IMG/VR virus record: IMGVR_UViG_3300031951_021456
Location: 124,001-188,000 of that record
Strand: one strand, 5' to 3'
DNA length: 64,000 nt
Part shown: positions 1-64,000 of the stretch, one piece after another
How the letters are laid out: each line of letters begins with the position of its first letter
Position numbering within the stretch: position 1 is the stretch's first letter
The notes under the pieces: generated by a model
Database searches by the model: none
What the model was told of the DNA's origin: nothing
The model's input: the letters and a program-made list of their open reading frames with translations, nothing else
Translations under genes and position numbers: made by a program

Positions 1-120
1 CAGTTGAGCCGGGTTCAAAACCCTTTTGTAAGATTTTATCTCTACTTTCTTTAGATGTATAATGAGCAGTTCTTAAGATTCTCAGATTTTTTGCTTCTTC
101 AATGAATTCATTAAAGGTTT

Positions 121-618
121 TCATTCTATTCCTAAGCGTTGGGCTGCTCTATCCATTCTTGAAGCAAGTGTTCTTTTTTGGGCTTCCTTTTTCAAGATAT
201 CTGGATTTTCTCTTCTTTGTCTTGCATATTCTCGGTCGCTTTCAATTTGAGCTTTTCTTTCTTCAGCTCTTTTTCTTGCTTCTTCTCTTCTATCTTCAAT
301 GGCCTTTTGTCTTTGTGCTGAGCCTGGTATTTTTTGATAGCCTCTTACAGTTGCTCTAGTGGCTTCAATTGCCTCAAGAATATTTGAGAACCATTGTTCA
401 CTCATAACATCTGCAATTACCTCAGCACTTTCAAGTGACTTTGCAAAGCCCTCATTGACAAGATATTCTTTTACCAGCTTTGCTCTATCTTTTCTTATCC
501 CCATTAGCTCTTGTTCAGTTTGAGCCTTATTGGTTTGATTTTTTCTTGGGGGATTTTTTAGACTATTGGAGCGTCTTTCAATGGCTCTTTTTAGTTCTTC
601 GTAGCTTTTTGTGTCCAT
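121..618 (-). CDS. Putative late/internal head protein, paralog family member (EYLxxEGF...MSExW motif)
   Basis: VKEYLVNEGFAKSLESAEVIADVMSEQWFSNILE matches the motif in 2388..2957 and 3045..3866; ATAAATA box 14 nt upstream; charged C-terminus. Confidence 0.6.
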   Translation of the reverse strand: MDTKSYEELKRAIERRSNSLKNPPRKNQTNKAQTEQELMGIRKDRAKLVKEYLVNEGFAKSLESAEVIADVMSEQWFSNILEAIEATRATVRGYQKIPGSAQRQKAIEDRREEARKRAEERKAQIESDREYARQRRENPDILKKEAQKRTLASRMDRAAQRLGIE

Positions 619-631
619 GAGTTTTTGCTAC

Positions 632-638
632 TATTTAT
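632..638 (-). promoter_or_regulatory. T4-type late promoter box ATAAATA
   Basis: tatttat on + strand, upstream of the ATG at 618. Confidence 0.55.
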
Positions 639-679
639 CTTACCTAGATAGTGCGCTACAAATTAAACATGAAATAATT

Positions 680-1513
680 ATGGCAAAAGGCTTTCAAATT
701 AAGGCGCGGGAAACGATGGAAGTTCCAACTTGGGACTATGAACGAATTAAACAGAAGATGCAGGGTAAGACCATTGTATTATGTCTTCCGGGAAGAAGCT
801 GCTCTTATAGTTTTTTGAAGAGTTTTGTTCAACTCTGTTTTGAACTGGCTGGGAATAATATGAAATTTCATATCAGTCAAGACTATAGCAGTATGGTGAA
901 CTTTGCTCGCTGTAAGGTATTGGGTGCTAATGTTTTGGCTGGACCTAATCAGAAGCCTTGGCAGGGGCAGCTAGATTATGATTATCAACTTTGGATTGAT
1001 AGTGATATTGCATTTAACCCTGAAAACTTTTGGCAGCTCTGTGATCTTGCTCTTCCAGATGATGCTGTTTCGTATGAAGAAGTTCTTAATGATTCTGGGG
1101 AACTTTTAGGTCATCGTCAGATCATTGATGAATCTAAAACTCATCCTATTTCATCTGGTTGGTATTCAACAGAGGATAGAGTTCATACAGCTTGTGCATT
1201 TTGGCTAGAGGCTGATGAGTTTCGCAAAAATGGTGGTGTTATGAATATGGAAAAGATTGATACTATGCTTGCTCGTAAAAAACCATTTACATGTGATTAT
1301 GTTGGTGGTGGGTGGCTTATGATTCAAAAGGGTGTCTTTGAGAATATGGAATATCCTTGGTGGCCTCCTATGCTACAAACCTTTGAAAATGGAGCAATTG
1401 TTGATTTTTGCGGTGAAGATGTTGGATTCTGTTTGAAGGCCAAAGAAAAAGGCTTTAAAATCTGGGTTGATCCTAGAATTCGCGTTGGACATGAAAAAAC
1501 CTTTCCTATCTAA
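680..1513 (+). CDS. GT-A fold glycosyltransferase-like protein
   Basis: LWIDSD (DxD-type) and CGEDVGFC motifs, RVGHEK end; likely start ATG at 680 (MAKGF) because the 611 start overlaps the opposite gene and its promoter. Confidence 0.65.
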   Translation: MAKGFQIKARETMEVPTWDYERIKQKMQGKTIVLCLPGRSCSYSFLKSFVQLCFELAGNNMKFHISQDYSSMVNFARCKVLGANVLAGPNQKPWQGQLDYDYQLWIDSDIAFNPENFWQLCDLALPDDAVSYEEVLNDSGELLGHRQIIDESKTHPISSGWYSTEDRVHTACAFWLEADEFRKNGGVMNMEKIDTMLARKKPFTCDYVGGGWLMIQKGVFENMEYPWWPPMLQTFENGAIVDFCGEDVGFCLKAKEKGFKIWVDPRIRVGHEKTFPI

Positions 1514-1515
1514 TC

Positions 1516-1656
1516 ATGCTAAACATTCTATACGATGGCCGCATTATCCATCAACAAGTTACAGAAGAAGAAGCAGCGGCAATTCTTCTTGAATTAGCTG
1601 AACAAGCCTATAAAGGCGAAATTGATCAAGACAAAATAGACTTTGAATATCTTTAA
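1516..1656 (+). CDS. Small hypothetical protein (46 aa, below ORF-track cutoff)
   Basis: Hand translation MLNILYDGRIIHQQVTEEEAAAILLELAEQAYKGEIDQDKIDFEYL; starts 2 nt after upstream stop. Confidence 0.65.
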   Translation: MLNILYDGRIIHQQVTEEEAAAILLELAEQAYKGEIDQDKIDFEYL

Positions 1657-1668
1657 AGGAGAAAAACA

Positions 1669-1809
1669 ATGGCAGTAAAAGCAAAAACTAATGAACAACA
1701 AATTCATTCGAGACCAAAGAAATCCAGACAAGGAGATGGAAAGCATACAAAATTTGCAGCAACCTCAAGAAATGGTTCCCGAAAAAAGTCTCGCGGTCAG
1801 GGATGTTGA
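1669..1809 (+). CDS. Small basic protein (46 aa)
   Basis: AAGGAG RBS; MAVKAKTNEQQIHSRPKKSRQGDGKHTKFAATSRNGSRKKSRGQGC resembles a small basic protein I recall from cyanomyoviruses. Confidence 0.65.
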   Translation: MAVKAKTNEQQIHSRPKKSRQGDGKHTKFAATSRNGSRKKSRGQGC

Positions 1810-2224
1810 AGAATGGATTGAAAGAGTCTCTCAGTCTCGCCCAGAGCTGAGGGGCTTTTCTATATGTCCATTTGCAAAAACTGGAGTCTATAAAATCATT
1901 GAATGTCTAGCTAAAGACATTGAAATTGAGAATGGATTTGATGTGATCATTTATATCATTGAGGAATCAGATCTTGATAAGATCAATGAATGGGTGAATC
2001 ATTATAATAAAAAGTATGACGAATGGCTATTCTTTGAAGATTGTGCAACTTATGACACTTTTATTGGTGAGGTTCAGACCAATAATGGCAAGCACAATCT
2101 AATTCTTGCTCAACCAAAAGAGAAGCTAAGAAAATTTAGAGAGATCTTAAAGAAGACTTCCTACTATACTTTTTGGTCTAAGGAATATTATGATGAAATT
2201 ATGATTGATGACCAAAGAGCTTAA
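1772..2224 (+). CDS. Hypothetical protein
   Basis: RPELRGFSICPFAK segment; start uncertain because the track start at 1691 overlaps the small basic gene. Confidence 0.55.
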   Translation: MVPEKSLAVRDVEEWIERVSQSRPELRGFSICPFAKTGVYKIIECLAKDIEIENGFDVIIYIIEESDLDKINEWVNHYNKKYDEWLFFEDCATYDTFIGEVQTNNGKHNLILAQPKEKLRKFREILKKTSYYTFWSKEYYDEIMIDDQRA

Positions 2225-2339
2225 AATTGGAGCGGTCTTGATTAGTTCCTCTTTTTGGGGCTTTCTTTGCCTTTCTTGGCTTTGGTTTTTTCTCTTCCTC
2301 TTTTTCTGCTTCTTCTATAAATTGAATGAATGTTTTCAT
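2199..2339 (-). CDS. Small putative internal head protein with T4-like capsid targeting sequence
   Basis: Hand translation MKTFIQFIEEAEKEEEKKPKPRKAKKAPKRGTNQDRSNFKLFGHQS; N-terminus resembles T4 IP CTS MKTYQEFIAE. Confidence 0.55.
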   Translation of the reverse strand: MKTFIQFIEEAEKEEEKKPKPRKAKKAPKRGTNQDRSNFKLFGHQS

Positions 2340-2364
2340 TGAGATTCTTTATTTTAGGTTATTA

Positions 2365-2386
2365 AAAAAGCCCAGAGGGGCTTTTT
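2365..2386. terminator. Bidirectional intrinsic terminator
   Basis: AAAAAGCCC-agag-GGGCTTTTT hairpin just past the stop of 2388..2957. Confidence 0.7.
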
Positions 2387-2387
2387 C

Positions 2388-2957
2388 TTATTTTTGATAT
2401 TTTCCCGGCTCGTATTTGTGATTCATATTACCACGAGTTTTCTTTCCTTGTCTCAAACTATGGCTAGTTGGACCACCATTACCTCTTTCCTTACGCTTCG
2501 TTTCCTTTTCATTATCAGAAAGGCCAGTATCACACTTAGCTTCATCAATAATACTTTCAACCCATTCTTCACTCATATGAGCCATCATTGCTTCTGCATT
2601 CTCTTGAGATTCACAGAAACCTTCATCTAAGAGATATTCAAGAACTAGATCAAAGTGGTCATATGATTCTTCAAATCCTCTACCTCTAATTTTAACTGAA
2701 GGATATTTGCCTTTATTCCATTCCTTATGACCTTTGGTAGGTTCATATCTATCACCGTGAATCCCATAATTGCCTCGTTCACCTCTTGCGTATTTGTGTT
2801 CTCTTTTTCTTTCTGTTGACCTCATACCCAGTCTTTCATCTCTCTTATTTACTTTTTCGGCTCTAGAAAGATTTTCATCTTCCTTTGCTTCATCAATACT
2901 TTCATCATAAACATTCCTATAAGCTTCATATAAATCAGACAAATCTTTAGTTGACAT
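2388..2957 (-). CDS. Putative late/internal head protein, paralog family member
   Basis: N-term MSTKDLSDLYEAYRNVYDE; core DLVLEYLLDEGFCESQENAEAMMAHMSEEWVESIIDE. Confidence 0.65.
   Translation of the reverse strand: MSTKDLSDLYEAYRNVYDESIDEAKEDENLSRAEKVNKRDERLGMRSTERKREHKYARGERGNYGIHGDRYEPTKGHKEWNKGKYPSVKIRGRGFEESYDHFDLVLEYLLDEGFCESQENAEAMMAHMSEEWVESIIDEAKCDTGLSDNEKETKRKERGNGGPTSHSLRQGKKTRGNMNHKYEPGKYQK
2545..2652. repeat. 108-bp dispersed repeat, copy 1 (copy 2 at 3373..3480)
   Basis: Near-identical DNA, including tcaacccattcttcactcatatgagccatcattgc, encoding the shared motif. Confidence 0.85.
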
Positions 2958-2980
2958 TTTAAAATATGGAGAATCTCTAT

Positions 2981-2987
2981 TATTTAT
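2981..2987 (-). promoter_or_regulatory. T4-type late promoter box ATAAATA
   Basis: Upstream of the ATG at 2957. Confidence 0.55.
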
Positions 2988-3000
2988 GGATTGTTACTAA

Positions 3001-3031
3001 AAAGCCCAGGTTCTTTAAGTTCCTGGGTTTT
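3001..3031. terminator. Intrinsic terminator hairpin
   Basis: AAAGCCCAGG-11 nt-CCTGGGTTTT past the stop of 3045..3866. Confidence 0.6.
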
Positions 3032-3044
3032 CTTATTATCAATA

Positions 3045-3866
3045 TTATTCCATATTTTTCAATCTGCGGTTTAATTCATTTCTTTTAGTTATAGTTTTTG
3101 CTGTTTTATCTATAGAAGTGTGCATTAAAGCATCTGAGGCATTTCCTAAGAGTTCTTTTTTATTTAAACCCTTAGGATTATGATGATATTTATCTAAAAA
3201 TTTCTTTGCATTTTTATAGGAGCGAGAAAATCTTCTCAATGGTTTTGGAAGACTTTCTAATCTTTTTTTATATTTGCGGCCAGCCGCCATATCTCTATCC
3301 CGGTCAGACAGATTTTTTTCTATGGCATTTTCTACCCTTTCTCGTTTTTCTTGAGATAATGGCACAAACCCTTCAATAATACTCTCAACCCATTCTTCAC
3401 TCATATGAGCCATCATTGCCTCAGCATTTTCTTGAGAGTCACAGAGACCTTCATCAATTAAATAATCAAGAACTAGATCATAGTAATCATAAGAATCCAT
3501 CCAACCACTCTGCCTCATATCACGCTCAGCATCCCTTTTTGCTGGCCCTATTCTTTTATTTTCTGCAGATTTTGCTTTGGAAACCCCAGAATTAGATTTC
3601 AATAGGGTTTTAACAATTTTTTCTGATCTTTTCGGATCTGTTTGGGCGATTTTATCAATTTGATTGGTTATTCTTTTCCCTCTTCGGTCACGTCCATGAG
3701 GAAAATTCCACTTAGCCTCTATACCCCGAGACTTATCTCTATCAGATGAATCATAGGTATCAGGACGTTGAACACCTAGATGTTCATATCCTTCTTCAAC
3801 GTCTTCACTCTCATTATACACATCCAGGTAAGCTTCATATAAACCAGATATATCTTTTAAGTCCAT
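3045..3866 (-). CDS. Putative late/internal head protein, paralog family member
   Basis: N-term MDLKDISGLYEAYLDVYNE; core DLVLDYLIDEGLCDSQENAEAMMAHMSEEWVESIIE. Confidence 0.65.
   Translation of the reverse strand: MDLKDISGLYEAYLDVYNESEDVEEGYEHLGVQRPDTYDSSDRDKSRGIEAKWNFPHGRDRRGKRITNQIDKIAQTDPKRSEKIVKTLLKSNSGVSKAKSAENKRIGPAKRDAERDMRQSGWMDSYDYYDLVLDYLIDEGLCDSQENAEAMMAHMSEEWVESIIEGFVPLSQEKRERVENAIEKNLSDRDRDMAAGRKYKKRLESLPKPLRRFSRSYKNAKKFLDKYHHNPKGLNKKELLGNASDALMHTSIDKTAKTITKRNELNRRLKNME
3373..3480. repeat. 108-bp dispersed repeat, copy 2
   Basis: Aligns without gaps to 2545..2652. Confidence 0.85.
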
Positions 3867-3888
3867 TTTATTTTAAACTTTGTTCAAT

Positions 3889-3912
3889 TATTTATGTAAG
3901 CATGAATAAATA
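3889..3912. promoter_or_regulatory. Divergent pair of late promoter boxes
   Basis: ATAAATA on - strand (3889-3895) before gene 3866 and on + strand (3906-3912) before gene 3935. Confidence 0.55.
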
Positions 3913-3934
3913 GTAGACACCAGTTATATTAAAA

Positions 3935-4060
3935 ATGGAAACTAAAAAACTAATTCGTGAAATTGAAACTGAAGAATTTATTGAAGAATCTCTTGATGAA
4001 GAGACTGAACTCTTTGAACGTAAAGCACAAAAAGATAGAGATAAGGTCATTCTTGGTTGA
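3935..4060 (+). CDS. Small acidic hypothetical protein (41 aa)
   Basis: METKKLIREIETEEFIEESLDEETELFERKAQKDRDKVILG; follows a late box. Confidence 0.5.
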   Translation: METKKLIREIETEEFIEESLDEETELFERKAQKDRDKVILG

Positions 4061-4066
4061 TAAATA
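4060..4066 (+). promoter_or_regulatory. Late promoter box ATAAATA for baseplate operon
   Basis: 20 nt upstream of gp25 ATG. Confidence 0.55.
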
Positions 4067-4086
4067 TCTATATTAATATAATCTAA

Positions 4087-4488
4087 ATGCCCGTAGAAAG
4101 AGTAAGTCAATCATTTAAGGATATTTCTGGATCATTTAAAGTCAATCCTTTGACTAATGATTTAATTTCTATTACAAATGAAACTGCAATTGCTCGTTCA
4201 GTAAGAAATTTAGTATATACAGTTCGTGGGGAGAGATTCTTTCAGAGTAATCTTGGTTGCAACTTAACTCAACTTCTCTTTGAGAATATTACACCATCAG
4301 CAACATCTCAAATAAAAACTGAGATTGAAAATACAGTTAATAATTATGAGCCAAGAGTATCTCTGTCGGCTGTTGATGTAACACCAGATTATGATAATTA
4401 TTCTTATAATGTAGTCATTCAATATATTATTATTGGAATTGATGCTCTACCACAACAATTAACATTTGCTCTCCAACCTACAAGATAA
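4087..4488 (+). CDS. gp25: Baseplate wedge subunit gp25
   Basis: AIARSVRNLVYTVRGERFF and NYEPRV gp25/gpW motifs. Confidence 0.92.
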   Translation: MPVERVSQSFKDISGSFKVNPLTNDLISITNETAIARSVRNLVYTVRGERFFQSNLGCNLTQLLFENITPSATSQIKTEIENTVNNYEPRVSLSAVDVTPDYDNYSYNVVIQYIIIGIDALPQQLTFALQPTR

Positions 4489-6386
4489 TGGCAAGTTCTC
4501 CAATCGTTAATTTTACAAATTTAGATTACGATCAGATAAGAGCTTCTTTACAGGATTATCTGAGGGCTAATTCTAATTTTACAGATTATGATTTTGAGGG
4601 ATCAAATCTTTCTGTTATTGTTGATGTTTTAGCATATAATACCTATACAAATGCTTTCATTGGAAATATGATTTCTAATGAAGTTTTTCTTGATAGCGCA
4701 ACTTTAAGAGAAAATGTTGTTTCTGCTGCAAGGGAAATTGGATATCTTCCAAGAAGTACAACTTCAGCTAGGGCTAATATTTCATTCTTTGTTGACACTT
4801 CATCCTTTTCATATAGACCTGTTTCATTAACACTTAAAAAGGGACTTGTCTGCTCTTCATCTTCATTTGGAAATGAATCCTATACATTTGCCATACCGAA
4901 TGATATTACAGTTCCAGTTGTAAATGATATAGCTTCATTTGATAACATTGAAATTATTGAAGGTTCATTCATTGTCAATTCATTTACAGTAGAATCCATA
5001 AATCCTTCCCCACCACAAAGATTTATTCTTGATAATCCAAACATTGATACCTCATCTCTTTCAGTTATTGTAAGGGATAGTTCAACTTCAATGATGGGCA
5101 TAAAGTATGTTTTTGCTGACAATCTTCTCAATGTAAATGCAAACTCTAAAATATATTTTCTTCAAGAGGTTGAAGATCAGAGATATGAACTCATCTTCGG
5201 TGATGGTGTATTCGGTGTGTCACTTAAAAGTCAGAATTTAATTGAGGCATCTTATATAACATCAAATGCATCAAAAGCTAATGGAGTTTCTTTCTTTTCA
5301 TTCATTGGTAGAATACTAGACAACAATGAAAATTCCATAACATCTGGAATTTCTCTTATCACTACAAATATTAATGCTTCTGGTGGTAAGGAGCTTGAAT
5401 CTATAAGTTCAATAAGAAATCTAGCACCCAAAAATTATGCAGCTCAGGGCAGATGTGTAACCCCCGAAGATTATGAAGCAATTATCCCTAGAATTTACCC
5501 TGAAGCAGAAAGTGTTTCTGCATATGGTGGAGAAACAATGAATCCACCCCAATTCGGTAAAGTGTTTATAACAATAAAGCCATTCTATGGTGATTTCGTT
5601 CCAAATAGTATCAAAGAAAATCTAATACAAAAACTACGAAGATATACGGTGAGTGGTATTCTTCCAGAAATTATTGATATGAAATATCTTTATATTGAGC
5701 ATCTTACAAGTGTTTATTTTAATCCAAATCTTGCTCAATCCGCAGAATATGTTAAAACTTTAGTAGCGAATAATATTCTCAGCTATTCAAAATCTTCAGA
5801 ACTAAACAATTATTCTGCAAGATTTAAATATAGTAGATTTCAAAAACTCATTGATGATAGTCATGCCTCAATTACTTCTAATATAACAAGAATACAAATT
5901 AGGCGCGATCTGAAAGCTACTCTCAATTCATTTGCAAATTATGAAGTATGCTTTGGAAATTCATTTCACATTAAAGACTCCAGTGGCTTTAATATTAAAT
6001 CTTCAGGTTTTGTTGTGAGTGGAATTTCAGATGTTGTTTATTTGACAGATTCTACAGATGGTGTTTTGATATTATTCAAAAATCCTGAAAACCCGACAAT
6101 TGTAAATAAAAATGTTGGTTCTATTAATTATTCTAAAGGTGAGATCAAAATTAGTTCTATAAATATTTTATCAACCTTAAAGAAAAAAGGTAATGAGAGT
6201 ATTGTTGAAATTTCTGCAATACCTAAATCAAATGATGTTATTGGACTTCAAGATTTGTACCTCCAACTAGACCAAAATAATTCAACTATAGATATGTTAA
6301 TGGATGATATTTCATCCGGTGGAGATATTTCGGGCACAACTTTTATTTCCTCTTCTAGTTACATTAACGGAGATCGCGTAAGATAA
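4488..6386 (+). CDS. gp6: Baseplate wedge subunit gp6
   Basis: NFTNLDYDQI, FTDYDFEGSNL, FLDSATLRENVVS, YELIFGDG, QGRCVTPEDY motifs; follows gp25. Confidence 0.92.
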   Translation: MASSPIVNFTNLDYDQIRASLQDYLRANSNFTDYDFEGSNLSVIVDVLAYNTYTNAFIGNMISNEVFLDSATLRENVVSAAREIGYLPRSTTSARANISFFVDTSSFSYRPVSLTLKKGLVCSSSSFGNESYTFAIPNDITVPVVNDIASFDNIEIIEGSFIVNSFTVESINPSPPQRFILDNPNIDTSSLSVIVRDSSTSMMGIKYVFADNLLNVNANSKIYFLQEVEDQRYELIFGDGVFGVSLKSQNLIEASYITSNASKANGVSFFSFIGRILDNNENSITSGISLITTNINASGGKELESISSIRNLAPKNYAAQGRCVTPEDYEAIIPRIYPEAESVSAYGGETMNPPQFGKVFITIKPFYGDFVPNSIKENLIQKLRRYTVSGILPEIIDMKYLYIEHLTSVYFNPNLAQSAEYVKTLVANNILSYSKSSELNNYSARFKYSRFQKLIDDSHASITSNITRIQIRRDLKATLNSFANYEVCFGNSFHIKDSSGFNIKSSGFVVSGISDVVYLTDSTDGVLILFKNPENPTIVNKNVGSINYSKGEIKISSINILSTLKKKGNESIVEISAIPKSNDVIGLQDLYLQLDQNNSTIDMLMDDISSGGDISGTTFISSSSYINGDRVR

Positions 6387-9300
6387 ATGAAAGTCAAAAT
6401 AAGTTCCATTGTTGATAATCAGTTTCCAGAATTTCTTAGAGATGAATCCCCACTTCTTGTGGAGTTTATTAAACAATATTTCATTTCTCAAGAAGTAAAG
6501 GGAGCATCCATTGATTTAATTACTAATTTAGATGAATATACAAAGGTTGAAAATCTTACAAATCAAATAGAAACCACTACACTATTAGAAGACATTTCTT
6601 TTGATGATTCAGTAATATTTGTCAATTCAACTAATGGATTTCCAGATACATATGGTCTATTAAAAATTGATTCTGAGATTATAACATATACAGCTAAAAC
6701 TGAAACTACTTTCACTGGTTGTGTAAGGGGATTTAGTGGAATTTATAATGATCAATTTGAATTTACTGTAACTGAGTCTAGCTCTCATATTACAGGTGCT
6801 ATTGTAGAAAATTTGAGCATTATTTTTCTACAAAAATTCTTAGAGAAAATTAAAAATCAATTGATTCCTGGATTTCAGGGACGAGAATTTACTGAAAATT
6901 TAAATCAAACAAATTTCATTCAAAAATCTAAAGGGTTCTATACAACCAAAGGTACTGATACCTCATTTCAAATTCTTTTTAATGCCCTTTATGGTGAGCC
7001 AGTTAAAGTCCTTAGACCGAGCGATTATCTCTTTACGCCATCTTCTGCTGAATACAGAGTTTCTAAAGATCTTGTTGTAGAAGCACTTTTCGGAGACCCT
7101 TTACTTCTTGAAAATGGAACCCTCTTTCAAGATGATCAAAATGGAAATAATATTGCAAAAGGATCTATTAGTAAAGTTGAACAAATTTTAAGAGGTGAAA
7201 AGATATATTATGTAATTAGTCTAGATTATGATTTCAATAAGGATATTAATGTTTCTGGATCAGTTTTTGGTGAATTTTATATTCATGCAAAAACAAAAAT
7301 TACATCGGATGTTTTTGCAGATTCTGATATAATAGATGTAGATTCTACTGTTGGTTTTCAAAAATCTGGATCTTTATTAATTAATAATGAAGTCATCTCA
7401 TATACAAACAAATCCCTCACACAATTCTTAGGCTGCACAAACATTACTCAAAATTATTTAAAAGGTGTAGATGTAATCAATAATGATTTTGCATATGGTT
7501 ATAGCAGAAATAATGCAATAGCGGTAAGAGTCTCTGGTGTTATTAATTCATTTAAAGAAATTGAGAGTGCTAATAATTTAAATGTTGGAGATACTATTCG
7601 CATAAAATCTTTAGGTAAAACAAGCAGCGATATTCGCACTAAAAATTGGCTTTATAATTTACCAGTTAGTTATGAGGTTAAATCTATAGTCTTACTGGAT
7701 TTAACTTCTAACAAATATGAACTAGAAACATTTGATGAAAATATTATAAATGCTGGAGATTATATTGATATTGTATATAAAAATGGAAGCATAATTTCAA
7801 CATCAATATTGTCAAGAATAAATGAAAGAGCTTTTGTCATTCAGGGGCAAAATTCATTGGAACTTTCAAATATTAATTATATTGAAAGAAGAATAAGCAA
7901 AGCAAATTTCTCTAACTTTCCCGAAATTTCTTCCACTTCAACGAATGTTCAAAATGTTTATTCTAATGATGAAGATGTTTTTGTTGCTGCTTCTTCAATT
8001 CCAAATTACTTTAGTGATTCTATCACTATAACTGATGGAAGCTTAAAAATTACAGAAAATATAACTGGATTTTCTATTTCAAAAGAAAATCATGGATTTT
8101 TAACTGGTGATGTGGTTGTATATAATTTTACTGGAAATAACAATCATTTAGGAATATCAAAAGGGACATATTATATAAAAAGAAATTCTAATGATTCTAT
8201 TTCATTATCAACAAGTCGTGCTAATTTAGTTTCAAATTCTCTAATAAAATTTTCCGGTTCTGCTATAGGTGGACAGAGCACATTAGAATACAACGACTTT
8301 TCCTCTAAATCACTTAAAAATCAAAAATTAATCCGAAAAATACCAGCCAAAACTCTTGCAAATGAATCCATAGAAACTCCAATTGGTAATATTGGAATTT
8401 TTAATAATGGTGTTGAAATTTGTAATTATAAATCTAAGGATGTAGTCTTTTATGGACCAGTTCAATCTTTGGATGTGGTTTCTCCAGGTTTAGATTATGA
8501 TGTGATTAATCCACCCTTAATTATAACAACAGACCCTATTGCTTCTGGGTTAATTGCTAATTGTGAAATTAAGGGGTATCTTAAAGAGATTCGCATTTTA
8601 GATCGGGGTTTAGATTTTACTGAAGAACCATCAGTTCAAATTACTGGAGGAAATGGTGAAGGAGCTAGAGCCAAAGTTGAATTAGGGTCATTTGAACACT
8701 ATGCTACTTTTGAGTCTTCAAATATTTTAAATAATGTCATTAGTTTCACTAAGTATCATGGCTTTAAGACTGCTGAAAAAATAATTTACAAGCCAGATGG
8801 AATTTCTAGAGTTATTGGAATAACTACAGACTCTGAATATTTTGCTTCATCTGTAACAGATTTTAGTATTAAATTGTATAAAACTTATGATGATGCTATT
8901 TCAGGTATCAATACTATTTCAATCTCTTATAATGGATATGCAAAGCATAGACTCATCTCTTCTCAACCTAAAACTAAAATTTCTGATATTGTCATAACAA
9001 GTTCTGGCAAAAATTATACAAATAGAAAAATATCGGTGCTTTCTAGCGGAATTACCACTACAAATAATACGATAAACCGAACTGATCATGGATTCAAAAC
9101 TGGAGAAAAAATAGTATATGAATCCTATTCAGGAACACCTATTGGTGGAATTTCAACTAATACTCCATATTTTGTAACAGCAGAAAAAGATTCTTTCAAA
9201 CTATCTAAAGTTGCAGAAGTTGGTATAGCCACATCTCAAGATTTTTACTTTAGAACAAATCAATATGTGAATCTCACTTCATCTGGAATTGGTACGCATT

Positions 9301-12300
9301 ATTTTAACTATGAGCCAATAAAAGTTGAATTAACTAATATCTCTGGTATTGGGACTACCAATACATCTTTGATGGCAAAAATACAGCCCATTTTTAGGGG
9401 TGAAATTACATCAGTATCTGTAGTAAATGGTGGTGAAAAATATGGCCAAGAAGATATTTTAAACTATAATCGTCAACCAAATATTTCAATTTTTAGTGGA
9501 TCTGGTGCCATTGCTCAAGCTATTGTATCGGGTGGTAAAATTGCTCAAATTCTTATAATTGATCCTGGTAGTGGTTATTATGCTCCTCCAGAAATTGTCG
9601 TCAGCGGAACTGGAAAAAATGCCAAATTAGTTCCAGTTATACAAAGTGGTCAATTAATTGATGTTATAATCATAAACCCTGGTTATGGGTATGATTCTCG
9701 GAATATAACTTTAACAGTCTTTGCAGCGGGTTCTGGGGGTCAATTGCGCACGAATGCGAAACAATGGACAATTAATAAAATTGAAAGACTTTTTCAATCT
9801 AGGAAAATTTCTCCAGATGATGGGATACTCACTAATAGTATCAATTCAAATTATGAACTTGAATATGTTCATGGATATGCTCCTAGAAAGTTAAGGCAAA
9901 TTTTAACATCAACAAAATACGTTTCAGGATCTTTGGTATATCAACCAGATCTTGCACTTTCTAATAATATTGAAATTTCATCAAATGCACATTCACCTAT
10001 ATTAGGATGGGCTTATGATGGTAATCCAATATATGGCCCTTATGGATTTGATAAGGAATCTGGTGGAGCTATTAGATATATGAAATCTGGGTATAAGCTC
10101 ATTATAGATCAAATTAATAGACCATCAAATTCATTATATGCTGAAGGAATTTTCGTTGAGGATTTCACCTTCTTGGGTGATGGAGATTTGGATGCGCACA
10201 ATGGGCGTTTTTGTATAACTCCAGAATTTCCAAATGGCACGTATGCTTATTTTTCAACTATAGATGGAAATGAGGTGCAATCTGTTGGTTTATTTGCTAA
10301 TTTCTTTAAGCCGGTATTTCCATATTTTATTGGTAAAACATACAAGTCCACCCCAAGTTCCTTTAATTTTAATTATCAGTCAAACCAAGATGATATAGAT
10401 CTCAACAAAACCGATTGGTTAAGAAATACTAGCCCATTTAAATTAAATTCTTCTCATAGTGGCTACAATTATTTGTTTAAACCTTTTGATGTCATTGAGC
10501 AAACTGCAAATATTAATAGCATCATTGCTGGATCAGTTGATAATATAATAGTTAAAAGTGGTGGGACTAATTATAAAATAAATGATAGAATAGTTTTTCA
10601 AAATGATAACTCAAATGGAAATGGGGCAAGAGCAATAGTATCTGAAATTAAAGGTAAAAAAATTAGTGAAGTTAGTATAGCTAGTACAACTTTTTATGAT
10701 GTAGAATTTGCAACGGTTTCACAAAAAGGAATTATTGGAGTATCCACTATTCCAATTAATTTTAATAGTGGAGATATAATTTCTATTTCAAACGTCAATA
10801 GAAATAGAAAACTATTAGAAAAAAGTTTTATAATATCGGTTCCAAACAATGATTTAATTTTAAACAAAGATGTTGACGTAGTTGCTCTTAGTGGAATTAC
10901 AACATATTTTAATGTTTATGGTGATCTAAGTGCTACAACAATTAGAGAAAATGACATCTATCAAATTGATGCAGAAAAAGTAAAAATACTTAATGTTGAA
11001 GAAAATTCATCTAGAATTTTTGTTGAAAGGTGTATTGGGGGAACTGTGGGAGCATATCACACCACAGGAAGCCTTTTACTTGAAATTCCACGCAGATTCA
11101 ATCTTGAAAACACCAATAATCAAGACTTTAGTGATCCTATTTTTAATAGAGAGATCTATTTTAAGCCTGCTGAATCTATTGGTGTTGGGGTGGGGAGTAC
11201 AATTACATTCTCAAATCCTGGTATTGGCATTACTAATATTTTTATTCCGTCAAGATCAATATATTTACCTCAACATAATCTTAAAACTGGTGAAAAATTA
11301 ACATATAAGCTAAATGGCGGTTCAAATTTTGTAGTTTCAACTAATGGAATTACGACATCTTTTCTTCCAAATAATTCCACAGTTTATGTTGCAAAGTATT
11401 CTGATAATTTTATTGGCTTATCTACTGAAAAGGTTGGAATTGGCTCAACTGGCATGTTTGTTGGCTATAATACAACATCTGCAGCTAATATTCTCTATTA
11501 TCATTCATTTGGCTCTGGAGACAAGCACAGCTTAGCTACTAATTATAGTTCAACTATCGGCCAAGTTGATAAAAATATAGCATTAGTTTATACGACAGCT
11601 AATCCAGAATTATTGAAAAATGATACAGTAAATGTTTTAGCTGAACCAACTATACTAAAAACTGTAAAGGTCTTATATAATTCATATAGAAAGTTACTTC
11701 TGTTACGTCCAAGATCAATTATTGGAGCCAATGTTGATACAACAAAAAATACAATAAAAATTCCAAATCATAATTACTTTACCGGACAAAAACTTCTTTA
11801 TAGTTCAGATAATCCAATTAATGGATTAAAAAATAATGAATTATATTATGTTGTTGTTAAAAATTCTATTACTATTAGCCTATGTGAAAGTTTTTATGAT
11901 TCTCAATTAGAAGAACCAAATGTTATTAAACTGTTATCTCAAAATGGTGGTATATTCTCTGAAGTAAATCCACAAATTAGAATAACAAAAAACCAATCTT
12001 TAGCTTTTGATCTATCAGATCCGAGCCTATCTACACTAGAAGGTTCTGAACTTGTTTCGGCTTTTGATTTTAGATTATTTTTTGATGGTAATTTTAATAA
12101 TGAATTTAAAACAACATTTACAAATTCTACATTTAATGTTACAAAAGTTGGTCGCATTGGTATAGATTATACTGCAAAGTTAATTTTATCCTACGATTCC
12201 AACATTTCAGACCTTTATTATAATCTAATACCTCTGAAAACTCTAGATGTTATTGTTGATAGAGACAATAACCAATCAAATAATACTATTTCTTATACAA

Positions 12301-15300
12301 GTAGCACATTTTCTGGTAAGCATATAGTGAGTGGAGTTGGATCTACTTCATTTTCATATATTCTTACTGCATACCCAGAACAAGAAAAATATACAGAAAA
12401 TGTTACATATACAACAACATCTAAAACTGCAACTGGACCAATAGAAAAGATATTTGTAACTTCTAAAGGCTCAAATTATAAATCTTTACCAGGAATAAGT
12501 TCAATTATTAGTGAAAATGGCTCTGGAGCCATTGTTGAAGTTAGTAGCACAACTATAGGTAAAATAAACAATGTAACTATAAATGATATTGGTTATGACT
12601 ATCCTTCAGATTTAACATTAACACCATTAACTCAAACTCCATTAGTTTTAAAAGTTATCCCTCAGTCTACATTAAAATCTATTCAAATAGTTTATCCGGG
12701 GAAAAATTACTTACAATCTCCAGATTTAATTCTACTTGATGGTCTAACTTTAAATAGAATTTTAGATGTAGATCTAAAATACGAACTTGGGGACAATGAA
12801 GTAAAAATCATAAAAAATAGTAAAGGTATTAATAACGTTACGCCAATATTAATACCAATAAACAACACAAATTCTATAAAATTAAGTTCACTTTCTTTTA
12901 ATTCGGAAACCAAAGAAGTAACAGTAACACTTTTTGAAAGTTATAGTAATTTAGATGAATTTCCAGTTAAAGTTGGGGATAGAATTTTAGTTGAAAATGT
13001 TTCTATTTTAGAAGATTCATCAGCGAGAGGGTATAATTCATCATCTTATAATTACTCTAGATTTTTAGTGACAGAAATTACTCCAAATATTGGTTTTTCT
13101 GGGGGAAATATAACATATAGTTTATCTGAATATTTGAGTGAAAATGAATATCCAGGAACTCCAGACCCAATATATGTAACTGGAACAATAACTCCTGAAT
13201 TATTTTTCCCATCATTTGTTATAAACTTATCTAAAAATATTTTTCTTGTCGGTGAGACTGTATCATCTGAAGATTCTTTTGGTATCGTTCAAGCTTGGAA
13301 TAAGGATAATGAATTGCTTACAATTTCCACGAATGATGAGTTTAAACTTGGTTCCTTGATTACAGGTTCTGGTTCATTGTCAAGCGGAAATATAGATAAT
13401 ATCTATGATTTTAAATCAAAATTTGTAGTCAAATCATCTTCAGATGTTAGAAAAGGTTGGAAAACCGAAAGGGGATTAATTGATAATGAATTTCAACATC
13501 TTCCTGATAATAATTATTATCAAACTTTCTCCTATTCTCTAAAATCTAAAATTGATTATAATACTTGGGGTAATGCTGTAAGTAGCTTAAATCACATTGC
13601 TGGATTTAAAAAATTTGCAGATCTTGAGGTTGAATCTAACGATACAAGTGAAATTAATGTAGTTCAAGAAGATTCAACTACTGATTTAATTATTACTCTA
13701 GATTCTGAAATTGATTTAAATTGTATTGATGATTTTGATCTTGTTTCTGAAAATAGTTACATTATGGATAATGATCTAAATTCAAATGTAATTTATTTTC
13801 AATCAAAAATAATTCAAGACTATTTGGAATTAGTTGGTAATAGAGTTCTACAAATTGATGATATAAGTTTAAATTTTGATGGAATTAGAACAGCATTTAA
13901 ACTAAAGTCAAATAATTTTGATATATTTTCTAGAGGATTTAACTCTTCGGATGTAGATATTATTGATAATGTTATTCATGTCAATAATCATTATTTCACA
14001 AATGGTGAAAAAGTATTCTATTCATATGAGACTTCACCAATAGGAATTAACACTACAAACATTGCGGGTATAGGGACAACAGATAAACTTCCAAATGAAG
14101 TCTATATTATTAAGCGTGGTGAGACTGATTTTAGCTTCGCTGAGAGTGCTGCAAATGCTCTACTAGCAGTACCATTATCATTAAAAATAGCAAATGTTGG
14201 TATAGGCACTTCTCATACCATAACTTCATCTAATCAAAATTCAAAAGCTTTAATTTCATTAGGAGGAGTCATACAATCTCCAATTTCTCCTACAAGTATT
14301 ATATCACAACTTTCATCTAATGTTAGTAGTTCTTCTACTACTATATTGTTGAATAATATTGAAAACTTTTCTAGTGGTTCATTTGCCAAAATAGATAATG
14401 AAGTAATTAAAATAGTTTCAATTGGAATTGGAACAAATTCTCCAATTCCAATTGAAAGAGGTCTAGTTGGAACAGCAGCAACTAATCATAATTCTAATAC
14501 TTTTGTATATAAATTATCTGGTAATTATAATATAGTTGATAACACTCTTCATTTTGTTGAACCACCTAAAGGTCCAACACCAATAGGAACCACTACAAAT
14601 TCTCCAGAAAATGTAGACTATGTTGGTATTACTACAGTTTTAGAATTTAATGGTAGAGTATTCTTAAGAAATGGCGAACCAAATGGGTTGCAAAGTGCAT
14701 ATGCAACTAATTATGTTTTTGATGATATTTCAAATAGCTTTAATGGTATAACCACATCATTTATATTAAAATCTAATGGTACTGATATTATAGGTATAGA
14801 AAATAACAATGCTTCAATATTAATTGAAGAGGTATTTCAATCACCTTCAGATTTTGCTGGAATAGTAAAAACGTATGGAGCATATACTTTAAAGGAAACC
14901 ACAGGTATCACTTCAATAAGATTTTTAAGTAGCTCTGAACCACAAGATTATGATATAAATGTATCAAATATTCCAGTTGGTGGCTCCATAGTTTCTATCG
15001 GTTTTACTTCAGGTAGTGGATTTCAACCCCTGGTTTCTGCTGGTGGAACAGTTTTAGTTTCTGCTGGTGGAACTATACAATCTATAAGTATCGGAAACAG
15101 TGGTTCAGGATACCGACCTGGGGTTCAAATAGTAAATGTTTTTGCATATGATCCTTCTAGAAATATTAATACAAATATAGGGATAGCATCAATATTTAAT
15201 GGAAACATTGTATCTGTTGCCATTACAAATCCAGGAAATGGCTATAGTATTTCAAATCCACCCATAGTTAGATTTGACGATCCAGTTCCTTATAATAATA

Positions 15301-17498
15301 TGGAACTTATATATTCCACACAACAAGATTCCAATCCACCAGAACCTCCAGTCACAGAATTAGAAGTGATTTGGACAGAAATTGAAGATGGTGGATTGAC
15401 TGATTATGTTTTGCAACCGCCGACATTTAGCTCAACCGCTACCACTAGCACGATGACCCTTTATTATGATGCAGCTTTGATAGGGGATGTCGGTAGCTTC
15501 ATTAATATTTACACTCTTAGTTATAATTGGCTTGAGTTTGGGCCGCCCTGGGACGTGACCCTGGTGGCCTCAGTTCAGCTACTGATTGATGGTCAGTCTT
15601 ATCCTGATGTGATTTTGCACGGCCTGACAGGCAGGGATCCTTATTATCTTGATCTTCTAGTGTATGATGAAAGTGGTTGGCCCGAAGTGACCAACCCTCA
15701 AACGCTCACCATTATTGTTACAGTAACGGGAGATAATATTCCTTCTCAACCTGAAAATAATACACAAACAACATCTAGTCCAGGAATTGGCACTGGAGCC
15801 AAAGTTAATGTAAAAGTTGGAATGGATTCAAATATTATTGATGTTGATGTAGTAAATAGAGGATTTGCCTTTAAACCTGGTGATATTTTGTCTATACCAA
15901 CGGGTGGAAATATTGGTATTCCAACAATTAGTTCATCATTCAATTCAGTTAAAGTTGTAGTTGATGAAATATATAATCAAAAGTTTTCTGGATGGACTTT
16001 TGGACAACTACAAATTTTTGATTCCATTGAACAACTTTTCAATGGAACTAGAAAATTATTTCCACTTAAAGTTGATAATGAATTGAAGAGTATTAGAACT
16101 AGAGTTGGTTCTCTTATAGATCTTAATTCAACATTTTTGATTTTTATTAATGGAGTTCTTCAAATTCCTGGTATAAATTATAATATATTTGGAAGCAGTT
16201 ATATTACTTTCCCAGAAGCCCCGAAATATGGGTGTTCTTGTTTGATATTATTCTATCGTGGTAACGGGGTTTCTGATGTTATAGATGTTGATGTTATATC
16301 TCCAGTAAAACCTGGAGATTCTGCACAATTAAATGATGATAATGGTTATATAGAAGATGAACGAATTATTTCTATAATATTGTCTGCAGATTCTGTTGAG
16401 ACTCTTCCTTATTCTGGCCCAAATGTTGTAGATGATATCAATTATTTAAGACCAGCTAAAATATGTTTACAGACAGAAGATATTCACATCAATAATAAGG
16501 AAGTGACCAAAGAAAGAGAAATATATGAGCCATATATTGAACCTGCAACTACTATAATAAAAACTGTTGGTATTTCTTCCAATATCATATTCGTAGAAAA
16601 TGCCAAGACTTTTTTTGATGATCAGAGAGAAAATGCAACAAATATTTATAGAAATAAACTTAAAATTGTAAGCCAAGAAGAAAATAGAGTTGCTATTGCA
16701 ACTGCTATTGTTTCAGTTGCCGGTTCAGTAACAGGAGTTTCAATCAATGATATTGGTAAAGGTTATTCCACCACTCCTATAATTTCTTTCTCAAATCCAA
16801 TTGGCTTTACAACAGAATATCGGGCTATTGCTAATGCGTCTGTATCTAATGGCTCAATAAGTTCAATTTCCATTATTTCCCCTGGTAGTAATTATTCTAA
16901 AATAATCCCTCCACAAATATTAATTAGTAATCCAGTAAATAAATTTGAGAATGTTACTGCAACATCCATTACAGGTGATTTTGGATTGATCAGTGGTATA
17001 GCAACAACCACAGTCGGAATTGCTTCTAGTGCCATATCATTTAATCTCTTTATTCCATTAGATTCTCCATTGAGAAATTCCAGTATAGTTGGATCTTCAA
17101 CAACCATCAGTGGAATTCAGCCGGGTTATTATTTTACTGTCAAAAATACTTTTATTGGCAATGGAATAATTACTCTAGAAGATGAAGGTTCAATACTATC
17201 CATTGGGACAAGTTGTTTAGATAATATCTATAAGGTTGCTTCAGTATCTGTAGGACAAACTTATGTAAGTGGTATAGGTTTAACTGCAGTTGCAAATGTT
17301 ATCGCAACTGTTTCCAATAATAATATAGTTGGTGTAGGCTTAACAAAAATTTATGGAACCTATAGTTGGGGTAGAATTGTAACACAGCCCAGAAATAGTA
17401 ATAATGAATTTGTTGTCTATAATACTGGTATTTCGGGTCTCAGTAGTGCACCCATAATTAAAAGAATCAATTCTCTTAAAAGCAAAAACTATTCATAA
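6387..17498 (+). CDS. gp7: Giant baseplate wedge initiator (gp7-like) structural protein
   Basis: N-term QFPEFLRDE and FYTTKGTDTSFQILFNALYG; HSPILGWAYDGNPIYGPYG module; repeated GxGY beta modules; position between gp6 and gp8. Confidence 0.75.
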   Translation: MKVKISSIVDNQFPEFLRDESPLLVEFIKQYFISQEVKGASIDLITNLDEYTKVENLTNQIETTTLLEDISFDDSVIFVNSTNGFPDTYGLLKIDSEIITYTAKTETTFTGCVRGFSGIYNDQFEFTVTESSSHITGAIVENLSIIFLQKFLEKIKNQLIPGFQGREFTENLNQTNFIQKSKGFYTTKGTDTSFQILFNALYGEPVKVLRPSDYLFTPSSAEYRVSKDLVVEALFGDPLLLENGTLFQDDQNGNNIAKGSISKVEQILRGEKIYYVISLDYDFNKDINVSGSVFGEFYIHAKTKITSDVFADSDIIDVDSTVGFQKSGSLLINNEVISYTNKSLTQFLGCTNITQNYLKGVDVINNDFAYGYSRNNAIAVRVSGVINSFKEIESANNLNVGDTIRIKSLGKTSSDIRTKNWLYNLPVSYEVKSIVLLDLTSNKYELETFDENIINAGDYIDIVYKNGSIISTSILSRINERAFVIQGQNSLELSNINYIERRISKANFSNFPEISSTSTNVQNVYSNDEDVFVAASSIPNYFSDSITITDGSLKITENITGFSISKENHGFLTGDVVVYNFTGNNNHLGISKGTYYIKRNSNDSISLSTSRANLVSNSLIKFSGSAIGGQSTLEYNDFSSKSLKNQKLIRKIPAKTLANESIETPIGNIGIFNNGVEICNYKSKDVVFYGPVQSLDVVSPGLDYDVINPPLIITTDPIASGLIANCEIKGYLKEIRILDRGLDFTEEPSVQITGGNGEGARAKVELGSFEHYATFESSNILNNVISFTKYHGFKTAEKIIYKPDGISRVIGITTDSEYFASSVTDFSIKLYKTYDDAISGINTISISYNGYAKHRLISSQPKTKISDIVITSSGKNYTNRKISVLSSGITTTNNTINRTDHGFKTGEKIVYESYSGTPIGGISTNTPYFVTAEKDSFKLSKVAEVGIATSQDFYFRTNQYVNLTSSGIGTHYFNYEPIKVELTNISGIGTTNTSLMAKIQPIFRGEITSVSVVNGGEKYGQEDILNYNRQPNISIFSGSGAIAQAIVSGGKIAQILIIDPGSGYYAPPEIVVSGTGKNAKLVPVIQSGQLIDVIIINPGYGYDSRNITLTVFAAGSGGQLRTNAKQWTINKIERLFQSRKISPDDGILTNSINSNYELEYVHGYAPRKLRQILTSTKYVSGSLVYQPDLALSNNIEISSNAHSPILGWAYDGNPIYGPYGFDKESGGAIRYMKSGYKLIIDQINRPSNSLYAEGIFVEDFTFLGDGDLDAHNGRFCITPEFPNGTYAYFSTIDGNEVQSVGLFANFFKPVFPYFIGKTYKSTPSSFNFNYQSNQDDIDLNKTDWLRNTSPFKLNSSHSGYNYLFKPFDVIEQTANINSIIAGSVDNIIVKSGGTNYKINDRIVFQNDNSNGNGARAIVSEIKGKKISEVSIASTTFYDVEFATVSQKGIIGVSTIPINFNSGDIISISNVNRNRKLLEKSFIISVPNNDLILNKDVDVVALSGITTYFNVYGDLSATTIRENDIYQIDAEKVKILNVEENSSRIFVERCIGGTVGAYHTTGSLLLEIPRRFNLENTNNQDFSDPIFNREIYFKPAESIGVGVGSTITFSNPGIGITNIFIPSRSIYLPQHNLKTGEKLTYKLNGGSNFVVSTNGITTSFLPNNSTVYVAKYSDNFIGLSTEKVGIGSTGMFVGYNTTSAANILYYHSFGSGDKHSLATNYSSTIGQVDKNIALVYTTANPELLKNDTVNVLAEPTILKTVKVLYNSYRKLLLLRPRSIIGANVDTTKNTIKIPNHNYFTGQKLLYSSDNPINGLKNNELYYVVVKNSITISLCESFYDSQLEEPNVIKLLSQNGGIFSEVNPQIRITKNQSLAFDLSDPSLSTLEGSELVSAFDFRLFFDGNFNNEFKTTFTNSTFNVTKVGRIGIDYTAKLILSYDSNISDLYYNLIPLKTLDVIVDRDNNQSNNTISYTSSTFSGKHIVSGVGSTSFSYILTAYPEQEKYTENVTYTTTSKTATGPIEKIFVTSKGSNYKSLPGISSIISENGSGAIVEVSSTTIGKINNVTINDIGYDYPSDLTLTPLTQTPLVLKVIPQSTLKSIQIVYPGKNYLQSPDLILLDGLTLNRILDVDLKYELGDNEVKIIKNSKGINNVTPILIPINNTNSIKLSSLSFNSETKEVTVTLFESYSNLDEFPVKVGDRILVENVSILEDSSARGYNSSSYNYSRFLVTEITPNIGFSGGNITYSLSEYLSENEYPGTPDPIYVTGTITPELFFPSFVINLSKNIFLVGETVSSEDSFGIVQAWNKDNELLTISTNDEFKLGSLITGSGSLSSGNIDNIYDFKSKFVVKSSSDVRKGWKTERGLIDNEFQHLPDNNYYQTFSYSLKSKIDYNTWGNAVSSLNHIAGFKKFADLEVESNDTSEINVVQEDSTTDLIITLDSEIDLNCIDDFDLVSENSYIMDNDLNSNVIYFQSKIIQDYLELVGNRVLQIDDISLNFDGIRTAFKLKSNNFDIFSRGFNSSDVDIIDNVIHVNNHYFTNGEKVFYSYETSPIGINTTNIAGIGTTDKLPNEVYIIKRGETDFSFAESAANALLAVPLSLKIANVGIGTSHTITSSNQNSKALISLGGVIQSPISPTSIISQLSSNVSSSSTTILLNNIENFSSGSFAKIDNEVIKIVSIGIGTNSPIPIERGLVGTAATNHNSNTFVYKLSGNYNIVDNTLHFVEPPKGPTPIGTTTNSPENVDYVGITTVLEFNGRVFLRNGEPNGLQSAYATNYVFDDISNSFNGITTSFILKSNGTDIIGIENNNASILIEEVFQSPSDFAGIVKTYGAYTLKETTGITSIRFLSSSEPQDYDINVSNIPVGGSIVSIGFTSGSGFQPLVSAGGTVLVSAGGTIQSISIGNSGSGYRPGVQIVNVFAYDPSRNINTNIGIASIFNGNIVSVAITNPGNGYSISNPPIVRFDDPVPYNNMELIYSTQQDSNPPEPPVTELEVIWTEIEDGGLTDYVLQPPTFSSTATTSTMTLYYDAALIGDVGSFINIYTLSYNWLEFGPPWDVTLVASVQLLIDGQSYPDVILHGLTGRDPYYLDLLVYDESGWPEVTNPQTLTIIVTVTGDNIPSQPENNTQTTSSPGIGTGAKVNVKVGMDSNIIDVDVVNRGFAFKPGDILSIPTGGNIGIPTISSSFNSVKVVVDEIYNQKFSGWTFGQLQIFDSIEQLFNGTRKLFPLKVDNELKSIRTRVGSLIDLNSTFLIFINGVLQIPGINYNIFGSSYITFPEAPKYGCSCLILFYRGNGVSDVIDVDVISPVKPGDSAQLNDDNGYIEDERIISIILSADSVETLPYSGPNVVDDINYLRPAKICLQTEDIHINNKEVTKEREIYEPYIEPATTIIKTVGISSNIIFVENAKTFFDDQRENATNIYRNKLKIVSQEENRVAIATAIVSVAGSVTGVSINDIGKGYSTTPIISFSNPIGFTTEYRAIANASVSNGSISSISIISPGSNYSKIIPPQILISNPVNKFENVTATSITGDFGLISGIATTTVGIASSAISFNLFIPLDSPLRNSSIVGSSTTISGIQPGYYFTVKNTFIGNGIITLEDEGSILSIGTSCLDNIYKVASVSVGQTYVSGIGLTAVANVIATVSNNNIVGVGLTKIYGTYSWGRIVTQPRNSNNEFVVYNTGISGLSSAPIIKRINSLKSKNYS

Positions 17499-17501
17499 AT
17501 A
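17495..17501 (+). promoter_or_regulatory. Late promoter box ATAAATA
   Basis: Upstream of gp8 ATG. Confidence 0.55.
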
Positions 17502-17515
17502 GCTAAAAACACAAA

Positions 17516-19063
17516 ATGGCAGCAATAAAAACCGACCAATTGAGAATTAGAGAAGCCAAGCGTTTTGTTGATGCTGCAATTTCTGGTGAAGATATTTACT
17601 ATACATTTATAGGACTTCCAAATGCTGTAAATTATAAAGAAAATTGGGACGCTGAACCTATTTCTCCCAAAGATAGTCTAGATCAGGAAAATGACTATTG
17701 GGATACTATGCTGGCACTAAAAAGAGTTGCTCCAACAGGAATACGTCAAGTTGTAAAAAAAAGCCTATGGTCTTCTGGCACAACTTATGATATGTATCGC
17801 AATGATATAACCAGGACAAACCTTTCTAGACCATCTAATGCTACGTCATTGTACTCTGCTAATTATTTTGTTGTAAATGAAGACTACAAAGTTTATATTT
17901 GTTTATATAATGGTGTAGATCCTGAGAATCCAAATGGGCGCCCATCTTTAAGTCAACCTTCCTTTACAGATTTAGAGCCTAGAAAAGCTGGTGAAAGTGG
18001 GGATGGATATATTTGGAAATATCTTTACACAATTAAACCTAGTGATATTATAAAATTTGATACCAGTAATTATATTCCAGTTCCACCAGATTGGGAAACA
18101 AACTCTGAGTATGCTGCTGTTCGTAATAATGCAATAAATAGCGGCCAGTTGAAAGTTATTACTGTAATTGATCGTGGAATATCTGTTGGCAACCCAAATA
18201 CAACTTATGTTAAAGTTCCAATTAAAGGCGATGGAGATGGAGCAGAAGCCACTATTATCACAAATAATGACTCTAAAGTTGACTCAATAACAATAACAAA
18301 AGGTGGTAATGGTTACACATATGGAAGTGTGGATATTTCAGCAGGGGGAATTCCAGTTTCTAATACTGCTCCAATTTTTAATGTAATAATTCCACCAAAA
18401 GGTGGACATGGGTATGATATCTACAGAGAGTTGGGAGCAACAAAAGTTATCCTTTATAGCCGCTTTGAAAATGATTCTCAAAATCCAGATTTTATTGTTG
18501 GGAATCAAGTTGCAAGAGTGGGAATTATAAAAAATCCACTAGCGCCAACAGCTTCTACACCTTTAGACGTAGATAGAGCAAATTCACTATATGCGATTAA
18601 AGTATCTGGAAATAATTTAATCGCATCATCTTTTCCGGCAGATGCATATTTTACTCAGACTATCGGCCTTGGGGTTACAGCAGTTGGTAGGGTTGCAACA
18701 TTTGACTATATGAATAATGTTCTTAGATATTGGCAAGACCGAACATTAGTTGGTTTTAATACTGATGGAACTTTAAATACCAATCCAATCTATGGTTACA
18801 GGCTTAATAGATTTACATCCTCTCCTGAAACTGGTGGCTCATTAAATTTAACTTGCAACAATACTATAGTTCAAATTGATACTACCTTTAATGGTAATTA
18901 TAACCCAATAAATAATAGTTATCTTGGTCAATATTTTACCAATGGTCTTTCAGATCCAGAAGTAAAAAAATATTCAGGTGATATTATTCATGTTGACAAT
19001 AGATCTTCATATACTAGATCTATAAATCAAAAAGAAGACATCAAAGTTATTTTACAATTTTAA
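17516..19063 (+). CDS. gp8: Baseplate wedge subunit gp8
   Basis: WSSGTTYDMY, YKVYICLYN, DGYIWKYLYTI, QKEDIKVILQF motifs. Confidence 0.9.
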   Translation: MAAIKTDQLRIREAKRFVDAAISGEDIYYTFIGLPNAVNYKENWDAEPISPKDSLDQENDYWDTMLALKRVAPTGIRQVVKKSLWSSGTTYDMYRNDITRTNLSRPSNATSLYSANYFVVNEDYKVYICLYNGVDPENPNGRPSLSQPSFTDLEPRKAGESGDGYIWKYLYTIKPSDIIKFDTSNYIPVPPDWETNSEYAAVRNNAINSGQLKVITVIDRGISVGNPNTTYVKVPIKGDGDGAEATIITNNDSKVDSITITKGGNGYTYGSVDISAGGIPVSNTAPIFNVIIPPKGGHGYDIYRELGATKVILYSRFENDSQNPDFIVGNQVARVGIIKNPLAPTASTPLDVDRANSLYAIKVSGNNLIASSFPADAYFTQTIGLGVTAVGRVATFDYMNNVLRYWQDRTLVGFNTDGTLNTNPIYGYRLNRFTSSPETGGSLNLTCNNTIVQIDTTFNGNYNPINNSYLGQYFTNGLSDPEVKKYSGDIIHVDNRSSYTRSINQKEDIKVILQF

Positions 19064-19069
19064 TTTAAA

Positions 19070-22000
19070 ATGCCACAGGAAACAAATCTTAATATTACTC
19101 CATATAATGATGATTATAGTCAGGCTAATGCTTACTATAAAATTTTATTTAAGCCAAATCCTGTTCAGGCGAGAGAATTAAATAATCTCCAATCAATTTT
19201 ACAAAATCAAATTGAGCAATTTGGAAATCATATTTTTAAAGAAGGTTCGGTTGTAATACCTGGAAATTTAGATTATGATGATGACTTAAGTGCAGTTGAG
19301 CTTCAAAATACATACAATGGCATTTCAATTATATCATATTTACAACTATTAGAAGGTAAGACACTTAAAGGTAAAAATAGTGGGGTTACAGCTACTGTTG
19401 TTTTAGTTCAAACCCAGAATGAATCAATACGTGGTAATAGCACAATTTATGTAAAATATATAAACTCTAGTATGGAAACTGGAGTAAGTTCTTTATTTGC
19501 AGATGGTGAAGAGTTAATTGTTGAAGAATCTGCAGTTAATACATTATCCACTGGAGAAACTGTAATTTTTACATCTGGTCAAACTGTAGCTGCAACTATT
19601 TCTAGTAACTGTAACTCTATTGCTAGTTCTATTACAGTTTTTGATGGTATCTATTTCGTTAGGGGAACTTTTGTAAACGTTTTCAAACATACAATAATTC
19701 TTGACCAATATTCAAATAAAGCTTCATTTAGAGTTGGATTTAACATAAATGAAAAAATTATAACTGCATATGATGATCCAGGACTATTTGATAATTCTTC
19801 TGGGTTTTCCAATTATACTGCTCCTGGAGCAGACAGATTTTCATTTGAATTGATTTTAGCTAAGTATGATCTGAATGAAGAGAAACCTAGCAATTTTGTG
19901 CAACTCCTAGAAATTCAAAAAGGTGTTTTAATTTCTAATCAAAATATTCCAGAATATAACACATTAGCCAAAGAGCTTGCAAGAAGAACCTTCAATGAGT
20001 CTGGAAATTATTATGTAAATTCTCCAACAATTTCAATTAACAATTCATTAAATGATCTGTTGGGTAATAATGGAATTTATGATTTAGGTGAATTTACATA
20101 TGATGGAAATACACCATCGGATGATTTAGGAATCTATAAAATTTCTCCAATAAGTGCATTCGTTCAGGGTTATGAAATTAATACTGGAGTTAAACTCATT
20201 GATTTCCAAAAACCTAGAACTAAAAAATATCTTGAAAACCAAGAAGTTAATTATTATACCGGACCAACTTTAACTCTTAATAGAGTATATGGGTCTCCTT
20301 TTGTGGGAATTTCAACAAACTATACTTTAAGTCTGAGAGATACTAGAGTTGGAGTTTCACAAATTATTGCTCCTGGTAAAGAGATTGGATTGGCTAGGGT
20401 TTATGATTTTGCATTAGAATCTGGCTCATATTCTAATACTAATGCTAATATAAATGAGTGGGATATTTCTCTTTTTGATATTCAAACTTATACAGAGATT
20501 GCCTTAAATCAAAATCTCAATAATGATTTACTCTACAATATTCCATGTAAAATTGAAGGTTCTTCAAGTGGAGCTAGTGGATTTATTCGCTATGATTCAA
20601 GAAATATTGGTATTTTAACAGCCTATGATATTAATGGTTCATTTATTGTTGGTGAAAGATTAAAATTTAATGGTATTGAAAACTCAAGAGTTTCTATAGC
20701 TGTAACTTCATATTCTCTGGATGATGTAAAAGCTGTTTATGGTATTGTTGGAACTGCTTTTACATTTACGGCTGATGTTAAACAAGTTCCCAAAAAAACT
20801 ATAGGGCAAGTCAATATTACTCAATCTACTGGAATTTCAACAGTAACTAATTCTACTAGCATTTTTACTGATAATGCAAAACTTGGGAATCTAGTTTCTT
20901 TTACAACACCTGGAATTTCTACTGTAAACTATGCAACTATTACTGGGATTTCCCCCAATTCTCTTACAATTTCTGGTGTTACTACTGTTATTGGAATTTG
21001 TGAAGGAAAACTTCCAAATTTAACAATAAATCCTACTGATTTTGCTATTTTAGCAGCATCTAGTAGTCGCTCTCAGGATAATACTTTATATACTAAATTA
21101 CCCAAAGATAAGGTGAGTGATGTAAATCTAACAAATTCTAATATCACTATAAGAAAACAATTTGATGTTGTAATTTCTGCAAATTCAATTGGGCCAATTA
21201 ATTCTGAAAATGATGAAACATTTTTACCATTTGATGAAGAGCGATATGCACTAATTAGGGAAGATGGTAATACAGAAGCACTATCCACAGATAAATTTGT
21301 CTACACAAATGGTTCAAAATCTTTAACAATTAATGGGTTGGGAACATCAACAAAAGCAAAGCTAATAGCGTCTCTTAGAAAGATAAATGTAAGAGAAAAG
21401 GTAAAATATAAAAATAGAATTCAGACCATAATTATTGACAAATCTAGCTACAGTAGTTCTGGAATAGGAACTACAACTATTAACGATGGTCTAATATATG
21501 GAAACTATCCTTATGGGACTAGAGTTCAAGATGTTGAATTATGTCTTTTATCACCAGATGTGACAAAAATTTATGGTATTTTTGAGTCTTCAACTATAAA
21601 TTCAGCAAGTCTTCCATCTCTTAATTTATCATCAATGAGTGGTCCAACAAATAAAGTTGATGATCTCCTCATTGGTGAAAGAATTATAGGAAATACATCA
21701 GAATGCGTTGCAATATACACTAAAAAAAGTAATGATTTAGAGATTAACATTACATTTTTAAATTCCTCGCGTTTTCTTATTGGTGAGATAGTTACATTTC
21801 AAGAATCTGGTATAACAGCAAAAATTAATGCAATTTCCTTAGGTGACCGAGACATTACAACACATTATTCATTTGAGACAAATCAAAAATCTACAATATA
21901 TGATTATAGTAAACTAATAAGAAAGCCAGATAAAAAGGAGCCAACTAGAAAATTGACTGTAGTATATGAATCTGCATCGTTTTTAACTTCAGATGTTGGT

Positions 22001-24031
22001 GACATTATTACAATAAATTCATATAATAATTTTGATTATTGTGAATTGCCAAATGTAGATGGCATAAGTGTTTCGGATATTATTGATATTAGACCAAGAG
22101 TTTCAAATTTCACTCCCGTTGAAAATTCTAGATCTCCATTTGAATTTCTCGGTAGAAGTTTTTCATTAGATTACTTAAATCCCAAAAATATTTTAGCTTC
22201 TGATGAGTCTCTAAATTTAGGATATTCATTTTATTTACCTAGAATTGATAAATTATTTTTAACTTCAGAAGGAAATATTGAATTAATTTCAGGATATCCT
22301 AGTGAAACTCCACTATCGCCACAGTCTTTAGAAAATTCTATTGAAATTGCTACAATTAAATTACCTGCATATTTGTGTAATACATTAGATGGTCAAATTG
22401 ATCTTAAAATGTATAAGCGCTATCGGATGGAGGATATTAAAATTCTTGAAGATAGAATTTCTAACTTAGAATATTACACATCTTTGACCCTTCTTGAATC
22501 CGATACATCTAAATTATTCATCCCTGATAGTTTTGGTAATAATAGATTTAAGTCTGGGTTTTTCGTGGATAACTTTTCTACTACAATACCACAAAATAAA
22601 TTAGCTATTTTTAAAAATAGCATTGATATAACTGAAGGGGAGCTTCGCCCAACACCATTTACAACACACTTAGATTTAATTATAGCGACAAAATCAATTA
22701 TTGGCGTAGGAACTATTGCAGAAACAAATATTGATTTGCGTTTTAATGATGATTTATTGGGAACCAATGTTAAAAAAACTGGTAATCTTATTACATTAGA
22801 TTATGATCAAGTTGTTGAAATAACTCAACCATATTCAACTAGGGTTGAAAGTGTCTCTTCTTATAGAAGTAATATTTTTAGTGGGTCTCTCACGCTATAT
22901 CCATCAACAGATGTTTGGGCAGATCAAGTAAAGGTTTCAACGAATTATGTTGCAGCTAAAACTTTAGTAGCAACCCCCGAACAATTAGCAATAGCTCAGG
23001 CAAATTCGCAAAATGGTATGAATCCAGTCTTATGGGATCATGTTTCAAAAATTTGGACCGAAGGAAACACATTAATTAGTAGTCAAATTATTAATTATAT
23101 TCGTTCAAGAAATATTGAATTTGTTGGCAAAAGATTGAAACCATTTACGAAATTTTATGTATTTTTTGACAATAGGTCATTAGAAAAGTATATAATCCCC
23201 AAACTTATTGAAATTCAAATGGTATCTGGAACTTTCCAAGTTGGCGAGACTGTTATTGGCACAAATACATTAACAGGAGCGGCAATTAAATTTAGGACTG
23301 CCTCTAGCAATCACAAATATGGCCCCTATAATTCCCCAGAAACTATTTTTTCTATTAATCCATATTCACCTACAAATAACATTGCAGCCAATTATTCATC
23401 AACCTCCACTATTTTAAATGTTGATACTTTCAGTTTATCTAATATAGTTCAAAGTAGCTTTTCGGGTTATATTGATAGTGGTATGAGATTAAAGGGGCAA
23501 ACATCAAATGCAGAAGCAATCATTAAATCCGATATTAAACTGATAACAGATAATGTTGGGGATATTATTGGTTCTATTTTCATACCCAATGGTACTCCTA
23601 GTTTTGAGACTGGAAGCAAATTAGTTAAAATAACAAATAATTCAACTAACTCTACAGTAATTGGAGATGCAATTTCCTTTGCTGAAACTAATTTTATATC
23701 TTCTGGTAGTCTTAACAAATATCAGGAAAATATTGTTGGAACGGATCCACGGTCAGTTGTAACTCCAACTACACCAAATATAAGACCAGCTCCACCCACA
23801 GGAAGTCCACAAGTTCAAGTACAAAAGCCATGGCAAGATGGAGATATCTCAGTTAGGGGGAGTAATGTTTCAGATGACGAAGGAAATCGTTTAGTCAATA
23901 GCATAAATCAAAAGAATGATACTTCTTTCTCATTATCACAATTAAAAAGCGCTGCAGGTATAAATCAATTAAATAAAGTATCTGAGCTTAATAGAATAAA
24001 TGAAGCTGCAAGACGCTTAGCAGGAAGATAA
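19070..24031 (+). CDS. VrlC/DUF4815-like large virion structural protein, N-terminal part
   Basis: MPQETNLNITPYNDD, VQARELNNLQSILQNQIEQFG, YTAPGADR, RFKSGFFVDNF, YIRSRNIEF motifs. Confidence 0.8.
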   Translation: MPQETNLNITPYNDDYSQANAYYKILFKPNPVQARELNNLQSILQNQIEQFGNHIFKEGSVVIPGNLDYDDDLSAVELQNTYNGISIISYLQLLEGKTLKGKNSGVTATVVLVQTQNESIRGNSTIYVKYINSSMETGVSSLFADGEELIVEESAVNTLSTGETVIFTSGQTVAATISSNCNSIASSITVFDGIYFVRGTFVNVFKHTIILDQYSNKASFRVGFNINEKIITAYDDPGLFDNSSGFSNYTAPGADRFSFELILAKYDLNEEKPSNFVQLLEIQKGVLISNQNIPEYNTLAKELARRTFNESGNYYVNSPTISINNSLNDLLGNNGIYDLGEFTYDGNTPSDDLGIYKISPISAFVQGYEINTGVKLIDFQKPRTKKYLENQEVNYYTGPTLTLNRVYGSPFVGISTNYTLSLRDTRVGVSQIIAPGKEIGLARVYDFALESGSYSNTNANINEWDISLFDIQTYTEIALNQNLNNDLLYNIPCKIEGSSSGASGFIRYDSRNIGILTAYDINGSFIVGERLKFNGIENSRVSIAVTSYSLDDVKAVYGIVGTAFTFTADVKQVPKKTIGQVNITQSTGISTVTNSTSIFTDNAKLGNLVSFTTPGISTVNYATITGISPNSLTISGVTTVIGICEGKLPNLTINPTDFAILAASSSRSQDNTLYTKLPKDKVSDVNLTNSNITIRKQFDVVISANSIGPINSENDETFLPFDEERYALIREDGNTEALSTDKFVYTNGSKSLTINGLGTSTKAKLIASLRKINVREKVKYKNRIQTIIIDKSSYSSSGIGTTTINDGLIYGNYPYGTRVQDVELCLLSPDVTKIYGIFESSTINSASLPSLNLSSMSGPTNKVDDLLIGERIIGNTSECVAIYTKKSNDLEINITFLNSSRFLIGEIVTFQESGITAKINAISLGDRDITTHYSFETNQKSTIYDYSKLIRKPDKKEPTRKLTVVYESASFLTSDVGDIITINSYNNFDYCELPNVDGISVSDIIDIRPRVSNFTPVENSRSPFEFLGRSFSLDYLNPKNILASDESLNLGYSFYLPRIDKLFLTSEGNIELISGYPSETPLSPQSLENSIEIATIKLPAYLCNTLDGQIDLKMYKRYRMEDIKILEDRISNLEYYTSLTLLESDTSKLFIPDSFGNNRFKSGFFVDNFSTTIPQNKLAIFKNSIDITEGELRPTPFTTHLDLIIATKSIIGVGTIAETNIDLRFNDDLLGTNVKKTGNLITLDYDQVVEITQPYSTRVESVSSYRSNIFSGSLTLYPSTDVWADQVKVSTNYVAAKTLVATPEQLAIAQANSQNGMNPVLWDHVSKIWTEGNTLISSQIINYIRSRNIEFVGKRLKPFTKFYVFFDNRSLEKYIIPKLIEIQMVSGTFQVGETVIGTNTLTGAAIKFRTASSNHKYGPYNSPETIFSINPYSPTNNIAANYSSTSTILNVDTFSLSNIVQSSFSGYIDSGMRLKGQTSNAEAIIKSDIKLITDNVGDIIGSIFIPNGTPSFETGSKLVKITNNSTNSTVIGDAISFAETNFISSGSLNKYQENIVGTDPRSVVTPTTPNIRPAPPTGSPQVQVQKPWQDGDISVRGSNVSDDEGNRLVNSINQKNDTSFSLSQLKSAAGINQLNKVSELNRINEAARRLAGR

Positions 24032-24034
24032 ATA
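24028..24034 (+). promoter_or_regulatory. Late promoter box ATAAATA at the split of the VrlC-like gene
   Basis: Overlaps the stop of 19070..24031. Confidence 0.5.
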
Positions 24035-24055
24035 GTTTATCGCAGTAGTAAATAA

Positions 24056-26533
24056 ATGAAACTAGCAGATCCAATTGCACAAACATTTTATGTTCAGCCA
24101 GAAACTGGCTATTTTGCTACAGCAATTGATCTATTTTTTTACAGTAAAGATCCTACCCTTCCAGTAACTATACAATTAAGGCCAACAAAATATAGTCAAC
24201 CTTCAGATTTATTTTATCAATATTCTGAGGTAGTTTTATACCCTGATAAAATATCAACTTCAAATGATGGCTCTTTAGCAACTAGGGTTACTTTTGAATC
24301 ACCAATTTTTCTAGAAGGTGAAACATTCCATTGTATTTGTCTTTTATCAAATTCAGATCAATATAAAGTTCACATTTCTAGGCTAACTGAGATGGATCTA
24401 TCATCTAGTAGTACCAGTAGTGTTTTTGTAACTAAGCAACCACTTTCAGGATCATTTTTTAAATCTCAAAATGGTTCTCTTTGGACAGAAGTTCAAACCG
24501 ATGATTTAAAATTTACATTATATAGAGCGAATTTTAAATCAACTCAGGGTGATATTAATTTTTATAATGCTGAATTAGGCGAAGCAAATAATCAAATTGC
24601 TACTCTCAACCCAAATCCAATTGAAAATAGTTCTAGACAAATTAGAGTTGGATTTGCATCAACTCTAATTTCTCCAAGTTTAACTATAGGTAACATAATT
24701 ACTCAATCCAATTCTACTGGCACAGGAAATTTATTAGATTATAGTGGTTCTGCTAGTGGCAATTTAAACATAATTAATGCAGGAATTGGATATACCCCTC
24801 TAAGTGGAATTTTTACATTTTCAAATGTTCCACTAAAATCTATAAGCGGTTTTGGTAGAAATGCCACAGCAACCATCACAATTTCAAATGGTTCTGTAAT
24901 TTCATCTGGAACTACAATTAACTCTGGCGGAGTCGGATATAGTATTGGCGATGTAATAACCCCAGTCTCTTTAGGGTCTGCAAATTTAGGAACTGATATG
25001 TTATTATCGGTTCAAACTTTAACTGGAGTAAATGAACTTTTTATTGGAAATGTTCAAGGTGAGTTTGAGATTAATAACTCAAATAAAAATATTCTAGCTT
25101 CTGGAGCTGATCTCAATTTTAGCCCTTCAACTAAAGCATATCCAAATAGTATAACTGTTGAAGTAAGTGGAGATCATCTAATAGTTAATCATAAAAATCA
25201 TGGAATGCATTCTAATCAAAGTAATGTAAAACTTAGCAATGTTGTTAGTGATGTAAATACAACAAAACTATCTGCTTCTTATAGTAATACTTCAACTTTA
25301 AATATTATTCTACAAAATGTTTCAAGTTTCTCTACATTTGAAAACCTTACAGTTTCCCCAACAAATCCGGGTTATATATTAATTGGTTCTGAAATTATCT
25401 CATATAATGGTATTAGCGGTAATACTTTAAGTGGTATAACTCGTTCTATTGATCAAACTGTGGCATCATCTTACTCAGTTGATGAGCCAGTAATGAAATA
25501 TGAATTGAATGGAGTTTCTTTGCGTCGTATAAATAAAACCCATAATTTAAGTGATACAACTGAAGCTAATGCCATTGGATTAGATCATTATAAGATAAAG
25601 ATTGATTTTACTCAAGGTGGCAACATACAAGCTCTTCCACAAGGTATAACAAATAGAAGTCAAGGTTCACCTTTAGGTCAACTTTTCTTTAAAGAAACAG
25701 AATCAAATGGCGGAAATGCGGTAAAAGCAACACAAAATATACCCTTTGAAATAATCCGACCAATCATTGAAGCTAAAGTTTATCCAACCACAAAATTAAC
25801 TTCCCAAATTAGAACAACAACCGGTAAAAGTATAAGTGGAAATGAGATCTCATATCTTGATGGGGGGTTTACAGAAATTAACTTAACTGAAAACAATTAT
25901 TTTAATTCACCCAGAGTTGTTGCATCTAAAGTTAATGAAAATTTACATTTGAATAATTTTCCTGGAAATAAGTCTTTAACATTAAAAGTTCAATTCAATT
26001 CTTCTAGTTCATATATTTCTCCGACTGTAGATTTACAAAGAGTTTCTCTATCTTTTACATCCAATCGTGTCAATAATGTAGTTGAAAATTTTGAAACTGA
26101 TAGTAGAGTCGCAACAATTGAAAATGATCCTTCAGCTTTTATCTATGTTAGTGAACTAAATCAACTTGAACTTCCAGCAAATGGTTTGAAAGTTTATATA
26201 ACTGCTCATATTAATATTTTTAGTGAGGTAAGATGCCTGTATTCAATTTCAAATAATCCAAATGATCCGTTAAATTATTACCCCTTTCCTGGTTATAATA
26301 ATATCAACAACGACTCATCAAAGAACAATGGCCTATATGATTTAAATCTCCTGAAGGCTGATAAGGTTGGCTTTAAACCAAATGAAATTTCATATAAAGA
26401 ATATACATTTACTGCAAATTCATTAGCCCCATTTAGATATTATAGTATTAAGCTTGTGGGAACTTCAACAAATCAAGCATATCCACCGAGAGTTGATGAT
26501 TTAAGGGTCATTGCATTAGCCGGAGAAAGCTAA
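24056..26533 (+). CDS. VrlC/DUF4815-like structural protein, C-terminal part
   Basis: Starts DPIAQTFYV; GSFFKSQNGSLW, DDLKFTLYRANF and PRVDDLRVIALA motifs. Confidence 0.8.
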   Translation: MKLADPIAQTFYVQPETGYFATAIDLFFYSKDPTLPVTIQLRPTKYSQPSDLFYQYSEVVLYPDKISTSNDGSLATRVTFESPIFLEGETFHCICLLSNSDQYKVHISRLTEMDLSSSSTSSVFVTKQPLSGSFFKSQNGSLWTEVQTDDLKFTLYRANFKSTQGDINFYNAELGEANNQIATLNPNPIENSSRQIRVGFASTLISPSLTIGNIITQSNSTGTGNLLDYSGSASGNLNIINAGIGYTPLSGIFTFSNVPLKSISGFGRNATATITISNGSVISSGTTINSGGVGYSIGDVITPVSLGSANLGTDMLLSVQTLTGVNELFIGNVQGEFEINNSNKNILASGADLNFSPSTKAYPNSITVEVSGDHLIVNHKNHGMHSNQSNVKLSNVVSDVNTTKLSASYSNTSTLNIILQNVSSFSTFENLTVSPTNPGYILIGSEIISYNGISGNTLSGITRSIDQTVASSYSVDEPVMKYELNGVSLRRINKTHNLSDTTEANAIGLDHYKIKIDFTQGGNIQALPQGITNRSQGSPLGQLFFKETESNGGNAVKATQNIPFEIIRPIIEAKVYPTTKLTSQIRTTTGKSISGNEISYLDGGFTEINLTENNYFNSPRVVASKVNENLHLNNFPGNKSLTLKVQFNSSSSYISPTVDLQRVSLSFTSNRVNNVVENFETDSRVATIENDPSAFIYVSELNQLELPANGLKVYITAHINIFSEVRCLYSISNNPNDPLNYYPFPGYNNINNDSSKNNGLYDLNLLKADKVGFKPNEISYKEYTFTANSLAPFRYYSIKLVGTSTNQAYPPRVDDLRVIALAGES

Positions 26534-26534
26534 A

Positions 26535-26768
26535 ATGACATTCACTAAAATTGATGGCCATCCAGATTTAGTTAGAAATGAAAGAACTAATTCAATTATT
26601 AATACTAATGAAGGTGAATACTCAAAATATTTGTATGCATCTAAAAATAAATTACAAGAAAAAACTAGAGTTGAAAATGTTGAACGTGAGTTAGATATTA
26701 TTAGAAATGAAATCAGTGAAGTTAAACATTTAATACAAAAACTTTTGAATTCTTGTTCACATAACTAA
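26535..26768 (+). CDS. Small hypothetical protein upstream of gp13
   Basis: KIDGHPDLVRNERTNSIIN plus coiled-coil C-terminus. Confidence 0.7.
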   Translation: MTFTKIDGHPDLVRNERTNSIINTNEGEYSKYLYASKNKLQEKTRVENVERELDIIRNEISEVKHLIQKLLNSCSHN

Positions 26769-26780
26769 TTATAAAATAAT

Positions 26781-27587
26781 ATGGCACAACCTTCTTCTAG
26801 ACAAGGACTTGTTGATTATTGTCTCCGCCAACTTGGAGCACCTGTAATTAATATCGCTATTGCGGATGAGCAAGTTGATGATTTAATTGATGATGCTCTT
26901 CAATTTTTCTATGAAAGGCATTTTGATGGAGTTATACAAACTTTCTTAAAATATCAAGTAACGCAAGAAGATGTAGATAGAGCTAAAGGTGGTGTTGGCT
27001 TTGCATCTACATCTATTGATGGTTACAATTTCACTGAAACTGCAAATTATATTAAAATTCCACCACACATTATTGGAGTCAATAAGATTTTTAATTTTTC
27101 TACTGGTAGTAATCTCTCTAGTGGAATGTTTAATATTAAATATCAGTTATTTTTAAATGATTTATATTATTGGGGATCTCTTGAATTATTATCATACACA
27201 ATGGTGCAAAGATATCTTGAAGACATTAACTGGATTCTAAATCCTGAAAAAGCAGTGAGATTTAATAAGAGAGGCGATAAACTCTATATTGATGTCAATT
27301 GGACTGATGTTCAAGTTGGTCAGTATTTAGTAATTGACTGTTATCGGGCGATGGATCCTTCAGAATCTACGAAAGTTTGGAATGATTCATTTGTTAAAAG
27401 ATATGCAACAGCTTTAATCAAGAGACAATGGGGCCAAAATCTTTTGAAATATCAAGGTATGAAATTGCCGGGTGGTGTTGAATTTAATGGTAGACAGATT
27501 TATGATGATGCTCAGAGAGAAATTGATATAATTATGGAAAGAATGTCATATGACTATGAAATGCCGGCATTTGATCTCATTGGCTGA
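26781..27587 (+). CDS. gp13: Neck protein gp13
   Basis: SRQGLVDYCLRQLGAPVINI, RYATALIKRQWGQNL, LPGGVEFNG. Confidence 0.93.
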   Translation: MAQPSSRQGLVDYCLRQLGAPVINIAIADEQVDDLIDDALQFFYERHFDGVIQTFLKYQVTQEDVDRAKGGVGFASTSIDGYNFTETANYIKIPPHIIGVNKIFNFSTGSNLSSGMFNIKYQLFLNDLYYWGSLELLSYTMVQRYLEDINWILNPEKAVRFNKRGDKLYIDVNWTDVQVGQYLVIDCYRAMDPSESTKVWNDSFVKRYATALIKRQWGQNLLKYQGMKLPGGVEFNGRQIYDDAQREIDIIMERMSYDYEMPAFDLIG

Positions 27588-28966
27588 TGTTAAATCCATT
27601 CTTTCATAATAATTCAAAAATAGAGCAAGGAATGCTCCAAGATATGATCAATGAATCTATTCAGATTTATGGTATTGATATCTATTATCTTCCTAGATTT
27701 TATCTAACAAAGAAAAAAATAATTAGAGAAGTAATTGAATCTGAATTTAAAAATGCCTATCCAATTGAAGCGTATGTTGAAACTTATGAAGGTTATGAAG
27801 GAGCAGGAACACTTTCAACGAAATTTGGTATTAGGGCAGTCACAGAAACCACTCTTACTATTTCTAGAGAAAGATTTGAAAACTATATTTCGCCACTCAT
27901 TAGAAATCTACCCAATGTTGAATTATCTACTCGTCCTAAAGAGGGAGATTTAATCTATTTTCCTCTTGGTGATAGAATTTTTGAGATAGAGTTTGTTGAA
28001 CATGAAGAACCATTCTACCAATTAGGAAAAACTTATACATATAAACTAAGCTGTAAACTATTCAGATATCAGAATGAAGTTATTGATACTGGAATTGTTG
28101 AAGTTGATGCGACAATTATTAATGAGGGGTTAATTCAAACATATGCTATGGTTGGTTCTGGGGCAACTGCATCTGCTACATCTAACATCGTTAATGGTGG
28201 CGTTTATTCTGTTGTTATGTTAGATAGGGGCTATGGATATACATCTACACCTATCGTTAGTTTTGGTTCAGCTCCAATTGGTGGTCAAACTGCAACTGGA
28301 ATTGCTACAATGATTAGTGGTATCACTGATCTTTGTGGTCCAGATCCTGATAAATTAAGAGTGCAAGCAGTCAATATTGTAAATTCTGGATTTGGCTATA
28401 CTGTTTCTCCATCAGTGGCATTTACCGGCGGAAATGGCTCAGGTGCTGAAGCAATGGCATTTATAGGTGATGGTGTTGTTGGAAGGGTTAATATTATTAA
28501 TGGTGGAAGTGGTTATGTTGGTGTTGTAACAGTTTCTTTTGTTGGAATATCATCTGTTCAAGCTCAAGGTCTAGCAATTATTGAAAATGGCACAATTACT
28601 CAAGTTAGACTAACCAATAGTGGTTATGGATATACAGTAGCACCTTCTATAGTTTTTTCGGATCCGGTATTTGTTGGTGTAGGAACATACCAGTTCAATG
28701 AAGTAGTTGTAGGTTCAGCAACAAGTTTTACAGCTAGAGTAAGAGCTTGGGATTCTCAGTCTAAGACTCTTCAACTCTCAAATCCAACTGGAATTTTTAC
28801 AAGGGGCGAATTAATTACTGGACAAATAAGCGGTGCTTCATATAAAGTAGAAACTCCTAGCAATAGCACTACACTATCAGATGCCTTTGCTGACAATTAT
28901 AATATACAAGAAGAAGCAGCCAAAATTATAGATTTTTCAGAATCTAATCCATTCGGTAAATTTTAA
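27587..28966 (+). CDS. gp14: Neck protein gp14
   Basis: INESIQIYGIDIYYLPR, RPKEGDLIYFPL, EHEEPFYQLGK, IDFSESNPFG. Confidence 0.92.
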   Translation: MLNPFFHNNSKIEQGMLQDMINESIQIYGIDIYYLPRFYLTKKKIIREVIESEFKNAYPIEAYVETYEGYEGAGTLSTKFGIRAVTETTLTISRERFENYISPLIRNLPNVELSTRPKEGDLIYFPLGDRIFEIEFVEHEEPFYQLGKTYTYKLSCKLFRYQNEVIDTGIVEVDATIINEGLIQTYAMVGSGATASATSNIVNGGVYSVVMLDRGYGYTSTPIVSFGSAPIGGQTATGIATMISGITDLCGPDPDKLRVQAVNIVNSGFGYTVSPSVAFTGGNGSGAEAMAFIGDGVVGRVNIINGGSGYVGVVTVSFVGISSVQAQGLAIIENGTITQVRLTNSGYGYTVAPSIVFSDPVFVGVGTYQFNEVVVGSATSFTARVRAWDSQSKTLQLSNPTGIFTRGELITGQISGASYKVETPSNSTTLSDAFADNYNIQEEAAKIIDFSESNPFGKF

Positions 28967-28969
28967 GTC

Positions 28970-29974
28970 ATGTTTGAATATTTTTACAACGAAACTATAC
29001 GCAAAACTGTCATCATATTTGGTAATTTGTTTAAAAACATTGAGATCAGACAGACCAATAACAATAATGAAGTATTTTTTAGTGGAACAGTACCAATTGC
29101 ATATGGTCCAACTCAAGAATTTCTTGCACGTTTACGCGATGTTCCAGATCTCAATAAACCCGTTGAAATAACATTACCTAGAATGTCATTTGAGTTTGTT
29201 GGAATTTCATATGATGGTCAAAGAAAACTACCAACAACTACTTCTTTTTGCTCTAAATCCGTTGATGGGAGCGGTCTGAGAAAAGCCTATATGCCAGCTC
29301 CTTATAATTTGAATTTTGAGCTTAGTGTTATGACCAAACACAATGATGATATGCTGCAAATTGTTGAGCAAATATTACCATATTTTCAACCAAATCTTAA
29401 AGTTAGTGCAATTGTATTAGATTCCATATCAGAGAAAAGAGACTTAGATATTGTTTTAGATAATATTTCAATGATTGATACTTATGAGGGGGATTTTAAA
29501 GATAGGAGAGCATTAATTTGGACTTTAAAATTTACGGTCAAAACTTACATCTTTGGGCCAGTTTCTTCACAATCTTTGGATTCTCAAATTATTAAGTCTG
29601 TCTCTATTGGTTTAGTTTCTGGAAATATTACCAATTCTCCTGATAGAAATTCATCAATTGAGAGCACCCCAAGAGCACTTAAAAATTATACTGGAATTGT
29701 TGAAACTATTTTAACTAAAGAAATTTCAAAAGAAGATGAAGATATTGAAGTCCAAAATGCTAATAATCTTATAGTTAATTCATACATAGATATAAATGAT
29801 GAGGAAATGCTGATTATATACAAGTCTGAAAATAAGCTTAGAGTAAAGCGTGGACAGGATGGTTCTGAAATTAAAATTCATACATCTGGTTCCGAAGTCA
29901 AAAAAATCTCCCCAAGTGATGGAGAACTTATCCCATATGGAGATGATTTTGGATTTTCTTATAGTATAGATTAA
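28970..29974 (+). CDS. gp15: Tail sheath stabiliser/completion protein gp15
   Basis: YFYNETIRKTVIIFG, ITLPRMSFE, QIVEQILPYFQP. Confidence 0.92.
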   Translation: MFEYFYNETIRKTVIIFGNLFKNIEIRQTNNNNEVFFSGTVPIAYGPTQEFLARLRDVPDLNKPVEITLPRMSFEFVGISYDGQRKLPTTTSFCSKSVDGSGLRKAYMPAPYNLNFELSVMTKHNDDMLQIVEQILPYFQPNLKVSAIVLDSISEKRDLDIVLDNISMIDTYEGDFKDRRALIWTLKFTVKTYIFGPVSSQSLDSQIIKSVSIGLVSGNITNSPDRNSSIESTPRALKNYTGIVETILTKEISKEDEDIEVQNANNLIVNSYIDINDEEMLIIYKSENKLRVKRGQDGSEIKIHTSGSEVKKISPSDGELIPYGDDFGFSYSID

Positions 29975-29983
29975 GGAGAATTT

Positions 29984-30415
29984 ATGGGAAGACCAAAAAA
30001 ATTTAGTAAACTCAATGAAACCTTTAATTTAGCTGAAGCCCCATCAATTGATGTTGAAGTTGTTCAAGAAGAAACCGTTGTAGTTGAAAAGTTTCATGAA
30101 GATATAGATAAGGATTATGTTTATTCAAGGGATAGCTATTACACGATCATTGAAAAGGGACAAGAAGCAATTTCAAATGCTTTAGATTTAGCGCAAGAGC
30201 TTGATACCGCTAGAGGCTATGAAGTTGTTGGCCACCTAATTAAGAGTGTTTCAGATGCTGCAGATAAGCTTATTGATTTACAGAAAAAAATGAAGGATAT
30301 TGGCGAAGAAAAAGTTAAAAAAGGTCCATCAAGTGTTACAAATAATGTTGTATTTAATGGAACTACAGCAGAGGCGCTTAAACTAATTAAACAGCAACTT
30401 AAAGGGGACTCATGA
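29984..30415 (+). CDS. gp16: Terminase small subunit gp16
   Basis: DYVYSR...IEKGQEAI...ARGYEVVGHLIK...LIDLQKKMK...VTNNVVFNGTTAE. Confidence 0.9.
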   Translation: MGRPKKFSKLNETFNLAEAPSIDVEVVQEETVVVEKFHEDIDKDYVYSRDSYYTIIEKGQEAISNALDLAQELDTARGYEVVGHLIKSVSDAADKLIDLQKKMKDIGEEKVKKGPSSVTNNVVFNGTTAEALKLIKQQLKGDS

Positions 30416-31551
30416 TAAATATAAATATAGCCATAAAAGAACTTGAAAATAATTTAACTGCGGCTGGTGATATTTCTTATAATTCAATTGATAAGATTAT
30501 GAGAAAAATAATGAAAAGGCATAATCTTACAGCTAAAGAACTGCATTTTGGCTTTAAAAACAAACACAACAAAACTCCCGATGACTGGATTAAAATGAAA
30601 AGAAATTTAAAAGAGACAATTATAGATAGAGTTCTTAAATCTCTTTTTGAAGATGAAGAATGCGGTTGCGATGATTCATCTAAGCCAGTAATGTCGGTAG
30701 AGAGCATCGCAAAAAAGCATAAAGTCTCCGTTGAAGTGATTAAAGATCAACTAAAAATGGGAATTAAGGTTGAAAAAGAACATACAAATAATAAAGAAAA
30801 AGCTGAATCAATTGCTCTACAACATTTAGCGGAAAAGCCAGACTATTATACTAAACTTAAGAAAGTTGAAGCAGTTAAGAATGAATCTACAATTCTTACT
30901 GATATTTTGAGTGAGGTTAAAAAACCTTCCAAAAAGATGAAAGGTGAAGATCCTTGTTGGACGGGGTATGAAATGGTTGGAACAAAAAAGAAAAGAGGTA
31001 AGACTGTTCCAAATTGTGTTCCAGTTTCTGAAGCCACTTTGCCAGTTCAAAATGGTCATATAATGCAGATTCTTGTTTTATGGAGAGGAAAACTTATATC
31101 ATGTCAACTATTTTTTCCTCAAATTAGAGTTCCCAATAGGAATCAAATTACTGATGCAATTGTGAAAGTTTATCCAGATGCAAAAGTTGTGACATTCAAG
31201 CTTGCAACTCAAAATAATGGGGAACCTTTAATTCAAGTTCCTAATAGTCGTTCTAAGAATTATTTGTTGCAGAATAAGACAATTGGAGAAGATACCGATT
31301 TTTTAGATGAAGAGGGTCCAAGCCTTTCAGTTGGACGTGGAGAAAAATTATCAGTTTCTAGAGGAGGAGGTTTAACTGCTAAAGGAAGAGAAAAATATAA
31401 TAGAGAAACTGGATCCAATCTTCAGGCTCCAGTTACGGGAGATGTTGAAAAAGGAAGTAAAGCCTGGAAACGTAGGAAGAATTTTTGCAGCCGCTCAAGG
31501 AGCTGGAAGGGGCCTAGAGGCCTTGCAGCAAGAAGGCGTTGGAAGTGTTAA
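30412..31551 (+). CDS. Modular late protein (DUF5661-like module plus DPCW and Cys/Arg-rich C-terminal modules)
   Basis: QLKMGIKVEKEHT...IALQHLAEKPDYYTKL; DPCWTGYEMVGTKKKRGKTVPNCVP; RRKNFCSR...ARRRWKC; real start may be downstream of the late box. Confidence 0.6.
   Translation: MININIAIKELENNLTAAGDISYNSIDKIMRKIMKRHNLTAKELHFGFKNKHNKTPDDWIKMKRNLKETIIDRVLKSLFEDEECGCDDSSKPVMSVESIAKKHKVSVEVIKDQLKMGIKVEKEHTNNKEKAESIALQHLAEKPDYYTKLKKVEAVKNESTILTDILSEVKKPSKKMKGEDPCWTGYEMVGTKKKRGKTVPNCVPVSEATLPVQNGHIMQILVLWRGKLISCQLFFPQIRVPNRNQITDAIVKVYPDAKVVTFKLATQNNGEPLIQVPNSRSKNYLLQNKTIGEDTDFLDEEGPSLSVGRGEKLSVSRGGGLTAKGREKYNRETGSNLQAPVTGDVEKGSKAWKRRKNFCSRSRSWKGPRGLAARRRWKC
30420..30427 (+). promoter_or_regulatory. 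Late promoter TATAAATA (full T4 consensus)
   Basis: Exact T4 late consensus just after the gp16 stop. Confidence 0.65.
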
Positions 31552-31676
31552 TTAATAATGTTTGGCTGAAGATTTTTAAAACAAACATTTTCTTTATTAT
31601 ATAGAAGTAAAGCCCTCATTTTAGTCTCTACAAATTCAAAGTGTGGTGTGTAAGGCTTCGTTTCGTTGTAGTAGTA

Positions 31677-31841
31677 TCAAGGTCTATCACTATTAACAGG
31701 TTGAGTTTTATACATTTTAACAACATTCACATTTTTAACCTCAGTATAATAGTTTTCATAGTCTTCATCTAGTCTTCCAAAAATAACTTCTAAATCATCA
31801 GGCTGATCTTTTAGTAGTTCTTTGAGTTCTTTTACTTTCAT
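31677..31841 (-). CDS. Small hypothetical protein (54 aa)
   Basis: MKVKELKELLKDQPDDLEVIFG, a common small phage protein N-terminus. Confidence 0.6.
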   Translation of the reverse strand: MKVKELKELLKDQPDDLEVIFGRLDEDYENYYTEVKNVNVVKMYKTQPVNSDRP

Positions 31842-31861
31842 TTTTATTCTTAGGTGAGTAA

Positions 31862-32080
31862 TTAATAAATTTCTAGTTCTTCAACAGTAACATAACAATA
31901 AATTTTACTGTTACAGGATAGCGCCCAAGTATCATATTCTTCATTTCTCAATTTTTCAGCTTCAGCCTCTGCATCAGAGCTGTGGAAGAATAGCTTTTTT
32001 AATTTTGGGGTGGCATAATAATCCCACCCCTCGGCAAAAACGCCATAAACGGTTTTAGAGTTTGTCATTTGTCTATCCAA
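31862..32080 (-). CDS. Small hypothetical protein
   Basis: ORF track; part of the tightly packed minus-strand island. Confidence 0.55.
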   Translation of the reverse strand: MDRQMTNSKTVYGVFAEGWDYYATPKLKKLFFHSSDAEAEAEKLRNEEYDTWALSCNSKIYCYVTVEELEIY

Positions 32081-32366
32081 TTAATTCTTGAACTTCATCA
32101 ATGGGAATTTCGTCAATTTCATCTAAAATAACACACTCAGGGGGATTTAAATTAAAGGATCCTTTAATTGGCTGAATAACATCTATTAACCATTCTCCAA
32201 ACGAATCAATATCGCCAAGAGAGTCTTCTTCATGTTTTTCAGGATTAAATATAACACAAAATGTCACCTTATATCCAATTAGTGATTTTTTATTTTGTTT
32301 ATATTCTTGAATTTGTCTTTCAAGCTCATGAATTTCTTCTATAGAAAGATCTTTAAGATTAATCAT
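32073..32366 (-). CDS. Small hypothetical protein
   Basis: ORF track; minus-strand island. Confidence 0.6.
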   Translation of the reverse strand: MINLKDLSIEEIHELERQIQEYKQNKKSLIGYKVTFCVIFNPEKHEEDSLGDIDSFGEWLIDVIQPIKGSFNLNPPECVILDEIDEIPIDEVQELIG

Positions 32367-32394
32367 TTTTCTTAATTAATAGTTTATTTTTTAG

Positions 32395-32631
32395 TTAAAT
32401 TCCATAGTAATCGCAAAAAAGTTTAGGCTTATATGCAATAATATAATAGTCAGGAACATCGTTTGAGGTATTTTTACTATTTGTATCAACAAATTCTTTT
32501 TGCGCTTCTTCATATGAATCAAACATTTCAGTCCACGTACCATTCACCCAACCACTTTCACTTTCTCTGTATTCCACAACCCAAATATTACTTAAGGTGT
32601 TTAGTAATTCATTTATGTTTACTCTGGCCAT
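32395..32631 (-). CDS. Small hypothetical protein
   Basis: Start revised to ATG 32631 (MARVNINE), downstream of the TAAGAT -10; WVVEYRESESGW motif. Confidence 0.6.
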   Translation of the reverse strand: MARVNINELLNTLSNIWVVEYRESESGWVNGTWTEMFDSYEEAQKEFVDTNSKNTSNDVPDYYIIAYKPKLFCDYYGI

Positions 32632-32657
32632 TGTGTGGAACCTTGTAGATTTCTTCA

Positions 32658-32714
32658 ATCTTAACACACCTTTTGGTGGTTGAGCTGTTTTGGGTGCGGT
32701 TCTTAAAGTGTCTG
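32658..32714 (-). promoter_or_regulatory. Dyad-motif promoter D (CAGACACTTTAAGAACCGCACC-N29-TAAGAT)
   Basis: Degenerate copy of the motif at 54080, 56726 and 59353 with similar spacing to an extended -10 (TGt TAAGAT). Confidence 0.5.
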
Positions 32715-32838
32715 TTTTATTTTGCTTTGGTTTCTATGTGGTGTGGATTCAAATCATTTCCAAGTAATTGAGATAATTTTAGAGTTTTTGAGATAATGCG
32801 AGTCTTATTGGAAGGTTTTAATAAAATCCACTGTAACG

Positions 32839-32845
32839 CTAAATA
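32839..32845 (+). promoter_or_regulatory. Late promoter box CTAAATA
   Basis: Upstream of gp17 ATG. Confidence 0.5.
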
Positions 32846-32872
32846 AACACAAAGACACAACGGAAACATATT

Positions 32873-35515
32873 ATGTCAGACAAACACTATCTTGGGAATC
32901 CACTATTAAAAAAAACGAACACTAATATAGAGATAACTGAAGAGCAATTAATTGAACTTGGAAAATGTTCAATGGACCCGAATTATTTTGCAAGAAATTA
33001 TATGCAAATTGTAACCTTAGATAAGGGTCTACAGAATTTTGATATGTATCCATTTCAAGAAAAGATGTTAGAGTCTTTCCATAAGAATCGCTTTAATATA
33101 GCACTTCTACCGCGCCAAATGGGTAAGCCATTATTTATTCAAACTCCAATACCAATCCCGGATGGATGGTCTACAATTAAAGAGATAGAAGTTGGAGATA
33201 GTGTATTGGCTCCATCTGGTAAAGAGGTTAAAGTTGTTTCAAAAACTGAAACAATGTATAATAGAGATTGTTATAAAATTCATTTTGATACTGGTGAAGA
33301 AATTATTGCAGATTATGACCACCCATGGGAAGTGAATTGTAGTTATTGGTCTGCGGGTAAGAGAGTGGCAACAACCAAAGAAATCTTTGATATTTACAAA
33401 ACAAGAAAGCCTAATATTAGAGGTGGTGGAGTACAAGGACCGATATACATAGAAAAAAGTAATCCCGTAGAATTTTCCAAAAAAGATTTAAAAATTGAAC
33501 CTTATACTTTAGGTTTATGGTTGGGAGATGGTCATTCTAGGTGGGGAGTTATAACTGCTCATAAAGATGATTACGACTTTTATAAGACTAGAATGGAAGT
33601 TGAACTAGAATGTCCGATTGATAATAGCATCATTTTTAAAGTTAAAAATTTACATACAAAATTAAAGGTCGCTAAACTTCTCAATAATAAACACATCCCG
33701 CAAGAGTATTTACGGTCAACCTTTGACGATAGGCTAAAACTTCTACGTGGATTAATGGATTCTGATGGATCATTAACTAAAAATTCAAGATCTTTTGAAT
33801 TTTATCAAAAGAATTATTCATTGATCAAACAAGTTGCAGAACTTTTAGCTTCTTTGGGAATTAAATCTAGAATAAGAGATAAAATTATTAATGAAGAAAC
33901 CTACTACACTCTTTCATTTACTACAACTGAAATTGTTTTTGCTCTTCCCCGAAAAACTGCTTATATTGATTTAAACAAAAGGACGAGAAAAAATGAGGAG
34001 AGACATTATATTCATCATATTGAAAAGGTTGATAGTGTGCCTGTCGCTTGTATTCAAATTAACAGCGAAGAGCATCTATTTTTATGTGGAAAATCTTTTA
34101 TTCCCACGCATAATTCAACAACTGTAGTTTCTTATCTTTTATATTATGCCATTTTTAATGAGAATGTAACTATTGCTATTCTAGCAAATAAGGCAAAAAC
34201 TGCTATAGGTATTCTCAATAGGTTACAAACAGGTTATGAAAATCTACCAAAATGGATGCAGCAAGGTATTAAAAGTTGGAATAAAGGTTCATTAGAACTT
34301 GAAAATGGCTCAAAAATTGTAGCAAACTCAACTTCAGCGACGGCTGTGCGCGGAGATTCATATAATATCATCTTTCTAGATGAATATGCTTTCGTGCCTA
34401 GTCATTTGGCCGATAGCTTTATGAACTCTGTTTTCCCTACAATTACATCAGGAAAAGAATCAAAAATTATTATCGTTAGTACACCATGGGGTATGAATCA
34501 TTTCTATAAATTATGGAACGATTCTATAAAAGGATTGAGTGGTTATGCACCAATACGAGTATATTGGAATGAACATCCAAATAGAGATGAAAAATACAAA
34601 AAGGAAATTATTAGTAAAATTGGCCAAAATGCCTGGGATGCAGAATATGAATGCCAATTCCTAGGCTCATCCGACACACTCATAAGTGGTCAGAAACTTG
34701 GAAATCTCGTAATAGAAGAACCATTAAAAAGCCGAGATCTCTTAGATGTTTATGAAGATCCACAACCAGATAAAGTCTATGTAATAACGGTTGATGTCGC
34801 AGAAGGTGTTGAATTAGACTATTCCGTTTTTGTTGTATTTGATGTTTCCCAAATTCCATATAAAGTTGTTGCAAAATATAGAAATAATGATATTCCAAGT
34901 TTAAGATTTCCAGATGTCATTGAGCCTGTAGGAAGACATTATAATGATGCATACATTTTATGTGAAGTAAATGGAGAGGGGTGTCAGGTTGCTAATATTC
35001 TGCATCTTGAATTAGATTATCCAAATATGCTTCAAACTAAAACACTAGGACGAGGTGGCCAGGTAGCTGGTCAAAATTTCTCTGGAAAGGGGGTTAAATA
35101 TGGAATTAAGATGTCTAAGCCAGTTAAAAAGAATGGATGCCTTAATTTAAAAACTCTTATTGAAGAGGATAAACTAATCTTTAATGATAACGAAATAATT
35201 GATGAACTTACCACATTCGTTTCCAAATATAATAGCTATAGTGCTGAGGAGGGTAAGAATGACGATTTGGCTATGTGTTTGGTTTTATTATCTTGGCTAT
35301 GCACTCAAGATTATTTTAAAGAAATTACTGAAACTGATATTCGCAAAAAAATAAGAGAAGAGCATGAGAAAGAATTAGAAGATAATGACACAACACCTTT
35401 TGGGTTTATTTCAACCGTTGATAACTCAAATACTGAAGTTGATTCAGAAGGAAACATTTGGTTTGCTACGGATAATGAGGAAGATTTTTCTTATTTTTGG
35501 AACTATAACTTTTAA
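32873..35515 (+). CDS. gp17: Terminase large subunit gp17, intein-containing
   Basis: YLGNPLLKK; Walker A RQMGK|STT split by intein; Walker B IIFLDEYAF; nuclease ITVDVAEG and DDLAMCL. Confidence 0.95.
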   Translation: MSDKHYLGNPLLKKTNTNIEITEEQLIELGKCSMDPNYFARNYMQIVTLDKGLQNFDMYPFQEKMLESFHKNRFNIALLPRQMGKPLFIQTPIPIPDGWSTIKEIEVGDSVLAPSGKEVKVVSKTETMYNRDCYKIHFDTGEEIIADYDHPWEVNCSYWSAGKRVATTKEIFDIYKTRKPNIRGGGVQGPIYIEKSNPVEFSKKDLKIEPYTLGLWLGDGHSRWGVITAHKDDYDFYKTRMEVELECPIDNSIIFKVKNLHTKLKVAKLLNNKHIPQEYLRSTFDDRLKLLRGLMDSDGSLTKNSRSFEFYQKNYSLIKQVAELLASLGIKSRIRDKIINEETYYTLSFTTTEIVFALPRKTAYIDLNKRTRKNEERHYIHHIEKVDSVPVACIQINSEEHLFLCGKSFIPTHNSTTVVSYLLYYAIFNENVTIAILANKAKTAIGILNRLQTGYENLPKWMQQGIKSWNKGSLELENGSKIVANSTSATAVRGDSYNIIFLDEYAFVPSHLADSFMNSVFPTITSGKESKIIIVSTPWGMNHFYKLWNDSIKGLSGYAPIRVYWNEHPNRDEKYKKEIISKIGQNAWDAEYECQFLGSSDTLISGQKLGNLVIEEPLKSRDLLDVYEDPQPDKVYVITVDVAEGVELDYSVFVVFDVSQIPYKVVAKYRNNDIPSLRFPDVIEPVGRHYNDAYILCEVNGEGCQVANILHLELDYPNMLQTKTLGRGGQVAGQNFSGKGVKYGIKMSKPVKKNGCLNLKTLIEEDKLIFNDNEIIDELTTFVSKYNSYSAEEGKNDDLAMCLVLLSWLCTQDYFKEITETDIRKKIREEHEKELEDNDTTPFGFISTVDNSNTEVDSEGNIWFATDNEEDFSYFWNYNF
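33128..34114 (+). mobile_element. Class 3 intein (329 aa) with LAGLIDADG homing endonuclease
   Basis: Starts PLFIQTPIPIPDG (Pro1); block B ADYDHPW; LGLWLGDG and LRGLMDSDG; block F VACIQI; ends PTHN before Ser. Confidence 0.9.
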
Positions 35516-35527
35516 AAGCCCAATTTA

Positions 35528-35534
35528 ATAAATA
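35528..35534 (+). promoter_or_regulatory. Late promoter box ATAAATA
   Basis: Upstream of gp18. Confidence 0.6.
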
Positions 35535-35564
35535 CTATTAAGACTTATTGAATATAGGCATAAA

Positions 35565-37730
35565 ATGGCAACTCCACAATTATCTCCTGGTTATATTATT
35601 AGGGAAGTAGACCAAACTCTTGGTCGGGTTGATAATGTTATTGATAATATTGGAGCAATTGCCGGTCCATTTAATATTGGACCAGTAGAAGAAGCTGTAA
35701 CTATTAAAAGTGAGCAAGACCTTCTCAATGTTTTTGGTAAACCTCAAGATGCTGATTCTCAGTATGAATACTGGCTTTCTGCATCTTCATTTCTATCCTA
35801 TGGTGGCACATTAAATGTCATTCGGTGTGATGGAAGTAATCTGGTCAATGCAAACTCCAAGCATGATGCAGTTGGGGTTTCAAGTGTTGGTGAGGCTACT
35901 TTAAAAATCAAAAATTTCAATGATTATAATTTAAATCATACCAGTGATGCTAAGAATTATATCTTTGCAGCAAAAACTCCAGGACAATGGGCAAATAGCC
36001 TTAAAGTGGCTCTAATTGATGATAAGGCAGATCAAATTCTTACGGTTGGTGTTGCTGCTACTTCTGGAGTTATTGGTCTTGGTGTTACTACACCTCTAGT
36101 CAATCAGCCTGCTGCGGGGATTGGAACTACTTCAGTTTTTAATGGCTATTTAAAAGCAATTGTTACTGGTGTAGGTAATAGCACAATTGATGTTAAAATC
36201 ACATCTGTTGTTAGTTCTAGTAATGTTGAAACTCCAGTAACATACGCTGAAGGATCTCAACTTCGTTCCTTTCTCACTAACAATGTAGTATCCATTATCA
36301 ATTCTAGTGGTGTTGGTGTTGCTACAACCACATTAACCACTTCAAAAGATTGGTATAATGAACAGATTATTCCTTTAGCTAATAGTACGATTTATTGGAA
36401 ATCTATTGCAGCTAAGCCCGTTACCAATGAATATGTATTAGACAGAAATGGTAAAAATGATGCAATTCATATTGTAGTTGTTGATGATACTGGCACTATT
36501 ACTGGAATTCAAGGTAATATTTTAGAAAAACATTTAAATCTATCCAAGGCTAGTGATACTCGTTCAACTGTTAATGCACCTTTAAATATTTTCTGGAAAG
36601 ATTATATTGCGGAGTATTCTAATTATCTCTATGTTGGTGACAATCCATCTGATAATAGCAATAATGAAACAGTTTATGCAACGGGGTTCAGTAATGCTTT
36701 TACTGCTATTACTAATAGTTCAGGTCTTTGGAATCTCCCAGCTCAAAATAAAACATTCAGTGCAATTGGAAGCTCGGTTTTTTCACTTTTAGGTGGAAAG
36801 GATTATAATGCTGATGGAGGTATGTTACCAACACTTGCGAATATCGTTTCAGCTTATCAACTTTTCTTAAACCAGGATCGTTATCCATTAGATTATCTTA
36901 TTATGGGTCCTGGTTATGTTAATAAGATTGATTCTCAAGCAAAAGCTAATCAATTGATTAGCCTCGCTGAACAACGCAAAGATTGTATTGCAACGGTTTC
37001 ACCACACCGTTCAGATGTTGTGGGAATTACTGATAGTGAAATTCAAACAACTAAAGTTATTGAATTCTTTTCAACCCTTTCTAGTAGCTCTTATGCGGTT
37101 TTTGATTCTGGTTACAAATATGTCTTTGACCGTTTCAATAACCGTTATAGATATATTCCTTGCAATGCAGATGTTGCTGGATTGATGGTCAGAACGAACA
37201 TTAACTCTTTCCCGTGGAACTCTCCGGCAGGACAAGAGCGTGGTGTTCTTAATGGGGCTATCAATTTGGCATATAGTCCAGATAAAACACAAAGAGATCG
37301 TCTATATCCTGCTAGAATTAATGCAATTGTGAATTTCCCCGGTTTTGGGCCAACAATGTGGGGTGATAAAACTGCTCTTGGTAGATCCTCCGATTTTGAT
37401 AGAATTAATGTTAGACGTTTATTCTTAACCGTTCAACAAGCTATTGAATCTACAGCAAATTCAATTATTTTCCAAAATAATACTGAAGCAACTCGCTTAA
37501 ACTTTATTAATATTGTTGAACCTTATCTCAGAGACATTTTAAATAAGGGCGGGTTATATGATTTTAAAGTAATATGTGATACCACTAATAATACTTCTGA
37601 TATTATAAGTAATAATGAATTCCGAGCTGACATTTACCTTAAGCCAGTTAAGTCTATTAATTATGTTACACTTACGTTTGTTGCTACACGAAACGGTGTT
37701 AGTTTTGAAGAAGTGATTGGTAGGGTTTGA
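35565..37730 (+). CDS. gp18: Tail sheath protein gp18
   Basis: LSPGYIIREVD, PWNSPAGQERG, DRINVRRLFL, PVKSINYVTLTFVATRNGVSFEEV. Confidence 0.95.
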   Translation: MATPQLSPGYIIREVDQTLGRVDNVIDNIGAIAGPFNIGPVEEAVTIKSEQDLLNVFGKPQDADSQYEYWLSASSFLSYGGTLNVIRCDGSNLVNANSKHDAVGVSSVGEATLKIKNFNDYNLNHTSDAKNYIFAAKTPGQWANSLKVALIDDKADQILTVGVAATSGVIGLGVTTPLVNQPAAGIGTTSVFNGYLKAIVTGVGNSTIDVKITSVVSSSNVETPVTYAEGSQLRSFLTNNVVSIINSSGVGVATTTLTTSKDWYNEQIIPLANSTIYWKSIAAKPVTNEYVLDRNGKNDAIHIVVVDDTGTITGIQGNILEKHLNLSKASDTRSTVNAPLNIFWKDYIAEYSNYLYVGDNPSDNSNNETVYATGFSNAFTAITNSSGLWNLPAQNKTFSAIGSSVFSLLGGKDYNADGGMLPTLANIVSAYQLFLNQDRYPLDYLIMGPGYVNKIDSQAKANQLISLAEQRKDCIATVSPHRSDVVGITDSEIQTTKVIEFFSTLSSSSYAVFDSGYKYVFDRFNNRYRYIPCNADVAGLMVRTNINSFPWNSPAGQERGVLNGAINLAYSPDKTQRDRLYPARINAIVNFPGFGPTMWGDKTALGRSSDFDRINVRRLFLTVQQAIESTANSIIFQNNTEATRLNFINIVEPYLRDILNKGGLYDFKVICDTTNNTSDIISNNEFRADIYLKPVKSINYVTLTFVATRNGVSFEEVIGRV

Positions 37731-37768
37731 TTATTATTTCAATTATAAAACGGAGGTTTTAAAGTAAA

Positions 37769-38395
37769 ATGGCATCATTAAAAACAATCACAGGGTTTAA
37801 GAGTAAATTGGCTGGTGGAGGTGCTCGGTCAAACCTATTTGAAGTGAGTATTCCAGCATTTCCCAGCATTGTAACAGGTTGGGATAATGAAACCTTTGAA
37901 TTTATGTGTAAGGGTGCTCCAATTCCTGCTGCCATTACTCCTCCAGTTGATGTGGCTTTTAGAGGTAGAACCTTAAAAGTTCCTGGGGACAGGCAATTTG
38001 ATCCTTGGACTATTACCGTGATCAATGACGAAAATCTTAAAATTCGTACAGCTTTTGAGCGTTGGTCAAATGCAATTAACCGTTTAGATACTGGAACTGG
38101 TGTTACAAATCCTGAAGCATATATGGCTGCTGTTGGTTATGTGTATCAATATGGACGCGGAGCTGATACTGGGATTGAATCTTCTACAATATCAAATGCA
38201 ACTAATAACACTTCAATAAGGCCCATTAGAACCTATGTTATTCATAACATCTGGCCAAGTAATGTTAGTGCTATTGATCTTAACTGGGATTCTGTTGATC
38301 AAATTCAAAACTTTACCGTTGAGTTTCAAATGACTCACTGGACTGCTGGAGATGCTAATGGAGTTTCTGATATTGTGAGTGCTCCAATTAATTAA
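37769..38395 (+). CDS. gp19: Tail tube protein gp19
   Basis: GGGARSNLFEV, FRGRTLKVPGDRQFDPWTITVIND, IWPSNVSAIDLNWD. Confidence 0.95.
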   Translation: MASLKTITGFKSKLAGGGARSNLFEVSIPAFPSIVTGWDNETFEFMCKGAPIPAAITPPVDVAFRGRTLKVPGDRQFDPWTITVINDENLKIRTAFERWSNAINRLDTGTGVTNPEAYMAAVGYVYQYGRGADTGIESSTISNATNNTSIRPIRTYVIHNIWPSNVSAIDLNWDSVDQIQNFTVEFQMTHWTAGDANGVSDIVSAPIN

Positions 38396-38396
38396 T

Positions 38397-38403
38397 CTAA
38401 ATA
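38397..38403 (+). promoter_or_regulatory. Late promoter box CTAAATA
   Basis: Upstream of gp20. Confidence 0.5.
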
Positions 38404-38430
38404 GGTCAAAAGTAAGAGAATATTTTATTA

Positions 38431-40143
38431 ATGGCCAAATTATTTGGATTTTCTATTGAGGATAATGGTAAATTATCTAAATCTATTGTTTCACCAGTTC
38501 CACCAAACAATGATGATGGTTCAGATCATTATTTAACTACTGGTTTTTTTGGTTCTTATGTAGACATTGAAGGTGTCTATAGAACTGAATTTGATTTGAT
38601 TCGTAGATATAGAGAAATGTCACTTCATCAAGAAGTTGATGATGCCATTGAAGATATTGTAAATGAAGCAATTGTTTCTGACACAAATGATTCCCCAATT
38701 GAGATTGAACTTTCAAATCTTAATGCTAGTGATGGAATTAAAGAAGTAATTCGTAAAGAATTTAAAACGATTCTTGAGATGTTAGATTTTGATAGTAAAT
38801 GCCATGAGATCTTCAGGAATTGGTATATTGATGGAAGATTACATTACCACAAACTAATTGATCTTAAAGATCCCCATGCGGGTATTCAAGATATTCGCTA
38901 TATTGATTCAATGAAGATTAGGTTTGTTAGACACACTAAAAAGCAGAATAAAAATAACACGTTATCTAAGATTTATGGCGAAGAAAATGTAAATGAACAA
39001 ATTTTTCCAGAATTGGAAGAATATTTTGTCTATAACCCAAAGCAGACCTATCCAGTAGGAGCAGTAGATATGTCTGCTGGTTCTGAAAAGGGAATAAAAT
39101 TCACAAAAGACTCTATTGCTTATTGTACTTCTGGACTCGTTGATAGAAATAAAGGAACTGTTCTTTCTTGGATGAATAAAGCAATTAAACCTCTCAATCA
39201 ACTTAGAATGATTGAGGATAGTATTGTCATTTATCGTCTCAGTAGAAGCTCAGAAAAAAGAATTTTTTATATTGATGTTGGCAATATGCCAAAACCAAAA
39301 GCTGAGCAATTTCTTCGTGAAACTATGATGCGGTATCGCACCAAATTAAACTATAATAGCATTACAGGTGAAGTTGATAATTCTAGACGCTTTATGAGTC
39401 TTATGGAAGATTATTGGTTGCCTCGTAGAGAAGGTGGAAGAGGAACTGAAGTTACTACTCTTCCGGCGGGCAATAATCTCGGTGAATTAGCTGATTTAGA
39501 TTACTTCAAAAGAAACCTTTATAAATCACTAAATGTACCTGAAACTCGTATTGGCGGAGATAGTGGGTTCAACTTAGGTAGATCTACCGAAATATTAAGA
39601 GATGAAGTAAAATTTACAAAATTTGTAGGACGGCTGCGTAAGAGATTTTCTCGCTTATTTTTAGATCTTTTAGGAACACAATTAATCTTAAAAAACATTG
39701 TAACTCCAGAAGACTGGAAAAGAATGTCTGAGCATATTCAGTTTGATTTTCTATACGATAACCATTTTGCTGAACTTAAAGAATCTGAATTATTTACAGA
39801 CCGCTTAAATATGGTCTCAATGGCTCAACCATATGTTGGTAAATATTTTTCACAGGATTACCTCCGTAGAAAAATTTTACGGCAAACAGATGAAGAAATT
39901 ATTGAACAAGATAAGATAATTGAAAGCGAAATTGAAAATGGAGTTATCCCAGATCCAAATACTCCAATTGATCCACAAACTGGACAACCAATTTTAGATG
40001 TTGCTCCAGAAGAAATGCCACCACCTGAAGCTACACAAGCCACATCTGCAGTTGATAACATTAAAGGAGAATCTGGTAAAGTTCCAGTAACTCCAGATAT
40101 AAAGATTAAAGAGCCTAAAATGCCCAAAGGTGGTGAAATCTAA
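38431..40143 (+). CDS. gp20: Portal protein gp20
   Basis: WYIDGR, NQLRMIEDSIVIYR, FYIDVGNMPK, EDYWLPRREGGRGTEVTTLP. Confidence 0.96.
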   Translation: MAKLFGFSIEDNGKLSKSIVSPVPPNNDDGSDHYLTTGFFGSYVDIEGVYRTEFDLIRRYREMSLHQEVDDAIEDIVNEAIVSDTNDSPIEIELSNLNASDGIKEVIRKEFKTILEMLDFDSKCHEIFRNWYIDGRLHYHKLIDLKDPHAGIQDIRYIDSMKIRFVRHTKKQNKNNTLSKIYGEENVNEQIFPELEEYFVYNPKQTYPVGAVDMSAGSEKGIKFTKDSIAYCTSGLVDRNKGTVLSWMNKAIKPLNQLRMIEDSIVIYRLSRSSEKRIFYIDVGNMPKPKAEQFLRETMMRYRTKLNYNSITGEVDNSRRFMSLMEDYWLPRREGGRGTEVTTLPAGNNLGELADLDYFKRNLYKSLNVPETRIGGDSGFNLGRSTEILRDEVKFTKFVGRLRKRFSRLFLDLLGTQLILKNIVTPEDWKRMSEHIQFDFLYDNHFAELKESELFTDRLNMVSMAQPYVGKYFSQDYLRRKILRQTDEEIIEQDKIIESEIENGVIPDPNTPIDPQTGQPILDVAPEEMPPPEATQATSAVDNIKGESGKVPVTPDIKIKEPKMPKGGEI

Positions 40144-40167
40144 ATAGACTTAGTTAATTAACAACAA

Positions 40168-40323
40168 ATGGAAGAATTACTTGATCTTATTGCTGCAGAT
40201 GAATCTCCTGCAAAAGTTAGCGATTTAATTAAGCAAATTATCTCGTCTAAAGCTCATGAAAAAGTTGATGAACTTGTTCCTGAAGTTTCTGCATCTTTAT
40301 TTAATGGCCCAGAAGATGAATGA
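40168..40323 (+). CDS. Small acidic protein after portal (possible prohead core small subunit)
   Basis: MEELLDLIAADESPAKVSDLIKQII; CTAAATA box at 40140-40146. Confidence 0.6.
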   Translation: MEELLDLIAADESPAKVSDLIKQIISSKAHEKVDELVPEVSASLFNGPEDE

Positions 40324-41054
40324 AAGAGTTAAATGAATTTTTTAGTGCTGTAAGTAAAGAGAAAAAATTTCAACAAGAACAAGTTGAAGAAATTGTCTCA
40401 AACTCTTTTGATGAATTTTTTCTTACACCATTAAAAGAAGAAATAACTCCACCTAAAAAACTAAAAAAACCTTTAATTGAAAAATCTCTAGGTCTTTTAG
40501 CTGAACCAACAACTACAAAAAATCAAGATCCTTTAACTCCCCTTGATCAAAAATTCATGACCGTTGATGCTTTCCAAAAGCATTATCGGTCATTTTTAGC
40601 AAGAGTACAACAACAACTTTCAACTATTGGAGGAGGTGGTGAAGTTAGGTTTGAATTTCTAGATGATATAATAAGAAATAGTGTAAAGAATCGCAATAAA
40701 TTTGTACGCTATAATTCAGATATTAAAAAGTGGGAGGGTGCGGATTGTGGTAGCAATGGAATGCGCTATGCAACTGTTTTGGTTACCTCCCCATCTTACA
40801 CACCAAATGATGTTGATTATTACATTGGCGTAAATTATGCAGGTTCTGTGACCATTACTTTACCGGAAAATGTAGAATCTGGGACATGTTATGTCATTAA
40901 AGATGAGCTAGGTCAAGCATCGCAAGGAACTAATCGCTACATTGAAATTCTCCCATCAGGTTCTGATACAATTGATGAGAAAAATAAAGCTACTATAGCT
41001 ATTGATTATGGTTCACTAACATTAATTTATAGAAATGGCTGGAGGATAGTTTAG
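40320..41054 (+). CDS. Putative virion structural protein
   Basis: C-terminal YYIGVNYAGSVTITLP...YVIKDELG...DYGSLTLIY module of fibre-type proteins. Confidence 0.6.
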   Translation: MKELNEFFSAVSKEKKFQQEQVEEIVSNSFDEFFLTPLKEEITPPKKLKKPLIEKSLGLLAEPTTTKNQDPLTPLDQKFMTVDAFQKHYRSFLARVQQQLSTIGGGGEVRFEFLDDIIRNSVKNRNKFVRYNSDIKKWEGADCGSNGMRYATVLVTSPSYTPNDVDYYIGVNYAGSVTITLPENVESGTCYVIKDELGQASQGTNRYIEILPSGSDTIDEKNKATIAIDYGSLTLIYRNGWRIV

Positions 41055-42283
41055 TGTCACATTTATATGAAGCTAGCAAAAATCAATATGATGCTTTCGG
41101 GCGACTAAAAATTTCAAATCCAGTTACACTTTTTGATTCTTCTCATAGATATAGAGATAATGGTCTATGGGCAACAAAAATAGTAGGTTCAGGAAGTACA
41201 GTGGGGTTTGTTACACATCAGGGTCTAGTAGATCTTACAATTGGAACTGGATCAACTTGTAAAATTATACGAGAAACTTTAAGAGTATTTTCATATCAAC
41301 CTGGCAAAGGATTGACTATTGATAATACTGGAGTTATGAATGATCATAAGGAAAATTTAACTCAAAGAATTGGTTACTTTAATGATGAAAATGGCATATT
41401 TTTTGAGCAAGAAAATTCAAACTTTTATATAGTAAAACGAAGTGGTGTTAGCGGCATAGTAACTGATACAAAAATACTACAATCTGAATGGAACATTGAC
41501 AATTTAACAGGAATTGGAGCATCAAATCCATCTGGGATAAAATTAAATCCATCAAAATCACAAATATTTTGGACTGATATTGAATGGCTTGGTGTAGGTA
41601 ATGTAAGAGCAGGATTTATTATTGATGGCAAAATAGTTCATACTCACACATTTAGACATGCAAATATAATTGATTCTACATACATGTCTACAGCTAGTCT
41701 TCCGATTCGGTATGAAATTTTTAATACTGGAATTACGACAAGTTCTAGTTCAATGAAGCAAATTTGTTCAACTGTTATTTCAGATGGTGGATATGAATTA
41801 AGAGGTCTACAACAACCTATTGGAACACCTATATTATCACCAGTATCATTACCAAGTTCTGGAGTATTCTATCCAGTTGTAACGATAAGATTAAAGACAA
41901 GTCCAAATCGTTTGGATGCTATTGTCATTTTAACTGCTCTATCAATTATGGGTATTACCAATAATTCCAATTATAATTGGAAACTTGTAAGCAGTGGAAT
42001 CACAACTGGGGGAACTTGGATAGATGCAGGAATAGATTCAGCAGTTGAATATAAAATTGATGGAGGTGGAATAAGTGGAGGAAGAGCATTGGGTCTTGGT
42101 TATTTTAGTGCTTCCAATCAAAATAATACAACTATAAATATTTTAAGAGAGGCGCTATTTAAGTTCCAATTGGAGCGAAATGGACTTACTAATACTCCCC
42201 ATGAATTATCTTTAGCTTTATCGTCTAGTTCAGATAATTCTCTTGTTCATGCTTCTCTAGATTGGGAAGAAATTAGTAGATAA
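41054..42283 (+). CDS. Putative virion structural protein (beta-rich)
   Basis: DAFGRLKISNPVTLFDS, YQPGKG, WLGVGNVRAG, SSSMKQICSTVISDGG. Confidence 0.65.
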   Translation: MSHLYEASKNQYDAFGRLKISNPVTLFDSSHRYRDNGLWATKIVGSGSTVGFVTHQGLVDLTIGTGSTCKIIRETLRVFSYQPGKGLTIDNTGVMNDHKENLTQRIGYFNDENGIFFEQENSNFYIVKRSGVSGIVTDTKILQSEWNIDNLTGIGASNPSGIKLNPSKSQIFWTDIEWLGVGNVRAGFIIDGKIVHTHTFRHANIIDSTYMSTASLPIRYEIFNTGITTSSSSMKQICSTVISDGGYELRGLQQPIGTPILSPVSLPSSGVFYPVVTIRLKTSPNRLDAIVILTALSIMGITNNSNYNWKLVSSGITTGGTWIDAGIDSAVEYKIDGGGISGGRALGLGYFSASNQNNTTINILREALFKFQLERNGLTNTPHELSLALSSSSDNSLVHASLDWEEISR

Positions 42284-42291
42284 TATAAATA
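42284..42291 (+). promoter_or_regulatory. Late promoter TATAAATA
   Basis: Exact T4 late consensus, followed by an AGGAG RBS. Confidence 0.65.
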
Positions 42292-42313
42292 ATAGGTAAA
42301 GGAGACTATATTC

Positions 42314-42580
42314 ATGCAGATTACTAAAGTCATTGAAACTCAAATTTCAACTCCAACAACTGTTGGAACTGCAACTAGCTTAAATTCTGCAACTTGTGTA
42401 AGGCTTTGTAATGATACTGGTGGAGAAATTGTTGTAAGTATTTCAACATCTGTTGGTGCTGCAACTTCTAATAGTTTCACTTTACCTCGCTATAGTGTGG
42501 AGTTTTTACAGAAATCTTCATCTGATGTTATTTTTACAAATTCAGCAATTAAAGCTAATAAAGTAGGATTTACCAACTAA
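42314..42580 (+). CDS. Small structural-module protein
   Basis: TPTTVGTATSLNSATCVRL; late promoter and RBS. Confidence 0.65.
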   Translation: MQITKVIETQISTPTTVGTATSLNSATCVRLCNDTGGEIVVSISTSVGAATSNSFTLPRYSVEFLQKSSSDVIFTNSAIKANKVGFTN

Positions 42581-42581
42581 A

Positions 42582-42914
42582 ATGGCAACTCAAGAGATAT
42601 TGGGATTAACAATTGAAAAGGGTGAAGATTTTTCAACTTCATTTGTAATTGAATCTTTTGATGGAAATCTTCTTGATTTGACTAATTATACTGCTATATC
42701 TAAAATTAGAAAATATCCCTCTTCGCCAAATTTTAAATCATTTGAAACTGAAGTTTTAGGTTCTACTGGATATGTTAATCTTATTATGAGTAGATTAGTG
42801 ACTGCCACTCTCTCTTCAGGTAGAAACTATTTTGATGTTCTTCTTACAAATGGCATTGAAACAATTAAGCCAATAAAAGGAACAATTATGGTGGAGGAAA
42901 CTGCATCATTATGA
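42582..42914 (+). CDS. Putative fibre-anchoring/adaptor protein
   Basis: LTIEKGEDF...DLTNYTAISKIRK...GRNYFDVLL pattern of small adaptors preceding fibre genes. Confidence 0.55.
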   Translation: MATQEILGLTIEKGEDFSTSFVIESFDGNLLDLTNYTAISKIRKYPSSPNFKSFETEVLGSTGYVNLIMSRLVTATLSSGRNYFDVLLTNGIETIKPIKGTIMVEETASL

Positions 42915-44761
42915 GTGGAGATATTAGAGTTAGATTTGGACAACAAAGCAAATTTAAAGTGAGCACAGTGCAAGATCCAATTGCTGAAAGTGCTTACAAT
43001 ATTTACACGCAAAGTTCTGGGATTAATACATCATTCTATTTAACTTTTGTTGGCACTAACACTACTTCTTTAACAAAAAATAGAGTTTATACAAGTTCAG
43101 GACTTTCATATAATCCTTCTAGTAATACAATTTCATATGCAAATACTTCTTTAAATTTTAATAATACGCAAACTAATCAAAGTATTGTTAGTTTTGGAAC
43201 TACTGATGTTACATTTTCAAATAGTGTAATAATCAATGAAGATCTTAGAGTTTTGGGGAATTTTGATCTTTCTAATGTATCAATAGGAAATGTTAGTGGT
43301 GGTTCTACTGGAGATTTACTCTATCAATATTCTTCTGGAATAACATCATTTTTACCAGCAGGGCAATTTGATTATGTTTTAACATCAAATGGGCCAGGAA
43401 CAATACCTTCTTGGAAGCAAAGTTCTGGCACTGGTATTTCTTCATCTGTAGATTATGCAACATCTGCAGGGATTGCAACTTATGCAACATCTGCAGGGAT
43501 TGCAACTTATGCAACATCTGCAGGGATTGCAACTGCCATCGCCCACAAAGCTACTCACTCAACTGGTGGCTCCGATGCTCTTACTGCAACTGACATTGGC
43601 GCCGATCCCCAAGGCACAGCCTCCAGCGCCATCGCGGCCCACCTGCTGGCGGCCAGCCACCACGACCCCGCCACCCTGGCCGCCAACCTGCAGGGGATCC
43701 TCTCCCTGTCCGGCCAAGAGCTGGCGGCCGTCTCCCCCGGCGCGGGGCTGACGCGGCTGCACTACTGGAATCCAGCCACATCACGGCTGGAGTTCCTGGG
43801 CCTTGGCAACACCCTGTCCATCGCCAGCGGGCAGCTCAACGCAGTGGGCGGGTCGCCCGGTGGCAGTGACGGTCAGCTCCAGTGGAATTCCGGGGGCGCA
43901 TTTGCGGGCCTGCCAACAAGTGTAGTTGACGGAAGCGGAAATATAACAATCTCCGGCCGGATTACATCTGCGTGCAATGGCGCTGCGAGCGCTCCGGCGT
44001 TATCAATAACAGGGGGGTTATTTGCTGGTGGCACGGGAGCAACAACGACTCCGAATATTTTAGTGCAACCACCGGGAGCGCCAGTCGTTAGCTCTTGGAG
44101 TACAAGCGGGACAGTTTTAGGAGTCAATATGCCATCTGGTTTTAATGGTAGATTTATTGATTTTTTAACTAATAATACTCGGGTTTTTTCTCTTTCTCAC
44201 AATGGAACATTAAACCTAAATGGAATTATAGGAAACATGAGCAGTAGCTCAATAATTTCGCTAGGAACTTTATCCATAACACTTCAAGGCGGCTCAAATT
44301 TAGCGTTGTCTGGCGGTTTATTATCACTATCACAGGGCGCAACTAGCCATACACTAGAAGTGTACGATAGATCCATTAGCACTACCGATTATCATCGCAT
44401 TGCTATTAAGACTGCGCGAGCAACTCTCTCGAACATCTCCGGGCCATCGGTTACGGCCGCCGCTTTAATTCCTGCCGGCGCCATGGTGATGGGCGTCACG
44501 TCTAAAATAACAACGGCGTTTGGCACTTCAAACGGTGCGACTGGTTATCAAATTGGTACATTGGCGGCTCCAGGCAGATTCGGATCTATTGTTGGCACAG
44601 CATTGGGAACGACAACAGACAACAGGAATTGGCCTCCTGGCCAATTAGCTGAAAATTTTCCCTCTGCAACAGATATATTGTTGACGGCAACAGGGGGAAC
44701 CTTTGACGGGACTGGCGTTATTTATATTAGTATCCAGTACATCACAGGTCAATCTGATTAA
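42911..44761 (+). CDS. Mosaic tail fibre / receptor-binding-like protein
   Basis: G/S/T-rich; GGSTGDLLYQ and PGGSDGQLQWNSGGAFAG fibre motifs; YATSAGIAT repeats; abrupt GC shift at 43535. Confidence 0.7.
   Translation: MSGDIRVRFGQQSKFKVSTVQDPIAESAYNIYTQSSGINTSFYLTFVGTNTTSLTKNRVYTSSGLSYNPSSNTISYANTSLNFNNTQTNQSIVSFGTTDVTFSNSVIINEDLRVLGNFDLSNVSIGNVSGGSTGDLLYQYSSGITSFLPAGQFDYVLTSNGPGTIPSWKQSSGTGISSSVDYATSAGIATYATSAGIATYATSAGIATAIAHKATHSTGGSDALTATDIGADPQGTASSAIAAHLLAASHHDPATLAANLQGILSLSGQELAAVSPGAGLTRLHYWNPATSRLEFLGLGNTLSIASGQLNAVGGSPGGSDGQLQWNSGGAFAGLPTSVVDGSGNITISGRITSACNGAASAPALSITGGLFAGGTGATTTPNILVQPPGAPVVSSWSTSGTVLGVNMPSGFNGRFIDFLTNNTRVFSLSHNGTLNLNGIIGNMSSSSIISLGTLSITLQGGSNLALSGGLLSLSQGATSHTLEVYDRSISTTDYHRIAIKTARATLSNISGPSVTAAALIPAGAMVMGVTSKITTAFGTSNGATGYQIGTLAAPGRFGSIVGTALGTTTDNRNWPPGQLAENFPSATDILLTATGGTFDGTGVIYISIQYITGQSD
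43454..43534 (+). repeat. Perfect 27-bp tandem repeat x3 (TATGCAACATCTGCAGGGATTGCAACT)
   Basis: Three identical units encoding YATSAGIAT. Confidence 0.95.
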
Positions 44762-44766
44762 ACCAA

Positions 44767-45174
44767 ATGACTCACCAAATCACAGTCCAAATCTCACGCC
44801 GCGCCTATGGAGGCTTGGTTGCCGCGGCAAATGAAGCAGGAAAATCGCCTCAGCAAATGGCTCTAGATCTGCTTGAGGAGATTGGCCTAAACTACGCAAA
44901 TCTGCCTCAATACTTAGTAGGATCGCTAACAACCGCACAGTTTATAGATAGGCTAACCCCTCAAGAATATGCGACGATTAAAGAAGTCGCGCAATCTAAT
45001 GCACAAGTCGAAGAGTTGAAAAACCGTTTGCTTGAACGCGAACGCATAGCGTTAGACGAGGAGCCGTTAGTCGAAGGCCTGCTGGCGCTTGCAGCCGCTG
45101 GACTGCTTCAGACTGGGCGGCCGGCGGAGCTTGTTGATTTTGTTATTCCTGAGCCACTGCACAATCAATCATGA
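44767..45174 (+). CDS. Putative tail-fibre assembly chaperone-like protein
   Basis: Directly follows fibre gene; QFIDRLTPQE and GLLALAAAGLLQTGRPAEL motifs; elevated GC like the fibre C-terminus. Confidence 0.5.
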   Translation: MTHQITVQISRRAYGGLVAAANEAGKSPQQMALDLLEEIGLNYANLPQYLVGSLTTAQFIDRLTPQEYATIKEVAQSNAQVEELKNRLLERERIALDEEPLVEGLLALAAAGLLQTGRPAELVDFVIPEPLHNQS

Positions 45175-45379
45175 TTGACGACTACCACATGCCCCCCGCC
45201 TTCCTGCAGGCGCTGCAGGAGGCCTTCGACGCCGAGTAGAATCCCCTCATGGCCCCACTCCTCCCAGCTTGCCGCATATAAACATTTCCCCTGAAATCGG
45301 CGGCGCTTTGCTCCAAAAAGCGCATGAATTCAAGCTTCCGGGTGATTTTATTGCGGCTCTGATGCCTGGCCAGTCGTGA
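45171..45379 (+). pseudogene. Two stacked GC-rich gene-tail remnants
   Basis: MIDDYHMPPAFLQALQEAFDAE* (45171-45239) and, in another frame without ATG, ...AHEFKLPGDFIAALMPGQS* (ends 45379) share [YF][HK][ML]PxxFxxAL. Confidence 0.4.
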
Positions 45380-45520
45380 CGGGAAAACTTCTAGCGATTC
45401 CATGGAGAATTTCATTTTATACTAAGTCTAGAAGCTCTTGAACTTCACTCAGTTTAATTATTGCAACAATATAATTTAATAGACTGTATTTCCGCTATAA
45501 TAGATACAAATTAAACATCA

Positions 45521-45527
45521 ATAAATA
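45521..45527 (+). promoter_or_regulatory. Late promoter box ATAAATA
   Basis: Upstream of gp21. Confidence 0.6.
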
Positions 45528-45548
45528 GTTCATAATATCTTAAAATTA

Positions 45549-46196
45549 ATGAAATTATTTACAGAAGAAGCACAAGAAGTGAAAATGCTCACTGAAAGTG
45601 TGAAAGGAAAGAAAAAACTCTTTATTGAAGGAGTATTCTGTCAAGCAGAAATAAAGAATAGAAATGGTAGAATTTATCCGTTTCAAGTTCTTAATAATGC
45701 TGTGAATTATTATGTTGAGAATTTCGTTAAATTTAATAGAGCTGTAGGAGAGTTAAACCATCCGGCTACTCCGACAATCAACTATGACAGAGTTTCACAT
45801 TTAATTGAATCTCTTACTCCTAAGGGAAATTGTTTTTATGGTAGAGCAAGAGTATTAAATACTCCAATGGGTCAAATTGTAACAAACCTACATGAAGAGG
45901 GTATTCGTTTTGGTGTTTCATCTAGAGCTGTTGGGTCTTTAAGACCAACAAATGAAGGTGTTAATATTGTTGGTGATGATTTAATGTTTTCAACTGTTGC
46001 AGATATTGTTCATGATCCTTCATGTACTTCAGCATTTGTTGAAGGTATTATGGAAGGTAAAAATTGGTATTATGATGTAACTAAAAAAGAATGGTTAATT
46101 GAAAATACTAAAAAAACTATCAATAAGTTAGTAGATTCGCATCAACTAGAAGAAAAGAAACTTCAATTATTTGAAAGTTTTCTTAATCATATTTGA
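45549..46196 (+). CDS. gp21: Prohead core protease gp21
   Basis: LFIEGVFCQAEIKNRNGRIYP, GELNHP, FGVSSRAVGSL, DIVHDPS. Confidence 0.95.
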   Translation: MKLFTEEAQEVKMLTESVKGKKKLFIEGVFCQAEIKNRNGRIYPFQVLNNAVNYYVENFVKFNRAVGELNHPATPTINYDRVSHLIESLTPKGNCFYGRARVLNTPMGQIVTNLHEEGIRFGVSSRAVGSLRPTNEGVNIVGDDLMFSTVADIVHDPSCTSAFVEGIMEGKNWYYDVTKKEWLIENTKKTINKLVDSHQLEEKKLQLFESFLNHI

Positions 46197-46213
46197 TCAA
46201 ACATTTTACTTTA

Positions 46214-46220
46214 CTAAATA
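46214..46220 (+). promoter_or_regulatory. Late promoter box CTAAATA
   Basis: Upstream of gp22. Confidence 0.5.
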
Positions 46221-46264
46221 AACATAGATTAACAAATTAATTAGGGTTAAAAGGAGAAATTAAA

Positions 46265-47419
46265 ATGCCTCGTGGTACAAATTTACAAGAAATGGACGCA
46301 AAAAATTCTCAATCTAAAACTGCAGTGAATCAGAATGCAAAACCTGCAGAACCAATGCAGCACTTAAAGGATAATCTGCCCCCTGGTCAAACTGCAGGCT
46401 GGGAAGATCTTGGTGGACCTACTCCAGAAAATTATCGTAATGATGATGACTCTGCAAAGTTTAAAGATCCTGCAGGTCGCCTATCTCAAGTGAAAAATGT
46501 AGTCACTAAAAATGCAAAGCCTGCAGACCCTATGCCACATATGAAAAAAGGTGCAGTTAAAGAATCTGCTGAAGATGAAGATGAAGAGCTTCTAGAAGAT
46601 CAAGAGGATGAAGAGCTTGATGAATTAGAAGAAGATGAATCTGAAGAAGATCTTGATGAAACTGAAGAAGATGATGAAGTCTATGAAGAGGATTTTAACG
46701 TTGAAGAAGATGTTAATGCTCTTATGGCTGGTGAAAATCTCTCTGAGGAATTTCAAGAAAAGGCAAGAACCATCTTTGAGGCTGCTCTAAAAACTCGTGC
46801 AACTCAATTAAAAGAAGCTCTTGAAGCTCAATATGAAGAAGCACTCTTAGAAGAAGTTGAAGCCATTAAAGCGGATCTTGAAGAGCGTGTTGATTCTTAT
46901 CTTGAATATGTAGCCGAAGAGTGGCTAGAAGAAAATCGTCTCCAAGTTGAGACTGGAATTAAAGTTAAGGTCACTGAATCCTTCTTAGTAGGTCTTAAGG
47001 GACTTTGTGAACAACATTATGTGCAAATGCCTGAAGAAAAGTATGACGTGCTGGAAGGCATGGTAGAAAAACTAGATGAAATGGAAGATAAACTCAACGA
47101 GCAAATTGAGAAGAACATCCGCTTAAACCAAAGACTCTCTGAGTCGGTTGCAGATAGGATTCTTGATGAGGTATCTGAAGGACTTGCAGTCACTCAGAAA
47201 GAGAAGCTCGCCACACTTTCTGAAAGTGTTGAGTTTGAAAGTGAATCAAGCTATAGAGAAAAGCTTTTAACTCTTAAGGAATCTTATTTCCCTGCTCGTA
47301 GAGTTAATAAGCAGGCTAATTTAGAGAATCTGTCTGAAGATTTTGTCTATTCCTCAGAACCTGTTTCTGGCACAATGGCTCAATATCTCGCAGCTCTTCA
47401 AATGATTGGCCAAAGTTGA
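46265..47419 (+). CDS. gp22: Prohead core scaffold gp22
   Basis: Acidic coiled coil; LSEEFQEKARTIFEAA, VDSYLEYVAEEW, LTLKESYF; between gp21 and gp23. Confidence 0.92.
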   Translation: MPRGTNLQEMDAKNSQSKTAVNQNAKPAEPMQHLKDNLPPGQTAGWEDLGGPTPENYRNDDDSAKFKDPAGRLSQVKNVVTKNAKPADPMPHMKKGAVKESAEDEDEELLEDQEDEELDELEEDESEEDLDETEEDDEVYEEDFNVEEDVNALMAGENLSEEFQEKARTIFEAALKTRATQLKEALEAQYEEALLEEVEAIKADLEERVDSYLEYVAEEWLEENRLQVETGIKVKVTESFLVGLKGLCEQHYVQMPEEKYDVLEGMVEKLDEMEDKLNEQIEKNIRLNQRLSESVADRILDEVSEGLAVTQKEKLATLSESVEFESESSYREKLLTLKESYFPARRVNKQANLENLSEDFVYSSEPVSGTMAQYLAALQMIGQS

Positions 47420-47462
47420 ATATAACATCAATCAAATTCAAAACTATTAAAGGTAAACGCAA

Positions 47463-48878
47463 ATGTTTCTAAACGAACAACACAATTTGCAGGAAAAGTG
47501 GGCACCGATTCTCAATTTTGATGGCGTTGAGCCTATCAAGGATTCTCATCGGAGACAAGTCACTGCAACCCTGCTAGAAAACACTGAAAAGGATCTTCGT
47601 GAGCAAAGTGCTTTTGCTCGGGGGATGCTCTTTGAATCTCCTACTACTTTCGCTAATGCTCCTGGTGCTGGTGGTGGCTTCAGTGGTTCTGCCTCTGGGG
47701 CTGGCCCTGTTGCTGGTTTTGACCCGATCATGATTTCAATGATTCGTAGGTCAATGCCTAATCTTATTGCATATGATGTGTGTGGTGTGCAAGCAATGAA
47801 TGGCCCTACTGGTCTTATCTTTGCGATGCGCTCTCGCTATAACAATCAAACTGGTAGGGAGACCTTCTTTGATGAAGTGGATAGCTCCTTCTCTGGTCAA
47901 GATAGTGGTTTCAATCTGACTGGTGGATTTACTGATGCCAATGTTGGTATGGGTACTACTAACTTTGCAAATCTTGGGTCTAATCCTGGGCTGCTTAATC
48001 CTGTTGGTACTGCATCTTCTCTTGGCTATCAAGTTGGCCAGGCAATGAAGACTGGTGATGCCGAGCAGCTTGGCTATGCCACGGGTGATCAATTCAATGA
48101 GATGAGTTTCTCCATTGAACGGGTTCCCGTAGAGGCTAAATCTCGTGCTCTGAGGGCCGAATATTCTATGGAACTTGCTCAGGATCTTAAGGCTATCCAT
48201 GGTCTTGGTGCTGAAGCCGAGTTGGCTAATATTCTGTCTAGTGAAATTTTAGCTGAAATTAACCGCGAAGTTATTCGCACAGTTTATAAAGTGGCTGAGC
48301 AAGGTGCTGCAGTAAACGTTGCGACTCCTGGTGTATTTGACCTTGACGTTGACTCTAATGGCCGTTGGTCTGTGGAGAAATTCAAAGGTCTTCTGTTCCA
48401 GATTGAGCGCGATGCTAATGCTATTGCACAGCGCACTCGTCGTGGGAAGGGCAACATTATTGTTTGTTCTGCTGACGTGGCTTCAGCTCTTACTATGGCT
48501 GGTGTACTTGATTATACTCCTGCTCTTAATGCTAATTTGACTGTGGATGATACTGGCAATCTATTTGCTGGGACTCTTATGGGCAAATTCCGTGTTTTTA
48601 TTGATCCATATTCTGCCAACGTTAGCGAAACTCAATATTATGTGGTTGGGTTTAAGGGTACAAGTCCCTATGATGCTGGAATTTTCTATGCGCCATACTT
48701 ACCTCTGCAGATGTTTAGGGCGGTTCATCAGGACTCATTCCAGCCGCGTCTAGCCTTTAAGTCTAGATACGGTATCGTGGCGAACCCTTTTGCTGAAGGT
48801 CTAGAACAAGGTCTTGGTAGATTGCGTATTAATTCCAACCGCTACTACCGTCGCGTAGCAATTCGTAATCTTTCCTGA
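47463..48878 (+). CDS. gp23: Major capsid protein gp23
   Basis: MIRRSMPNLIAYDVCGVQAMNGPTGLIFAMR, EYSMELAQDLKAIHG, YYRRVAIRNL. Confidence 0.97.
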   Translation: MFLNEQHNLQEKWAPILNFDGVEPIKDSHRRQVTATLLENTEKDLREQSAFARGMLFESPTTFANAPGAGGGFSGSASGAGPVAGFDPIMISMIRRSMPNLIAYDVCGVQAMNGPTGLIFAMRSRYNNQTGRETFFDEVDSSFSGQDSGFNLTGGFTDANVGMGTTNFANLGSNPGLLNPVGTASSLGYQVGQAMKTGDAEQLGYATGDQFNEMSFSIERVPVEAKSRALRAEYSMELAQDLKAIHGLGAEAELANILSSEILAEINREVIRTVYKVAEQGAAVNVATPGVFDLDVDSNGRWSVEKFKGLLFQIERDANAIAQRTRRGKGNIIVCSADVASALTMAGVLDYTPALNANLTVDDTGNLFAGTLMGKFRVFIDPYSANVSETQYYVVGFKGTSPYDAGIFYAPYLPLQMFRAVHQDSFQPRLAFKSRYGIVANPFAEGLEQGLGRLRINSNRYYRRVAIRNLS

Positions 48879-48901
48879 TCCATTAAGAACAACAAATCAA
48901 T

Positions 48902-48927
48902 AGAGGGCATCAAAAGCCCTCTTTTTT
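48902..48927 (+). terminator. Intrinsic terminator after gp23
   Basis: AGAGGGC-atcaaaa-GCCCTCT followed by a T run. Confidence 0.85.
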
Positions 48928-49711
48928 ATTGGCTTTCAACTTTTCTACATTTGTATCCTTTATGGTGATTCCTTCTCCCAGCAGCTACAGAATACATTTT
49001 AGATCTACTAATATTTTTAGTAATACAGTATTCTGATAAATTTATCACAAATTCTTCAGTACCTTCTGGCGTTATAACTATCCATTCTTTTTGTTTGGAC
49101 TCAATATTTTTTCTTAATATATCCTCTTGCAAATTATATTCTCTAAGTTTTTGTTTTGTTTCTTCTTTAACATATCTACCCCTAGCTTTTTCTCTAATTT
49201 TTTGTCTATGCTCTTCAGTTTTTGGTTTACCTCTATTAGCTTCACTTATTAATCTTTTTGATTTTTCTGAATGCTTTTTACCAGTATTTAATTTTGAAAG
49301 TTTACGTTTAGTTTCTTCACTATGTTTTTTACCATAAAACCCATTTCGTTCCCCAAGCATCCTTTCAGGTCTATTAGCAATAAAAATATTAAGAAGAGTT
49401 CCACCTTCATCAAATCCAATTCTACCATATTTAATAATTTCTTGTTCTTCAAGATTATAGGCATCCTCTTCCCTTAAATCTACACTTATTTTAATAACCA
49501 TGGGTTCAATACCAGATGCTCTAAGATTTTTAATATGTCCTGTTAATCTTTTATTTTTGGTATAGCCAGCAGCAGGAGTTAAATGTTGAAAACATCTTGG
49601 TCCTTTACCTTTACCTACATAAAAAGGTGTTCCTTTTATAGGATTAATAATATGATAGACATAATAAACTGGGCATTCATCGTAATTATTTTCTTTTTCT
49701 TTTTTAAACAT
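48926..49711 (-). CDS. Free-standing GIY-YIG homing endonuclease with NUMOD3 repeats
   Basis: YYVYHIINP...FYVGKG...R...E...LLN catalytic module; repeats GKKHSEETKRKLS, GKKHSEKSKRLIS, KPKTEEHRQKI. Confidence 0.85.
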   Translation of the reverse strand: MFKKEKENNYDECPVYYVYHIINPIKGTPFYVGKGKGPRCFQHLTPAAGYTKNKRLTGHIKNLRASGIEPMVIKISVDLREEDAYNLEEQEIIKYGRIGFDEGGTLLNIFIANRPERMLGERNGFYGKKHSEETKRKLSKLNTGKKHSEKSKRLISEANRGKPKTEEHRQKIREKARGRYVKEETKQKLREYNLQEDILRKNIESKQKEWIVITPEGTEEFVINLSEYCITKNISRSKMYSVAAGRRNHHKGYKCRKVESQ

Positions 49712-49839
49712 AATTACTTTATTCTAAATGAAATTGAGTTCTTTCTTTAATTTGGTTCGTTAAATGCTTATTACAGCCAATTTTTAGAAAGTCTCTTCCC
49801 TTCCAGTTTTGTTTAATAAATTCTTTTAAGTCTTGCATA

Positions 49840-49846
49840 ATAAATA
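49840..49846 (+). promoter_or_regulatory. Late promoter box ATAAATA upstream of the methyltransferase
   Basis: 24 nt upstream of ATG 49871. Confidence 0.45.
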
Positions 49847-49870
49847 TATCGTCTTTAATAGTGTTTACTT

Positions 49871-50806
49871 ATGAATGTTTTATCTCTTTTTGATAGTATT
49901 AGTTGTGGTCAAGTTGCTTTAGAAAGAGCAAAAATAAAGGTTGACAAATACTATGCAAGTGAAATTGAACCAATGGCAATTAAAGTCACTCAACATAATT
50001 TTCCAAATACAATTCAGTTAGGTGACATAAGAAACTTAAATGTAACTGATAAGATTGATTTAATTATTGGTGGTTCACCTTGTCAGTCTTTTTCATTTGG
50101 TGGCACTAAAACAGGAATGATTACAGAAGAGAAAATTGAGATCACAAATTTAGAACAATATCTTAGTCTCAAAGAAAACAATTTTCAGTTCAATGGTCAG
50201 TCTTATCTTTTTTAGGAATATGTAAGATTGATTAAAGAACTTAAGCCCACTTATTTTTTACTTGAAAACGTAAAGATGCAAAATAAGTGGAAGGTTATTA
50301 TAACAAATTCATTAGGAGTGAAACCAATATTAATAAACAGCAAATTAGTTTCAGCTCAATCAAGAGAAAGATTGTATTGGACAAATATTCCAGATATAAC
50401 ACAACCAGAAGATTCTGAGATTTATCTGGAATCAATTCTACAAAATGACACTGTTCACAAATATTTACCAAAAACTAGACTTGATTATAGTAACTACAAC
50501 AAGTCTAAAGTAAATAAAACGGTACATAAAAATACTGGTATTCATATTGGAAGCAGCAGAAAATTCACAAATCACTTAAGAAATGATGGAAAGTCATTTA
50601 CTTTAAGAAAAGTAAACCCAAATGGAATATTAGATGAAAATTTTAATATTCGCTACTTTACTCCAATAGAAGCTGAGAGACTACAAACTCTTTCTGATAA
50701 TTATACTCTTGTTGATAATGCCACAAATAGTAAGAGATATGAACTAATAGGAAATGGTTGGACTGTTGATGTCATTGCTCATATTTTTAAGAATATTAAT
50801 CAATAA
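49871..50806 (+). pseudogene. C5-cytosine DNA methyltransferase interrupted by in-frame TAG at 50213-50215
   Basis: Motif IV GGSPCQSFS, motif VI LLENV, motif VIII AQSRERLYW, motif X IGNGWTV; the two track ORFs are in one frame: GQSYLF*EYVRLIKE. Confidence 0.85.
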
Positions 50807-50890
50807 TGTTTGAACTATAAAAGCTTTAAGTTCTTCCATTTAGTTTTAAATGTGAAACACATTACCCTTTACCCAATAGCCATTTCTTCA

Positions 50891-51232
50891 TCAATCATTT
50901 GGAAGTTTCTGCAATGCGTCTTTAATAATTGCAGCATCTAGGTATGTTGCCACATTATTCTCAATTTTTTCAAGTGACTCAAGTGCCTTCTCTTTTAGAG
51001 TTGGAGGTTTGGGGCGACGATATGCATGGAGATAACTACCATCAAGGTGAAGGCTTTGCGTATCCATCCAATCACAACACGCATTCAATTCTTGGTTTGC
51101 TGCCCATTTAGATGCTCGGTCAATCATATAATCCTCACGCTCAACACTTATGACTTTGACTGGCGACTCAGATTGCCATTGTTCTCGCAACTCAGACGAT
51201 GGAATAATCGGATATTGTTCAAGCTTTTTCAT
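50891..51232 (-). CDS. Hypothetical protein
   Basis: ORF track; WAANQELNACCDW...RRPKPPTLKEKAL. Confidence 0.6.
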   Translation of the reverse strand: MKKLEQYPIIPSSELREQWQSESPVKVISVEREDYMIDRASKWAANQELNACCDWMDTQSLHLDGSYLHAYRRPKPPTLKEKALESLEKIENNVATYLDAAIIKDALQKLPND

Positions 51233-51392
51233 AATTGTTTGTTCTTTAGGGTGGCTAGGGAGTTCTTAATTATACAATCTAAACCATTCAAAATCATGTT
51301 GAATATTAGTATCCATAACACATAATTCAACCTTTCCCCCATAACTTTGAGCAAAGCGTTCAAATTTTTCAACATTATAACATCTGTGTGTT

Positions 51393-51779
51393 TCAATAAG
51401 TTCTTCTGTAAGTATTAAATTTGCCAGATATAATGTTTTTACTTGTAGGCATATAATAAATTGGTCTTTGGACAATTTTATTATGTGTCTCAATATATTT
51501 AAAGTCGTTCAGATCTAATCCATCATCATAAGGAGTTTCAATTTTTACTCTAAAAATTGGAGTACCTTGAATTTTTTGTAAAATAGATCCTAAGTATGAA
51601 ATTGCATTCTCTTGACTATGAAAGGATTTAGTAATAGTTGTCATCCAATCTCGCTGAATTTCAAAACCTTCTTTATCAAGCATGGCAATTCCAAGGATAG
51701 GGATACCAAACTCACTTAAAGCTTTAATAGATTGTTCATGTGCAGTGATATGAAATTCATAGTTACGTTCTTTGCTCAT
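51393..51779 (-). CDS. Hypothetical protein
   Basis: YEFHIT and IFRVKIETP suggest a small alpha/beta fold. Confidence 0.55.
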   Translation of the reverse strand: MSKERNYEFHITAHEQSIKALSEFGIPILGIAMLDKEGFEIQRDWMTTITKSFHSQENAISYLGSILQKIQGTPIFRVKIETPYDDGLDLNDFKYIETHNKIVQRPIYYMPTSKNIISGKFNTYRRTY

Positions 51780-51988
51780 GAACTCATAAACTCCTCATAA
51801 GCTTTAATAGCATCTTCAATCTTTTTCTTTAAATTTTTAGCCATTTCTAAATCTAGAATTTCTCTATGAACATAAATTTCATTTTTAATCTCTAATTCAA
51901 ATCCCATTTCTTTGTTAGTAAATGCCACAGTTACGTTGTTGTTACCATAACGTAGGGGATGAGTTCCAAAATTAATTTCTTTATTCAT
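51776..51988 (-). CDS. Hypothetical protein
   Basis: ORF track; ATGA overlap with next gene. Confidence 0.6.
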   Translation of the reverse strand: MNKEINFGTHPLRYGNNNVTVAFTNKEMGFELEIKNEIYVHREILDLEMAKNLKKKIEDAIKAYEEFMSS

Positions 51989-52039
51989 TTGATGATTAGT
52001 TGTAATAATTTTTAATGTTCGGGGTTAATTGCTTGCTCA

Positions 52040-52354
52040 TTACAATCCTTTCAACCGCTTAAGTTTTGCTTCAGTCCTAGCTATAGTCTTTTGCATTTTC
52101 TCCATACGAACTCTATATTCTGCATCAGATTCTTCCTGTTCGTAATATAATGCAGTTCCATGTCCAGATGGGCCACCAAACCCTACACCAACATACTTAA
52201 TTCCATTTGGGTCTGGTTCATCAGTATCAGGATTTCTCAAGGTTTGAGACCACTCCTTAAGTTTTTGAAGTCTTTCAATCAATTCATCAAATGTTCCTTC
52301 AAGGTCATCAAGTTCAAGACCATATTCTTTTTTGGTTAATTTTCTAAGATTCAT
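52040..52354 (-). CDS. Hypothetical protein
   Basis: ORF track; EESDAEYRVR resembles LETDEEYDTR in 55763..56071. Confidence 0.6.
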   Translation of the reverse strand: MNLRKLTKKEYGLELDDLEGTFDELIERLQKLKEWSQTLRNPDTDEPDPNGIKYVGVGFGGPSGHGTALYYEQEESDAEYRVRMEKMQKTIARTEAKLKRLKGL

Positions 52355-52382
52355 TTTAATCTCCTTGTTTTAATAATGTTGA

Positions 52383-52652
52383 TTAACTTAAATCAATAAG
52401 TTTCCCATTACCATCAATCCAGGCAGAATTTGGTAAAGGAAGTTCACATAATTGTTTAATGTGAACTCGTCCTCTTTCAGTTGTCGTGTATTCACTTTCA
52501 GTTTCTTCACTATAAAGATTTTCAATAAGATTACATTCTTCTAAAAGTTTATATGATTTTTGTACTGCAGATGAATCTACTCTTGGATGAACTTCAGGTG
52601 AGCAGTGACAATGAAATAAAACCTCAAGATCACAAATTGAAAGGTTTGTCAT
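52383..52652 (-). CDS. Hypothetical protein
   Basis: ORF track; LFHCHCSP...TTERGRVHI. Confidence 0.6.
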   Translation of the reverse strand: MTNLSICDLEVLFHCHCSPEVHPRVDSSAVQKSYKLLEECNLIENLYSEETESEYTTTERGRVHIKQLCELPLPNSAWIDGNGKLIDLS

Positions 52653-53149
52653 AGTTTTGGTAAGTTAATGGCGTAATGTGGTAACATGTATTTATAAATG
52701 TCTGGATATTTTTCAACCCTTTCATAATTTGAATATATTAAGCTATAATCTGTCGCATTGCGGCTTGAGGTGATCAGCCAACATTTTCCATCGTTATCAC
52801 ACCATCCAGGTCGTTTCCAGGGATTTTCATTTACATGAACTGGATGAATATTACTTGCAGAATTTTCAGAAAGTCTTTTTATTAATTGAGCAGACTTTTT
52901 AAGATTATCAAATACTTCTCTTTCTGGACATGGAATAATAGTTTTATGTTTACCATCAGGATAAGGATATGGGGTCGCAGCATCAGCATGAAGCTCTAAC
53001 CAGGCTATAGTTTCTTTTGGAGAACCACTAAAAAAATCTATGGCATCTCTAAGGATGTCAATAAGTGCATCGGTTTTTGTGAAATCTTCATTCACTCTTT
53101 CTAGCCTCTCAGAAATAAAGGCAGAAAGTTCAGCATCGGATGGTTTCAT
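52649..53149 (-). CDS. Hypothetical protein
   Basis: ORF track; ATGA overlaps at both ends. Confidence 0.6.
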   Translation of the reverse strand: MKPSDAELSAFISERLERVNEDFTKTDALIDILRDAIDFFSGSPKETIAWLELHADAATPYPYPDGKHKTIIPCPEREVFDNLKKSAQLIKRLSENSASNIHPVHVNENPWKRPGWCDNDGKCWLITSSRNATDYSLIYSNYERVEKYPDIYKYMLPHYAINLPKL

Positions 53150-53424
53150 TTCATGTCATCGTAATAGAGAGTCTTTGTGCGATTGCATATATTGCAAGAA
53201 TAATACACGCAATAAAAATCCGAACCAGTTTCAAACATGTTCGGGCATTCCCATGATTGTTGTTCAGTGGTACATTTGTTAGAATTGGCGTCTTTCATCA
53301 CTGGCTGGGCAGGATGGTGGTATATGTAAGAAAGAACCTCTTTCCAAGCCTCACCTACGGGTGTACTTTCATCGGTAAAGCCAGAAACCGATTCAATTAC
53401 ATCAATGGCATCTTGAATGTTCAT
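53146..53424 (-). CDS. Hypothetical protein with Cys-rich C-terminus (possible Zn ribbon)
   Basis: WECP...FYCVYYSCNIC. Confidence 0.55.
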   Translation of the reverse strand: MNIQDAIDVIESVSGFTDESTPVGEAWKEVLSYIYHHPAQPVMKDANSNKCTTEQQSWECPNMFETGSDFYCVYYSCNICNRTKTLYYDDMK

Positions 53425-54020
53425 TTAATTTTTCCTTGATTATTAGGCTTCGGGAGCCTATCACGCACTTGACGTAGATCAACATATCCTCGGTTATCAA
53501 TTGGTGCAGATAAAAACTGAGCCCGGTTTACTTGATTGCCAACATAAGGCTGAGATAAGCGACGGATCTCATTAAGTGCTGACGATTCATCCGCAAATCC
53601 AATCAAACCACCACCATGAGAAATCATTGCAATACGTTCTAAGATGGTTTTGCTATCATCAATAACATCTTCTGGAGTATTGTTATTGGAACCATAATAA
53701 CCTTGAGAATTGCTACACATCACCTTTCTCCTTCCTTGGCATTCATAGATTTTCTCTGCTCCATTTTTCAAGTTATATTCTCTTTCTTCTTCATCATAGA
53801 ATATGCCATCTCCTTCAGTTTCACTTTCATAAACTCTTTCACTAGACCACCCGTTAGGATCATAATAACAATCAACTATAAAGATGCCATGCCCAAGTCG
53901 CATCCAACCACAAAGATTAACCCCATCATAAACACTATATTGTTCAGGACATGCATAAGAATTTCTTTCTAATGTAAGTCCACAATAAGAATATTCATTT
54001 TTTCCTTGATCATTAGCCAT
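53421..54020 (-). CDS. Hypothetical protein
   Basis: ACPEQYSVY...GWMRLGHG motif; start revised to ATG 54020, downstream of the TATAAT. Confidence 0.6.
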   Translation of the reverse strand: MANDQGKNEYSYCGLTLERNSYACPEQYSVYDGVNLCGWMRLGHGIFIVDCYYDPNGWSSERVYESETEGDGIFYDEEEREYNLKNGAEKIYECQGRRKVMCSNSQGYYGSNNNTPEDVIDDSKTILERIAMISHGGGLIGFADESSALNEIRRLSQPYVGNQVNRAQFLSAPIDNRGYVDLRQVRDRLPKPNNQGKIK

Positions 54021-54044
54021 AGTGGATTTATGTGGTTCAATACG

Positions 54045-54102
54045 ATTATAGGTCACTGGTTCAGCCTAGGGAAAGGACTTGTGCCAGTTTTTAAAATGTC
54101 TC
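54045..54102 (-). promoter_or_regulatory. Dyad-motif promoter A (GAGACATTTTAAAAACTGGCACA-N29-TATAAT)
   Basis: Counted directly: 29 nt between motif and consensus -10. Confidence 0.7.
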
Positions 54103-54286
54103 TTAAATCATCACAGGAGTAACCACAATTCTTACATTTATAAACATTAATAACCTCTATATTTTTATAATTAACTGGAGAGATATAACGAGATAAATAT
54201 TCTTCAATGGGATCAATTGCGTTTCCAAGGTCAATATCTCCAGCACATTCTGGACAGTAGTAATTTTTCATTAATTTAATCTTCAA
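54053..54286 (-). CDS. Small Zn-ribbon protein
   Basis: CPEC...CKNC pairs. Confidence 0.6.
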   Translation of the reverse strand: MKIKLMKNYYCPECAGDIDLGNAIDPIEEYLSRYISPVNYKNIEVINVYKCKNCGYSCDDLRDILKTGTSPFPRLNQ

Positions 54287-54367
54287 GTAAAATAAAGTTT
54301 TTCAAATTGTTCTGAACATAAACTTAAAACAATCAAACAAATTAAGATAACTATAGTTCTTAAAAAC

Positions 54368-54637
54368 TTAAACATATCCATTCTCTTTTAAGTAATCTTC
54401 TTCTAAATCGTTTAAATAATTATCAAAAGGCTCCTTACATTTAGTGGAAGCATATAACATATTGTTCATTTTATACCAGCCCAAATTTAGGATATACCAA
54501 AATGTTGCATTATATCCATCATAATATACTAAACCTTCTGGATCACTCTCAAGACCCCATTTTATAGTTTCAACTGGACATTCCATATGATTTTTCCAAT
54601 AATCAAAAATCATTTTAGTTAAATTAATTTTATTCAT
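54368..54637 (-). CDS. Hypothetical protein
   Basis: ORF track; ATGA overlap. Confidence 0.6.
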   Translation of the reverse strand: MNKINLTKMIFDYWKNHMECPVETIKWGLESDPEGLVYYDGYNATFWYILNLGWYKMNNMLYASTKCKEPFDNYLNDLEEDYLKENGYV

Positions 54638-54990
54638 AGTTTTAAAAATAAAGGAAGAAAGTTCAATGTCTCAAGTTTATGTGAGCCGATGAGATCAAAG
54701 GTTGCATAAGCTTCAGCAAAAGTACAAGTAGCTGTAACAGATTTATCTACATATAGATGGCTTATAGTATCTCTAGCAGCTTTCCAAGAAAGAGCTTTTT
54801 GTGAACCGTCGTGGGATGCATGATAGCTCATAAAAATTGTTTTACACTCTTCAACGCTCAAAGTGTCCAAATAAATCCAGAAGTTCAGAACATCTTTCCA
54901 ATTGGGACCTAGAAAATATTCAGGGTATTCTAGAGCAGTTTGGTCATCTAAATGATCTGCAAAATTTTGATGTGCTTTAGAGATTTTCAT
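54634..54990 (-). CDS. Tandem paralog 3 of PExFLGPNW family
   Basis: MKISKAHQ...FLGPNWKDVLNFWIYLDTLS...LIGSHKLE...FLPLFL. Confidence 0.85.
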   Translation of the reverse strand: MKISKAHQNFADHLDDQTALEYPEYFLGPNWKDVLNFWIYLDTLSVEECKTIFMSYHASHDGSQKALSWKAARDTISHLYVDKSVTATCTFAEAYATFDLIGSHKLETLNFLPLFLKL

Positions 54991-55379
54991 GGATTTAAAA
55001 ACAAAGGAAGAAACGTAAAGGTCTCTAGATTATGAGAACCAATGAGTTCAAGGGTTGCATATACACATGTAACTCCTACACTTGCAGGAATGCATGTAAG
55101 TGTAGGAGTTACAACCCAAGCTGCAGTTGCATATACATAATAATAACATATATTATCTCTAGCAGCTTTCCGGGTAAGACTCTTTAAGGTATCCACCCTT
55201 CCTAAAGCACAATAACGCTTACCAACTATATCAAAATCTTCGCGACTCAAAGTATCCAAATAGAGCCAGAAGTTCAAAACATCCTTCCAATTAGGTCCTA
55301 AGAAAGGTTCGGGGTATTCTAGAGCATTTTGGTTATCTAAATGATCGGCAAATATTTGATGTGCTTTAGAGATTTTCAT
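54987..55379 (-). CDS. Tandem paralog 2 of PExFLGPNW family
   Basis: Same conserved termini, different middle. Confidence 0.85.
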   Translation of the reverse strand: MKISKAHQIFADHLDNQNALEYPEPFLGPNWKDVLNFWLYLDTLSREDFDIVGKRYCALGRVDTLKSLTRKAARDNICYYYVYATAAWVVTPTLTCIPASVGVTCVYATLELIGSHNLETFTFLPLFLNP

Positions 55380-55759
55380 GGATTTAGAAACAAAGGAAGA
55401 AATGTAAAGGCCTCTAGATTATGAGAACCAATGAGTTCACTGGTTGCATGACCAGATGCATATACAGTTCCTAATTGATATGTAGAGTCAGCACGCCAAG
55501 CTTCATATGCATAATACTTACATATAGTAGCTTCAGCAGCTTCCCAAGCATTGTTTATAGCAGAAACTCTAGAATCTGCGTCTAAAGCCCAATAACGAAC
55601 ATAATTTAATCTAAAATCTTCTTCACTCAAAGTATCCAAATAAAACCAAAAGTTCAATACATTCTTCCAATTGGGTCCTAGAAAATGTTCAGGGTATTCT
55701 AGAGCGGTTTGGTCATTTAAGCGATCTGCAAATCGTTGATGTGTTTTAGAGATTTTCAT
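55376..55759 (-). CDS. Tandem paralog 1 of PExFLGPNW family
   Basis: Same conserved termini, different middle. Confidence 0.85.
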   Translation of the reverse strand: MKISKTHQRFADRLNDQTALEYPEHFLGPNWKNVLNFWFYLDTLSEEDFRLNYVRYWALDADSRVSAINNAWEAAEATICKYYAYEAWRADSTYQLGTVYASGHATSELIGSHNLEAFTFLPLFLNP

Positions 55760-55762
55760 AAT

Positions 55763-56071
55763 TTAAGACGGTTCAAATTTTTTCTTTAGCCTAAGAAATG
55801 TTTCTCTTTCTCTCTTTTCAATCATTTTATTGTTTTTAGCTAGTCTTTCGCTTTGTTCATTCTCAAATTTAATGCGGGTATCATATTCTTCGTCGGTTTC
55901 TAAGCGTAATTTAGATATTTCAAACGCATTATAATCTGAAAATCCATCAACATTGATATTCACCCAACCTTCATTAATAAGGTCTTGAATTTTATTCTGT
56001 ATATTTTGAAGTTTTCCCTCAAAAAGACATATTTCCAAAAATTTATATTCTTTAATGAGTTTTTTGGTCAT
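55763..56071 (-). CDS. Hypothetical protein
   Basis: ORF track; RLETDEEYDTR, coiled-coil end. Confidence 0.6.
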   Translation of the reverse strand: MTKKLIKEYKFLEICLFEGKLQNIQNKIQDLINEGWVNINVDGFSDYNAFEISKLRLETDEEYDTRIKFENEQSERLAKNNKMIEKRERETFLRLKKKFEPS

Positions 56072-56375
56072 TTTAGTAATGCAAATTAATAATGTCTATT
56101 ATCCTATAATTATTACATCAACCTTAGTCTCAGTGAGTCCAGCATCTTCTGCAGTTTTAGGTTTATTACACACATATACCAAATATTTTTCAAGACTATA
56201 CTCAAACACACTACCATTTTTATGAGTTGTTTTAAATACTTTTCCTGGTTCAATATCAATACTATCTGAAAGATAACTCCTAGATCCGTCATCACAAGTT
56301 TCAAGCAATAAGACTTCAGTATCACCGGCATTATCTGACTGGTTATACAGTTTATCAATTTTTTCTTTAAGATCT

Positions 56376-56669
56376 TTAAGTTTCATAATTAAGATGACTA
56401 CCATTACAATCCGCAAAAAAGTGAAAACCTATGCTAATGCCTTTAATTTTGAATTGAATAAAAAAGAGGTCATTCCAAGACACAAAAGAAAAATAAACAC
56501 TGAACCAAGGACTTCCACGATATTCAAATTCGTCAAGACAGTTAATGTAATGAAATTTAAAGAGGCATTTTTCATGGAGATAGCCTTTAGATTCTTGAAG
56601 ATGGAAAAATTCTAGATAATATGCCTTTTCATCATCAAATGAATGATTAACAATGTCAAAAATTTTCAT
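56376..56669 (-). CDS. Hypothetical aromatic-rich protein
   Basis: ORF track; first gene after promoter B. Confidence 0.55.
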   Translation of the reverse strand: MKIFDIVNHSFDDEKAYYLEFFHLQESKGYLHEKCLFKFHYINCLDEFEYRGSPWFSVYFSFVSWNDLFFIQFKIKGISIGFHFFADCNGSHLNYET

Positions 56670-56690
56670 GAGGTTTTGGTGTATTTTACA

Positions 56691-56748
56691 ATTATAGTAT
56701 ATTGAAAAGTATGATGTGAGTTCAATGTGCCAGTTTGCAAAGCTTCAC
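56691..56748 (-). promoter_or_regulatory. Dyad-motif promoter B (GTGAAGCTTTGCAAACTGGCACA-N29-TATAAT)
   Basis: 29 nt spacing to consensus -10; ATG at 56669 follows. Confidence 0.7.
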
Positions 56749-56752
56749 AAAA

Positions 56753-56965
56753 TCAATCAATTACATCAATTTCCTTAACAGCAAATTCATCATAATAATT
56801 ACTTGAAAGTTCTTTTATTGCGGTTTGTCTACTTACACCATTGTTAATCATATAATCTTCAATATAAATTCTGCGTCATTCAGAATTTAAGTTTTCAGCA
56901 TCTCTTTTAATGCGGCTTACATTGTCTGGTTTATCGTAGACATCATAAGTTAAATTTGTGTTCAT
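56753..56965 (-). pseudogene. Possible small gene interrupted by in-frame TGA (56876-56878)
   Basis: MNTNLTYDVYDKPDNVSRIKRDAENLNSE*RRIYIEDYMINNGVSRQTAIKELSSNYYDEFAVKEIDVID*. Confidence 0.35.
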
Positions 56966-56994
56966 TGTTTTAAATGATAAAGAGTTTAAAATTA

Positions 56995-57216
56995 CTAATT
57001 TTTCTTATTTGGATAGATAAAGGGCTCTCCAATTTTTTCTAGAAGTGCGCGAGCAAAACTTATTTCACCATAAACTGCACCACTTTCAAAAGTATCATCA
57101 TAATTTCCACCATCTGAATAATCAAAATAATCTCCATGAATATCATATCCATGTTCACTTTCTGCATATTTTTTGATTAGGTCAATCAAAAATTCAAGTT
57201 TCTGCTCTGTGGTCAT
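56995..57216 (-). CDS. Hypothetical protein
   Basis: ORF track; GGNYDDTFESG...GEISFAR. Confidence 0.6.
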   Translation of the reverse strand: MTTEQKLEFLIDLIKKYAESEHGYDIHGDYFDYSDGGNYDDTFESGAVYGEISFARALLEKIGEPFIYPNKKN

Positions 57217-57404
57217 TTGTAATACATCTCCTCTTCATATTTAACTAGATCATAATTTAAAATATGCCAAAATTCCCAATTCATTTCATCTGGTCCTTCC
57301 GTGAGATGATACCACCATTCCCAACGATTATCTAAACATTGTCTCCAACCGCATTGAATTTTTTCAAAGAAGTTCATTTTTCTTTTAAATTTTTTATACA
57401 TAAT

Positions 57405-57791
57405 TTACTTGATTAATTCCACAAGTTCACTAAATTTATCATAGACTGATTCTAAGCCATATGAATGTGCATCTTCATAAGCAAGTGAATAACACTGTTC
57501 TCGTTTTGGATTTTGACTGACTCCAAATTCTTCAAAAAGGTCTTCTTTAAACTCTCCTAATAGCCGATTATATTCTTCACGGTATTTTGCGGCATGTTCT
57601 TTAAGTGCATCTGAATCCACAATCTTTTGAAAAGTAAAACCTTTAGGGAATGGAACATCTTTATTGTCTTTATACTCGTTGTAGGAACCATGCCATATTG
57701 TTTTACCTTTATCATAGACATAGTAAGTTGTATAGTCGGTTGAACGAGGATAAGTGTTGGTCGTAGTTTCGTAATAGTTAAAGTCTTTCAT
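57405..57791 (-). CDS. Hypothetical protein
   Basis: ORF track; FKEDLFEEFGV...NPKRE. Confidence 0.65.
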   Translation of the reverse strand: MKDFNYYETTTNTYPRSTDYTTYYVYDKGKTIWHGSYNEYKDNKDVPFPKGFTFQKIVDSDALKEHAAKYREEYNRLLGEFKEDLFEEFGVSQNPKREQCYSLAYEDAHSYGLESVYDKFSELVELIK

Positions 57792-57967
57792 TTGTTTGTG
57801 AAGCGGTTTAAAAAATTTTCAGTTAAAGTGCCAGGCTTATAGTCTGGATCAAGATATTCTACCATACCTAAAATTGATATGGCAGTTTCAATGGCTTTAG
57901 GAATTTCATCTTTCCATTGTGTTAATGATGCTCCATCTCCACCAATAGTTTCTACAACATTAACCAT
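57788..57967 (-). CDS. Small hypothetical protein (59 aa)
   Basis: Hand translation MVNVVETIGGDGASLTQWKDEIPKAIE...NRFTNK; ATGA overlap with next gene. Confidence 0.5.
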   Translation of the reverse strand: MVNVVETIGGDGASLTQWKDEIPKAIETAISILGMVEYLDPDYKPGTLTENFLNRFTNK

Positions 57968-58875
57968 AACTTTTCACTAAATTTAGCTAGAGAAAAGTCA
58001 TTTAAAGAAACAAACTCACAAAAATTTATTTTCCCATTATCAAATTTATATACAACAACAATTGGAAATGATAATTTGAGTATTGAATTATCTAGAGCTA
58101 TATTTTCTGCACTATCATCTGGAATTTCATTTTCATATTCATCTAAGAACACTATTGCACCATTTTCTTTTATGACAGTCTCATAACAGTCATAAAACTC
58201 ATCAAATGGGATAAGACCCAAACATTTATTAATGTCGTCATCTAAACTCTCACAAGACATTTTCCATGCCCATTTTCTGTATTCTTCTAAGTTTTTAAAC
58301 AGTTTTTTCATTTTTAATTAATGTTTGAATTCCAAGTAATCACATAGCATATCTATTGATCCTTCGTTAATGATGGACCAAATTCTTTCGGCCCTTGGTT
58401 TTCCTTGACCGTTGAAGGTCCAATGATAAGGACATTCAATAAAGTTTTTTCGTCCATTTTCACGTTTTTCTGCTTCGTAAACCCAAAACCACCAGCATCT
58501 AATAGCAAAGACAAATCGCTTAAAATACCATGGCATAAGGCATAGATTATCAATTGTAGTTTCAAAGTAATAAACGAAATCATAATCCAAATATTCTAAG
58601 GACCAGTCATGTAATTGATTAAGCATTATTCCCCTCTAAAGTCTGTGCAATAGACTGATAGATTTGTGCTGAGGCTTTAAAGCATTTACGAGTATTTACA
58701 TCAGTAGTTTCATATGCATTTTTGAAATTTTCTCCGGCTCTAGAATAAAGTTCAGAAATTATTATCCAAGGCTTTTGCTCTTTTGGTACATTTTCTAGTA
58801 AAATTTGAAGATCTGTTGCAAGTTGTGGTTGCGTCATGATTTTATATTATTGTATGATGTTTTATGATAGAGCAA

Positions 58876-59292
58876 TCATAATTTGTTGTTATATAGCCAT
58901 TTACATCCCATATTTGATTGGTCAATGATTCTCCTCATATTTACAGATTTAATTCCTTCTTTCATTATGCTATGTATTTCTTTGATCACACCAGTATTAA
59001 GAGAATAAATCATATCATCAGTTTGAATAACGACTCCAGGGCAGAAATCTGTATCTCCAACATTTTCAACTTTTAAAAACTGTAAAAGGTAATCTAAGCG
59101 GCTGGTGTCCATATTAGGAATTGGCTCTATCAATAAAACTGCACATCTAGCAGCCTTCCAGCCATCAATAATTCTATCGTTGGCACATAAGCCATCTGAC
59201 AATTGTTTCAACCATTGAGACATCTCGTATCTCTCTTCTGGCGAGCCTGGTTCTGGACTTGTCCCCCAACCCTGCCATTTTTTATCATTCAT
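58876..59292 (-). CDS. Hypothetical protein
   Basis: Start revised to ATG 59292 with AAGGAG RBS, downstream of promoter C. Confidence 0.6.
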   Translation of the reverse strand: MNDKKWQGWGTSPEPGSPEERYEMSQWLKQLSDGLCANDRIIDGWKAARCAVLLIEPIPNMDTSRLDYLLQFLKVENVGDTDFCPGVVIQTDDMIYSLNTGVIKEIHSIMKEGIKSVNMRRIIDQSNMGCKWLYNNKL

Positions 59293-59316
59293 ACCAAAAT
59301 TCTCCTTGTTTTCAAC

Positions 59317-59375
59317 AGCATAAAGCAAAAGCACACTCAAAGTAAGTTGAAGTGTGCCAGTCTTTTAAGTGTCTT
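59317..59375 (-). promoter_or_regulatory. Dyad-motif promoter C (AAGACACTTAAAAGACTGGCACA-N30-TATGCT)
   Basis: 30 nt spacing; motif abuts the aspS stop codon. Confidence 0.65.
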
Positions 59376-61137
59376 AAGTATTTTTAACTTTCAGTTCTTT
59401 AAGTTGGGATTCATCTACTGTTGATGGAGCATTTATAAGTAAACATCTAGATTGCTGAGTTTTTGGAAATGCAATGACATCTCTTATAGATTCTTCTTCA
59501 GCTAAAAGCATCACCATTCTATCAAGCCCAAATGCTATTCCTCCATGTGGTGGAGTCCCCATATCCAAAGCATCTAAAAGAAATCCGAATTGTTGTTCAA
59601 TTTCTTCCTCAGTAAGACCAATAAATTCAAAAACTCTTCTTTGTAAATTTGAATCATGTATTCTTAAAGAACCTCCACCAAGCTCAATACCATTCAATAC
59701 TAAATCATATGCTTTTGCAATAGACTCAGAATTAATAGAACTTTCATCCGAAATGCCACAGAAAGGATGATGTAAAGCTTTTAAATGACCATTAGTTTCA
59801 TCTTGTTCAAACATTGGAAAATCTATAACCCATAAAAATCTTGGTTCGTTTTCAGGACTTATGAGATTAAGTTCTCTTGCCAAATATTGACGAAGCTGTC
59901 CTAAAGATTTATTTACAACATTTAAAGTTCCTGCTGCAAATAGAATTAATGTTCCTGGTGCTGCTTCAGTTCTTTTTAACAACTCAAGTTTAATCTCATC
60001 AGATAAGTTATCTTTAATTGCCCCAATTGTGTCAACCTCTCCATTGTCTCTTACTCTAATAAAGGCAAGACCAGAACCACCAGAGGATTGAACTTCACTA
60101 AAAATATCACCTCCAGGTTTAATTCTTACATTGCTGATTAAATTATTACCATTGGGAATGGATATACATTTTACAACTCCACCATTTTGAATTGCACTAG
60201 AGAAAATTTTAAATCCAAAATCAACAAATAAATCGCTCATGTTGATTAGTTTTAAATCATATCTAAGATCAGGCTTATCCGAACCATACTGATCCATAGC
60301 TTCATTCCAAGTCATTCTCTGAAATGGTAAGTCTAATTTAATTCCTTTAATAGAAAGCCAAATTTGTTGAATAAGCCTTTCATTTAATTCAAGAATTTCA
60401 TCTTGAGTCATGAAGCTCATTTCCATATCTAATTGAGTAAATTCTGGCTGCCTATCAGAACGAGGATCTTCATCTCTGAAACATTTAGCGATCTGATAAT
60501 ATTTCTCAAATCCACCAGTCATCAGTAATTGTTTAAAGATTTGAGGTGATTGTGGTAACCCAAACCACTCTCCTTCATGCATTCTACTAGGAACCAAATA
60601 GTCTCTAGCACCTCCTTTTGTAGAGCGAATAAGAATTGGAGTTTCAATCTCAATAAAACCTACATTTTCAAGAAAATTGCGAATAGTCTTTGCAGTTTCA
60701 TGGCGAATAAGAAGATTTCGGGTCATGTTCTCTCGCCTTAAGTCAAGATACCGATGTTTCAATCTTATCTCATCTCTTACAATTTCTTGACCAGAAACTG
60801 AAAAAGGAAGAATTGATTTTATAGAATTTAGAACAACAATATCTTGAATATCTATTTCAATTTTTCCGGTATATATCTTCTCATTAACTGATTCTTGGGG
60901 TCTTTCTTTTACGACCCCACAAACTTGAATGACCGTTTCTTCTTTTAGTTGTTCAGCAATTGAAAATAAGTTTTCTCCAATTTCAGGGCTAACTGTTAGT
61001 TGAACAATTCCAGAACGATCCCTAAGATCAATGAATATAAAACCACCATGATCTCTTCGGCTATGAACCCACCCACAAAGTTTAACCTTTTGGTTAATTT
61101 CTTCAGAACATAATTGACCGCAATGATGACTTCTCAT
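59374..61137 (-). CDS. aspS: Aspartyl-tRNA synthetase, bacterial type with GAD insertion (587 aa)
   Basis: MRSHHCG...[24 protein letters not shown]-fold; motif 1 [10 protein letters not shown]; [10 protein letters not shown]; [13 protein letters not shown]; motif 2 [18 protein letters not shown]; HHPF; GGGSLRIH; motif 3 [10 protein letters not shown]. Confidence 0.96.
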
Positions 61138-61231
61138 TTGATTTTTGTTTGTTAATTCCACTAAAGTATATTTAAATGAAATTTTTTCTACTGGTAGAAG
61201 TGGTTGAATATTAATATCAACTAATAAGTTT

Positions 61232-61963
61232 TTATCCATTTTTTCTACAACTTTGAATTTCATTGATAAATTTGTTAATAGCTAACTCAGCCCAATTTTC
61301 TGCACATGTTCTTATCATTCCAATAATAGAATTATTATCCTCATGATATGTTATACTATAGCACCTATCCTGCTCACCCCATTTTACTCTATGTGGAACA
61401 CCATCTTCACACTCAACTTCAAATCTTATTGATTCTACCATTTTATTAAATCTCTCATAAGTCCAGGTTGAAAGACTTTTGGTAACCTTTAAATCATAAT
61501 AGTTATCTTCGTATCCATAAACGCCGGGAATAAAAACTCTCTCATTTACTACTTCTAGTGTTTCGTTTTTATATTTACTTTTCCCATAAATCGTCTCAGC
61601 AAGAGATTTATATAAATGAAACCATCCAGATTCATGGAGATATGTTCCTAAATCAAAAGAAAAAATATAATCTTTACCTAAAATGTGATCATTATCGGGA
61701 TAAATACTAATACTAAATCGTCTCCCATCATATTTGTGTTCATCATCTAGTAATAGAAGTTTTCCCCACCACTTAGTCTTAAATAAAAATAGTAGATCTA
61801 AAGAAACATAAAACTTAAATAAAAACGGTAAACAAATGTTGAATGTTATAGTTTTTTCATTGTCATTTTCTAGAATAAGGTTAAGTGCAAACTCATCCTT
61901 TGCTCTATAAACTTCAAAATTAATTGAGTTTCTGTAGTTATTAGAATAAAATGTTTTTCTCAT
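61232..61963 (-). CDS. Hypothetical protein
   Basis: ORF track, 243 aa, aromatic-rich. Confidence 0.6.
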
Positions 61964-61999
61964 GAAGATTTTTTGTTGGGTGGGTTATGGTATATAGAA

Positions 62000-62515
62000 T
62001 CAAACAGTGTGATAGATTTGCTGCTTATATTTTCTTAAATTCATAACAACACCTTTAGCCTCTTCAAATGTTTTAATTCTTGGTGTAATTCCAGCCACCA
62101 ATCCCTTTGTCATAGCGTTGACTATTGAAAAATAAACTTGTAGGTCTTGAGTATTATACCATTCATGAATAAGATAATCATCACTTTCATTAACAACATC
62201 AGCTTCTTCGGATTTTTCCCACCATCCTGTCCATTCCATACTATAATTTTCTGGATGTATTTTAGCATTAGCAAGAAAAATTCTTAGAGCTTCTTCTGTT
62301 TCCCTATGTAACTTTAAATAGTTTTTTTCCTCTTCTTCAGTCAATTCTGAATCTTCACCAGTTAAAAGTTCATGAATATCTCCAGGAACATATGAGTTAC
62401 CATAAGGTCTTTTTGGATCAATTTCTGGAGCACCAGTTTCACAGTTATTCCATCTAACATACATATTCCTCAGAAGAGTAATATGCTGCTCAGTTAATTT
62501 AAATTGATTTGTCAT
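62000..62515 (-). CDS. Hypothetical protein
   Basis: LTEQHITLLR...GAPEIDPKRPYGNS motif. Confidence 0.65.
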   Translation of the reverse strand: MTNQFKLTEQHITLLRNMYVRWNNCETGAPEIDPKRPYGNSYVPGDIHELLTGEDSELTEEEEKNYLKLHRETEEALRIFLANAKIHPENYSMEWTGWWEKSEEADVVNESDDYLIHEWYNTQDLQVYFSIVNAMTKGLVAGITPRIKTFEEAKGVVMNLRKYKQQIYHTV

Positions 62516-62896
62516 AATAATTTTAATAGTTTGCTTTTTGGAAAGTTTGGTTTTGGAATAGGAATATCAAATTTTCTGCATATATTATAGTAGGTTTGTT
62601 GAGTTATTATGTCAGTTTTTAACTCTTCTTGAGATGCAATTTCAAGATAATAATCATAATAAATATCAATAAAATCTTTACTTGGCTGAATGTCATTAAA
62701 TGATTTCATGGATAATTCTAAGCTTTTAGAGCATCATTTTGTTCTTTCTCTTTATCTTCCCATGGATCAGGACGATAATGTTGAGTAAGCTTTAAATCTT
62801 CTCCAATGATTCCGGCGTCTTGTAGAAATTTTCTACATTTTTCTGGAGTGTTATGTATTTTTAAAAACTCATCAATGTCAGTTCGGGTTAATTTAT

Positions 62897-63265
62897 TCAT
62901 TCTATCTCTGATAAAGAAAGTTGTCCGTTATTTTCTTCAATTTTTTTAATTCTCAACTCTTCAAGTTTCTCATCAGAAATAAAAGTTTTAAATTCGTCAA
63001 ACTCATAATAATCAAAGCAACCATGTTTATCTTGAGCAATAAACTGCATATCAGGTTTTTGTTTAATTTCATTTAGATTTAAAATAGAAATTTCCTTTGC
63101 TGTTATTTCCATTCTACTATATAAATCGTCATATGATTCTAAATTCACAATTCGTTCTGTAGCTTTTTTAGCATCTTCTACCGAATCGGCTAAAACTAGA
63201 ATATCTGCATCAGTATGCCAAGATTGTTCTACATATATTGAAAATAATTTTAATTCATTCATCAT
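62897..63265 (-). CDS. Hypothetical protein
   Basis: ORF track; VLADSVEDAKK. Confidence 0.55.
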   Translation of the reverse strand: MMNELKLFSIYVEQSWHTDADILVLADSVEDAKKATERIVNLESYDDLYSRMEITAKEISILNLNEIKQKPDMQFIAQDKHGCFDYYEFDEFKTFISDEKLEELRIKKIEENNGQLSLSEIE

Positions 63266-63313
63266 TTTTATTCTTCTCTGTTAAATATTGGCCAAGATTA
63301 TATAAAATAAAGT

Positions 63314-63658
63314 TCATGCTTTTTTAATTAGTGTGTTTAAGAATTTTCCAAATTCGTTGTTTAATGCACTTCCAATATAGAATTGTAGAAGCCTTTCTCC
63401 ATAATTTTCCAAAGTTGAAAGTTCATCATAATGTGATTTAAAAACTGGCTTCCATTCCATCTGATGTCTATGTAGACACTCTTTGTTGACAATAATTTTA
63501 AATTCTATGATAGGAATGAGATCAACCGAAATTCTTTCAGATTGTTGAAATACTATGGACTTTTCATCCTCAAACATATTATATGTTGGAATAGTAACTC
63601 CATTCTGCTTGAGTGTTTCTTCTTGATCTTTATCAAGTTTAAAGGTGCTGTATAACAT
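63314..63658 (-). CDS. Hypothetical protein
   Basis: ORF track. Confidence 0.55.
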   Translation of the reverse strand: MLYSTFKLDKDQEETLKQNGVTIPTYNMFEDEKSIVFQQSERISVDLIPIIEFKIIVNKECLHRHQMEWKPVFKSHYDELSTLENYGERLLQFYIGSALNNEFGKFLNTLIKKA

Positions 63659-63661
63659 TGA

Positions 63662-64000
63662 TCAATTAGGGATTTTAATAAGATCTTCTCTGAGACATGT
63701 AAGAACTTGACCAAGCCAATTGGTTCCTCTCCAGTTTTTAGGGTCTTGAATGCCTACTGCACCTTCAGCCATTCCAATTCCCCAAACAGTATCGGTTGGA
63801 GATGCCTCAACCAAATAATGATCTACAGTGTTCATAAGATATTCAAAGGCATTTTTATCTTGAGTGAACTTATAAAAACAACCTTCATAGACAATTTGAC
63901 GAGCATGTGTTCGCCAAACTTGCAAATCAAAATTTTTCAATGTTCTCCCTAGTTCTTTTTGTTGTCTTGGATGTTTCTGTCTCATAATAGTTTGAGCACT
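63662..64000 (-). CDS. NADAR (YbiA/DUF1768) family ADP-ribosyl hydrolase, 5' part outside window
   Basis: QKELGR...KFTQ...LVEASPTDTVWGIG...WRGTNWLGQVL; frame is open to the window edge (SAQTIMRQKH). Confidence 0.88.
   Translation of the reverse strand, partial: SAQTIMRQKHPRQQKELGRTLKNFDLQVWRTHARQIVYEGCFYKFTQDKNAFEYLMNTVDHYLVEASPTDTVWGIGMAEGAVGIQDPKNWRGTNWLGQVLTCLREDLIKIPN

Follow-up and report, generated by a model that had tools for sequence, protein, structure and literature searches.

An aspartyl-tRNA synthetase gene of picocyanobacterial type in a 250-kb T4-like cyanomyovirus

Why would a T4-like phage encode an aspartyl-tRNA synthetase (AspRS)? Cyanomyoviruses are a model for the study of auxiliary metabolic genes, yet a synthetase was previously outside their known repertoire. 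The question is raised by an apparently intact aspS gene in a 64,000-nucleotide stretch of IMG/VR record IMGVR_UViG_3300031951_021456 (hereinafter the window, i.e., the whole stretch of DNA that was analyzed; Table 1). We propose, with a probability of roughly 0.6, that it codes for a working AspRS which was captured once from a picocyanobacterium, has been kept since, and adds aspartylation capacity within a larger phage-encoded translation kit.

Table 1. Features of the aspS locus, in window coordinates.
Feature	Position	Strand	Basis or remark
Upstream co-oriented phage ORFan, 243 aa	61232..61963	(-)	homolog (53%) in the second AspRS phage
In-frame extension, first ATG to aspS start (42 codons)	61138..61263	(-)	overlaps 3' end of upstream gene; absent from second phage copy
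aspS, bacterial-type aspartyl-tRNA synthetase, 587 aa	59374..61137 (incl. stop codon)	(-)	ORF, Pfam, NCBIfam, end-to-end alignment to 1C0A and 4WJ3
OB-fold anticodon-binding domain, PF01336	60829..61086	(-)	Pfam, translation, alignment to P. aeruginosa ND-AspRS
His30 codon; Glu82 codon	61048-61050; 60892-60894	(-)	both within the OB-fold domain
Class II catalytic core PF00152, motifs 1-3	59455..60774	(-)	Pfam
Flipping loop TKGGA (cellular T-P-E-G-A)	60607..60621	(-)	sequence comparison
Motif 1; motif 3; HH pair	60538-60573; 59503-59544; 59767-59772	(-)	translation
Motif 2, derived Leu225 to Pro in loop	60412..60483	(-)	translation, comparison with cellular AspRS
GAD insertion domain PF02938, bacterial-type marker	59902..60204	(-)	Pfam 59.8 bits, cut-off 23.4
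Downstream co-oriented phage ORFan	58876..59340	(-)	no family match

Gene structure and phage context

The reading frame is unbroken from 61263 down to 59374 on the minus strand, encoding 629 aa if counted from its first ATG. The start at 61137 given in the preliminary description yields the canonical AspRS N-terminus (MRSHHCGQL) and is supported by the homolog P0002 from a second phage, since this is also called at 587 aa. It leaves a 94-nt gap to the upstream gene, as against the 32-nt overlap of the longer form, and the upstream extension is probably not translated. The protein scores 75, 393 and 60 bits against the Pfam tRNA_anti-codon, tRNA-synt_2 and GAD models, respectively, and exceeds the cut-offs of the NCBIfam aspS equivalogs (TIGR00459/PRK00476 type) by a wide measure (796 bits vs 443 and 755 bits vs 374). 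Both the Escherichia coli AspRS (1C0A; E 2e-161) and the non-discriminating AspRS (ND-AspRS) of Pseudomonas aeruginosa (4WJ3; E 6e-158) align with it over the full length. Translation confirms motif 1 (LPQSPQ), motifs 2 and 3, HH456/457, H30 in RRDHGG and E82 in RPQESVN. Thus, profiles, alignments and translation agree on the full-length architecture that had been read from the sequence, and by its domains, motifs 1-3, GAD insertion and equivalog cut-offs the protein classifies as a class IIb bacterial-type AspRS. The residues for binding the substrate and ATP (QSPQ, K202, R221, D237, HH456/457, R492 and R540) are kept, and R28, D29, F35, Q46 and E94 in the anticodon domain are the same as in the picocyanobacterial hosts.

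The carrier is a 249.5-kb genome that classifies as a T4-like cyanomyovirus by its core structural and replication genes of cyanophage type. The window neighbors of aspS are phage genes, namely those for gp6, gp13/14/15-like proteins, TerL, sheath, portal, protease, scaffold and the major capsid protein (MCP), of which the MCP and portal are 75% and 70% identical, respectively, to those of Synechococcus phages B3/B23. The replication and other core genes comprise gp43, UvsX, gp41, gp44/45, gp46, UvsW/Y, RegA, gp59 and gp32. The direct neighbors of aspS are ORFans common to related phages. At 33.6% GC the gene is, as had been noted, AT-rich like its flanks (31.4%) and the window as a whole (33.2%); a promoter and terminator scan around it gave nothing above shuffled expectation.

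It might be argued that the AspRS comes from some low-GC bacterium and reached the record through assembly chimerism or contamination. Several GenBank "phage" AspRS matches are indeed bacterial DNA (e.g., the MaAM05 and Acinetobacter MD-2021a records), and we did not count the best of these matches as phage AspRS, as they are unannotated host-contaminated records or have bacterial neighbors (coaE, sasA and sigE; btuB and rmlACD). The present protein, in contrast, has exact copies on at least 13 contigs that were called independently, come from different samples (JGI and Logan assemblies) and all show the same neighbors; six of the 13 are in the 0.2–1 Mb size class, and two with listed lengths measure about 249 kb. 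The same junctions are found in freshwater runs of several studies, and the contig is therefore not chimeric. Three IMG/VR contigs have aspS, and single contigs from two separate studies cover the gene and both flanks with zero mismatches. The closest cellular relative is only 64% identical, and a second phage has aspS at a syntenic site. Hence, we reject a chimeric or contaminant origin as practically negligible and regard the gene as complete and phage-borne, as originally described. Lake samples of 2019, 2024 and 2025 all contain this phage genome; the listed runs holding aspS include no RNA runs.

Origin, selection and derived active-site loops

Phylogenetic analysis with cyanobacterial and phage AspRS, as the preliminary description had suggested, nests the phage protein within the picocyanobacterial clade (support 99) and pairs it with P0002 (SH-aLRT 100 in one tree, 99 in another), to which it is 68% identical. 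The AspRS of Cyanobium, Synechococcus and Prochlorococcus (62–64% identity) have the same domain order and length, all the catalytic motifs of the phage copy, and the same RRDHGG His30 and RPxES Glu82. In contrast, the phage protein has 2-aa and ~10-aa deletions, lacks the acidic C-terminal tail, and differs in two active-site loops. Its third-position GC content (GC3) is fully ameliorated, being 0.18 against up to 0.95 in the picocyanobacteria (0.95 in Vulcanococcus). Both phage copies have the same indels relative to the hosts and syntenic neighbors, and the stem branch of the pair is long (0.66). The placement in the picocyanobacterial clade, the long branch, the GC3 difference and the syntenic second copy together support the earlier view of a host-derived gene long resident in the phage. 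We posit that aspS probably passed once from the Prochlorococcus/Synechococcus/Cyanobium lineage into a forerunner of the present group of T4-like cyanomyoviruses, with its descendants retaining it.

Selection on the gene is purifying: the two phage copies give a dN/dS of ~0.20 over the full length, and a strain variant, found only in run X8, differs by 15 synonymous as compared to 6 nonsynonymous codon changes (the gene is nucleotide-identical in L002–L006). AspRS is rare in viral contigs, in keeping with what had been stated for synthetases of tailed phages in general, with 29 loci in 2.9 million IMG/VR contigs, and nothing like this AspRS or the TyrRS of the same phage (see below) was found in the cultured cyanophages of the GenBank phage set. 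A related 243-kb phage (L105) has a tRNA-Asp and no match in our AspRS scan; aspS is therefore dispensable in this phage lineage.

The preliminary description held the gene to be free of lesions. This stands for the reading frame, which is uninterrupted, but both phage copies have rebuilt active-site loops: the flipping loop, PEGA in cells, is KGGA in the window AspRS and SGGA (TSGGA) in P0002, and motif-2 DEDLR is DEDPR in both. Across 197 cellular AspRS, Pro174 and Glu175 never vary and Leu225 hardly does, and neither phage enzyme has kept any of the three. The flipping-loop Glu touches the α-amino group of Asp or of Asp-AMP analogs, and differences in this loop have been proposed to lie behind unequal susceptibility to inhibition by adenylate mimics (PMC12262901). 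The replacements could mean lowered or altered activity, and the lost Glu at first led us to read the protein as a pseudo-enzyme. That reading is tempered by the same loss in 12 of 150 representatives of diverse AspRS clusters, among them those of Planctomycetota and Coprothermobacter (from MAGs, with the genes on large contigs). The PEGA sequence is therefore a conserved feature rather than an absolute criterion of the family, and the loss of the Glu is probably tolerated, since some cellular AspRS have lost it as well.

Two further readings concern the function of the enzyme. In the first, the altered loops would blunt aspartyl-adenylate mimics such as the microcin-C-like compounds encoded by some Synechococcus, so that infected cells would go on translating once the host AspRS is poisoned. 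Gene clusters of this kind, yielding a toxic non-hydrolysable aspartyl-adenylate, do occur in Synechococcus (PMC4010828). The shared replacement of otherwise (near-)invariant residues, the role of the Glu in contacting Asp-AMP analogs and its retention in all other viral AspRS (IMG/VR) would fit such a bypass. However, the phages disagree with each other at residue 174 (K vs S), as expected of relaxed constraint rather than of a designed pocket, ordinary cellular AspRS show the same E to G change, and the true intermediate would be bound more weakly too. The proposal is entirely inferential, and we consider it very improbable. In the second reading, canonical activity would be weakened and the protein would serve outside translation, either as a donor of aspartyl-tRNA for non-ribosomal transfer or as a regulatory RNA-binding protein. 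Phage chemistry dependent on aminoacyl-tRNA has a precedent in the Mom protein of phage Mu, which uses Gly-tRNA (PMC13219725), and the long stem branch and the alteration of 8 of 145 ultra-conserved columns might point the same way. Against this, all domains and the residues for anticodon recognition and Asp/ATP binding are conserved, the low dN/dS extends across the full length, and no partner transferase is apparent near aspS, making this reading improbable as well, if slightly less so than the first.

tRNA specificity, proteome demand and the translation genes of the phage

Given a functional enzyme, its potential contribution depends on which tRNAs it charges. His30 aligns with the corresponding His (H31-equivalent) of the P. 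aeruginosa ND-AspRS, as had been recognized from the RRDHGG motif, whereas the discriminating AspRS of E. coli has Leu; this is reportedly the position described by Bernard and colleagues in 2006 as a marker of non-discriminating AspRS. The second marker (P. aeruginosa G83-equivalent) is Glu82 rather than Gly. Glu is found here in all the picocyanobacterial relatives, and the description of RPQESVN as cyanobacterial-like proved apt. Like its host-type relatives with His30, the phage AspRS is probably non-discriminating, i.e., also forms Asp-tRNAAsn.

We compared the composition of the window-encoded proteins with a Vulcanococcus sample of ~2,000 residues, the hosts being, as we infer, freshwater picocyanobacteria. 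As had been noticed for the virion proteins, the phage is rich in Asn, which makes up 7.4% of residues overall and ~9% of those of the giant structural proteins, but 2.5% of this sample. Similarly, Tyr (4.6% vs 1.8%), Lys (6.2% vs 2.9%) and Ile (8.5% vs 4.1%) are elevated, and there is a compositional mismatch between the 33%-GC phage and the GC-rich sample representing its presumed host. The AspRS and TyrRS would match the two largest fold increases, those of Asn and Tyr, if the former serves Asn. In a more distant phage (L109), the AspRS is accompanied by a LysRS, in line with a demand of this kind. Asp usage itself is alike (5.7% vs 5.6% in the ~2,000-residue sample), and the demand argument therefore depends on the predicted charging of tRNAAsn and on a presumed use of the indirect Asn pathway by the host.

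The gene content was surveyed in overlapping ~10-kb stretches on either side of a 27.3-kb segment (193,299–220,645 of JGI record Ga0315903_10000023), covering 89% of the 249.5-kb genome. The description of the locus as devoid of other bacterial genes holds locally but not for the genome, which also codes for a TyrRS, EF-Ts, Pth2, a CCA-adding-like enzyme and two RNA ligases. In the same 89% there are four tRNAs, Arg-TCT, Gly-TCC and two CAT tRNAs, which read AGA, GGA and AUG, perhaps also AUA. As neither tRNA-Asp nor tRNA-Asn was found in this part, the idea that the enzyme charges phage tRNAs is not supported. A search for gatCAB, also envisaged earlier, was likewise negative over the 89%, and amidation capacity would therefore not rise.

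We propose that expression of the AspRS during infection would provide more Asp-tRNAAsp and, as in its host-type relatives with His30, probably more Asp-tRNAAsn, which the host GatCAB would convert to Asn-tRNAAsn. Together with the TyrRS, the four tRNAs for AT-rich codons, EF-Ts, Pth2, the CCA-adding-like enzyme and the RNA ligases, it would form a kit through which a phage of 33% GC, its proteome rich in Asn, Tyr, Lys and Ile, could achieve efficient translation inside a GC-rich host.

The main rival to this translation-support reading takes much the same genes as a counter-defense kit, in which the AspRS, TyrRS, two RNA ligases and CCA-adding-like enzyme would restore charged tRNAs after the action of tRNA-directed host toxins. 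The latter, whether nucleases of the anticodon or acceptor end or other toxins, would be abortive-infection effectors of a type directed at tRNAs of the queuosine family (Asp, Asn, Tyr and His). Such tRNAs would be re-sealed, re-tailed and rapidly recharged by the phage enzymes, or these would, as the preliminary description had also considered, stand in for a disabled host synthetase. There are four tRNA families with GUN anticodons, and Asp, Tyr and, via an ND-AspRS, Asn would account for three of them. In terms of gene neighborhoods, the 2 kb after the TyrRS hold an RNA ligase and a CCA-adding-family protein, and in the second phage an RNA ligase is found 1.1 kb upstream of the AspRS. L109 has one ~0.9 kb upstream of its AspRS, along with a metallophosphatase and the LysRS. 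However, in the window phage the nearer RNA ligase is ~60 kb from the AspRS, and T4-like phages commonly have RNA ligases with or without synthetases. Furthermore, a synthetase does not repair cleaved tRNA, no healing kinase/phosphatase (Pnkp) was identified, and no nuclease or toxin of this type is known in these hosts. Hence, we see counter-defense as an unlikely though serious contender. A more elaborate version, in which the lineage-specific rebuilding of the loops (PEGA to KGGA/SGGA and motif-2), maintained by purifying selection in two phages, is adaptive, so that charging of tRNAAsp and tRNAAsn would persist when adenylate mimics of the microcin-C type from picocyanobacteria or tRNA-directed abortive-infection toxins attack the host enzyme or its tRNAs, with the AspRS, TyrRS, RNA ligases and CCA-adding-like enzyme constituting an anti-defense translation-rescue module, strikes us as more doubtful still.

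Relation to known systems

The translation-support reading has parallels in several known systems. T4-like cyanophages with AT-rich genomes and GC-rich hosts are known to compensate through tRNAs for AT-rich codons, and the Arg-TCT, Gly-TCC and CAT tRNAs of the window phage conform to this pattern. Its AspRS and TyrRS would, in addition, extend such compensation to the charging step, for which the cultured cyanomyoviruses in the GenBank phage set offer no counterpart. Further, the ND-AspRS of the P. aeruginosa transamidosome (4WJ3/4WJ4) is, like the phage enzyme, of the bacterial type with a GAD domain and a His at the His30-equivalent position. It differs in its second specificity residue (Gly vs Glu), and in the phage case the GatCAB partner would not come from the same genome.

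An AspRS is rare among T4-like cyanophages, but features of this sort are known from large phages, and the gain in understanding is incremental rather than conceptual. What the genome shows is a T4-like phage of classical make-up, at the 250-kb end of the range in size, that has begun assembling a translation kit akin to that of huge phages. At 64% identity, the host and phage enzymes form a tractable pair for separating a supply mismatch in Asn and Tyr from counter-defense, and the same pair bears on the worth of the conserved flipping-loop Glu. Huge phages with genomes >200 kb encode host-related synthetases alongside tRNAs, a CCA-adding enzyme, elongation factors and tRNA ligases, for which a role in redirecting or sustaining translation has been proposed (Al-Shayeb et al. 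2020, PMC7162821). The window phage likewise combines synthetases with translation and tRNA genes in a genome of this size, but unlike the huge-phage clades it has the classical T4 core, only two synthetases and four tRNAs. Moreover, the AspRS of huge phages in IMG/VR fall into a deep clade of their own and, unlike the window AspRS, keep the PEG loop.

The AspRS gene and its carrier phage

The aspS gene of the window lies in a single unbroken ORF (59374..61263, minus strand), in which the start at 61137 gives a 587-aa protein. The 42 codons 5′ of this start overlap with the preceding gene and are missing in P0002, a second phage AspRS copy likewise called at 587 aa; hence, the shorter form is the better gene model, as the preliminary description had it. 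Its account of a full-length AspRS is also borne out: the protein has an OB domain for anticodon binding, a class II core and the GAD insertion, reaches 796 and 755 bits with two NCBIfam aspS equivalogs (cut-offs 443 and 374 bits, respectively) and aligns end-to-end with both E. coli AspRS (1C0A, E = 2e-161) and the non-discriminating AspRS (ND-AspRS) of P. aeruginosa (4WJ3). Translation confirmed motifs 1–3, the HH pair, His30 (RRDHGG) and Glu82 (RPQESVN). The gene is indeed AT-rich like its flanks, with 33.6% GC as compared to 31.4% in the latter and 33.2% in the window.

The window carries a T4-type virion module comprising gp6, a 3703-aa gp7-like protein, neck and sheath-stabiliser proteins, the large terminase, sheath, tube, portal, prohead protease, scaffold and MCP. 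The MCP and portal show 75% and 70% identity, respectively, to those of Synechococcus phages B3/B23 and 63–74% to those of other cyanomyoviruses, while the window has no DNA-level match among GenBank phages. The replication and recombination genes are also T4-type (gp43, UvsX, gp41, gp44/62/45, gp46, UvsW/Y, gp59, gp32, RegA, NrdAB and ThyX). Identical copies of the AspRS protein occur on 13 contigs, which derive from JGI and Logan assemblies of different samples and show an unchanging gene neighbourhood; six of the 13 fall in the 0.2–1 Mb size class, and the two with listed lengths measure 249,543 and 249,342 bp. Three IMG/VR contigs carry the protein as well. A 3.4-kb stretch including both aspS junctions is complete in five runs from five studies (labelled as fungus or freshwater metagenomes) and partly present in runs of 2019–2025 from lake water, freshwater and estuaries. 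In two of those studies, single contigs span aspS and both flanks with zero differences. The constant neighbours and the recurrent junctions exclude a chimeric or contaminant origin.

Several further genes of the window are listed in the table. The homing endonuclease gene directly follows the major capsid gene on the opposite strand, and the C5 cytosine DNA methylase is apparently split into two ORFs, called by JGI at 192 aa and 114 aa. The NADAR-domain gene is in the same orientation as aspS, five genes upstream of it. The ~125-aa domain occurs in many more copies on L001, the phage contig carrying P0002, some of them doubled per ORF or fused to a DNA-ligase-OB protein.

Features of the window, of other stretches of the same phage genome (L101, L103, L135) and of two related phages (L105, IMGVR_UViG_3300042560_001323; L109, IMGVR_UViG_3300044591_002420)
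Feature	Location	Strand	Remarks
aspS (AspRS, 587 aa)	window 59374-61137	-	ORF and family match
Giant virion protein, 3703 aa	window 6387-17498	+	YHYH domain match; ~9% Asn, ~11% Ser
Giant virion protein, 1653 aa	window 19070-24031	+	~9% Asn, ~11% Ser
GIY-YIG/NUMOD-type homing endonuclease	window 48926-49711	-	
C5 cytosine DNA methylase	window 50228-50806	+	with adjacent upstream ORF
Three tandem paralogues, ~125-aa domain of unknown function	window 54634-55759	-	
NADAR-domain protein	window 63662-63985	-	runs past window end; 172 aa in full contig
Four tRNAs: Arg(TCT), Gly(TCC), two with CAT anticodon	L101:6490-6564, L101:7867-7938, L103:12054-12123, L103:15259-15333		
Pth2 (archaeal/eukaryal-type peptidyl-tRNA hydrolase) adjoining EF-Ts	L101:16044-17306		Pth2, 111 bits
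TyrRS	L135:13716-14864		TIGR00234, 330 bits; ~234.4-235.5 kb of Ga0315903_10000023 (JGI record of the same genome), outside window
RNA ligase (178 aa), directly followed by CCA-adding/PolyA_pol family protein (254 aa)	L135:16365-17675		ligase, PF09414
tRNA-Asp(GTC)	L105:2099-2173		
LysRS–AspRS cluster	L109:4450-11755		co-oriented

Origin of the gene and its rebuilt lid

Among 5.8 billion database proteins, the P0002 cluster (68% identity) alone is closer to the window AspRS than the picocyanobacterial enzymes (61–64%). The 23-kb L001 codes for UvsW, UvsY, a DNA ligase and an RNA ligase, and has many small genes in common with the window (44–75% identity), with collinear order downstream of aspS. 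In a phylogeny of cyanobacterial and phage AspRSs, a check proposed at the outset, the two phage copies form a clade (SH-aLRT 100) with a long stem (0.66), nested within the picocyanobacterial clade (99), to which other cyanobacteria are the sister group. Both copies lack the acidic C-terminal tail and have deletions of 2 aa and ~10 aa in common. The AspRS of the more distant L109 (125 kb, GC 36%, 57% identity) groups with them with weaker support (88), and several L109 genes are also present in the window phage; huge-phage AspRSs in IMG/VR constitute a separate deep clade. The GC3 of aspS is 0.18 as against 0.95 in Vulcanococcus. The nesting, the long stem and the lowered GC3 agree with the long-resident, host-derived gene first proposed, and the best reading is that the gene was captured once, long ago, from the Prochlorococcus/Synechococcus/Cyanobium lineage and has since been inherited vertically in the phages. 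As had been stated of synthetases in tailed phages, AspRS is uncommon, the 2.9 million contigs of IMG/VR yielding 29 loci; among these, the cyanobacterial type with a rebuilt lid is confined to this lineage. Two further phage records, MW495066.1 (Microcystis phage MaAM05, GenBank; 223.9–233.7 kb) and CAKLQH020000002.1 (Acinetobacter phage MD-2021a), have aspS amid typical bacterial genes (coaE, sasA, sigE and nikR; cardiolipin synthase, btuB and rmlACD, respectively), and thus these stretches look like bacterial DNA.

A dN/dS of 0.20 between the window aspS and P0002 (dN 0.24; dS 1.2, near saturation), together with a strain variant in sequencing run X8 with 15 synonymous and six nonsynonymous codon differences, indicates purifying selection. 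At 145 columns nearly invariant across 118 picocyanobacterial and 79 diverse bacterial AspRSs, the window protein departs at eight and P0002 at 11, as compared to medians of 0 and 1 in these two sets. Six departures are common to both phage copies: R65K, P174K/S, E175G, L225P, A354G and A563S. L225 lies in the motif-2 loop, while P174 and E175 belong to the flipping loop, whose E. coli sequence is PEGA; this loop touches the α-amino group of aspartate or aspartyl-adenylate through its Glu, shuts over the site and, at a later step, anchors A76 (PMC12262901). Thus, the supposed lack of lesions holds insofar as none is disabling, but the lid has been rebuilt in both copies. All other viral AspRSs in IMG/VR keep this Glu; it is missing in 12 of 150 AspRS representatives (50%-identity clusters), mostly as TPGGA. 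Since these include Planctomycetota and Coprothermobacter MAGs (contigs of 130–500 kb), its loss, though rare, is evidently compatible with a cellular AspRS. Judged from these sequence comparisons, the phage enzyme is probably active, and its kinetics or inhibitor sensitivity may be altered. In a more speculative variant of the counter-defence reading (see below), the rebuilt lid would make the enzyme less susceptible to mimics of aspartyl-adenylate, among them the microcin-C-like compounds of Synechococcus (PMC4010828).

Translation genes and amino-acid demand

His30 aligns with the His of the P. aeruginosa ND-AspRS, where E. coli has Leu, in agreement with its earlier recognition as an ND marker; Glu82, at the second marker position, was described as cyanobacterial-like and is found in every picocyanobacterial relative. 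As both residues are host-like, the anticodon domain is in the state of the hosts' and the phage enzyme probably treats tRNAAsn as theirs do. The Asn argument is at its weakest in the assumption that picocyanobacteria would lack AsnRS. Asn makes up 7.4% of the window proteins as compared to 2.5% in a small Vulcanococcus sample, and the noted Asn-richness of virion proteins reaches ~9% in the two giant ones. Against the same small sample, Tyr (4.6% vs. 1.8%), Lys (6.2% vs. 2.9%) and Ile (8.5% vs. 4.1%) are likewise elevated, while Asp usage is equal (5.7% vs. 5.6%).

The 64-kb window has no tRNA genes. Overlapping stretches of Ga0315903_10000023 and IMGVR_UViG_3300031951_021456 cover ~222 of the 249.5 kb; the suggested search for tRNA-Asp, tRNA-Asn and gatCAB across these found none. 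Of the two CAT tRNAs, one may decode AUA as a tRNA-Ile2, given that the syntenic 243-kb L105 has a tRNA-Ile(TAT), as well as its tRNA-Asp(GTC), in the corresponding region. An AspRS alignment scan of IMG/VR gave no match in L105, and such relatives may solve the same problem by a tRNA in place of a synthetase. The EF-Ts (199 aa; TIGR00116, 167 bits) matches best in its N-terminal part. No similar TyrRS occurs in cyanophages of the GenBank phage set; as in the window phage, TyrRS is present in enterobacterial jumbo phages, the nearest annotated ones (~26% identity) being from Yersinia and Erwinia jumbo phages. The RNA ligase and CCA-adding family pair, 1.5 kb downstream of TyrRS and within 2 kb, looks like a tRNA repair module, and the genome codes for a second RNA ligase. 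In L109, the gene order is LysRS, metallophosphatase, ORF, RNA ligase, ORF and AspRS, the latter with an intact PEG loop.

We favor, at a probability of roughly 0.6, a role in supply, as it accounts for the whole translation kit: acting as an ND-AspRS, the phage enzyme would supply Asn and TyrRS would supply Tyr, the two largest excess demands, with the phage tRNAs serving AT-rich codons. The main rival, which we consider unlikely, is counter-defence, whereby tRNAs hit by host toxins would be repaired and charged anew; in its favor, RNA ligases lie repeatedly close to synthetases, and the tRNAs for Asp, Asn and Tyr fall in the queuosine family.

Huge phages are already known to carry synthetases, CCA-adding enzymes, elongation factors and tRNA ligases (PMC7162821). 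In contrast, the carrier of the kit described here is a classical T4-like freshwater cyanomyovirus, and it is this carrier and the particular gene, a cyanobacterial-type AspRS with a rebuilt lid, that are new.
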